This document shows, piece by piece, positions 1 to 35,810 of a DNA stretch of 35,810 nt (its first letter is position 1; each line of letters starts with the position of its first letter). Source of the stretch: Macrostomum lignano (taxonomy: Eukaryota). The DNA lies in contig NIVC01004758.1 of assembly GCA_002269645.1 (NCBI GenBank), positions 1 to 35,810 of the forward strand, written 5' to 3'. Position numbers and translations under genes: made by a program. The notes below the pieces were generated by a model. The model was given only the letters and a program-made list of their open reading frames with translations. It had not been told where the DNA came from and ran no database searches.

Positions 1-18
1 AATGATTTGTCGCTAGCC

Positions 19-75
19 TAGGTTAGGGTTAGGGTTAGGGTTAGGGCTAGGGTTAGGGCTAGGGTTAGGGTTAGG
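19..75 (+). repeat. Interstitial telomere-like (TTAGGG/CTAGGG)n tract; a short second tract lies at about 184-201
   Basis: About 9 TTAGGG/CTAGGG units read directly, flanked by non-telomeric sequence on both sides. Confidence 0.85.
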
Positions 76-594
76 TAGGAGAGAATGAAGTGCAGTACCG
101 TCGGATTACGACTACCGGGTCCCAACTGGCAAGGAGAGTGAGTAAGGGTGTATGAATAATCTTTGTCTCATCAGGGATACCTGAGGGCTAGGGTTAGGGT
201 TAATATGGGTTAAAACTAACTGACATGTCATTTGGTCTCAAAGAAATCGTGAGCATTTGTTTCTTAGAAAGACGCAAATTAGTATTAAAATCAGAATGGT
301 CACGCTGTGGGCCACAAAACTCAACGCTACACCATCTGCTCATAAATCTAAAAATCGAATGATGCGTATTCGAACTAGTCTAAAGTACATTTTCAGCTGC
401 GACATCAGCTTTATGGAGAGGAGTTTAAGCTTTCTGCAATAGCTGGGGTAAACTGAAATTGCCAGCAAAATATAACAAGCAGTGTGCACTCGGTGGGGAG
501 AAGCTGCAAAAACATTTCGCTCCGCTGCGGGCAGCGTGTGTTTTTGCTTTTGCGTGCTGAACTTCCTACAGATTTTTGTATGGCATTGTTGACA

Positions 595-787
595 CCAGCA
601 GTGTACATCTGTGCATACCAGCAGTGTACAGCAGTGTACATCTGTGCATACCAGCAGTGTACAGCAGTGTACATCTGTGCATACCAGCAGTGTACAGCAG
701 TGTACATCCGTGCATACCAGCAGTGTACAGCAGTGTACATCTGTGCATACCAGCAGTGTACAGCAGTGTACAGCAGTGTACATCTGT
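595..787. repeat. Minisatellite with a 33-bp unit, (CAGCAGTGTA)2 + CATCTGTGCATAC
   Basis: About 6 near-perfect tandem units; explains the spurious MYTAVHC-type ORFs. Confidence 0.95.
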
Positions 788-975
788 AATGGTTTTATTC
801 CTTGCCTTATTGGCAGTCATTGAACTGGTATCGTATTGACAAATATTTTGCTGAATAATTGTAATGTACGTTCGCTCTCTCTATGTACATCGTTGACTCG
901 CATAAATACATGTATAGCCATCACTGCCCCACGGGGCCTTCGTTGATTTTTACACTGCCAAACACCGCACGTTAC

Positions 976-1272
976 ACATCTGTGCATAACAGCAGTGTAC
1001 AGCAGTGTACATCTGTGCATACCAGCAGTGTACAGCAGTGTACAGCAGTGTACAGCAGTGTACATCTGTGCATACCAGCAGTGTACAGCAGTGTACAGCA
1101 GTGTACAGCAGTGTACAGCAGTGTACATCTGTGCATACCAGCAGTGTACAGCAGTGTACAGCAGTGTACAGCAGTGTACATCTGTGCATACCAGCAGTGT
1201 ACAGCAGTGTACAGCGGTGTAAAGCAGTGTACATCAGAGTGCATTCAATGCACACCAGTGTACATCCGTGTA
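976..1272. repeat. Second array of the same CAGCAGTGTA/CATCTGTGCATAC family, with variable numbers of the 10-mer
   Basis: Same modules as 595-787, separated from it by about 190 bp of unique sequence. Confidence 0.95.
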
Positions 1273-2066
1273 CATCAGAGTACATTCAATGCAACAGAAA
1301 TCCGTCACCTCATTCCAGTTGAGCATGGCAGCAACAATACAGACTGACCTCAATGGTTCGAATTCTCATTTCAAACGCGTGTGCAATAACTTTTTAATTT
1401 GAAATTCAAATTTTCAAACGGACCTTTCTGACTAAGCGGTCAAGTAAAGCGCATTTCAGCTGCTCTCTGCATCAGCCAATCAGGAATGCTGATGGAAATT
1501 CTTTATTGACAGTAGGGCTAAAGTATATAAAATATGCAATAAAAATAGTGGAAAAATGAAATATGCCAACTTGTCTCGATAATTGGGTCGCTTGAAAATT
1601 GAGAGTCCCAACTCGTGCATAAATTAAATAAATTTCCCATCCAAAAACGGGTGCTCAAGAGATCCGATTTCAAGGCCTCAGACGGGTTCGAACTGGCGTG
1701 TGGGGTGCATCGGGGGTTTCAAATATCGATTCTCGGTATGAACTCGGAAATAATTCAATTCTATCGTGGATTTATGACCCGCTTCGGGAAATTCCGACTG
1801 TCTGTCAGCGGGGGAATTTCGAAAAGCAATAAACTGTTGCGTTTTTTGCTGCGCACATTCTGAATCAGTTTTTCCTTGTTTCAATTTTGAAAACTATTTG
1901 AAAATAAGATCTACTGGCTGTTTTTTCTGAATTCCTGAATTTGTTTTTTCAAGTTTTGGACATACTTGGTACAAAACTGGGGCACCGAAGTTCTGCACCC
2001 GCCACCTGCGGCGTCATGTCTTCTGCGCAGGTGTCAGGTGTGAACTTCGCAAAGGGCAATTGTCAG

Positions 2067-2500
2067 GATGGATTGGGGGCGATTCTCAGGGATGGATTGA
2101 GGGCGATTCTCAGTGATGGATTGGGGGCGATTCTCACTGATGGATTAGGGCGATTCTCAGTGATGGGTTGGGGGCGATTCTCAGTGATGGATTGAGGGCG
2201 ATTCTCAGTGATGGATTGGGGCGATTCTCAGTGATGGATTGAGGGCGATTCTCACTGATGGATTGGGGCGATTCTCAGTGATGGATTGAGGGTGATTCTC
2301 AGTGATGGATTGAGGGCGATTCTCAGTGATGGATTGGGGCGATTCTCACTGATGGATTGGGGCGATTCTCAGTGATGGATTGGGGGCGATTCTCAGTGAT
2401 GGATTGAGGGCGATTCTCACTGATGGATTGGGGCGATTCTCAGTGACGGATTGGGGCGATTCTCAGTGATGGATTGGGACGATTCTCAGTGATGGATTGG
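2067..2500. repeat. 23-24 bp minisatellite GATGGATTG(G/A)GG(G)CGATTCTCA(G/C)T, degenerating to about 2600
   Basis: About 18 tandem units. Confidence 0.95.
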
Positions 2501-2644
2501 GGGGGGGGGTTCTAAGGGGCGGATCGAGGTGATGCTTAGGGGCGGATTGAGGTGATTCTTGGAGCGAATTGAGATGGTTCTCAGAGGCGGATTGACAGAT
2601 TCGCAGTCTCAGACACTTTTGCAAGCTCTCCGCCCCGGTCTCAC

Positions 2645-2934
2645 CCGGAGTGGTCACCACCGGCAGGAACTTGTGCTCGCTCAGCAGGCCAAACAGCGGC
2701 GCCTTCGCCACCGGCAGGCTGACATTGCAGCCCCGGGTGACCCCGTCGCTCAGCAGGTGGCTCTCGCTGGCGAAGGCGCGGTAGCGGAAGTCCAGCGGCT
2801 CGCCGCACTGCTGCAGGCCGGCCCGGGCCAGGTCCCAGAACACGCCTCGGAGCTGGCCGGCCACGGTGTCCGAGAACGGCGGGTGACCGAAATAGCAGAC
2901 GGTCAGATTCTCGCTGGCTGGCGAGCCCATGGGC
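2645..2934 (-). CDS. Putative coding exon with a periplasmic-binding-protein type 2 / ligand-binding-domain-like motif (YFGHPPFSDTVAGQLRGVFWDLARAGLQQCGEPLDFRY...)
   Basis: Strong GC3 bias on the minus strand, a CAG acceptor at 2935-2937 and a GTGAGA donor below 2645. The PPF-x4-G-x-L-x-G-x3-DL pattern resembles the start of SBP_bac_3/iGluR S1 domains. Family assignment is by eye; the other exons were not confidently found. Confidence 0.5.
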
Positions 2935-3032
2935 CTGTCTGTGTCTGTCTGTCCGTGTCTGCCTGTCTGTATCTGTTTGTCTGTGTCTGCCTGTCTGTGT
3001 CTGTTCGTCCGTGTCTGTCTGTCCGTGTCTGT
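2935..3032. repeat. Degenerate (GTCT/GTGT)n microsatellite
   Basis: Runs of tgtc/tgtctg immediately intronic to the exon acceptor. Confidence 0.8.
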
Positions 3033-4044
3033 ATTGTCAATCAAGTTGGCCTCCAAGTCAAGCTGTCAACAATCGGGCCCATCCTGTCTCAGTTATATGG
3101 CTAAAGGGGGCGGCAATTCATGGTGAACGGAACGAATAGCGGAGGCAAAGCCGTACGCCAAGGGCCTTCAAACCCTGCGATTCTGCTCGGCTGGGGCTGC
3201 CGTCATTGGCTCGAACTTGGCTTGGCCAATCAAATGAAGCGAGTTGGCAGTTAGGAAAATTCGGCTTCGGCTCCAGTCGGCTGCAGCCCCCTTCCGATGC
3301 TTCTAAGCCGCGACAGTCAATCCGCGGTGCGCCAAGTCACTTCTTCGTTCATTGAGGCGTCTGGCTGGGCAACAGCGCAGCCAGGGGTCAGCAATCAAAC
3401 TTTGGGTTATAACTGTGCTCATATAAGTTGTCACCACGGGGCACAAAAACGTGCTCAAGCTCCGGTGTCGTCAGCAAAAATTGGCCTCATATCTTTATTG
3501 ACTTTCTTCATTTCAAAGCTGGTTTATTCAGAATCATTTTTTATTGACGAGAGATTTTCCAGACCTGGGCACTGGCAGAGTCAGATGTCAAAGGCTTGAC
3601 GATGGGTCATGGCTGATTGCTGCCCAGGAAGTCTTGCCAGAAATGCGACCAGCTTCTTTAAGGAGCAAATCAATAGCCTTTGAGGTGACTTTGAGACTTA
3701 AAAATTGAACTTGGTGCTCGATTCCAAGTAGGAAGTAGGAAATGAATAAGCTTGTCTTGGAGATCAGATTACTCAACCAGCACTGAGTCGAGTCCAGTTT
3801 AGGGGCGATTGTTCTAAAATCAATCGCGAAAATTCCAATTTATAGACGGTAAAATTCCCGCCGCGAAACCAGCAGCGATCAGCAAGTGGCGGCTTCAATC
3901 CAACTCATAGCCACAGCTCTCCACTCTCCTCACCAGTCTTGCTTTCTGATTGTAATAAAAATTGTAACCACATGTATGTATTTTAATATATAATGTAGAG
4001 TGCATATAGTGTAACCCTAACTCTAATGATTATAGGCACCCTGG

Positions 4045-4200
4045 CAAAATCGACCCACGATTCCTGCATGAGCACACACAAGCGCGCCAATACTGTACTC
4101 AGACACGCGCTCAGTGGACAGCGGCCCAGACTTTCCAATCGCACGGAATCGAACCAGGGACCATGGCGTGAGAGTCAGCCATGAGCTGCACTACCCCCTA
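4045..4200 (-). mobile_element. tRNA-headed SINE-like sequence
   Basis: Minus-strand B box GGTTCGATTCC at 4145-4155, a G-rich 5' start, and a body segment resembling the SINE-like copy at 9832-10080. Confidence 0.5.
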
Positions 4201-4764
4201 CACGTAAATATTATTGCTTTATGGCGGACTTTGCACTAAGATAGAGATGAATACATGTACGTTTCTCTAAACGGCTATTAAATCTGGATAACCTAGACTA
4301 CTATAGTAATAACTTACCTGCACAGCAGTGCAGACTATATCTAGTGTACACACTCACGGCATCGCTACAGCCCACACAACTTCATTAGCGGCAACAGCAG
4401 TCGCATTCTAATCTCCTGTCTACAGAACCTAGACGAGTATTTCTGTTCTGCAGTAGCCATGCCAAAGCAATTTTCATTGATGGCGTTTTCTATACGCACA
4501 AGATTACGAGTATTCTCGTCTACTTAGCCGTTTTTTCTTTAATATGAATTTCGAATTCTCACAACTAATATCGCATACTTTTGGCTGAGTACAGCCATTG
4601 CTCGAACGTTTTTGACAGACTGAGACGGCGGATGAATGCAGATAGAGGTTGGGGCGTGAGGAAGCTAGGAGGATGACTGAGAGATAGGTAGGTAGCTCCG
4701 AGGTGAATTTGCTAGGATGGAGACTAAGAGGGTCGTCAAGGATAAGTAAGCCAGGATTAAGAGG

Positions 4765-5157
4765 TAGTCAAGAGTGAGAGAGTCAGTCAAGAGTGAGAGG
4801 TAGACAAGAGTGAGAGGTAGTCAAGAGTGAGAGGTAGTCAAGCTAGAGTGAGAGGTAGTCAAGAGTGAGAGGTAGTCAAGAGTGAGAGGTAGACAAGAGT
4901 GAGAGGTAGACAAGAGTGAGAGGTAGTCAAGAGTGAGAGGTAGTCAAGAGTGAGAGGTAGACAAGAGTGAGAGGTAGTCAAGAGTGAGAGGTAGACAAGA
5001 GTGAGAGGTAGACAAGAGTGAGAGGTAGTCAAGAGTGAGAGGTAGTCAAGAGTGAGAGGTAGACAAGAGTGAGAGGTAGACAAGAGTGAGAGGTAGTCAA
5101 GAGTGAGAGGTAGTCAAGAGTGAGGTAGACAAGAGTGAGAGGTAGTCAAGAGTGAGG
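4765..5157. repeat. 17-bp minisatellite CAAGAGTGAGAGGTAG(T/A)
   Basis: More than 20 tandem units. Confidence 0.95.
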
Positions 5158-5380
5158 TCCGAAATTCCAGTTAAGAAAGATAAATTAAACAAAAGTACTC
5201 GGCAACCAGATCTTAAATTGGAGTTGAATTATTGCATTATGAGTAACATACACTGACTGTAGTTAAGTGCTAGAAAATTGTTGATGCATTATTTAAATAC
5301 AAAACGCAACAAAATGTGTGTAGCAAGCGGTCCTCAATGACACACAAAATGCTCATCGCAGTCCGATCGGACAGCAAAGG

Positions 5381-5566
5381 TCAGGCGTTCTGCTCATCGC
5401 GCAGGGGAATCACGTAGCGCTGCGGCACAGCCAGCGAGGGCGCGATGCCTTCAGGGTAGGACGGGTCCTCGAAGAACAGCTGGTAGTCTTCGTGCACCGA
5501 GGTCGGCGGCTCGTCCACCAGGGCGCGGTAGAAGCAGGTGGTCTGCGGGTACAGGGCCAGCACCAT
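5381..5566 (-). CDS. SGF29: SGF29 exon 6 (last): second Tudor domain, MVLALYPQTTCFYRAL...QRYVIPLRDEQNA*
   Basis: VLALYPQTTCFYRAL is the SGF29/CCDC101 signature; CAG acceptor at 5567-5569, phase 0. Confidence 0.97.
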   Translation of the reverse strand: MVLALYPQTTCFYRALVDEPPTSVHEDYQLFFEDPSYPEGIAPSLAVPQRYVIPLRDEQNA

Positions 5567-5581
5567 CTGGCGCGGCGGGAG

Positions 5582-6486
5582 TGGGCGATTCTCAGGGGCG
5601 GATTTGGCGATTCTCAGGGGCGGATTTGGCGATTCTCAGGGGCAGATTGGGATGATTCTCAGGGGCGGATTGGGATTATTCTCAGGGGCGGATTGGGATG
5701 ATTCTCAGGGGCGGATTGGGATGATTCTCAGGGGCGGATTGGGATGATTCTCAGGGGCGGATTGGGATGATTCTCAGGGGCGGATTGGGATGATTCTCAG
5801 GGGCGGATTGGGATGATTCTCAGGGGCGGATTGGGATGATTCTCAGGGGCGGATTGGGATGATTCTCAGGGGCGGATTGGGATGATTCTCAGGGGCGGAT
5901 TGGGATGATTCTCAGGGGCGGATTGGGATGATTCTCAGGGGCGGATTGGGATGATTCTCAGGGGCGGATTGGGATGATTCTCAGGGGCGGATTGGGATGA
6001 TTCTCAGGGGCGGATTGGGATGATTCTCAGGGGCGGATTGGGATGATTCTCAGGGGCGGATTGGGATGATTCTCAGGGGCGGATTGGGATGATTCTCAGG
6101 GGCGGATTGGGATGATTCTCAGGGGCGGATTGGGATGATTCTCAGGGGCGGATTGGGATGATTCTCAGGGGCGGATTTGGCGATTCTCAGGGGCGGATTT
6201 GGCGATTCTCAGAAGGCGTATTTGGCGATTCTCAGGGGCGGATTTGGCGATTCTCAGGGGCGGATTGAGATGATTCTCAGGGGCGGATTGGGGTGATTCT
6301 CAGGGGCGGATTTGGCGATTCTCAGAAGGCGTATTTGGCGATTCTCAGGGGCGGATCGGGGTGATTCTCAGAGGCGGATTGGGGTGATTCTCAGGGGCGG
6401 ATCGGGGTGATTCTCAGGGGCGGATTGGGGTGATTCTCAGGGGCGGATTGGGGTGATTCTCACGGGCGGATTGGGATGATTCTCAA
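5582..6486. repeat. 23-bp minisatellite GGGGCGGATTGGGATGATTCTCA filling SGF29 intron 5
   Basis: About 39 tandem units with a homogeneous centre and variant edges. Confidence 0.97.
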
Positions 6487-6548
6487 GGACGAGTTAAACA
6501 CAAGTATAGCGCAAAATCGATTCCAAAAATTCAAATCCGGAACCTCAC

Positions 6549-6642
6549 CTCGCCCTTTTTAAAGATCGCCTCCGGGTTGGTCTCCGGGTTGGCCTTCCAC
6601 AGCGGCAGGGGAATCACGCTGGTCTTGGGCAGCGAGTGCCGC
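6549..6642 (-). CDS. SGF29: SGF29 exon 5: RHSLPKTSVIPLPLWKANPETNPEAIFKKGE
   Basis: Matches the IPLPxWKANPETxPEAxF segment of SGF29. TAG acceptor and GTGAGG donor; the 94-bp length fits the phases of both neighbours. Not in the ORF track. Confidence 0.95.
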
Positions 6643-6872
6643 CTACAAGTCAAAATCCAGAGGCATCAGCTGAGTTAATTCAATGCGTGTCGGGGCTTGA
6701 GATGCGATCGGTGGGTCAGACAGATTGGCAGGAATGCAAAGTAAACAGCGGCATGCTGGAGGCAGCGGCAGTGGCGCAAACCGTGATGACAGAAAAACTG
6801 AATCAAAATCTTCCCATGCGGACCAGGACCTCTGGATGTCTGAACCAGGGACAGTCTCTCAGCAGGTAAGTA

Positions 6873-7445
6873 TTTAGCGAAGGTTTGGGTCTGTTTCCTG
6901 TCCAGGTTTCTAGAGTCCTTGGTGCAGGGGTAAACATTTAGCGAAGGTGTGGGTCTGCTTCTAGTCCAGGTTTCTAGAGTCCTTGGTGCAGGGGTAAACA
7001 TTTAGCGAAGGTGTGGGTCTGCTTCTAGTCCAGGTTTCTAGAGTCCTTGGTGCAGGGGTAAACATTTAGCGAAGGTGTGGGTCTGCTTCTAGTCCAGGTT
7101 TCTAGAGTCCTTGGTGCAGGGGTAAACATTTAGCGAAGGTGTGGGTCTGCTTCTAGTCCAGGTTTCTAGAGTCCTTGGTGCAGGGGTAAACATTTAGCGA
7201 AGGTGTGGGTCTGCTTCTAGTCCAGGTTTCTAGAGGTCCTTGGTGCAGTGGTAAGCATTTAGCGAAGGTGTGGATTCTGCTTCCAGTCCAGGTTTCTAGA
7301 GGTCCTTGGTGCAGGGGTAAACATTTAGAAAAGGTGTGGGTCTGTTTCCAGTCCAGATTTTTAGAGTCCTTGGTGCAGGCGTAAGCATTTAGCGAAAGTG
7401 TGGGTCTGCGTCCAGTCCAGGCCTCTAAAAGTCCTTGGTGTGGGT
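6873..7445. repeat. 64-bp minisatellite in SGF29 intron 4
   Basis: Unit starts at 6873, 6937, 7001 and so on; about 9 copies. Confidence 0.95.
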
Positions 7446-8131
7446 AAGCTCAAGGGCAATAACAGTCAGGCAATGCTTATGCACCAGAATCGATAGCATT
7501 AATAAAAAAAGCTAGTAAGTTAGCAGCACGCTAACTGTGAGAGTAACACGAGTACTTGGACCTGTCGGTTACTAAAGATATTCATTCAGAATTCTAAATT
7601 TAATCTAAGTTTAGATTAATAACAATTTTAGTTCTTATTTTTAAGAGTTTACATCAAGGTAGCTCAGACAGAACTGAACTGTTTGGTTCAAATTGGCGCG
7701 CAAAACTGCAAGCATGCAATCCGTTTAAACAAACGAGCGCGTCAGATCAAATATTTATGTACAAGGAAAACTAGCTAGCTAAGTGACACAAATATTTTAG
7801 GCTAGTTAGTATAACTGTACTACTAAGACAGAGGAGTGAGCAGTAGCATATGCGGCACCAGATTATGACAAAAATATTTTCGAGATTGGTTAAATGCAAC
7901 AGCGAATGCACTTACTCCGGTCTGCTTTCCGGTTGAGGGACGAGTGAAGGGTGGAGCGGTTAGAAGTGAAATCAATGAGCTTTGCGTGTACATCATTGTT
8001 TGCTTAATTAAATATCATTCAGCCGTTAACTACATGAATCCGAAAATTATTATACTGCATTAAAAAAACTTGCAAATGAATCTACTATAAGTAGCTGATT
8101 GATCAACATGTTTGACTAGCAAGTGATGGGC

Positions 8132-9187
8132 ACCAGATAAAGCATGGAAACGGGACAGGGGACAGGGGTGCCAGATAAAGCATGGAAACGGGACAGGAGT
8201 TTCCAGATAAAGCATGGAAACGGGACAGGGGTGCCAGATAAAGCATGGAAACGGGACAGGGGTGCCAGATAAAGCAAGGAAACGGGACAGGAGTTTCCAG
8301 ATAAAGCAAGGAAACGGGACAGGAGTTTCCAGATAAAGCAAGGAAACGGGACAGGAGTTTCCAGATAAAGCATGGAAACGGGACAGGAGTTTCCAGATAA
8401 AGCAAGGAAACGGGACAGGAGTTTCCAGATAAAGCAAGGAAACGGGACAGGAGTTTCCAGATAAATCATGGAAACGGGACAGGAGTGCCAGATAAAGCAT
8501 GGAAACGGGACATGGGTGCCAGATAAATCATGGAAACGGGACAGGGGTGCCAGATAAAGCATGGAAACGGGACATGGGTGCCAGATAAAGCATGGAAACG
8601 GGACAGGGGTGCCAGATAAAGCATGGAAACGGGACAGGGGTGCCAGATAAATCATGGAAACGGGAAATGGGTGCCAGATAAACCATGGAAACGGGACAGG
8701 GGTGCCAGATAAACCATGGAAACGGGACAGGGGTGCCAGATAAATCATGGAAACGGGACAGGAGTGCCAGATAAACCATGGAAACGGGACAGGGGTGCCA
8801 GATAAACCATGGAAACGGGACAGGGGTGCCAGATAAACCATGGAAACGGGACAGGGGTGCAAGATAAATCATGGAAACGGGACAGGGGTGCCAGATAAAC
8901 CATGGAAACGGGACAGGGGTGCCAGATAAACCATGGAAACGGGACATGGGTGCAAGATAAAGCATGGAAACGGGACAGGGGTGCAAGATAAAGCATGGAA
9001 ACGGGACAGGGGTGCAAGATAAAGCATGGAAACGGGACAGGGGTGCCAGATAAAGCATGGAAACGGAACAGGGGTGCCAGATAAAGCATGGAAACGGGAC
9101 ATGGGTGCCAGATAAAGCATGGAAACGGGACAGGGGTGCCAGATAAAGCATGGAAACGGGACATGGGTGCCAGATAAAGCATGGAAA
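8132..9187. repeat. 30/31-bp minisatellite CCAGATAAAGCATGGAAACGGGACAGG(GGTG/AGTTT) in SGF29 intron 4
   Basis: About 35 units arranged in blocks of variants. Confidence 0.97.
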
Positions 9188-9307
9188 CAAGTGCAGTTGC
9201 ATACACAGTGACACGCAGTTCGCCTGCGACAAGTGCCTGCCAACACAGACACAACTAGCCAAAAGCATGTCTAAACCAAAGACAAGAGCAGCACACAGCG
9301 AACTCAC

Positions 9308-9652
9308 TCCTTGCCCTCCTCGGCATCCACATCGGCCACGTGGTAGCGGCCGTTGGTCCACTGGTACTTGATGACCTCAGCCAGGATCCAGTTGTCCTCG
9401 CCGTCCTCCCTCACCAGGGCGGCGATCTTGTCCCTGGGCTGGCAGATGTAAGACGGGTCGGGGGCCCGGGAGCCGCACAGCGGGGGCGCCTCGTGGCCGG
9501 GTTCGCCAACCCACAGCGGCAGGGTGCGGGCCGCCTCCTGCAGCAGCGACATCAGGACGCCGCGGCGGACCACCGTCGGTGCGCTGTACTTGCTGAGCGA
9601 CTCCTTGAGCTCGCGAATTTCAACGATCAAGTCGAGAGCCTTTTTTAGGCAT
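9308..9652 (-). CDS. SGF29: SGF29 exon 4: CLKKALDLIVEIR...RRGVLMSLLQEAARTLPLWVG...WILAEVIKY...DVDAEEGKE
   Basis: RRGVLM.LL..A.TLPLW.G and WILAEV are SGF29 motifs; CAG acceptor at 9653-9655 and GTGAGT donor. Confidence 0.97.
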
Positions 9653-9831
9653 CTGAGGGTTGAGATATTTTTAACTAACAATTAACTAGCAGTTTATAAG
9701 CCAGTTCGATAATAATAACGTGAGAGAGAATCGGAGCCACTGATCTCAGAACACGCACACGCTCACACAAGGTGTACACCCGATGAAAACGGTACCCAAG
9801 ACAAAGAAGAGTCTCACAAAGTTACTTGCGT

Positions 9832-10080
9832 AGGGGGGCCGTAGCCGAGCGGTAGCGCAGCTGCTCTGGTGTGCCAGCGACCCAGGCTCGATTCCAAGTG
9901 CAGTCACATTAATTTGGGGCTGAATTGGAATCTCGACTTGGCTCTGCTCGTGCAACTGACGGCCTTGAGAGCCAACCCCCAAGGCGCAGAGAAGTGTACA
10001 TGCCTAACGATAATATAAAGTTAGGGCCGCTGTACACTCCTGTGCGAGTGTGTGCCTGCGTACGTATCCGCGCGCTTTTA
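9832..10080 (+). mobile_element. tRNA-derived SINE-like element in SGF29 intron 3
   Basis: A-box-like TAGCCGAGCGG and B-box-like GGCTCGATTCC at tRNA-type spacing, followed by a non-tRNA body; no complete cloverleaf recognised. Confidence 0.55.
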
Positions 10081-10379
10081 TGCCTGCTCAGGAGAGTCGG
10101 CGGAATGGGCAGTAATGCCTCTCGCCGGTTGTGTGCCTATGTCGCTTAAAGTGCGCCTCTAATAAAAAAAGTTAATTGCGTTGTTCCAGAGTTGTCTTAA
10201 AGTCATTGCAGGCAACACAGGTAAAGCAGGAAAGAAGTGACTCAATACGACTCTAAAACGAGATGTCACGGTACAAGTCGCCAAAACGTCGTCAAAGAAT
10301 CACTTGAGAGTCAATCTGAGGCTTTTTATTGTCTGCGACTCTGAAACGACTCTGGGGCCGTAGAGTCACGTCTGAGGCA

Positions 10380-10641
10380 CACTCTAGGCGCTTTAAGAGG
10401 CTGGAATCCATTTGCGGGACAGCGGACCCGAATTTCCCATCATCAGACAGTGTAAACACTCTAGGCGCTTTAAGAGGCTGGAATCCATTTGCGGGACAGC
10501 GGACCCGAATTTCCCATCATCAGACAGTGTAAACACTCTAGGCGCTTTAAGAGGCTGGAATCCATTTGCGGGACAGCGGACCCGAATTTCCCATCATCAG
10601 ACAGTGTAAACACTCTAGGCGCTTTAAGAGGCTGGAATCCA
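10380..10641. repeat. 77-bp tandem repeat, about 3.4 apparently identical copies
   Basis: Unit starts at 10380, 10457, 10534 and 10611. Confidence 0.95.
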
Positions 10642-10821
10642 TGTGCGTGAAGACCACGACAAGCCCAAGGCTGAGCTTCGTGCATACAGAAAGCAATGAC
10701 TCTGCGGACTACTCAGCCCAAGCAGAAGACGTTGGCAAAGTGACTAAAATTAAACTGCTAAGACTGGAGACAGAGACTGTCGGGTCAGATTACAAGCACA
10801 ATTAGCAAGTGAAGTACTCAC

Positions 10822-10894
10822 TCCTGCTCAGTTTCCGCATCGTTCATGGCCTGCATGTAGAGAGCCTGCAGCTTGTTCTTGGTCTGCGATTGGA
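10822..10894 (-). CDS. SGF29: SGF29 exon 3: QSQTKNKLQALYMQAMNDAETEQE
   Basis: Aligns by eye to the KLxxLYxxAxxDAExE segment. CAG and GTGAGT sites; 73 bp with consistent phases. Confidence 0.92.
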
Positions 10895-10944
10895 CTGTTC
10901 AATGATAAATAACAGGGCGGGCGGTTAGACAGGGGCTTGCGTTG

Positions 10945-12050
10945 TGCACGGGAGTCTGACACTTGAGCACTCAGCAGAACTGGTCACACAGGAGTCTGAC
11001 ACTTGAGCACTCAGCAGAACTGGTCACACAGGAGTCTGACATTTGAGCACTCAGCAGAACTGGTCACACAGCAGTCTGACACTTGAGCAGTCAGCAGAAC
11101 TGATCACACAGCAGTCTGACACTTGAGCACTCAGCAGAACTGGTCACACAGCAGTCTGACACTTGAGCACTCAGCAGAACTGGTCACACAGGAGTCTGAC
11201 ATTTGAGCACTCAGCAGAACTGGTCACACAGCAGTCTGACACTTGAGCAGTCAGCAGAACTGATCACACAGCAGTCTGACACTTGAGCACTCAGCAGAAC
11301 TGGTCACACAGCAGTCTGACACTTGAGCACTCAGCAGAACTGGTCACACAGCAGTCTGACACTTGAGCACTCAGCAGAACTGGTCACACAGCAGTCTGAC
11401 ACTTGAGCACTCAGCAGAACTAGTCACACAGGAGTCTGACACTTGAGCACTCAGCAGAACAGCTCAGGATTGGTCACACAGGAGTCTGACACTTGAGCAC
11501 TCAGCAGAACTGGTCACACAGGAGTCTGACACTTGAGCACTCAGCAGAACTGGTCACACAGGAGTCTGACACTTGAGCACTCAGCAGAACTGGTCACACA
11601 GCAGTCTGACACTTGAGCACTCAGCAGAACTGGTCACACAGGAGTCTGACACTTGAGCACTCAGCAGAACAGCTCAGGATTGGTCACACAGGAGTCTGAC
11701 ACTTGAGCACTCAGCAGAACTGGTCACACAGGAGTCTGACACTTGAGCACTCAGCAGAACTGGTCACACAGGAGTCTGACACTTGAGCACTCAGCAGAAC
11801 TGGTCACACAGCAGTCTGACACTTGAGCACTCAGCAGAACTGGTCACACAGGAGTCTGACACTTGAGCACTCAGCAGAACAGCTCAGGATTGGTCACACA
11901 GGAGTCTGACACTTGAGCACTCAGCAGAACTGGTCACACTGCAGTCTGACACTTGAGCACTCAGCAGAACAGCTCAGGATTGGTCACACAGGAGTCTGAC
12001 ACTTGAGCACTCAACAGAACAGCTCCAGTTCACACAAAAGTCTGACACTT
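10945..12050. repeat. 40-bp minisatellite (CACACAG(C/G)AGTCTGACACTTGAGCACTCAGCAGAACTGGT) with periodic 12-bp insertion variants, in SGF29 intron 2
   Basis: About 26 units; ACAGCTCAGGAT-containing variants recur. Confidence 0.97.
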
Positions 12051-12084
12051 CTCAACATAAAATCAAATGGCAAAATCTCCTCAC

Positions 12085-12160
12085 CTCGAGACTCAGTCCT
12101 GACTTTTTCGCAGATTTTATTGATTGAGTCAATTGTGATGTCGCTGCTGTTCTTCTCTTT
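12085..12160 (-). CDS. SGF29: SGF29 exon 2: KEKNSSDITIDSINKICEKVRTESR
   Basis: TAG acceptor and GTGAGG donor; 76 bp keeps the frame; corresponds to the N-terminal coiled coil. Confidence 0.85.
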
Positions 12161-12244
12161 CTAGAAATGATGAGACCCATTAAAAATTAGCAGATTGGGC
12201 ATTGGAATAAAAACGATGACATTCTAAGCACATGCTGAACTTAC

Positions 12245-12316
12245 CACAGCCTTTTTCAATAATGAATGCAGCTGTGCCAGCTTGTCCTGCAGGAGTTCTT
12301 CTTTCTGCTTGGCCAT
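12245..12316 (-). CDS. SGF29: SGF29 exon 1 (coding start): MAKQKEELLQDKLAQLHSLLKKAV
   Basis: ATG at 12316-12314, GTAAGT donor, 84-bp intron. The spliced ORF totals 846 bp, 281 aa. Confidence 0.85.
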
Positions 12317-12937
12317 GTCAGACAAAATCTATTTGAATTTTAGCTTAGATGAAACTGTAATTCCTGAAACATAATGAAAATGTTAAACTTATGTTATGTA
12401 TCATGGTTACGTGACCTAACCTATAATAACAAAAATTTAATATAAAATATTCAATAACAATATCCTTATTTTATTAAGTAATTAAATATATCAACTTTTA
12501 AACTATTATGTATTTTTTAATATGAATTTTGCCTGAATAAAAGTTTTTAGATTGTAACAAAAACAAAAAATTATGATTTTTTCCTTTAGGCCAAAGAATA
12601 AAGGGTTGTTAGTTACTAAATATTTAAATACTAAAATGTATATATACCTCTATTATTTTTTTTGTTGAAAATTTTAGTATATAAAATAAGAGGCTTAGCC
12701 TTAGGCCAAAATATAGAAATGGCAATTTACTAAAATATACAAATTTTAGTTTTTTTTATTGGCACCTTAAAACAATTGCAAAATACAAAAGACTTTTCTG
12801 TTATATTAATTTATTAAAAAGTATATCAAAGCCTAATCATTATGCTTAATCTACTATTTAATAGGACTAGGACTAGTTTTTATAAGCTCATTTAATATAA
12901 AGCTAAATGTATCATTAATTATTACCAATACAAAAAA

Positions 12938-13431
12938 GGCATAACTATGGTTGTGTTCGTTATATTATTTCTTGTGTTGAATTTGTTCCAGCGCATGTAG
13001 AAATAGCTCGTTATATTATTTTAAGTTAAAAAAGATGACCCACCACCAAAAAAGTTCAAATTCGAGTTTGAAGTCACGAGAAAGATAATTAGACGGGATA
13101 ATAGTGTGACACCCAGTAGAGAAAGTTGCCAAACACATTTGTGGATTTAGATGGCGCCACAGAAATTCCTGCAGATGAGTTTCAAATAGACCATCATCCG
13201 TCCCATACATGTTGCGAAACTTCGCCTTGCAATGCGCACATGTTCCCTCAATAGTGTTCGTATAAACCGTTGGGTCCTGGGGGTCCACAAAATGGAGCCA
13301 GTGGTTTACAGATGTGTGATTTGGCAGTGCATTTGTAGGAAGAGGAGCCGATGGTCGTCCAGCCATTTCTATGTAAGCTGGAACAAATTCAAAACAAGAA
13401 ATAATATAATGAACAAAACCATAGTTATGCC
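12938..13431 (-). mobile_element. Internally deleted Merlin (IS1595/ISXO2-like) DNA transposon, 494 bp, with about 75-bp imperfect TIRs and a transposase C-terminal fragment
   Basis: Ends GGCATAACTATGG.../...CCATAGTTATGCC. The internal minus-strand peptide HTSVNHWLHFVDP.DP.VYTNTIEG..AH.K.KFR.MYG.....F.THLQEFLWR follows the ISXO2-type VNH...FV...TN.IE...EF.WR pattern. Confidence 0.8.
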
Positions 13432-13841
13432 AAAAAATCATTTGACACAATGTATCTTTTGTGTTATATATGCTGAGAGATATACCCTAATATATATTGA
13501 AAAATGGTAAGACCCTTGTTGTATGCCAGGAAATCTTGGCATACATGTCGCCTTCTGAACTATGGGCCTTGAGTTCTTCTAGCAATAGGGCTACAATCAA
13601 TGAGTTCAATTATTATATTTATGGCTCTGGGATATCTTAAGGGAGGCTGCCTTCCTATTGGTATTAGCTTATTATATTGGCTTTGCATTTAAAGACAATT
13701 TATGCTAAAACTTACCAAAAACATAAGTTCAATTTTTTGTATGCTCATAAGTGTCACAGTTTTTAAAGTCATTTCTATAAAAAGATAATAGGCCTATAGT
13801 TTATTGTTGTCCCAATGAAAGTCAAATAAATATTTTTGGTT

Positions 13842-13943
13842 ATCTTCAAGTTTCGTTCGTTTAATTCCAACACCCACCCCCACCACCCTTGAATAGAGGG
13901 CGAAATAATTCCGGAAATAATTAAACGAACGAAACTTGAAGAT
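13842..13943. repeat. Perfect 25-bp inverted repeat with a 52-bp spacer (hairpin or mini-MITE)
   Basis: ATCTTCAAGTTTCGTTCGTTTAATT (13842-13866) is the exact reverse complement of 13919-13943. Confidence 0.85.
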
Positions 13944-14489
13944 TGCCATATTTTTAATTTTAAAGTTTTTCTTTTAGGCCTAGTTAATGAAAAAAGAAAA
14001 AAATATTGAAGAAAAAGCCTTGGTGAACTAAGAACATTTGCCCATGGTCATAACAGCATTAACTAGCATAATCCATAATATTAATCAAATTCTAATCTTA
14101 CCAGCCACATTTAGTGACATTTTATTGAAAGTCTATTTCTCATATAAAAAACGTCAAATAATTCATTAGCAAAGAACACTGAAGCAAAGTACATTTTTAT
14201 TGAAAATCTCGATCGATTAATTAGGCATGCATGTATATTATTTTAATTATTAAATTAAACAAGTATACTCACTGAACTAAAATAATAATTTATATTTTTA
14301 ATCTCAGTAAAAGTCGAGATTTGAATTTTGGTTTTCAAATTTTGTTACATGTACCATAACTCATAAAAATAAAAACTTGAACTTATGTTCCAAAAAATAA
14401 TATAATACTATAATGATAAATGAACATTTCTTTTCTTAAGCTTTATTTATGTTTAAAAATATGTTTAAACCAGAACTTCTCTTTCTATT

Positions 14490-14820
14490 TTTTCGCCAGT
14501 TTAAAAATAGAATAACAATTTCGGACTGTTTCTCTTATTATTTCTGAACTTATACTTTACGTGGTTACGTCGACTGCTTAAATTGTTGTCAGGCTCACCG
14601 TGTAGCGTTCGTGATTGTGAACTTGCTTAGACACCTGATAAGTCTTTAATTACATTTTTCAAGGATCATGCTCTTCGTCTTCGACAATCGACTTCAATGG
14701 TTTCAATCAAACAGCATTGAATAGGCCTAGGCCCTACGACTGAAAAAAGACGACTTTTAAACTAGGCCTATGTTCTTGTTGCAAGAATGAACTGTTGCCA
14801 AAGTTATTGGCGACCTTTAA
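14490..14820. promoter_or_regulatory. Candidate bidirectional promoter for SGF29 and shugoshin (CpG-retaining patch)
   Basis: 14 CpGs in about 330 bp inside an otherwise CpG-poor region between divergent genes; a minus-strand donor-like CG|GTGAGC lies at 14598. Promoter role is inference. Confidence 0.45.
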
Positions 14821-15277
14821 CACAAGTTCCAGAGTCAGACAAGGCATGAAAGGGTTATCAATATTAAGTAATATATACAATTGATCACTTTTGGAGCCAT
14901 AGGCCCTAGGCCTAATAGAAATGCATCGATAGACACTTGTGTTTGCAAGTGCGCAGGCAGTTAAACTTTGATCCTACATGAGCTGATGAGCAGCTGCTAG
15001 CTGCATAGAATACTAGAAACACATTTTCATGCTCATTGATGGGCATAGTTAGGCCTAGGCTTAACCTAACTTTATTAGGTTATTTGTTATTCTTTGAGAT
15101 ATAAAAGAGTTTTTGTTTTATGCAGTTTTGATTTTGCAGTATATAATTTTGGCTCTGCCCAAGGTTGTCATATTCTATATTGTCATATATAGTTTACAAG
15201 GAAAGCAACTAAACTAAATTATCTAAATTGTTATTAATATTAATCTTAGCATTTTATGCTGAATGAATATAAAGAAA

Positions 15278-16002
15278 GGAAGTGCTTATCCCCACAGTCC
15301 CGTGCTGATAATTCCAATTTTATCCACAAATCCATGTCAATAATTTCTAGCTTATCCCCACAGCAGCTTATTTAAAATAATAGCTGTCACCATTCAAGTC
15401 TATATAAGCCATGTCAATAATTACAATTTTAACCACATTTTAACCATAATTTTCAGCTTATCCCATGGCTAAGATTGTTCAATTGTTTGTGTTTAGTTTT
15501 GTGTATTGATGTTAAATTGATATTTTTATTATTATTAAAATATTATTAGGCCCATAATATAGTTGAATTTTGCAAGTCTTATTTCTCTCAATCCTTGAGA
15601 TGTTTGGTTGTTCTAAGTAGGCCTAAAGCCAGCAGCTAAGCAAATATTTAAAATTAACCCTTTTAATGACAAAAAGTTTTAACAAAGTACTTACTTGATA
15701 CTATTTAGTATTCAATATATATAGTTTATTTAGAAGATTTATAAAATAGTGAAAACAAAAATATAGTTTTTGAACATATTCATTTCAAGGTTCTTTATTC
15801 CAATAAGCTGCCATAAGGATAAGCTGGAAATTATTGACATGGATCTATGTGGATAAAATTGGAATTATTAACACGGCTTATAGACTTGAATGGTAGTAGC
15901 TATTTCAATAAGCTACCATGGGGATAAGCTGAAAATTATTGACATAGATCTATGTGGATAAAATTGGAATTATCGGCATGGGACTGTGGGGATAAGCACT
16001 TC
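15278..16002. mobile_element. Non-autonomous foldback / Mutator-like element, 725 bp, with about 200-bp internally repetitive TIRs
   Basis: The left end GAAGTGCTTATCCCCACAGTCCC... mirrors the right end ...GGGACTGTGGGGATAAGCACTTC. A flanking direct repeat TATAAAGAAA lies at 15268-15277 and 16003-16012. Confidence 0.85.
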
Positions 16003-16539
16003 TATAAAGAAATGAATATAATATCTTATACCTTCTTTTTCCTACCTTCCAAATACAATTTCCTAAGTATAAAAAGTGGCAAGTCTCTTCTTTAAAATGT
16101 CTTAAATTGCAATTAATTTTGTTTTATATTTTAAGAGATATATGTACACTTAAGTAGAGAGAAATTGGTCATAGACTTATAAAAGACCAAATAAGGCTAA
16201 ACCAGTTATGTTAAAAAAATCTTCACTGTTGCTTAATTTTGATCATTAGTCATCAAATAGATAGCCTTAGCCTATACATTCAAAGACTAGGAAACAACAT
16301 GCTATGCTATATTTATACTTTGGAGATCTAGGTGCAAAGCAGTTGATATTCTATTTTCCTTGTAATTTCAAACTGCACATAGAGACAATTCTATTAGCAC
16401 AATGGTAGTGAACAAGTTAGTAAACAAGTTCAGTCGTGGAAGAACAAACATGAACTAGAACTAAACTGACCAAAGGTCCATGCCAATGGCAACCTTGTCT
16501 TGGATATATTCTTGACGTGATTGATAAAGACTGTTATCA

Positions 16540-16840
16540 AAGTATCCATAAACTCTATCCTACTACTCCATTAGAAAGATAATGATGAATAGGCAGGTAA
16601 ACAACTTTAAGGATGGAAGAACTGACATGAGTGAACATAATAAGGTTAGGATAAGATCTATGATACTGGCCTAATGGATCATATTCTCAACTTAATCAAT
16701 GAAGACTGCCACCAAAGCATCGACAAAATAGCCAATAGACTAGATTGTTCAGTCTAGATAGTTTACAAGTATTTGCAAAATATTATTCATGTCATGCTAA
16801 ATGCCTATTGGGTTTCCTAATGGCTCATTAAGGATATGAG
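16540..16840 (+). pseudogene. Highly decayed mariner-type transposase N-terminal fragment
   Basis: The broken frames FKDGRTDM and ILNLINEDCHQSIDKIANRLDCSV*IVYKYL...WVS*WL resemble the mariner HTH region ending at the WVPxxL motif; stops and a frameshift are present. Confidence 0.5.
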
Positions 16841-18827
16841 GTAGATTGTCTATATAGAAGGCTTGTGTCTAGGCTCTGTAAGTCTATGACCAATCTTCCT
16901 TTACTCAAGTACATATATCTCTTAAAATATAGATCCAAATTGATGGCACTTTAAGTCATTTAAAAGAAAAGACTTGCTGCTTTCAAACAATACCAAACTT
17001 TTGTAAATGCAACTTACCAAACGTCTGCTACAAGTAAAACTAATACTACTTTCCGAATAATACCCTTATAAATATGTGGTATATGCCTTTTTTGGTCAAA
17101 TTTGTCATATTTAATTGTTTTAGTTTTATAGATTTGGTCAAGTTATAATATGACAATTTTGAATATAATGATTTTGACTGTACTCTATAATTTCTTATTC
17201 TTAATTTGATGATAATTTTAAATATACTTAAGGGATATAGGTCATTTTAGTGACAAGTCATTTTGGTGACAAGTTGCTTCTATGAGATAAGTATGACAGA
17301 CATGCTCTACCTTATGGTAAAAATGAAAGATTCAAAGAGTTGAGCATTTTAGTGATAGTAGACACTTTAAAATATCAGTTTGTAATCATTTTGTTAAAAT
17401 TAAAGTTGTGTATAAGGGCTATTTCAAAAAGTCTATCAAAAAATAAATGCATATATAACTTAAAAAATAATCAAGCTAGGCCTACAATTATATATTGTTT
17501 TTGTGCAGATTGTTTTGAGTTTTTCCTAGAGTATTCAGATACAAACATAGAGGATCCTCCTTGTAAAAAGCCCACCAAGAAAAACAAAAAATTATTCACC
17601 AAATTTGAAAAGCATACAAATATGAAAAATCAAGACTATATCTATGCAGTGTCTAAATAAAATGAAATGAATTAACATTTTACTATTTTAGCAAACCCTG
17701 GAAATTTTAGGTTTCATATCAGTTAAGATTTTTAAGATAATTTTCTGCTTAAAAACCATAATCGCTGTTACCAAAAAGGTCTTTTTCTTGTCATTAGGCC
17801 CTAAAATGACTATAGACCTGCTCAAATACATAGGCATAGACCTAGCAATAGAAATCATGCACCTAGGCCAGTATCCATGCTTTGTAGTGCCTATGCTTTT
17901 GGAGTTTTAGTTGTTAGTCATTTTTTATCTGTTGTTTTGTTATCCAAAGTGTCAACCCCATTAAAAAAAGTAACTTGTGCCATAGGTTGACATTGACAAT
18001 CATTTTGTCTACTGCCAGTTTGTCTACTATTTTTTGTCTATGATAATACAATATTATGGTGGCCAGAATGTGTGACTGGCAAGTGCCAATGCAGATTTAT
18101 TTGAACCCTCCCCAACCTCCATCTAGCTCTAATGGGATAGGTGCACTAAGCTAGTTGGCTCACTAAGCTGGGGGGTTTGCAAAGTCTATTGTGCCACCTT
18201 TTTGTACTTCCTTAGGCTGCTCAATCTTGTGCTATTTGTAAATCTAAATGAATGTACAAATTAGCTCTAAATCTTCATTGCCATTACATCTATTAAATTT
18301 AAACTTAAACTATTAAACTTAATATAGTCATTTTGTCTATCACAAAATATTAAATATAACATTTTTAGTGTTAAGACTCATCATAAGCTTATAATAAGAG
18401 AGGCCTAGTAGTTAGATAATAAACTTACTTTTTTATTATTATAACTATTATAACTAAAAATATTTGCATTCTTTTGTCTTATAATATCCACACCCAATTG
18501 ATTACTTGTGTCAATTTTGTTATACAATAAGAAAATTATACAATAAGAAAATTGCAAAATTGCAAAAAAATGAATTGTAGCTTTCTACAGCACAATCCTT
18601 ATATTCACTTTCGTTATATGATACCCTCAATAGAAAATTTCTTTAATGATTATGAATGTGCAAATTGTAAAACTCATTTTGTACTTTTCACAAGCTTCTA
18701 CTTGAAAATTTTCATTTCAGAAATAAATTCAAGGTTTCAAAGGGTCAGTTTTAAAGAAAGCTTAATTTATCATAGCAGAAAAATCACTCAAGTACCAAAG
18801 CGCTAAGCCTCTGCCAACTAAAAACCC

Positions 18828-21092
18828 ATGCCATTAGCAAGCGCGGCTCTGAAGCACCGCACTCAGTATCATGGCGGCGCCAGTGCCAGGCCTGGCAGCT
18901 CCGGGCGCGCCATTGCTGGCGCATCCAACTTGGCCAGACACGTGCGAGATGAAGGTCTGAAAGAGAACAGGATTGCACCGCTGATGAGCTGCAATGCTGC
19001 AGCTGCTGGCAAGGAGAGGGCCCTGCAAGCTCAGCAGAAGCTGGCGCACGATCAGGTGGCGAGTCTCACTGCCCGAGTGAAGCAGCTTGAGCTGGAGAAC
19101 AGCAGCCTGCGCAGGTGCCTTGCTAATGTTAACAATTGTCGGGCCATGTTTATGGAGGTGCATTCTCAGGCTATCCTGTCGCTTGAGCACCTGTCAAAAT
19201 GTGTGCAGCTCAGCCAGTCTGCTCTGGATGAGCTGGCCCTGGCCGCGCCACCAACCAAGGATGCGGCTGCTGCCGAGTCTCGTCTTCCAGTGGCTACCGT
19301 TGCCGCAACTGTCAGTCAAGATTTGCAGCCCCAATCCACTACTACTACTACTACTCAAAGTAGCAGTGAGAGCGGTGCAGCTGTGCCAAAATCTACTACA
19401 GCTGTGCTGAAGTCCCGTCGAACTGTTGTGATCGAACCGGCGCCTGGCCTTGCCGCATCGGGTGAGTCCAGCAGCGAGTCATTGGTTATCAAACAGCAGC
19501 TGTCAAGGCAGCTGACGCCGCTGATGGAGTGCTCCGAGGCGGCTGGGAGGGCCAGCTTGAATTGCTCAGCGAGAGGATCCTTGCCGAATGATCAGGTCGC
19601 GTTTCTTGAGCAGGATAAACCTCAACAACAACAGCAGGATAAACCTCAACAACAACATCAGGATAAACCTCAACAACAACAACAGGATAAACCTCAACAA
19701 CAACAGGATAAACCTCAACAACAACAGCAGGATAAACCTCAACAACAACAACAGGATAAACCTCAACAACAACAGCAGGATAAACCTCAACAACAACAAC
19801 AGGATAAACCTCAACAACAACAGCAGGATAAACCTCAACAACAACAGCAGGATAAACCTCAACAACAACATCAGGATAAACCTCAACAACAACAGCAGGA
19901 TAAACCTCAACAACAACATCAGGATAAACCTCAACAACAACAGCAGGATAAACCACAACAACAGCAGCTGAATCAGTCCAATCAGAGTCGGCATGAGAAG
20001 TCGCGCCACTCTCTGCCACACGAGTCAATGGAAGTTCAGCAGGAGTTGAACCAGCTGCCAGAGATACCGGCGGAACAGAACAAGCCCGCAGCTGGGTTGC
20101 AACGGAAGGCTTTAAAGTTAAAGCCGCAGCCAAAGCAGCAGCGGAGGCCTCAAAGGCGCAGTCAATTCGTTCGAAACCAGGAGCAGAAATCGCAAGTCCA
20201 CCAGCGGTCAGCCGAAGAGCTTCAAAACCCGACGGAGAACCCTTTCATCCCCCGGCACCGGCTGGCTCGAACTCCGCCTAAGTGCGGCGCCGACACCAGC
20301 GCTGCTGCCAGCGGCAACGGCAACGCCACTTTCGACCAGCTTTCACCGCCGTCTCCGCAGGCGCCGTCAGAGCCTCGGCCAGCGACGCTCTCGCCGACCT
20401 CATCGTTGAAGCTCATCGGCAAGCAGCTGGCGCCATCCATACAGCAGAGGCGCCCGGTCGCCAACCGCGCTGCTGGCAGTCACCAGCGTCGGGGAACCTT
20501 CGTCATCAACCAGCCTCCGCCATCCACAGCGACTCCATCGCCTCCCTCGCCGCCGCCACCTCCGTCGCCGCCAGCCATTGTCCTGGACGTTCGACACGCG
20601 CTTGTCTTGTCGCCGCCACCGCATCCGAGGCTGTCAACCTTGCCTGATCAGCCGGACTTCGCCGAGCTTCCCGATTGGCCGGACACTGCTCGAGCCTCCG
20701 TGTCCACCGCGATGGGTGACGCGGCCGCTTGCTCCTTGACAGCGAAGGTGCTGACTCGCGAGCTGCGCGTTGCTCCCAGGCCCTCCCTGCTGCCGAAGCC
20801 CCTGCTGTCTCCGCCGTCCGCGGCGAAGACCAGCGCGCCGCGCCGCTCGTCTCTGATGGCGCCGCCCGCCGCTGCCGACGAAGCGCCCGCCACCAAGCGG
20901 CATCGCCGGAAGCAGTCTTCAACCGCCACCACCGTCGCCTCGGCGGAATCGTCCGCTGCGTGCGCCGACCTGACCGGCGAGGCTGCCGCCGTCAACTCGT
21001 CAGCGCCTCTGCGGCCTCGCCGTCAACGAGCGGCGGCCGTCAACTACAAGGAGCCCAGCGTTAATACGAAACTGCGACGCTGCGACAAGTGA
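18828..21092 (+). CDS. SGO1: Shugoshin (SGO family), 754 aa, uninterrupted CDS
   Basis: The C-terminal RPRRQRAAAVNYKEPSVNTKLRRCD is the basic SGO motif. An N-terminal coiled coil (LTARVKQLELENSSLRR), a KEN sequence and a long S/P/Q-rich middle are present. SGO1 versus SGO2 cannot be resolved. Confidence 0.9.
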   Translation: MPLASAALKHRTQYHGGASARPGSSGRAIAGASNLARHVRDEGLKENRIAPLMSCNAAAAGKERALQAQQKLAHDQVASLTARVKQLELENSSLRRCLANVNNCRAMFMEVHSQAILSLEHLSKCVQLSQSALDELALAAPPTKDAAAAESRLPVATVAATVSQDLQPQSTTTTTTQSSSESGAAVPKSTTAVLKSRRTVVIEPAPGLAASGESSSESLVIKQQLSRQLTPLMECSEAAGRASLNCSARGSLPNDQVAFLEQDKPQQQQQDKPQQQHQDKPQQQQQDKPQQQQDKPQQQQQDKPQQQQQDKPQQQQQDKPQQQQQDKPQQQQQDKPQQQQQDKPQQQHQDKPQQQQQDKPQQQHQDKPQQQQQDKPQQQQLNQSNQSRHEKSRHSLPHESMEVQQELNQLPEIPAEQNKPAAGLQRKALKLKPQPKQQRRPQRRSQFVRNQEQKSQVHQRSAEELQNPTENPFIPRHRLARTPPKCGADTSAAASGNGNATFDQLSPPSPQAPSEPRPATLSPTSSLKLIGKQLAPSIQQRRPVANRAAGSHQRRGTFVINQPPPSTATPSPPSPPPPPSPPAIVLDVRHALVLSPPPHPRLSTLPDQPDFAELPDWPDTARASVSTAMGDAAACSLTAKVLTRELRVAPRPSLLPKPLLSPPSAAKTSAPRRSSLMAPPAAADEAPATKRHRRKQSSTATTVASAESSAACADLTGEAAAVNSSAPLRPRRQRAAAVNYKEPSVNTKLRRCDK
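19611..19967 (+). repeat. Coding 24-bp minisatellite, 15 units encoding QDKPQQQ(Q/H)
   Basis: CAGGATAAACCTCAACAACAACAG-type units; one unit is 21 bp; the frame is preserved. Confidence 0.97.
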
Positions 21093-21239
21093 TGGGGAAA
21101 TTTATGCGTATTTGGCTTGGTTTTTCCTACCTCTGAGGCATCCCTACCGGAACTTTAACCATTGGATGATTGCAACTAATGGGATAATCGTTAATATGTA
21201 AACTAGTTTCATAGTAACAGATAGCTTTGATTTAATTAA

Positions 21240-21392
21240 GGATTCTGATCCCCATAGCTCAATACGAGAGCTGCAATCACATCTGAGGATTCTGATCCCC
21301 ATAGCTCAATACGAGAGCTGCAATCATATCTGAGGATTCTGATCCCCATAGCTCAATACGAGAGCTGCAATCACATCTGAGGATTCTGATCC
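21240..21392. repeat. 47-bp tandem repeat, 3 copies plus a partial, downstream of the shugoshin stop
   Basis: Unit starts at 21240, 21287, 21334 and 21381. Confidence 0.95.
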
Positions 21393-21998
21393 TATCTTCC
21401 TGTCAGTATCTGTATGAAAAGTTGAACTATTAGTCTGAATTCCAACATCTTGGCTACAAGTCGTACAGCTCTGCTTGCTATCCATCTCTGAATTTAGTCT
21501 CTCTAGACTGCGTATGCAGTTGTAAACTGCAGGTGAATAACTGAAAAGTACATGCAGTCACTTAATTAGTTGAGTACTCTTGCAGTCTTTATTATTTGGC
21601 TTTATACTGCATTACGCCAATTGTTTCAAAGCAATTTTAAATTTTCCTACTTATTTTTACACCTTGACACAATCATTATTTAAGCTACCAAGTAGTGTGC
21701 TTTGCAGCATTTCCACACATCTCATGCTTTATACAAAAGGTATTAATTTATTTATGCCATTTATCAGTTCATCAGCTCCGGTGCTAGACTGACCAACAAT
21801 TATCTACGGCAACTACTTTTACTCTAACCAGTCTTCACTTTGGTATGCTACGCATTAATAACCTAAATATAAAGCATGTCAAAAATTTGCGTTTAAAAAC
21901 TTTTCATATATAAGAAAGTGAAATCAGTTGTTTTCGATAATTATATATATTTACTGAATTGCTTATAAGACGGCTCTTCCACAAGTATCAATAGGTAA

Positions 21999-22625
21999 CC
22001 CTCCCAGCTTCTCAGACAGCCGCCCTCCCAGCTCCTCAAACAGGCACCCTCCCAGCTACTCAAACAGCCGCCCTCCCAGCTCCTCAAACAGCACCCTCCA
22101 AGCTACTCAAACAGCCGCCCTCCCAGCTCCTCAAACAGGCACCCTCCCAGCTCCTCAAACAGCGCCCTCCCAGCTCCTCAAACAGCCGCCCTCCCAGCTC
22201 CTCAAACAGGCACCCTCCCAGCTCCTCAAACAGGCACCCTCCCAGCTCCTCAAACAGGCACCCTCCCAGCTCCTCAAACAGGCACCCTCCCAGCTACTCA
22301 AACAGCCGCCCTCCCAGCTCCTCAAACAGGCACCCTCCCAGCTTCTCAGACAGCCACCCTCCAGCTCCTCAAACAACCGCCCTCCCAGCTCCCCAAACAG
22401 CCGCCCTCCAAACTCCTATATACTCAGACAGCACCCTCGTAGATACTCAGACAGGCACCCTCATAGATGCTCAGACAGGCACCCTCATAGATGTCTCAGA
22501 CAGCCACCCTCATAGATGCTCAGACAGCCACCCTCATAGATGTCTCAGACAGGCACCCTCATAGATGCTCAGACAGCCTCCCTCATAGATGCTCAGACAG
22601 CCTCCTCATAGATGCTCAGACAGAC
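21999..22625. repeat. Two abutting about 24-bp minisatellites (CCTCCCAGCTCCTCAAACAGGCAC, then CAGACAGGCACCCTCATAGATGCT) upstream of MKK4
   Basis: The unit switches at about 22430 and both share CAGGCACCCTC. A donor-like AG|GTAACC at 21995 suggests a 5'UTR intron. Confidence 0.9.
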
Positions 22626-22767
22626 AAAGAAATCCTGCTCAATCCTCACAACTCAACCGCGAACTCCGCCCACTCGCCCATCCTCCAGCCCAGTCCGTCC
22701 CCGAGCCCCCAGCGCGCAGCACCTCCACGCCAGCAACCGCCTCTCCACTGCACTCTGCGGCGCTCCC

Positions 22768-23416
22768 ATGGGCGACAAGAGCAAACTGCAGAAGCCCCGC
22801 TTCGAGCTGCCCATCGCGGCAGCGGCAGCCGCAGCGGCAGCGGCGGCGGCTGCTACGGCAGCAGCGACCGGCAACGACTGCCGCTCGGTGACCACCGGCC
22901 TGCAGCCGCAGCTGTCCTGCCTGTCCTCAATGCCGGCTGTCGGCAAGCTGAAGCTGCCGTCTCCGTCTGACAGCGACGCCTCGGCAACCGCCGACTCCGC
23001 CGCATCGCCGAATGTCGAGCGAGATTTCAGCGTCGACGACCTTGAAGACCTCGGCGAGATCGGCCGGGGCGCATTCGGCACGGTGAACAGCATGCGGTAC
23101 ATCCCCACTGGCATCCCGCTGGCCGTCAAGCGCATCCGGTCCACCGTGGACGAGCGCACGCAGAAGAACATGCTGGCAGAGCTCAGCATTGTTGTCAACT
23201 GCGACTGCGAGTTCATTGCCAAGTCCTACGGGGCCCTGTTCAAGGAGGGCGACTGCTGGATCTGCATGGAGCTGATGGACACCAGCCTGGACAAGCTGTA
23301 CCGGGTGGTGTATCACCATCTCATGACTCACATTCCCGAGCCCGTGATTGCCTCGATTGCCTACTGCACTGTGTCTGCCTTGAACTACCTGAAGAGCATC
23401 TCAAGATGATGCATAG
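22768..23416 (+). CDS. MAP2K4: MKK4/MAP2K4 coding exon 1 (docking-like N-terminus, kinase subdomains I-VIa); apparent 1-bp deletion near 23397
   Basis: DLGEIGRGAFGTV, AVKRIRSTVDE and GALFKEGDCWICMELM; GTAAGT donor at 23417. The start ATG is inferred. Confidence 0.9.
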
Positions 23417-23464
23417 GTAAGTTCAGTGGTTCTTGGTGTTTGGTTTCTCCAATGAGATATTGAA

Positions 23465-23610
23465 ATTCCCAGATATTTGCAATCCCCATGCAGATATTTA
23501 AAATTCCTATTCAGATATTGCAAATCCCCATTCAGATATTGCAAATCCCCATTCAGATATTGCAAATCCCCATTCAGATATTGCAAATCCCCATTCAGAT
23601 ATTAAAAATC
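23465..23610. repeat. 21-bp minisatellite CAGATATTGCAAATCCCCATT in MKK4 intron 1
   Basis: About 7 units. Confidence 0.9.
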
Positions 23611-23699
23611 CCCATTTAGATGTAACCGCAGATACAGATCCAGGTGTAAAGTACATAGAAAGGAATTCGCAATTAGCTGTCTCTTCACCACAACCGCAG

Positions 23700-23973
23700 A
23701 GACGTGAAGCCCAGCAACATCCTGGCCGACCGCTCTGGCCGAGTGAAGCTGTGCGACTTTGGCATCGCTGGAAACCTGGTGGACAGCATCGCCAAGACCC
23801 GGGACGCCGGCTGCCGGCCATACATGGCCCCCGAGCGTATCGACCATCAGCGAATGCAGGACGGCTACGATGTACGCAGCGACATCTGGTCTCTGGGCAT
23901 CTCCCTGTACGAGCTCTGCACCGGCCGCTTCCCCTACAAGCAGTGGAGCACCATGTTTGAGCAGCTCGAGCAG
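23700..23973 (+). CDS. MAP2K4: MKK4 exon 2: (R)DVKPSNIL...DFGIAGNLVDSIAKTRDAGCRPYMAPERID...EQLEQ
   Basis: The activation-loop SIAKT motif is diagnostic of MKK4 (MKK7 has SKAKT); CAG and GTAAGC sites; 274 bp. Confidence 0.96.
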
Positions 23974-23999
23974 GTAAGCACTGGTGTCTTTGAGGGTGT

Positions 24000-24160
24000 A
24001 CAGGTAGCTTTGGTGACTCACAGGTAGCTTTGGTGACTCACAGGTAGCTTTGGTGACTCACAGGTAGCTTTGTTGACTCACAGGTAGCTTTGGTGACTCA
24101 CAGGTAGCTTTGGTGACTCACATGTAGCTTTGGTGACTCACAGGTAGCTTTGGTGAATCA
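24000..24160. repeat. 20-bp minisatellite CAGGTAGCTTTGGTGACTCA in MKK4 intron 2
   Basis: About 8 units. Confidence 0.95.
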
Positions 24161-24183
24161 CAAGCAACTCGGCAACTTTGCAG

Positions 24184-24437
24184 GTGGTAAAAAGCGACCC
24201 GCCGCGCCTGACGGACGAACGGTTCAGCGCCAACGCGCACAACTTTGTAAACTTCTGCCTGACCAAGGATGTGCAGAGGCGGCCCAAGTACCGGGCGCTG
24301 CTGCAGCACAGCTTCCTCACGTCCGGCCCGGATCGGGGGCCTCCGCCAGCTTCTTTGACTTCGTTCTGACCAGCTGCGTGCCGGAGGGCGGCGCTGCCGG
24401 CGGCATCAACGAGCTGGTGTCCGCCCTGCGCATCTGA
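24184..24437 (+). CDS. MAP2K4: MKK4 exon 3 (last): VVKSDPPRL...NFVNFCLTKD..RRPKY.ALLQHSF; apparent 1-bp deletion near 24335-24345
   Basis: Kinase subdomain XI in phase 0. As sequenced, the frame stops at 24369; the shifted frame gives ASFFDFVL... to TGA at 24437, for about 392 aa in total. Confidence 0.85.
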
Positions 24438-24879
24438 GATACGCACCGTTGTACTTTCTCCTTTTTTAGATATAGAACAGCTGACTGTGTTTCTGTTTAA
24501 TCTCTTTCAAAGCATAACCTGAATTTCGCCGGGTTTTTCTGCATGAATTCCCCTGAATTTGCTTTGGCGTTTTTCTTGACCAAGATTTCCCCATAGTGAG
24601 ACGGGGTCTGATCTCGTCAGACCTGTATTTCCGTATGAGATTCTTCAACTTCCAACTTCCTCCATCTTATTCGCCACTTGTTCACCTCTTTTAATAACTG
24701 TTCGCGTTTCACTGCTTTGCAATTTGACCTCTCTAAAGCAATTTTAGAGGTCATATGTTTATAATTTTGTAATTATTTCAATAATTAAGATTTAATCTTG
24801 AGTCCTAATTTTACTGCCCTCTGGTTGGATTTCCGTGTTTTTGTTGCCCGCAGCAGGCAGAGCCCACGACCCACTCCGT

Positions 24880-25291
24880 CAGTCCAGATGTACGCAGAAG
24901 GCAGAGAGCCCCCACCCCCAAACCACCAGTCCAGATGTACGCAGAAGGCAGAGAGCCCCCACCCACTTCTCCAGTCCAGATGTTCGCAGAAGGCAGAGAG
25001 CCCCCACCTCACTCCGCCAGTCCAGATGTTAACCCTAACCCTAACCCTAACCCTAACCCAGTCCAGATGTACGCATAAGGCAAAGAGTCCCCACCCCACT
25101 CCGCCAGTCCAGATGTACGCAGAAGGCAGAGTCCCCACCCCACTCCGCCAGTCCAGATGTACGCAGAAGGCAGAGTCCCCACCCCACTCCACCAGTCCAG
25201 ATGTACGCAGAAGGCAGAGTCCCCACCCCACTCCGCCAGTCCAGATGTACGCAGAAGGCAGAGTCCCCACCCCACTCCGCCAGTCCAGATG
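24880..25291. repeat. About 44-bp minisatellite CCAGTCCAGATGTACGCAGAAGGCAGAG... with an embedded (TAACCC)5 tract at 25030-25059
   Basis: About 9 units, read directly. Confidence 0.93.
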
Positions 25292-25654
25292 TTTTCTTGA
25301 TTGCATGCTCTGCGCAGATCTTTTCGGCTAAATGATGAACCGACTATTTTTGTTTGTTTTCTTGCGCATGTTTCCTGCTGTTATTTGATAGCAGAGATGA
25401 TGAGTTTCTTGTTTAGCTATTTTTTACGTTTCTGGTGCAACACTGCGCAACATTTGCACACAATTTTTACGGTGCATTTTCGCATGCAATTAAGATTAAT
25501 GACACCGCAGTTTCGTGTCTGGAAAATTTAAACTCGTATTTGAATTCGCTGAATATTGCCGCGGCTTGCAAGCTTGGATTTTCGTATGGTTTTTAAAAAT
25601 ATTATTATGGTTAAATTTCTGCCTAAAACTGACACAATCATCCATCGGTCACCC

Positions 25655-26135
25655 AACTCGGACACTCATACACGGGACACCCCACTCGGAGACTCATTTA
25701 CCGGACACCCACTCGGACACCCCACTCAGACACTCATACACTGGCCACCCCACTCGGAGACTCATTTACCGGACACCCCATTTGGACACTCATACACCGG
25801 ACACCCCACTCGGACACCCTCTCGGACACTCATTCACCGGAAACCCCACTCGGACACTCATTCACCGGACACCCCACTCGGACACCCTCACGGACACTCA
25901 TTCACCGGAAACCCCACTCGGACACCCTCTCGGACACTCATTCGCCGGAAACCCCACTCGGACACTCATTCACCGGACACCCCACTCGGACACTTTCTCG
26001 GACACTCATTCACCGGAAACCCCACTCGGACACTCATTCACCGGAAACCCCACTCGGACACTCATTCACCGGACACCCCACTCGGACACCCTCTCGGACA
26101 CTCATTCACCGGAAACCCCACTCGGACACCCATCA
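25655..26135. repeat. Modular minisatellite CCCCACTCGGACACTCATTCACCGGAAA (28 bp) with optional 12-bp modules
   Basis: Explains both repetitive ORFs at 25515-26158. Confidence 0.93.
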
Positions 26136-26679
26136 GACTAATCAATCTTTGTCGTTAAATTTTTGCACAGGTTGCTTTTCTATTTTCACGCCTTACTCTG
26201 GTGCCCCGCTCTGTACACTGCGCTCTCGTCTATGCGCGATCGGCACCGGACAAACTTGTTAAACTCGCAATCGCCCAAGTCCATCGCTCACTCGCTCTTG
26301 CGCACCTTGCATGTTGTCCAAGCAATATTGTCTTAGTCTTTGTAGCGACACCAGAGTCTATTTAATATATCTCTCTGTTTTCTCTTTTGCAATTTTTTGT
26401 TATTTGATTAATTGATTTATTAATTACCTGCCGCGCTGTTGTCTTCAGTTTCCATTCCCTGACTCAAATTTTGCGTGACTTCTTGTGCTACTGTGGGTCT
26501 AATTTCTAGCGTATAAATAATGTTAGTTTAGCTGGATCGCGAAGCAATACTAATACTCGTAGCTTTACTTGTGGACTGATTCGTAAGAAATATGACCATT
26601 ATTTGTGTCTTTTTCATGCGCCTTCCTCAGTGCTAATCCTTTTAAGGATGATAAAACAGTTAGGGATTGTTGGTGCATG

Positions 26680-27230
26680 AAGGATTCTGGGATTCTAGTT
26701 GGGGATTTAAGGATTAGGATTCTAGCTATGGATTCTGAGATTCTAGCTGGGGATTCTGGGAATCTAGTTAGGGATTCTGGGATTCTAGTTGGGGATTCTG
26801 GGATTCTAGTTGGGGACTTAAAGATTGGGATTCTAGCTAGGGATTCTAGGATTCTGGGATTCTAGTTAGGGATTTATGGATTGGGATTCTAGGTAGGGAT
26901 GCTGGGATTGTAGTAGGTGATTCTGGGATTCTAGTTGGGGATTCTGGGATTCTAGTTGGGGATTCTGGGATTCTAGTTGGGGATTCTGGGATTCTAGTTG
27001 GGGATTCTGGGATTCTAGTTGGGGATTCTGGGATTCTAGTTGGGGATTCTGGGATTCTAGTTGGGGATTCTGGGATTCTAGTTGGGGATTCTGGGATTCT
27101 AGTTAAGGATTCTGGGATTCTAGTTGGGGATTCTGGGATTCTAGTTAGGGATTCTATGATTCTAGTTGGGGATTCTGGCATTCTAGTTGGGGATTCTGGG
27201 ATTCTATTTAAGGATTCTGGGATTCTAGCT
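26680..27230. repeat. 21-bp minisatellite GGGATTCTAGTTGGGGATTCT
   Basis: More than 20 units with a homogeneous core. Confidence 0.95.
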
Positions 27231-27361
27231 TGCATTCTACTCGTAAAACCGTTAAATCGATTCGCTATCTTCATAACTTTGCACTTTATGCAAGACAGTT
27301 AATTGCTTCTATTAAAAGAAAGTCAAATCCAAAAGCAGACGCAGCACCAGCAGAAGCAGCA

Positions 27362-27994
27362 ATGCGCAAGAAGCAGTCTTCCACGCGCCGAATGGCCGGC
27401 AGCGACGAAGACGACTTGGAGGCCACCGCGGCCGGCGAGCCTCCCAGCCCGCCGCCGAACGGCAACGGCGGCGCCGATGCGGGAGCAGAAGATTCGCAGG
27501 CAAAAGCAGCAGAAGGTGGAGAAGAAGCCGTACGAGAAGCAGAAGAGGCCGGAGCCAAAGAAGAATCTGCGGCGACGCCCGTCAGCACGAGGACTCGCGG
27601 CAGCAGCGGCGGCGGCGGCGGCACGCACACCTCCCCGGTGTCGGCGCCCGGCATCTACGACACGGTGAAGTGCACCGCCTGCGGCAAGCGGGTGAACCCC
27701 TACAACGGCACCATGCAGCTGCACCCCATGCTCAGCGTGCTGGTCTGTCAGCGCTGCTACAAGTTTTATCGCACCGGCCAGTTTGACATCGACCACGACG
27801 GCAAGGAGAACCAGTGCCGCTGGTGCGGCGAGGGCGGCTCCCTGATCTGCTGCGACCGCTGCCAGCACTCCTTCTGCAAGTCCTGCATCCGCAGGAACCT
27901 CGGCCGCTCGGCGCTGCAAAGCGTTGAGGAGCTGCCCGACGATGCCGTCTGGAGCTGCTACATGTGCGACTCTGCGCCGCTGCTGGAACTGCAG
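27362..27994 (+). CDS. ATRX-type ADD-domain protein, coding exon 1 (GATA-like finger plus PHD-like finger)
   Basis: VKCTACG..VN...HPMLSVLVCQRC..FY....F..D.DG.E.QCRWCGEGG.LICCD.C...FCK.CI.RNLGR...W.CY.C is ATRX-class rather than DNMT3-class. GTGAGC donor at 27995; the start ATG is inferred. Confidence 0.92.
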
Positions 27995-28064
27995 GTGAGC
28001 TCGGCATTTCTTATCCTCGGCTCGGGTCAGCACTCTCTGCTTCAGCAACTAGCTCTCAGATCCT

Positions 28065-28815
28065 CATTTGCTGGGCCAGCCTCCCAGATTTTCAGTTGAT
28101 GTGCCAGCTTCCCAAAGTGTCAGTTGCTGGGCCAGCCTCCAGAGTGTCAGTTGCTGGGCCAGCCTCCCAGAGTGTCAGTTGCTGGGCCAGCCTCCAGAGT
28201 GTCAGTTGCCGGGCCAGCCTCCCAGAGTGTCAGTTGCTGTGCCAGCTTCCCAAAGTGTCAGTTGCTGGGCCAGCCTCCCAGAGTGTCAGTTGCTGGGCCA
28301 GCCTCCCAGATCCTCAGTTGCTGGGCCAGCCTCCCAGAGTGTCAGTTGCTGGGCCAGCCTCTCAGAGTGTCAGTTGCTGGGCCAGCCTCCCAGAGTGTCA
28401 GTTGCTGGGCCAGCCTCCCAGAGTGTCAGTTGCTGGGCCAGCCTCCCAGAGTGTCAGTTGCTGGGCCAGCCTCCCAGATCCTCAGTTGCTGGGCCAGCCT
28501 CCCAGAGTGTCAGTTGGGGGGGGGCAGTCTCCCAAAGTGTCAGTTAGGGGGGGCAGTCTCCCAAAGTGTCAGTTTGGGGGGGGGGGTCTCCCAAAGTGTC
28601 AGTTGGGGGGGGCAGTCTCCCAAAGTGTCAGTCGCTGGGCCAGCCTCCCAGAGTGTCAGTTGCTGGGCCAGGCTCCCAGAGTGTCAGTTGGGGGGGGGGG
28701 CCAGCCTCCCAAAGTGTCAGTTGCTGGGCCAGCCTCCCAGAGTGTCAGTTGGGGGGGGGGGCAGCCTCCCAAAGTGTCAGTTGCTGGGCCAGCCTCTCAA
28801 GTCCCCAGTTGCTGG
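28065..28815. repeat. 28-bp minisatellite GTGTCAGTTGCTGGGCCAGCCTCCCAGA with poly-G variants, in intron 1 of the ADD gene
   Basis: About 26 units. Confidence 0.95.
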
Positions 28816-28879
28816 GCCGTCGCCCCTCTCTCCAGTCATTCCCCAACAGCCAACTCAACTCTCCCTGCCCCACCCGCAG

Positions 28880-29541
28880 ACGGAGGCCCGGGTTGTCATG
28901 CAGGCGGTGCGTGATAAGTACAGCACCGAGGCGGCACGCAGCCGCAAGCAGCAACAGCACCAGCAGCTGAAACTGCAGCAGCAAAAGCAGCAGCAGCAGC
29001 AGAGGCTTCAACAGCGCCAGGGGGCAGCTTCAGCAGTGCCAGCAGGTGGCTTCATGGGCCTGAAGCTGGACATGAGCTCGGTGCCCAGGCTGCCCGGCAC
29101 CACAGCGGCGATGGCAACCACAGCCGGGGTGATATCTGGAGGCCTCAGCAAGCAGCAGCAGCAGCAGCGACAGCGGCAGCAGCTTCTCATGCAGCAGCAG
29201 CAGCGCTTCGCCCAGTCCGTGCCGCGGCTGCCGGCTGCCGCCGGCTCCTCCCAGTTGGCTCTGCAGCGCCAGCAGCAGCAGCAGCTTCAACAGCTGCAGA
29301 AATTGCAACAACAGCAGCAGCAGCAGCTGCAGCAGAGGCAGCGCGCAATGGCGGCAGCTGGCAGCAGTGCGGTGATGACGGAGCAGTGGTACAAGAAGAA
29401 CGTCCGCATCGAGTCCATCCTGGCCGATATCGAGTCCGTGAACACTTATAACATTGGCCCGGCGCTCAATGCCACGGTCACCCTGCTGCAGGGCATGATG
29501 CGCCAGTACAGCCGCCTGCTGCAGGATCTGGCCGCGGTCAG
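28880..29541 (+). CDS. ADD-domain protein exon 2 (polyQ-rich, start of a helical segment)
   Basis: CAG acceptor in phase 0, GC3-rich codons, AG|GTCAGT donor in phase 2 matching exon 3. Confidence 0.85.
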
Positions 29542-29599
29542 GTCAGTTCGCTGGCTGGGGGTATTTTGGGGGAATTCTTTTGCTTGGGGGATTTTAGTG

Positions 29600-29775
29600 A
29601 GATTTCCATGACGGTGGATTCTCTTTGATGAATTTCCATAGGAAGGTGGATTTTCCTTGCAGGGAATTTCCATAGGAGTGTTGATTCTCCTTGTGGGGAA
29701 TTTCCATAGGAGGGTGGATTCTCCTTGTGGGGAATTTCCATATGAGTGTTGATTCTCCTTGCAGGGAATTTCCAT
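29600..29775. repeat. About 34-bp minisatellite GGGAATTTCCATAGGAGTGTTGATTCTCCTTG in intron 2 of the ADD gene
   Basis: About 5 diverged units. Confidence 0.8.
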
Positions 29776-29900
29776 GCTAGGGCTTGCTCTCCTTTATGAC
29801 TTTTTTCGAACGTTAAAAACTCAAAAGTAACTTCAAATATACAAAATTGACGTTTGATTGACTTAACCTGACCCGCATAACCCCGTCTCCCCGAACACAG

Positions 29901-31172
29901 GACCAACCAGGACCGGGCCCAGGTGGTGTCCCGATTCAAGAGCGCCTACCGGATGCACCTGTTCCTGCGCCTGGGCAAGCTGCGCAGCCTCATTGCCGAG
30001 CAGGACCGCCACTCAGTGCGCAAGGCCGCGCCAGCCGGAGCCGCCGCCGCCACGCCGAAGCCGGCCGGCCTCTCCCTGGCCTCCGTGCTGCCGCAGTCCT
30101 CGGCGTCAACGATGGCTGCCGCGGCGGCGCTGCAGCTGCCTGGCACCGCCAGCAAGACAGTGATGGACGCGCAGAACCAGGCGATCCCCATCGCCGAGCT
30201 GCTGCCCGAGCTGAACCGCAACATCCGGGAGATGATCGAGCGGCAGAACCAGGCCCGCAGGGACTCCGAAGCCGCCGCCGCGGCTGCCGCGTCCGGCGTC
30301 GCCATTGTCAGCGGTGGCGAGTCGGTTGAAGCCGGCGGCGAAGGCGACATTGTTGTGCTGAGCGACAAGGAGGCCTCGTGCTCTGCCGGGGCGGACGGCA
30401 TTGCGGAGCTCCTAACGAAGCGGCGGCAGCGCGAGGCCGAGGCTTCCGCGGGCGCTGCGTCGGTCGCCACGTCGAAGTCGAGGAAGAAGAGCCAGCCGAG
30501 GAAGATCACCCTGCCCGCCACCAATCGGCGAATCGCCCTCGGCGACGGTGACGACGAAGCCGAAACTGGCAGCAACAGCAACGGCATCGGCGAGGACGCC
30601 GACGTCGACTACGGAAACGGCGCCGACGATTCGGCGATGCCACAGGCGGCGGCGATGAACGAAAATGGCGACGATGGGGCTGGCGAAGCGGCGTATGGCA
30701 TGGAGGCCGACGCTGCTCCCGACGATGCTCCCGGCGATGCTGGCGACGCTCCTAACGATGTTTGCGACGCACTTGAAGATGTGGGCGAGGCTCCCGAGGA
30801 TGTCGGTGAGGCTCGCGCCGATGTCGGCGAAGCTCCTGGCGACGCCAACAACGGCACGGAGGCTCCACCAGCGATCGTGGCTCCGACGAGCCGTTCGACA
30901 GCGCCGACGCTGCCGCCGCGGATGTCGCCGCCGCGGTTGCCGCTGTAGCCGCGGCAGATGGCGACCAGTTCGAGCCGCTGTGGGCGACTCTGGGCGAGGA
31001 AGCTGGCCGGGGTGACAACGGGGATGGCGGCGGCTCCGTCAAGCGATGCCGCGCTGAAGATCCCGACGCAGCAGACGCCGATCAGGACGATGATGACGAG
31101 CCGGCGCACAAGCGGTCGCGGCCGCAGTCGCCCGGCAGTCTTGAGACGCCGCCTTCGTCCGTCACAGCTTGA
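29901..31172 (+). CDS. ADD-domain protein exon 3 (last): Ala-rich, SIM-like DIVVLSD, acidic tail; apparent 1-bp deletion near 30856
   Basis: CAG acceptor ends at 29900. As sequenced, the frame stops at 30948; the shifted frame continues the D/E-rich composition to TGA at 31172, for about 855 aa in total. Confidence 0.75.
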
Positions 31173-31289
31173 GACAGTTGCCAGTAGCTTTTTGGCGTCT
31201 CCGACGCGGGACTACTACTTGAAGTAGGATGCGCGCATATCAAATCGCAAATAGTGCTAAGTTTTCTATTAATAATGTTAAGTAAGCTG

Positions 31290-31564
31290 TTGCTAATCTA
31301 GCCAATCAGGTACGAATTAATGGAATGGATTGCTAATCTAGCCAATCAGGTACGAATTAATGGAATGGATTGCTAATCTAGCCAATCAGGTACGAAGTAA
31401 TGGAATGGATTGCTAATCTAGTCAATCAGGTACGAAGGAATAAAATGGATTGCTAATCTAGCCAATCAGGTACGAAGGAATGGAATGGATTGCTAATCTA
31501 GCCTATCAGGTACGAAGGAATATAATGGATTGCTAATCTAGCCCATCAGGTACGAAGGAATATA
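31290..31564. repeat. 40-bp minisatellite (TGGATTGCTAATCTAGCCAATCAGGTACGAAGGAATATAA), left part
   Basis: 7 units at 40-bp spacing, interrupted by the transposon. Confidence 0.95.
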
Positions 31565-33122
31565 CACTGTGTTCCAACTTATTATGCAAATCAGTTTTTT
31601 TTAATAATTTTTTCATGAAGCAGCAAAAGTCAGAATTTTTTAGCAGGAAATGTATTTCGTAACAATAAGACTAACCACCAAAACTGAATGAAATTGAACG
31701 CGTATTTTCAAAATGATAATCAAAAATTGACTTTTCTGCTGTTCCAGATAATTATGCAACTAGGAATAAAACATCGTCAGCATGAAATATTGATTGAAAA
31801 TCGGAGAATTTAGTCTCCCAAGCAGCAACACACAATTAATAGTTAATGCGGGCACCCTTCACTTGCAATATTTTTACCAAGCGACTGTCCATCGATGATG
31901 TCAGCTTCTTTACATGTGATTTAGGTATCTTGGACACTTCAGCTTGCACAGCAGCCCACAGATCATGCTTGGAATGATACTGCTTACCATTGCTGTACAA
32001 GCTACGCTTCAAAATGCTCCAAAGATTTTCAATTGGATTCAAATCCGGAGAATTCGAAGGCCAATCTATCAGCTTGTCGTCCTTGAACCCGAGGTCATTC
32101 AAGAAATTGGTCGTCAGCTTCGCAGCATGGGAGGGAGCATTGTCCTGCATGAAAGTCAGCTTCTTTCGGCGAGCTGCTGGCTGGCATCGCAGCCAGGGAA
32201 CAAAATTCAGCTGCAGCAACTGACGGTAAGCTTCACCCGTGACCTTGACGCCATCAGGAACACGGAATGGGCCAATGATGGTGTCGTTGACAATGCCAGC
32301 CCAGATCATGATGCCTCCACCGCCTTGCTGACGCCTCACGCGCTGCCCTGACACCTCGTCTCCAACCATCCAGCCTCTGGCCCAGCCATCAGGCCCATCC
32401 AAAGTGGCCCTGGTCTCATCTGTAAAAATGACTGAACTGAAGTCAGCCTTCAAATACTTCTGCGCCCAGCTGAGGCGCAGTTGGCGATGGCGAGAGGTCA
32501 GCATCGGCTTGGCAACAGCCTTGCGGCATTGAGTGATGGATGCAAGAGTGCGGCACGGCGTAGTTCTTGGCACATGGCCAAGATCCACTTGCTCAAAGAT
32601 GAACTTGCTGGTGGCCAATGGATGTTTAAGGATTTCTCTTTTGATTTCTTGAAGTTTTCGATTCGAAATGCCTCAAACACTAGTTTTGCGAGTCCGCTGC
32701 CTTGATTTGGTGACATCAGCCAAGAATTTCTTTACTGTACGATGATCTCTGCCAAGCTGCTTGGAGATAGACAAAGTAGTTTGGCCAGTTGCCAAAAGTT
32801 GCCCAATTTGAGATTTTTTCTTATCAGAGAGATCCTGGCGCTTGTCCATGGTTGATACACACAGAAAATTGTGAGAGAAATTCAGCTGCAGAACCACACA
32901 GTGAAATTCTGTGGCTTGCATAATAAGTTGGAACAGTGTAGCAGCTGTGTTGCGCAATGAAAGTTTGTTGGCACGTGCTAGCAAGAAGTTTAGTGATTGG
33001 CAGAGCTGCACAGAGTGTGTACTAGCTTGATGTACACCTGACACAAGCAGCAAGTCGCTGCGATCAATAATTTTAAAAATATTCAATTTATCTCTCTTTG
33101 CTTAATAACTTGGAACACAGTG
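31565..33122 (-). mobile_element. Tc1/mariner DNA transposon, DD37E type, 1558 bp, TA target duplication
   Basis: Ends CACTGTGTTCCAACTTATTATGCAAA / TTTGCTTAATAACTTGGAACACAGTG (24 of 26 matching), TA on both sides, and inner repeats at 31742 and 32916. Confidence 0.96.
31836..32849 (-). pseudogene. Tc1-like transposase, 337 codons, interrupted by one in-frame TGA at 32673-32675
   Basis: HTH start MDKRQDLS..., FTDE, QDNAPSH and SPDLNPIENLW; 37 residues separate the second D and the E. The two ORF-track pieces are in the same frame. Confidence 0.93.
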
Positions 33123-33222
33123 TAATGGATTGCTAATCTAGCCCATCAGGTACGAAGGAATATAATGGATTGCTAATCTAGCCAATCAGGTACGGATGAA
33201 TAGAAAGGATTGCTAATCTAAC
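33123..33222. repeat. 40-bp minisatellite, right part (resumes exactly after the transposon)
   Basis: About 2.5 units; removing the element restores GGAATA-TA-ATGG. Confidence 0.93.
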
Positions 33223-34377
33223 CAAAAATTTGCTGAAATGCATCCTGAAACTTTGTTGGTTCTTTACATTCTGTATCTCGCCACTGTCTTCTGCTTTGCA
33301 AAGGCGGTGTTTTATCCCCCAGCTAGTCCCCCAGTTGTATTCCCCCATTGGCATTCGTCTCATTTCGAAATCTAATTCCCTGCAGCTCCGGCCCCGTGTT
33401 TTATTCGCTTCATTGCTGCTATTAATTTTGTTATTCACGGCTAGAATTTAGCCAGAAAACTCCCCGTGTAGTTGTGCCTACTCATAGTAGACAGCGCGCG
33501 AAAATATCGCCTATTTGTGTTGCAATACGTGTGTGTCTGTGTATTTGGTCTCGCCCAATCCTATTTATACGGTAGTTTGTAATGCACCTGTACATGCGGT
33601 TTTATTTTCTCATCCTTCTATTTTTCTGCGAATTCCCGCCCTCGTCCGATACGTAAAAACTGCTTTGCCTGTTTGCTGCTAATGTTAACAAACCGTTTTT
33701 ATACACAATGATTGTTTTAAACGCGTTTTTTTATTACATCAAACTTCTGCTACTGTAAGTAGGCGCTGGCGGGCGCGCTTCGATTATTCTATAGTCCTAT
33801 AATTTATTAGTAATTAACTATTGTTAAATATTATTCAAACGGTTTTTCTGTTGTTACTTTCTACTATATTGTTGCACGCTACTTATTAACTACTGTAAGT
33901 AGCTTGCAATTCTAATTAAAAAAACAGCTTTGCTAGCTACTGCCTGCACGTGTCCTGCGGTTATCATAATATTTATTAATAATTTGTTTTCTAAATGTGT
34001 TGTGCGCTCCCTGTCGGAAATTGCTTTTTAACTTATTGCCCACTGATTAACTCGAGCGAATACCTGCATTGTTGAGCGAACGCTGAGTGTTAAACCACCT
34101 TCAAATTATATACGTTTAATAATGTGGGATGTTACCTGCGCTCTGGTCTGCACGTGAATTGAATCAACATAAACAAAGCATAAACTTGCTTTGAATGAGC
34201 AGATTTGATTTTAGACCCTTCTGTCTGTTTCGTTTGCAAATAAATAAGCTAATTTAATGCTGAGTTTGCGCAGGCACTCCAAATGTCCAATGGCAATTCA
34301 CCATCTTAACCGCCGCCTTTGTCTTTTGTGTTGCCTTTCTTCATTGTCTCATGGCCTGTCACTGACTGCGATCTTTT

Positions 34378-34610
34378 CCCTCCAACTGGTGTGTCACAGG
34401 CCCTCCAACTGGTGTGTCACTGGCCCTCCAACTGGTGTGTCACTGGCCCTCCAACTGGTGTGTCACTGGCCCTCCAACTGATGTGTCACTGGCCCTCCAA
34501 CTGGTGTGTCACTGGCCCTCCAACTGATGTGTCACAGGCCCTCCAACTGATGTGTCACAGGCCCTCCAACTGGTGTGTCACAGGCCCTCCAACTGGTGTG
34601 TCACAGGCCA
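34378..34610. repeat. 23-bp minisatellite GGCCCTCCAACTG(G/A)TGTGTCAC(T/A)
   Basis: About 10 units. Confidence 0.95.
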
Positions 34611-35810
34611 TTTGTCACTCGCAAATCCAATTCAGTGCAAAGTTGGAAGTCTGGGCAGTCGCGCCATATTCAGCACAAGTGAGTGCAGCGCATATTTGAA
34701 TTTATTAAAGCTATGTATTTTGGTTGCGGCAATGCTTGCGCTAGGCTGACTAATAAGGGACTGCGGCGTTACAACAAAATATGAAGCGAGTAAGCGGTTT
34801 CCTTGCCGCTGCGAGCCGTTCTTGTTGCCAGCCGGATATTGTCGGAGCTTTTCTAGGGGGCAAGCAATGACCGGAGATGCCAAAGGAAGCGCGCAAAGCC
34901 GCTAGTTAGCTGGGGGCTGTGAATAAAAACAAAAAAGTTGGGTGCCGTGTCGAGCAAATTAGAATATTGACTACTGCAATGCTGCAAGCAAATCGAGTGG
35001 CATATTGGTATAGTAGCAATTAATAAAGGGATCTACTTTGTTGAATAGTCTACATATCAGTGCAGATAGAAACGATGGATGCTGGCATTATGACTCGTGT
35101 GAACTCTCGAAGGCAGACAAGACACTGCAGAAAGCAGTTAAAATTAGTTTGAAGCGAGGAGGGCGTCTTCTACACTACATGAAGCGCAGAATGGGATTTC
35201 GCTATCACAAACCATCGGTTAGCCGTCCGCGTCTTTGTGGTTGATCCCCAGCTCTTTGTGTGCGCGCGACCCCCGGCAATTTTGATGGGGGCTGCAAATT
35301 AGCTCTAGATTTGCCCGATGAAGTCTTTGTCGCTTTTGCTTCAAGTGCGAGCTCATCAAAGAGCAGAGGGGCAAATTGCTTGTCCTCCGGCAGGCGGTCA
35401 AACAGCGCTGCGAAAGTCGGAGCAAAAGTGGAAGCCAAAAGTAGTCGGAAAGGATTAATGACAAAGAGTGGTTTGCACAAAGTGGTTGCACAAAGACCCG
35501 CCACAGCCTTCGAGTCGTGGGCTGTCTCCTTATACTCGCCAGCTTAGACTAAAGAGGGCGCGAAATCAAACAGTCGATTCAAATATTTTTTGCTAAACTT
35601 TTGCTACAGTTAATAGCACGAGTCACACTTGCCTGTCTTACTACTGGTTAGTAAACTCCAGTAGGGTGGAGCGAACAGTCTATGCAGATTTTTACACTAT
35701 AAAAAGTTTGCAGAGGAAGCAATGCCAGATTCGAAAGGGAACAACAGACCGACCAACAACTGGTGCGCGAAGGCGAGGGAGCTGGACCGACTCCGAGCAG
35801 CATCGGACTG

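Follow-up and report, generated by a model that had tools for sequence, protein, structure and literature searches.

CpG methylation directed at transposons and heterochromatin, with CpG decay in old repeats, is known from vertebrates, some invertebrates and plants. In mosaic invertebrate methylomes, such as those of Ciona, honeybee, Nematostella, oyster and annelids (PMC11292947 and PMC9246332 for part of this background), CpG-depleted compartments lie beside CpG-normal ones, the depleted DNA comprises the bodies of broadly expressed genes and the depletion is put down to germline deamination of 5mC. The flatworm Macrostomum lignano is reported to retain DNMT1 and DNMT3, with a low level of 5mC. 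At the M. lignano locus described here, CpG-depleted and CpG-normal DNA likewise lie side by side.

A CpG-depleted spacer between divergent genes

The window (the whole stretch of DNA analysed, 35,810 nucleotides) is from contig NIVC01004758.1 of assembly NIVC01 and contains two divergent genes, the start codons of which are separated by 6.5 kb of non-coding DNA:

5384..12316, minus strand, SGF29 gene (gene call with PF07039 SGF29_Tudor and exon reading)
about 5384-5566, 6552-6643, 9309-9672, 12086-12161 and 12245-12316, minus strand, SGF29 exons (ATG at 12316-12314)
12324..18800, unstranded, AT-rich CpG-depleted domain, equal to the entire SGF29-shugoshin spacer from one start codon to the other
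18828..21092, plus strand, shugoshin ORF of 754 aa in one exon (PF07557 Shugoshin_C, E=5.6e-9)
19609-19968, tandem repeat within shugoshin with a 24-bp (8-aa) unit (TRF)

SGF29 orthologues match at E values of 1e-70 to 1e-80. The exon model gives 264 aa, compared with 281 aa annotated, with one small exon or boundary being off in the model, and the introns are packed with minisatellites. Two sister contigs encode an identical shugoshin protein.

The sharp domain boundaries claimed in an earlier, sequence-only reading are borne out: maximum-likelihood change points of GC content fall at 12324, 8 bp from the SGF29 ATG at 12316, and at 18800, 28 bp from the shugoshin ATG at 18828. The domain is the complete intergenic spacer, with both ends set by the start codons. 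The counts of that reading also hold. The block at 12400-18780 has a GC content of 30.4% and contains 53 CpGs against 147.3 expected (O/E 0.36), and a recount of 16021-18780, where 7 CpGs against about 60 expected had been given, yields 7 against 62.95 (O/E 0.11), a deficit with a Poisson P of 4e-19 if composition sets the expectation and of 1.6e-12 if the O/E of the window as a whole (0.72) does. The AT-rich control at 33400-34300 is, as had been stated, not CpG-poor (O/E 1.24 at a GC content of 37.4%). Depletion within the block is uneven:

14821..18780, unstranded, most strongly CpG-eroded part, 12 CpGs against 92 expected, O/E 0.13
14490..14820, unstranded, CpG-retaining patch, 14 CpGs (the number given earlier) against 11.8 expected, O/E 1.19, GC 38%

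Set against the remainder of the block, the patch has a CpG excess with P=6e-8. Strong depletion is also found at 12400-12950 (O/E 0.16), while 12400-14489 taken whole has an O/E of only 0.61; the CpGs of this left half are clumped, with 15 in 12958-13356 and six in 13854-13930. All other CpG-poor stretches in the window are tandem arrays with a CpG-free unit, and the spacer is the sole non-satellite CpG-depleted region of the window. The gene bodies have CpG O/E values of 0.9-1.0 in SGF29 exon 3 and intron and of 0.57-1.3 in shugoshin, leaving out its CpG-free repeat. The TpG/CpA excess proposed earlier as a check is present in the depleted part (O/E 1.18/1.17), but it is modest and overlaps the range of seven AT-rich control segments (about 0.84-1.44, mostly 0.9-1.3), and alone it decides nothing.

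CpG change between copies and transposon remnants

The spacer with both flanks is also present on two more contigs of the same assembly, with identities of 99.6% and 98.6-98.9%. CpG mutability was compared between the window and the second copy of the locus (L002) over 12320-16620, a single pair with 13 events in all; the third copy (L001) hardly differs from the window and gives no direction to the changes. Among the 46 substitutions, 12 are CpG<->TpG/CpA transitions at about 48 CpGs, against a non-CpG divergence of 0.74% (Fisher p=8e-13 for CpG versus non-CpG bases), and the per-base rate at spacer CpGs is about 14.5 times (~15-fold) that at other C/G positions. In the equally diverged SGF29 flank (0.74%), one of 85 CpGs shows such a transition (p=1.7e-5 versus the spacer). 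The CpGs of this flank are partly exonic and could be held by selection; in its non-exonic part the count is 1/51, still with p=7e-4. No information on mutability comes from 16621-18790, the 2.2 kb with the deepest depletion, where the copies do not differ. For 14821-18780, mutational equilibrium predicts about seven CpGs and 12 are present.

Since CpG-specific transitions are frequent in the spacer and few in the SGF29 flank, deamination of methylated CpG is supported as the cause of erosion in the spacer, and gene-body methylation is not. The germline methylation footprint proposed from the sequence is therefore supported as to CpG erosion, but not as to its gene-body pattern.

Several pieces of the spacer are recognizable as transposon remnants or inverted-repeat structures:

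12938..13431, minus strand, internally deleted IS1595/ISXO2 (Merlin-like) DNA transposon, 494 bp (inverted repeat I2)
13837..13948, unstranded, hairpin element with a perfect 25-bp stem and six CpGs (inverted repeat I7)
15279..16002, unstranded, foldback element, arms ~185 nt long and 81% matched, subrepeats inside
16073..16983, unstranded, inverted-repeat-bounded element with arms of ~105 nt, 83% matched, CpG in neither arm

The IS1595-like element has 71-nt TIRs (12938-13008 and 13361-13431, 89% matched) enclosing a C-terminal transposase fragment at 13016-13360. This fragment has 327 phmmer homologues, of which the tested members of 200-330 aa carry PF12762; its own direct Pfam match is weak (E=0.3). 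The element keeps 15 CpGs, four or five of which differ between the copies; as the CpGs are hypermutable, their retention here points to youth, not protection. The hairpin is predicted to fold as DNA at -27.6 kcal/mol (z=-7.2). In the foldback element, all three CpGs of one arm are TpG/CpA in the other, differences that we read as decay in place after the element formed.

On balance, we think it probable that this is an old, AT-rich, transposon-littered spacer the CpGs of which are, or until recently were, methylated in the germline and have been eroded by 5mC deamination. Conversion to TpG/CpA would then proceed at about 15 times the per-base rate of change at other C/G positions, and the oldest parts (14.8-18.8 and 12.4-12.95 kb) would have run down to near mutational equilibrium, at an O/E of about 0.13. 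As the gene bodies are unaffected, the sharp domain edges would simply be the two start codons. The IS1595-like fragment would be young, with CpG loss ongoing, and some 200-330 bp at 14.5-14.8 kb, with a core free of transition loss, may be a protected, unmethylated regulatory island.

The central patch and alternative accounts

The sequence-only reading took the patch at 14.5-14.8 kb for an unmethylated bidirectional promoter and its two sides for the transcribed 5' leader, outron or intron DNA of SGF29 and shugoshin, methylated through transcription. We regard this as unlikely, although several features speak for it. Apart from its O/E, the patch has CpG transitions at 1/14 sites compared with 11/34 elsewhere in the block (p=0.08), and its core (14494-14689) at 0/11 compared with 12/37 (p=0.04); both comparisons were picked post hoc, and the lower rate is a weak hint of protection, leaving the patch as something that may be an unmethylated island or regulatory element. 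Overall it is conserved no better than its surroundings (three substitutions between copies in 331 bp), which counts against a promoter. The motifs that bear on transcription are as follows:

12364..12369, minus strand, acceptor motif TTTCAG, 47 nt 5' of the SGF29 start codon
18715..18720, plus strand, acceptor motif TTTCAG, 107 nt 5' of the shugoshin start codon
13789..17484, unstranded, palindrome TAGGCCTA in eight copies, with starts at 13789, 13975, 14722, 14763, 14907, 15050, 15618 and 17477

The published SL acceptor motif of M. lignano is [T/C]TNCAG (PMC8629364), and SL trans-splicing affects most conserved and stem-cell genes of this species. The block contains this motif at a frequency of only about one per 800 bp, and its presence close to both ATGs suggests that the pre-mRNAs begin farther upstream; the copy before shugoshin is a candidate cis-splice or SL trans-splice acceptor. 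Such motifs would go no further than to make transcription of some upstream DNA probable. TAGGCCTA is found eight times against 0.46 expected (0/100 shuffles), with seven copies in 13789-15625, grouped around the patch, and none in the rest of the window outside 13789..17484. TAGGCC occurs 15 times against 0.85 expected, with unrelated flanks. Transposon termini or excision footprints (TA + GG/CC + TA) are an equally plausible origin for the palindromes.

Against a promoter flanked by transcribed, methylated DNA, canonical transcription-linked methylation would hit the true gene bodies, which are neither depleted nor hypermutable, and the block is instead the whole spacer with its transposon remnants, one of which is the source of a CpG-rich piece. 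Strand skew is absent both to the left and to the right of the patch (AT skew -0.025 and +0.005), in contrast to ~0.10-0.12 on the sense strand of the SGF29 introns. Furthermore, the two ATGs are 2.2 and 4.0 kb away from the patch, whereas no more than 2 kb upstream of the TSS suffices in tested M. lignano promoters. The finding is real and its mechanism partly right, while the bidirectional promoter is a putative one and the methylated 5' transcribed regions are not upheld.

Alternatively, the composition could be inherited: a mobile or foreign element, or a small number of them, would have arrived already AT-rich and CpG-poor, with no methylation at the locus. This would fit the sharp edges, the transposase fragment and the three inverted-repeat structures. 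We consider it decidedly improbable: since the divergence of the copies, loss of the remaining CpGs has far outpaced change at other C/G sites, the foldback arms lost different CpGs after formation, CpG is densest, not sparsest, in the transposon fragment that could be identified, and the block is pieced together from unrelated parts, with no LTRs or terminal repeats found to span it.

Context-dependent mutation without methylation, through easier melting and cytosine deamination in AT-rich DNA, or selection against CpG, would fit the depleted DNA being the most AT-rich of the window. Nevertheless, AT-rich control segments elsewhere in the window have CpG O/E values of 0.54-1.24, and five published M. 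lignano promoter pieces and a 3'UTR have values of 0.45-1.16 (GC 33-39% in five of the six), so that AT-richness alone is insufficient for the depletion; the excess of change is also specific to CpG within the same DNA, which makes this account very unlikely. Finally, a chimeric join, named earlier as what could undo the finding, or contaminant DNA, either of which might be suggested by the abrupt composition change at both edges, is scarcely credible, as three contigs assembled separately all have the block flanked by the same gene pair, with identities of 98.6-99.6%.

Comparison with known systems

With methylation directed at transposons and heterochromatin, the spacer shares transposon-derived non-coding DNA, CpG-specific hypermutability, the sparing of nearby genes and stronger erosion of older pieces than of the younger insertion. 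It differs in that only one of its elements is assignable to a transposon family, and an intact Tc1/mariner copy in the window is mildly depleted (O/E 0.5-0.7). Mosaic invertebrate methylomes resemble the locus in the deamination to which their depletion is attributed and in the enzymes reported for M. lignano, but here an intergenic, transposon-bearing spacer is depleted, and the bodies of the two genes show normal CpG levels and no hypermutability.

The patch recalls a vertebrate-type CpG island at a bidirectional promoter in being a short stretch of O/E >1 in eroded DNA between divergent genes, with a hint of lower CpG mutability. Unlike such islands, which have a GC content of 50% or more, it reaches 38%, its right end overlaps a short inverted-repeat structure and it stands far from both start codons. 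In Drosophila, the DRE TATCGATA, bound by DREF and BEAF-32, is an 8-bp palindrome clustered at divergent housekeeping promoters. TAGGCCTA differs in being without a known binding factor; it is similarly palindromic, 8 bp long and flanked by TA, and its copies cluster within ~1.8 kb between a divergent pair of housekeeping-type genes, a likeness that we offer as a lead only.

Extent and composition of the spacer

The spacer described here lies between the start codons of two divergent genes in the Mlig_3_7 assembly (NIVC01) of Macrostomum lignano (PMC5730564).

12316 (ATG) down to 5384, minus strand: SGF29, five recognisable exons, gene call with SGF29_Tudor
18828-21092: shugoshin ORF, 754 aa, with a Shugoshin_C domain

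The SGF29 exon model matches SGF29 orthologues at E values of ~1e-70 to 1e-80 and its introns are full of minisatellites; the search confirmed the gene identity, with no other Macrostomum genome among the matches. An identical shugoshin protein is encoded by two further contigs of GCA_002269645.1, the assembly to which the window itself belongs as contig NIVC01004758.1. The annotation on the window contig covers only the last 435 aa of shugoshin, the full 754-aa ORF being intact and annotated on the sister contigs, and at 19609-19968 this ORF contains a 24-bp repeat, present ~15 times and encoding (Q)QQQDKPQ, in which the genome copies differ by 48-bp indels. Further along, the ORF at 22612-23409 encodes an N-terminal portion of the protein kinase domain PF00069 (E = 1.5e-14; annotated as 238 aa, with 236 and 332 aa on the sister contigs), and a 793-aa gene annotated at 27323-30948 has CAG repeats, a CpG-free tandem array of 28-bp units (28064-28818) and an ADD domain rich in cysteine (PF17981), of the type present in ATRX and DNMT3. 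A DNMT3 identity for the latter gene was rejected, Pfam giving ADD alone, and the ORFs tested from it gave neither a methyltransferase nor a helicase domain.

Maximum-likelihood change points in GC content fall at 12324 and 18800, 8 and 28 bp from the respective start codons. The domain is therefore simply the entire spacer between the two ATGs, and its edges are the onset of GC-rich coding sequence. The sequence-only reading had described a sharply bounded domain of roughly 30% GC, poor in CpG except near its centre, and the recount agrees with it on each of these points: 12400-18780 has 30.4% GC and 53 CpGs against 147 expected from composition (observed/expected ratio, O/E, of 0.36), 16021-18780 has 7 against 63 (O/E 0.11), and the central patch at 14490-14820 keeps 14 (O/E 1.19). 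The AT-rich segment 33400-34300, cited for comparison as not CpG-poor, has an O/E of 1.24. The deficit at 16021-18780 is far beyond chance both against composition (Poisson P = 4e-19) and against the window-wide O/E of 0.72 (P = 1.6e-12). Erosion is strongest at 12400-12950 and at 14821-18780, the latter with 12 CpGs where 92 are expected; taken as a whole, the left half has an O/E of 0.61, with its CpGs grouped in separate pieces (15 at 12958-13356, 6 at 13854-13930 and 14 in the patch).

Low GC by itself is not enough for CpG loss in this genome. The AT-rich control segments of the window have CpG O/E values of 0.54-1.24, and five published M. lignano promoter clones, each scored over its first 400 bp, together with the EFA 3'UTR, range from 0.45 to 1.16 at 33-39% GC in five of the six; the lowest of these values belongs to the housekeeping EFA promoter (6 CpGs against 13 expected). 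The remaining CpG-poor stretches in the window are all tandem arrays with a CpG-free unit, leaving the spacer as the sole CpG-depleted region that is not satellite. Tandem arrays, including those in the SGF29 introns, make up a large fraction of the contig: minisatellites at 596-1284, 4760-5156, 10947-12020, 26849-27228 and 28064-28818 have near-zero CpG and CpA/TpG up to an O/E of 2.3, and the arrays at 5587-6485 and 25634-26133 retain CpG. Telomeric hexamers of the TTAGGG type occur as (GGTTAG)x9 at the contig start (21-75) and as a short internal (TAACCC)x5 at 25030-25059.

CpG mutation between genome copies

M. lignano is a hidden polyploid (PMC10468722). The assembly holds three copies of the locus; the window and one other copy are near-identical, so substitutions were counted against the third (L002). 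Over 12320-16620 these two differ by 46 substitutions, 12 of which are transitions between CpG and TpG/CpA at ~48 CpG sites; other sites differ at 0.74% (CpG versus non-CpG bases, Fisher p = 8e-13). The control was the neighbouring SGF29 gene body, also 0.74% diverged over 1485 bp aligned outside repeats; there only one of 85 CpGs shows such a transition, against 12 of 48 in the spacer (p = 1.7e-5); the non-exonic part of the control alone gives one of 51 (p = 7e-4). In this single pairwise comparison at one locus, comprising 13 unpolarised events, spacer CpG cytosines change ~14.5 times faster per base than other C/G positions. The equilibrium number of CpGs predicted from the spacer rates for 14821-18780 is ~7, and 12 are seen. 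The copies do not differ at all over the most eroded 2.2 kb (16621-18790), a stretch that is hence uninformative on rates. Divergence from L002 falls abruptly at this point, from ~1.1% over 12320-16620 to one substitution in ~5 kb from 16621 through the shugoshin ORF (compared over 16621-22000), which suggests a recent gene-conversion or recombination tract ending near 16.6 kb.

Deamination of 5-methylcytosine is classically recognised by a regional rate excess of this size that is specific to CpG, and it is textbook knowledge that germline methylation leaves its footprint as CpG erosion. DNMT1 and DNMT3 have been lost in most flatworm lineages; M. lignano is reported to retain both, with low-level 5mC (PMC11292947, PMC9246332, PMC10658182). 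Because of the rate excess and the reported retention of both enzymes, we accept the mechanism proposed in the sequence-only reading, CpG loss by deamination of 5mC. We consider it moderately probable that the spacer is intergenic DNA littered with transposons and eroded through methylation. The same reading had offered an excess of TpG and CpA as a test of this mechanism. A small excess is present in the depleted part of the spacer (O/E 1.18 and 1.17), but it lies within the 0.84-1.44 spanned by seven AT-rich control segments of the window, and a standing excess does not decide the mechanism. Explanations without methylation, all taken together, appear improbable.

The patch as a candidate promoter

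The sequence-only reading placed an unmethylated bidirectional promoter at the patch, with transcribed, methylated leaders extending to both genes. We regard this architecture as unlikely, although several observations are in keeping with it. CpG transitions affect one of the 14 patch CpGs against 11 of 34 elsewhere in the spacer (p = 0.08, post hoc), and none of 11 against 12 of 37 when the patch is reduced to its core at 14494-14689, which leaves out a short inverted-repeat structure at the right end (p = 0.04, post hoc); the lower number of changes points marginally towards protection. With an O/E of 1.19 over 331 bp, the patch exceeds the CpG-island thresholds of O/E at least 0.6 over at least 200 bp, but its GC content of 37.8% falls short of the 50% threshold. 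Its conservation is no higher than that of its surroundings (3 substitutions in 331 bp), and it lies 2.2 and 4.0 kb from the two ATGs, whereas the tested M. lignano promoters need at most 2 kb upstream of the TSS. Within the patch, 14556-14575 contains TACGTGGTTACGTCGAC, and L002 has an extra 8-bp copy of ACGTGGTA there. The motif GGTTACGT recurs at 12401-12415, ~90 bp upstream of the SGF29 ATG, where it holds the sole CpG of 12320-12950; its occurrence both there and in the patch was rejected as a signal, as 7 of 100 shuffles give at least two matches.

A TTTCAG acceptor motif stands 47 nt upstream of the SGF29 ATG and 107 nt upstream of that of shugoshin, a further point in favour of a central promoter. 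The published spliced-leader (SL) trans-splice acceptor motif of M. lignano is [T/C]TNCAG, and conserved and stem-cell genes are mostly trans-spliced in this species (PMC8629364); in the block the motif occurs about once per 800 bp per strand. Both pre-mRNAs probably start upstream, inside the AT-rich DNA. AT skew in the spacer either side of the patch is -0.025 and +0.005, against an excess of T over A of ~0.10-0.12 on the sense strand in the two non-satellite SGF29 introns, which are the only guide to strand skew in this genome. The lack of skew in the spacer is weak evidence against long-standing transcription through it; the acceptor motifs and the absent strand skew point in opposite directions on spacer transcription.

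An 8-bp palindrome is also concentrated around the patch, with seven of its eight copies within 13789-15625, which counts in favour of a promoter there.

13789-17484: TAGGCCTA, 8-bp palindrome, copies starting at 13789, 13975, 14722, 14763, 14907, 15050, 15618 and 17477

Eight copies compare with ~0.46 expected in the spacer, a number reached in none of 100 shuffles, and the palindrome has no copy in the window outside the spacer; for TAGGCC, 15 occurrences compare with 0.85 expected. The copies have unrelated flanks, so they do not derive from one repeated element, and one of them has a 5-bp CTAGG insertion in L002. They could be binding sites for a protein, maintained by selection; they could be the GGCC termini of a transposon family that targets TA or TWA; or they could be excision footprints of the form TA+GG+CC+TA. 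The Tc1/mariner copy of the window was rejected as the source of such footprints, since its ends are CACTG...CAGTG, and another family is possible. That copy (31562-33122) contains ORFs with DDE_3 and HTH domains and occupies a TA within an array of 40-bp satellite units that continues on both sides (31290-31561 and 33123-33225); it has a clean TA target-site duplication and a CpG O/E of 0.5-0.7, and a search with its transposase for further M. lignano loci gave best matches that are 58% identical and from other organisms. A candidate MITE at 14722-14914 with TAGGCCTAGGCCC termini was also rejected, its 26-nt arms being mostly the near-palindromic motif, beyond which only 7 of 11 positions match.

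Transposon debris and the proposed target of methylation

Four structures were recognised in the spacer.

12938-13431: predicted internally deleted IS1595/Merlin-type DNA transposon, 494 bp, 71-nt terminal inverted repeats
13837-13948: hairpin, perfect 25-bp stem, 52-nt C-rich loop, DNA fold z = -7.2
15279-16002: foldback element, arms of ~185 nt
16073-16983: inverted-repeat-bounded element, arms of ~105 nt

The arms of the IS1595-like element are 89% matched and begin 5'-GG. Between them, a stop-free stretch on the minus strand (13016-13360) is limited to ~114 codons at the C-terminal end of a transposase, about its last third. The direct Pfam match of this fragment to DDE_Tnp_IS1595 is weak (E = 0.3) and a word-indexed search with it gave no matches, unlike an exhaustive HMMER (phmmer) search, which gave 327 homologues (best 5e-23); the tested homologues of 200-330 aa have the ISXO2-like DDE_Tnp_IS1595 domain (PF12762) at the position where the fragment aligns. 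At the site of the 8-9-bp target-site duplication that was sought, both flanks are low-complexity A-runs (acAAAAAA/GG...CC/AAAAAAtc). The region 12958-13356 is CpG-rich (O/E 0.7-0.8), yet 4-5 of its ~17 CpGs differ between copies: the transposase fragment is a younger insertion under erosion, not a protected region, and CpG density in the spacer therefore partly follows the age of its pieces.

The foldback element lends independent support to erosion, because all three CpGs surviving in one arm are TpG or CpA in the other, so that the loss occurred in place, after the element had formed. The hairpin holds 6 CpGs, of which one, in the stem, reads TpG in the L002 copy; a MITE and a small hairpin-RNA locus are both possible identities for it. 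No RNA genes were found in the whole window (Rfam at gathering thresholds; ARAGORN), and no Rfam family or tRNA in the block.

The IS1595-like element and the three inverted-repeat structures account for ~2.2 of the 6.5 kb of the spacer, leaving about two thirds of the block without recognisable structure; when the block was compared with the other parts of the window, nothing emerged beyond internal inverted and direct repeats. An origin of the block as one long insertion is rejected because no terminal repeats, long or otherwise, span it, and a chimeric join is excluded because two sister contigs carry the block between the same two genes at 99.6% and 98.6-98.9% identity.

On the target of methylation, our results depart from the gene-body pattern expected in the sequence-only reading. 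In SGF29, exon 3 and the intron after it have an O/E of 0.9-1.0 and CpGs that are not hypermutable, and the shugoshin ORF, with an O/E of 0.57-1.3 outside its CpG-free repeat, is not depleted. What is affected is the intergenic spacer, transposon debris included, and the gene bodies are spared. The locus thus offers evidence, drawn from sequence comparison, of a regional CpG-specific mutation process in M. lignano, one that would act on an intergenic transposon-bearing spacer and spare two adjoining housekeeping-type gene bodies. It is an improbable extension that methylation in this species is aimed at AT-rich, transposon-laden intergenic DNA in place of gene bodies, with short protected islands marked by clusters of TAGGCCTA, the palindrome then being bound by a factor that would establish a promoter or methylation boundary.

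Mosaic invertebrate methylomes are well described, as is transposon methylation in some lineages. According to a 2022 review, no free-living flatworm has a known distribution of DNA methylation along its genome (PMC9246332). What is new here is modest: one flatworm locus at which the footprint lies on intergenic transposon-bearing DNA, not on gene bodies. Among invertebrates that have DNMT1 and DNMT3, methylation targeted to intergenic DNA would, if true, be unusual; if genome-wide, it would depart from the distribution over gene bodies that is regarded as the ancestral state in bilaterians. Hidden polyploidy provides thousands of duplicated contig pairs, in which regional CpG transition rates could map the history of germline methylation without bisulfite. 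The footprint of gene-body methylation in invertebrates combines depletion over exons and introns with an excess of CpG-specific transitions; this locus lacks the former, whereas its spacer shares the latter. Hypermutability and decay in place of CpGs within transposon pieces, one feature of transposon- or heterochromatin-directed methylation, are likewise seen in the spacer.

Follow-up and report, generated by a model that had tools for sequence, protein, structure and literature searches.

In ATRX a remodelling motor is coupled to a module that reads histone marks, and in Drosophila the reader and the motor can function as separate proteins. A locus of the flatworm Macrostomum lignano, which encodes an ATRX-type ADD domain with no SNF2 helicase, raises the question of whether the two halves have parted in this lineage as well, or whether the locus is an additional copy or one end of a conventional ATRX gene. 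The explanation preferred here, with moderate confidence, is that the gene (Mlig031735) is an expressed, stand-alone N-terminal half of ATRX, derived from the front ~480 residues of flatworm ATRX, physically separate from the rest and subsequently duplicated. The gene is real, as observed in its exon structure, the identity of its domain, the lack of SNF2 sequence nearby and its collinearity with flatworm ATRX.

Gene structure and the two genomic copies

The window, meaning the whole stretch of DNA that was analysed, is an entire 35.8-kb contig of M. lignano, whose annotation was built from RNA-seq transcripts (PMC5730564). The GenBank model for the locus, the transcript-based BOX15_Mlig031735g2, encodes a protein (PAA46655.1) that matches three GT-AG exons at 27362-27994, 28880-29541 and 29901 onward, in agreement with the open reading frames; all parts of the gene described below lie on the forward strand. 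The model begins at 27323 with a 5' leader (27323-27361), and the AG immediately upstream (27321-27322) is a possible spliced-leader trans-splice acceptor. Exon 1 (27362-27994, residues 1-211, GT donor at 27995) carries the start codon, an MRKKQxxxRR motif, an N-terminal stretch rich in acidic residues and Gly, and the greater part of the ADD, with the GATA-like zinc finger and the PHD finger at 27644-27994 (residues 95-211). Intron 1 (27995-28879, GT...AG) consists almost entirely of a tandem array of 26.5 copies of a 28 bp unit (28064-28818). Exon 2 opens with the C-terminal helix of the ADD (28880-28942, residues 212-232), a stretch covered by the alignment to human ATRX, followed by a low-complexity linker recognised by its composition (28943-29362, residues 233-372; 140 residues, 35% Gln), and closes with the first part of a helical hairpin (29363-29541, residues 373-432) identified by phmmer and HMM searches, alignment and AlphaFold2. 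After intron 2 (29542-29900, GT...AG, phase 2), which contains a 34-bp repeat and has no counterpart in the paralogue described below, the hairpin is completed at 29901-30024 (residues 432-473) with invariant F/H/R positions (SRFKSAYRMHLFLRLG). An IVVLSD motif follows at 30349-30366, its hydrophobic-acidic character suggesting a SUMO-interaction-like or HP1 PxVxL-like function, and the intact reading ends in an acidic Ala/Asp/Gly-rich tail (30706-31169, in the +1-shifted frame after 30865). The order of polyQ, helical segment and acidic tail that had been predicted from the letters is thus seen in the translation, the composition and the AlphaFold2 model.

The end of the gene is where the original prediction has to be amended. 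It had placed the stop at 31172, which is not in the frame of the window; the open reading frame there ends at a TAG at 30946-30948, also the end of the GenBank CDS, after 780 aa. The coordinate 31172 belongs to a second copy of the locus on contig NIVC01001922.1, 99.6% identical to the window, whose protein (P0009) runs for 855 aa from its Met to a TGA at 31170-31172. Downstream of both stops, AATAAA hexamers stand at 31439 and 31765. A CC in the window at 30865-30866, where the sister copy has CCC, is the sole exonic difference between them and shifts the frame of the window copy before the last ~100 residues; a further 11 differences are intronic, nine in intron 1 and two in intron 2. Since the sister copy reads through to 31172, the question of the frame is settled, and the claim of an ADD-only reading frame with its own stop holds in both versions (31172 in the intact copy, 30948 in the window) and in the transcript-based model. 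Homology of the frame-shifted tail of the window to the tail of the paralogue was considered and is not significant (BLASTP E 0.63).

The window contig carries one of two near-identical genomic copies, the one whose frame is broken by 1 bp close to the 3' end. This difference may be an assembly indel or a real allele. A true frameshift allele would make the window copy a decaying duplicate, leaving the sister copy (g1) alone functional; the 1-bp deletion removes ~100 residues including the basic KRSR patch, and the DV1 line has extra duplicated chromosomes (PMC5730564), which would relax constraint. The pattern of difference, however, is typical of assembly error, and the remaining coding bases are all identical between the copies; decay of the window copy is regarded as somewhat unlikely. 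Because of this identity dN/dS is uninformative, and evidence of selection is limited, with the exception of the ADD zinc ligands, which are conserved in all 157 ADD proteins compared.

The ADD domain and its flanking regions

Residues ~95-232 constitute a complete ATRX-class ADD domain, as had been predicted. Pfam PF17981 is matched with an E-value of 2.4e-12 and 46.9 bits (cut-off 25.7), and the human ATRX ADD structures 2jm1, 2lbm and 3ql9 with E-values of 2.9e-36 to 2.7e-35. The human domain aligns over its full length with ~46% identity, 2jm1 covering query positions 1-123 including the C-terminal helix. DNMT3A, DNMT3B and DNMT3L share this fold class of a GATA-like finger and a PHD finger, but the match to the DNMT3A/B ADD is far weaker (~1e-5, the best DNMT3 value being 7.5e-6, versus 2.9e-36 for ATRX) and their methyltransferase domain is absent from the M. 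lignano protein. All 12 zinc-ligand cysteines of the human ATRX ADD have aligned equivalents, namely those of C171, C174, C197 and C200 in the GATA-like C4 finger and of C220, C223, C232, C235, C240, C243, C265 and C268 in the PHD-type finger.

The residues with which the human domain recognises unmodified H3K4 and trimethylated H3K9 have been described (PMC12900699). At H189, Y204, D212, D214 and Q219 the M. lignano protein is identical to human ATRX, the equivalent of R246 is also kept, and so are the aromatic positions of the K9me3 pocket. The substitutions Y203 to F, I209 to F and A224 to G are the majority states among the 157 proteins compared. Within the acidic loop D217 is replaced by E, D207 by G (again the majority state) and D208 by Q, while E218 to N and E252 to A are deviations. 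As the E252L mutation reduces H3K9me3 binding of human ATRX (PMC12900699), the Asn and Ala at the equivalents of E218 and E252 suggest that the histone specificity of this domain may differ from the human one.

Outside the ADD, the gene has its MRKKQ N-terminal motif in common with full-length ATRX of trematodes, with its paralogue, and with S. solidus and Fasciola. Residues 373-473 were modelled as a helical hairpin (AlphaFold2, mean pLDDT 80.6), which in phmmer and HMM searches matches flatworm ATRX proteins, including full-length models with both ADD and SNF2 domains. A flatworm hairpin HMM found no relatives outside flatworms, and a PDB fold search with the model returned generic coiled-coil and helical-bundle matches alone, all with E>1. 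Equivalence of the hairpin to the conserved block that follows the ADD of vertebrate ATRX (...LKAFKSVLADLKKAH...) is not demonstrable, hhalign giving an E-value of 0.31 with the FKS motif alone aligned; a homologue in the mosquito dADD1-like protein is likewise unproven, given the outcome of the HMM search. After the hairpin, all other flatworm ATRX proteins examined carry (T/S)IDLT(D/N/H/S), and the paralogue has VIDLT and MVVVLSDDDDDEE where Mlig031735 has IVVLSD. By this comparison, IVVLSD is a degenerate counterpart of the conserved TIDLT. Over the final 155 residues of the intact version the net charge is -32; this acidic tail encloses a basic patch, HKRSRP (31107-31124), that may serve as a nuclear localisation signal. 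The suggestion that the C-terminus is unlike that of either vertebrate ATRX or the separate Drosophila proteins stands for the low-complexity acidic tail only, whereas full-length ATRX of flatworms has a conserved counterpart of the helical segment.

Several of these elements, namely the MRKKQ start, a DGTPVV(Q/E)P motif before the ADD, the ~100-residue hairpin and the TIDLT SIM, are conserved N-terminal features of flatworm ATRX without a Pfam model. The automatic labels "DNA helicase" and "KxDL domain-containing" give a wrong impression of these proteins. No helicase domain lies behind the UniRef name of the M. lignano relatives, and the KxDL label of the 151-aa fragment A0A1I8GUT7 was not reproduced, as no Pfam family, KxDL (PF10241) included, matches it at E<=10.

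The search for the SNF2 half

No SNF2 sequence was found in the window by tblastn with the C-terminal parts of five flatworm ATRX proteins (E<=1), a search in which an Echinococcus positive control matched strongly, and the protein has no Pfam match to SNF2_N (PF00176) or Helicase_C (PF00271). This bears out the original observation that helicase motifs are lacking in the exons and in the remaining 4.6 kb. The sister contig reaches 5.4 kb past the window and extends the negative result to 10 kb downstream of the gene (tblastn, E<=1), a region in which a Tc1/mariner element and repeats precede a gene in the opposite orientation; the downstream SNF2 exons that would have contradicted the prediction were thus looked for beyond the window, and none were seen.

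A deep paralogue, Mlig023686, provides a further view of the same arrangement. It is 44% identical to Mlig031735, lies on two other contigs and has the same architecture of ADD, hairpin and acidic tail, although only the ADD (69%) and the hairpin (76%) are well conserved between the two; it also retains the DGTPVV(Q/E)P motif, which Mlig031735 has lost. Both loci share an upstream kinase neighbour (85-92% amino-acid identity). Neither paralogue locus contains SNF2 sequence (tblastn, E<=1), and on a 157-kb contig the gene downstream of the paralogue encodes ankyrin repeats. The shared architecture and kinase neighbour therefore indicate that the ADD-only form was kept through a duplication.

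These data also bear on the reading in which the locus represents the 5' end of a long ATRX gene or one of its short isoforms. The SNF2 exons would then sit over 10 kb further on, or on a contig that has not been joined, and the stop at 31172 would serve only an isoform that retains an intron or is alternatively polyadenylated, as with vertebrate ATRXt. Only 4.6 kb of the window is left after the gene, and gene models can be deceptive in this respect: in Echinococcus multilocularis the ADD-only and SNF2 models lie 760 bp apart on one strand, and a GT-AG intron that keeps the frame, the one used by the fused model of E. canadensis, can link them. However, the sequence that follows the gene on the sister contig, the ankyrin-repeat gene beyond the paralogue and the long acidic tail, which is coding after the hairpin in both paralogues and unmatched in fused flatworm proteins, make a long gene very improbable. 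The Echinococcus case does mean that ADD-only database models of other flatworms are unreliable as evidence of a split; such models elsewhere (Echinococcus, Candidula) may be pieces of one gene, and the cestode models, considered as a sign of a flatworm-wide split, are weakened accordingly.

A different possibility is that there was no fission, a full-length ATRX with ADD and SNF2 domains being encoded elsewhere and Mlig031735 and Mlig023686 being truncated 5'-half duplicates that act as competitors or adaptors (duplication-degeneration). Vertebrates produce a truncated, ADD-only ATRX isoform, ATRXt, which offers a precedent. The ADD-only gene has already duplicated once, and 180 Mb of the M. 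lignano genome lies in duplicated blocks (PMC5730564). No M. lignano protein is among the best 120 of 753 matches to a trematode SNF2 core, but this search is blind above ~1300 aa, the query's own 2223-aa parent being likewise unlisted, and a long full-length ATRX would therefore escape it. Against such a gene, 1.84 billion representatives were searched exhaustively for ADD domains, and about 20 of the 150 listed matches were given a source. The two ADD-only M. lignano families ranked at the top; the 20 further top matches looked up included no additional ADD protein from M. lignano, and the SNF2-bearing top matches that were named came from trematodes, fish, lungfish and a mollusc. In addition, the XNP of the planarian Dugesia japonica (1076 aa) starts with its own Met and has no ADD, and ADD-less ATPases therefore occur in free-living flatworms. 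An extra paralogue beside an intact ATRX is considered distinctly unlikely. A "split" in the strict sense needs a separate, ADD-less SNF2 gene in the same genome, and as this motor half has not been located in M. lignano the split is unproven.

Origin and comparison with known ATRX systems

The stand-alone N-terminal half can be compared with the ATRX of other flatworms, of which full-length models are available from the trematodes Paragonimus, Opisthorchis, Clonorchis, Calicophoron and Heterobilharzia. Their first ~480 residues are collinear with the M. lignano protein through the MRKKQ start, the ADD (39-53% identity) and the hairpin (26-37% identical, with phmmer E-values of 1e-7 to 1e-8 and an HMM E of ~1e-38 for a family whose members were mostly in the training set), and a SIM-type motif likewise follows the hairpin. 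The N-terminal motif and hairpin also occur in the Echinococcus ADD gene. Beyond this point SNF2_N and Helicase_C continue or directly adjoin in these flatworms, whereas the M. lignano reading frame ends in its lineage-specific acidic tail. In a tree of ADD domains the M. lignano paralogues group together as sisters (100%) next to Neodermata, and the dADD1-like protein of the mosquito branches separately; the phylogeny that had been proposed as a check thus places the gene with flatworm ATRX, in agreement with the flatworm-only motifs.

The insect fission of ADD and SNF2 has been placed within Insecta (PMC4249797). Trematodes and a mollusc have models in which ADD and SNF2 are fused, and the dADD1-like protein of the mosquito, whose ADD is 39% identical, does not have the flatworm hairpin. 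Given these relatives, the tree and the flatworm-only motifs, the separation in Macrostomum is likely to be independent of that in insects. Of the proposal that the locus represents an independent fission or a stand-alone paralogue, independence from insects has therefore gained ground, while the fission itself is putative. Nothing specific on Macrostomum ATRX, planarian XNP or Mlig031735 was found in full texts or in the supplements of three M. lignano papers; one supplement lists "ATRX" as a human homologue among DNA-modification genes in a GO-term enrichment list and names no transcript (Grudniewska 2016).

On the preferred explanation, the front ~480 residues of an ancestral flatworm ATRX parted from the SNF2 exons in Macrostomum and then gave rise to two divergent paralogues. 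A likely mode of action can be proposed by analogy with fly dADD1 and with the ADD of vertebrate ATRX: the domain would dock on H3 tails with unmethylated K4 and trimethylated K9 in heterochromatin and repeats, and the hairpin and SIM-like motif would bring in partners, or join up with them again, among them HP1, heterochromatin proteins carrying SUMO, or an XNP/ATRX ATPase that has no ADD; the histone specificity, the partners and the separate SNF2 gene are all putative. A more far-reaching version is put forward tentatively: that ATRX was unlinked in Macrostomum independently of insects and its reader half duplicated, that the ADD, the hairpin and a PIAS-like SIM are the only islands conserved between the two paralogues and with fused flatworm ATRX, and that the hairpin, a previously undescribed element, either re-joins the ATPase half or dimerises. 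If true, a flatworm that regenerates and is rich in repeats and transposons would have separated the two halves independently, for the second time in animals known so far, and reader-motor coupling would be evolutionarily flexible. Each half could then be targeted by knock-down on its own, in stem cells as well as in the germline, and a natural dissection of the ATRX N-terminus would be available in an animal open to RNAi and transgenesis.

Vertebrate ATRX is a single protein of ~2,500 aa that includes the SNF2 motor, in contrast to the ADD-only M. lignano gene; its ADD agrees with the flatworm domain in the zinc ligands, in R246 and at the aromatic positions of the K9me3 pocket, and differs at E218 and E252. 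The functional model for the gene is Drosophila dADD1 (CG8290), which supplies the ADD in the dADD1/dXNP pair of flies and like the M. lignano protein has a stand-alone N-terminal ATRX-type ADD, no SNF2 and long low-complexity regions. The fly protein binds H3K9me3 and acts with HP1a and XNP (PMC4249797, PMC10671109), and its isoforms bear MADF domains (PMC4249797), for which Pfam gave no match in the M. lignano protein. The gene thus extends the known pattern of a stand-alone ADD of the dADD1/XNP type to Macrostomum lignano, where it is new and probably of separate origin.

Architecture of the ADD protein

The ADD gene of the free-living flatworm Macrostomum lignano (Mlig031735, 27362-31172, forward strand) encodes a complete ATRX-class ADD domain at residues ~95-232, as the original prediction had proposed. 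A Pfam ADD_ATRX match has been obtained (E 2.4e-12), and human ATRX ADD structures match across the entire domain at E 2.9e-36, whereas DNMT3 ADDs reach only ~1e-5. An alignment of 157 ADD proteins shows that the domain has all 12 zinc-ligand cysteines and keeps the equivalents of human H189 and R246; the changes of Y203 to F, I209 to F and A224 to G represent family-majority states. When compared to human ATRX, D212, D214 and Q219 are unchanged, D207 is replaced by Gly and D208 by Gln, and Asn and Ala stand at the equivalents of E218 and E252; the roles of the human residues are taken from published work (PMC12900699).

The domain is followed by the anticipated polyQ region, helical segment and acidic tail, namely a 140-residue linker with 35% Gln, a helical hairpin of ~100 residues in an AlphaFold2 model built on a 10-sequence alignment (mean pLDDT 80.6), an Ala-rich stretch with IVVLSD 3' of the hairpin, and a strongly acidic tail that closes the protein. 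The hairpin has no Pfam match, a PDB fold search with its model returned no significant match and homology to the vertebrate post-ADD block could not be demonstrated; we hypothesise that it mediates dimerisation or the binding of partners. A (T/S)IDLT(D/N/H/S) motif follows the hairpin in every flatworm ATRX examined and resembles a PIAS-type SUMO-interaction motif. The deep paralogue Mlig023686 (P0002) retains VIDLT plus MVVVLSDDDDDEE, where the window protein has IVVLSDKE. The automatic UniRef names 'DNA helicase' and 'KxDL domain-containing protein' sit on four M. lignano entries (P0003, P0004, P0011 and P0010), which are ADD-only or hairpin-only fragments with no helicase or KxDL domain according to Pfam.

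Gene model, copies and genomic surroundings

The contig, NIVC01004758.1, is part of the Mlig_3_7 assembly, and the window spans its entire 35,810 bp. The gene coincides with GenBank BOX15_Mlig031735g2 (protein PAA46655.1, labelled "hypothetical protein, partial"), and the protein is already in databases, uncharacterised. The Mlig_3_7 annotation was made from a genome-guided RNA-seq transcriptome, where g1/g2 names with a common prefix denote transcripts at least 95% identical, from duplicated parts of the assembly (PMC5730564). The gene model thus derives from transcripts, which speaks for expression. Exons 1 (27362-27994), 2 (28880-29541) and 3 (29901 onward) have canonical GT-AG splice sites, a 28-bp tandem array filling nearly all of intron 1, and the annotated transcript start (27323) lies immediately 3' of an AG, a possible spliced-leader acceptor.

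The open reading frame had been predicted to end at 31172, which holds for the intact copy on the sister contig NIVC01001922.1 but not for the window copy, whose frame ends at TAG 30946-30948 (780 aa), as does the GenBank CDS, the stop at 31172 lying in a different frame. The sister contig is 99.56% identical to window positions 23470-35810, and within 27300-31300 the two differ at 12 positions, 11 of which are intronic. The sole exonic difference is CCC in the sister contig against CC in the window at 30865-30866; the frame of the sister protein (P0009, 855 aa from Met) therefore runs on through the acidic tail to a TGA equivalent to 31170-31172. The window copy thus carries a frameshift, which is either a real allele or an error of the assembly in a homopolymer.

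Differences between the two contigs fall mostly inside tandem arrays, in which the window is dense (17-77-bp units; 34 TRF rows with a score of at least 200; for example 5587-6485, 8159-9188, 10947-12020, 26682-27228, 28064-28818 and 31290-31561), and which also lie in the two introns of the ADD gene and on either side of it. A shugoshin-like gene (18828-21092, forward strand; Shugoshin_C in the precomputed annotation) holds a coding repeat of 24 bp x 15 with DKPQQQQQ units at 19609-19968. A 7-kb AT-rich block at 12001-19000 (GC 28-36%, against 45-70% elsewhere) has no ORF of at least 180 aa.

The paralogue P0002, encoded on two other contigs, likewise ends after an acidic tail, with an ankyrin-repeat gene 5.2 kb downstream. 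Its identity to the window protein is 44% overall, 69% in the ADD and 76% in the hairpin, the only parts that stay well conserved. Upstream of each paralogue lies a protein kinase gene (in the window at 22612-24318, forward strand, its exons matching the Pkinase gene at 677-2493 of the paralogue locus L001), and the two loci are therefore paralogous segments. The ADD-only architecture is older than the duplication of this segment. The kinase, at 85-92% protein identity, is far less diverged between the loci than the ADD gene.

Absence of SNF2 nearby and relation to flatworm ATRX

Tblastn searches with the post-hairpin parts (SNF2 included) of five flatworm ATRX proteins gave no match at E<=1 in the window, the sister contig or the two paralogue loci, while an Echinococcus locus, as positive control, was matched exon by exon. 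The prediction that neither the exons nor the remaining 4.6 kb encode a helicase is thereby upheld; SNF2 exons were also looked for beyond the window, and none was found in the further 5.4 kb of the sister contig, where the next gene lies on the minus strand. Downstream of the ADD gene, the window contains a 40-bp repeat array, a minus-strand Tc1/mariner-type transposase remnant (31836-33086) and further repeats. The transposase, 0.7 kb 3' of the ADD gene, is split into two ORFs, one of 260 aa (DDE_3, E 8.6e-12, with a weak match to HTH_Tnp_Tc3_2) and an upstream one of 137 aa, and is therefore probably decayed.

According to phmmer and blastp, the hairpin occupies the corresponding place in the full-length ADD+SNF2 models known from the trematodes Paragonimus, Opisthorchis/Clonorchis, Calicophoron and Heterobilharzia (2,100-2,200 aa, or 1,472-1,609 aa); matches were also obtained in Echinococcus, Fasciola and Schistocephalus proteins. 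An N-terminal MRKKQxxxR motif is likewise common to flatworm ATRX relatives. Judged from these two features and the motif after the hairpin, Mlig031735 and flatworm ATRX are collinear over the first ~480 residues of the latter. The claim of a C-terminus unlike that of vertebrate ATRX or the Drosophila proteins consequently applies to the tail beyond this point, which is lineage-specific, but not to the helical segment.

In other flatworms, proteins with only one of the two domains are recorded. The XNP of the planarian Dugesia japonica, 1,076 aa long and starting at a Met of its own, lacks ADD, and in Schistocephalus ADD and SNF2 sit on separate, non-overlapping proteins of 839 aa and 1,310 aa. 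In the curated model of E. multilocularis, an ADD-only gene (518 aa) and a SNF2 gene (1502 aa) lie on one strand, the latter 760 bp downstream of the former (LN902841.1; positions 11877-12640 of the locus). An in-frame GT-AG intron can join this pair, and is used in the fused E. canadensis model (1935 aa); the pair is either one gene or includes an ATRXt-like short isoform. "Splits" of this kind in databases may accordingly reflect artefacts of annotation or short isoforms. No M. lignano SNF2 half was found among the best 120 of 753 matches to a trematode SNF2 core, a negative that means little, as the matches listed are all at most 1,313 aa and the query's own 2,223-aa parent is absent. Macrostomum may have either a true split or, next to a full-length ATRX, a truncated additional paralogue.

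Probable separate origin and comparison with insects

A neighbour-joining ADD tree, a check suggested with the original prediction, groups the two M. lignano paralogues (100%) beside parasitic flatworms, with a mosquito dADD1-like protein on a separate branch. The closest relative found outside M. lignano, encoded at 6582-8675 of an ENA contig (ERZ25070786, ctg120117l; ADD 53% and hairpin 38% identical), joins the pair (72%). No SNF2 match occurs in the 4.2 kb downstream of its gene, and the contig may come from a further free-living flatworm in which the arrangement is the same. The mosquito protein lacks the hairpin, fused ADD+SNF2 models exist in the mollusc Babylonia and in trematodes, and the published ADD/SNF2 fission has been placed within Insecta (PMC4249797). 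Taken with the tree, this makes it likely that the Macrostomum arrangement arose separately from the insect one. The proposed interpretation, independent fission or a stand-alone paralogue, is partly supported.

Since its ADD is homologous to that of vertebrate ATRX, and dADD1 offers an analogy, the window protein most likely reads H3 tails with K4 unmethylated and K9 trimethylated in heterochromatin and repeats; the hairpin and the SIM-like motif would then let it work as an adaptor. Mlig031735 is a new, probably independent example of a known arrangement, the stand-alone reader half of ATRX.
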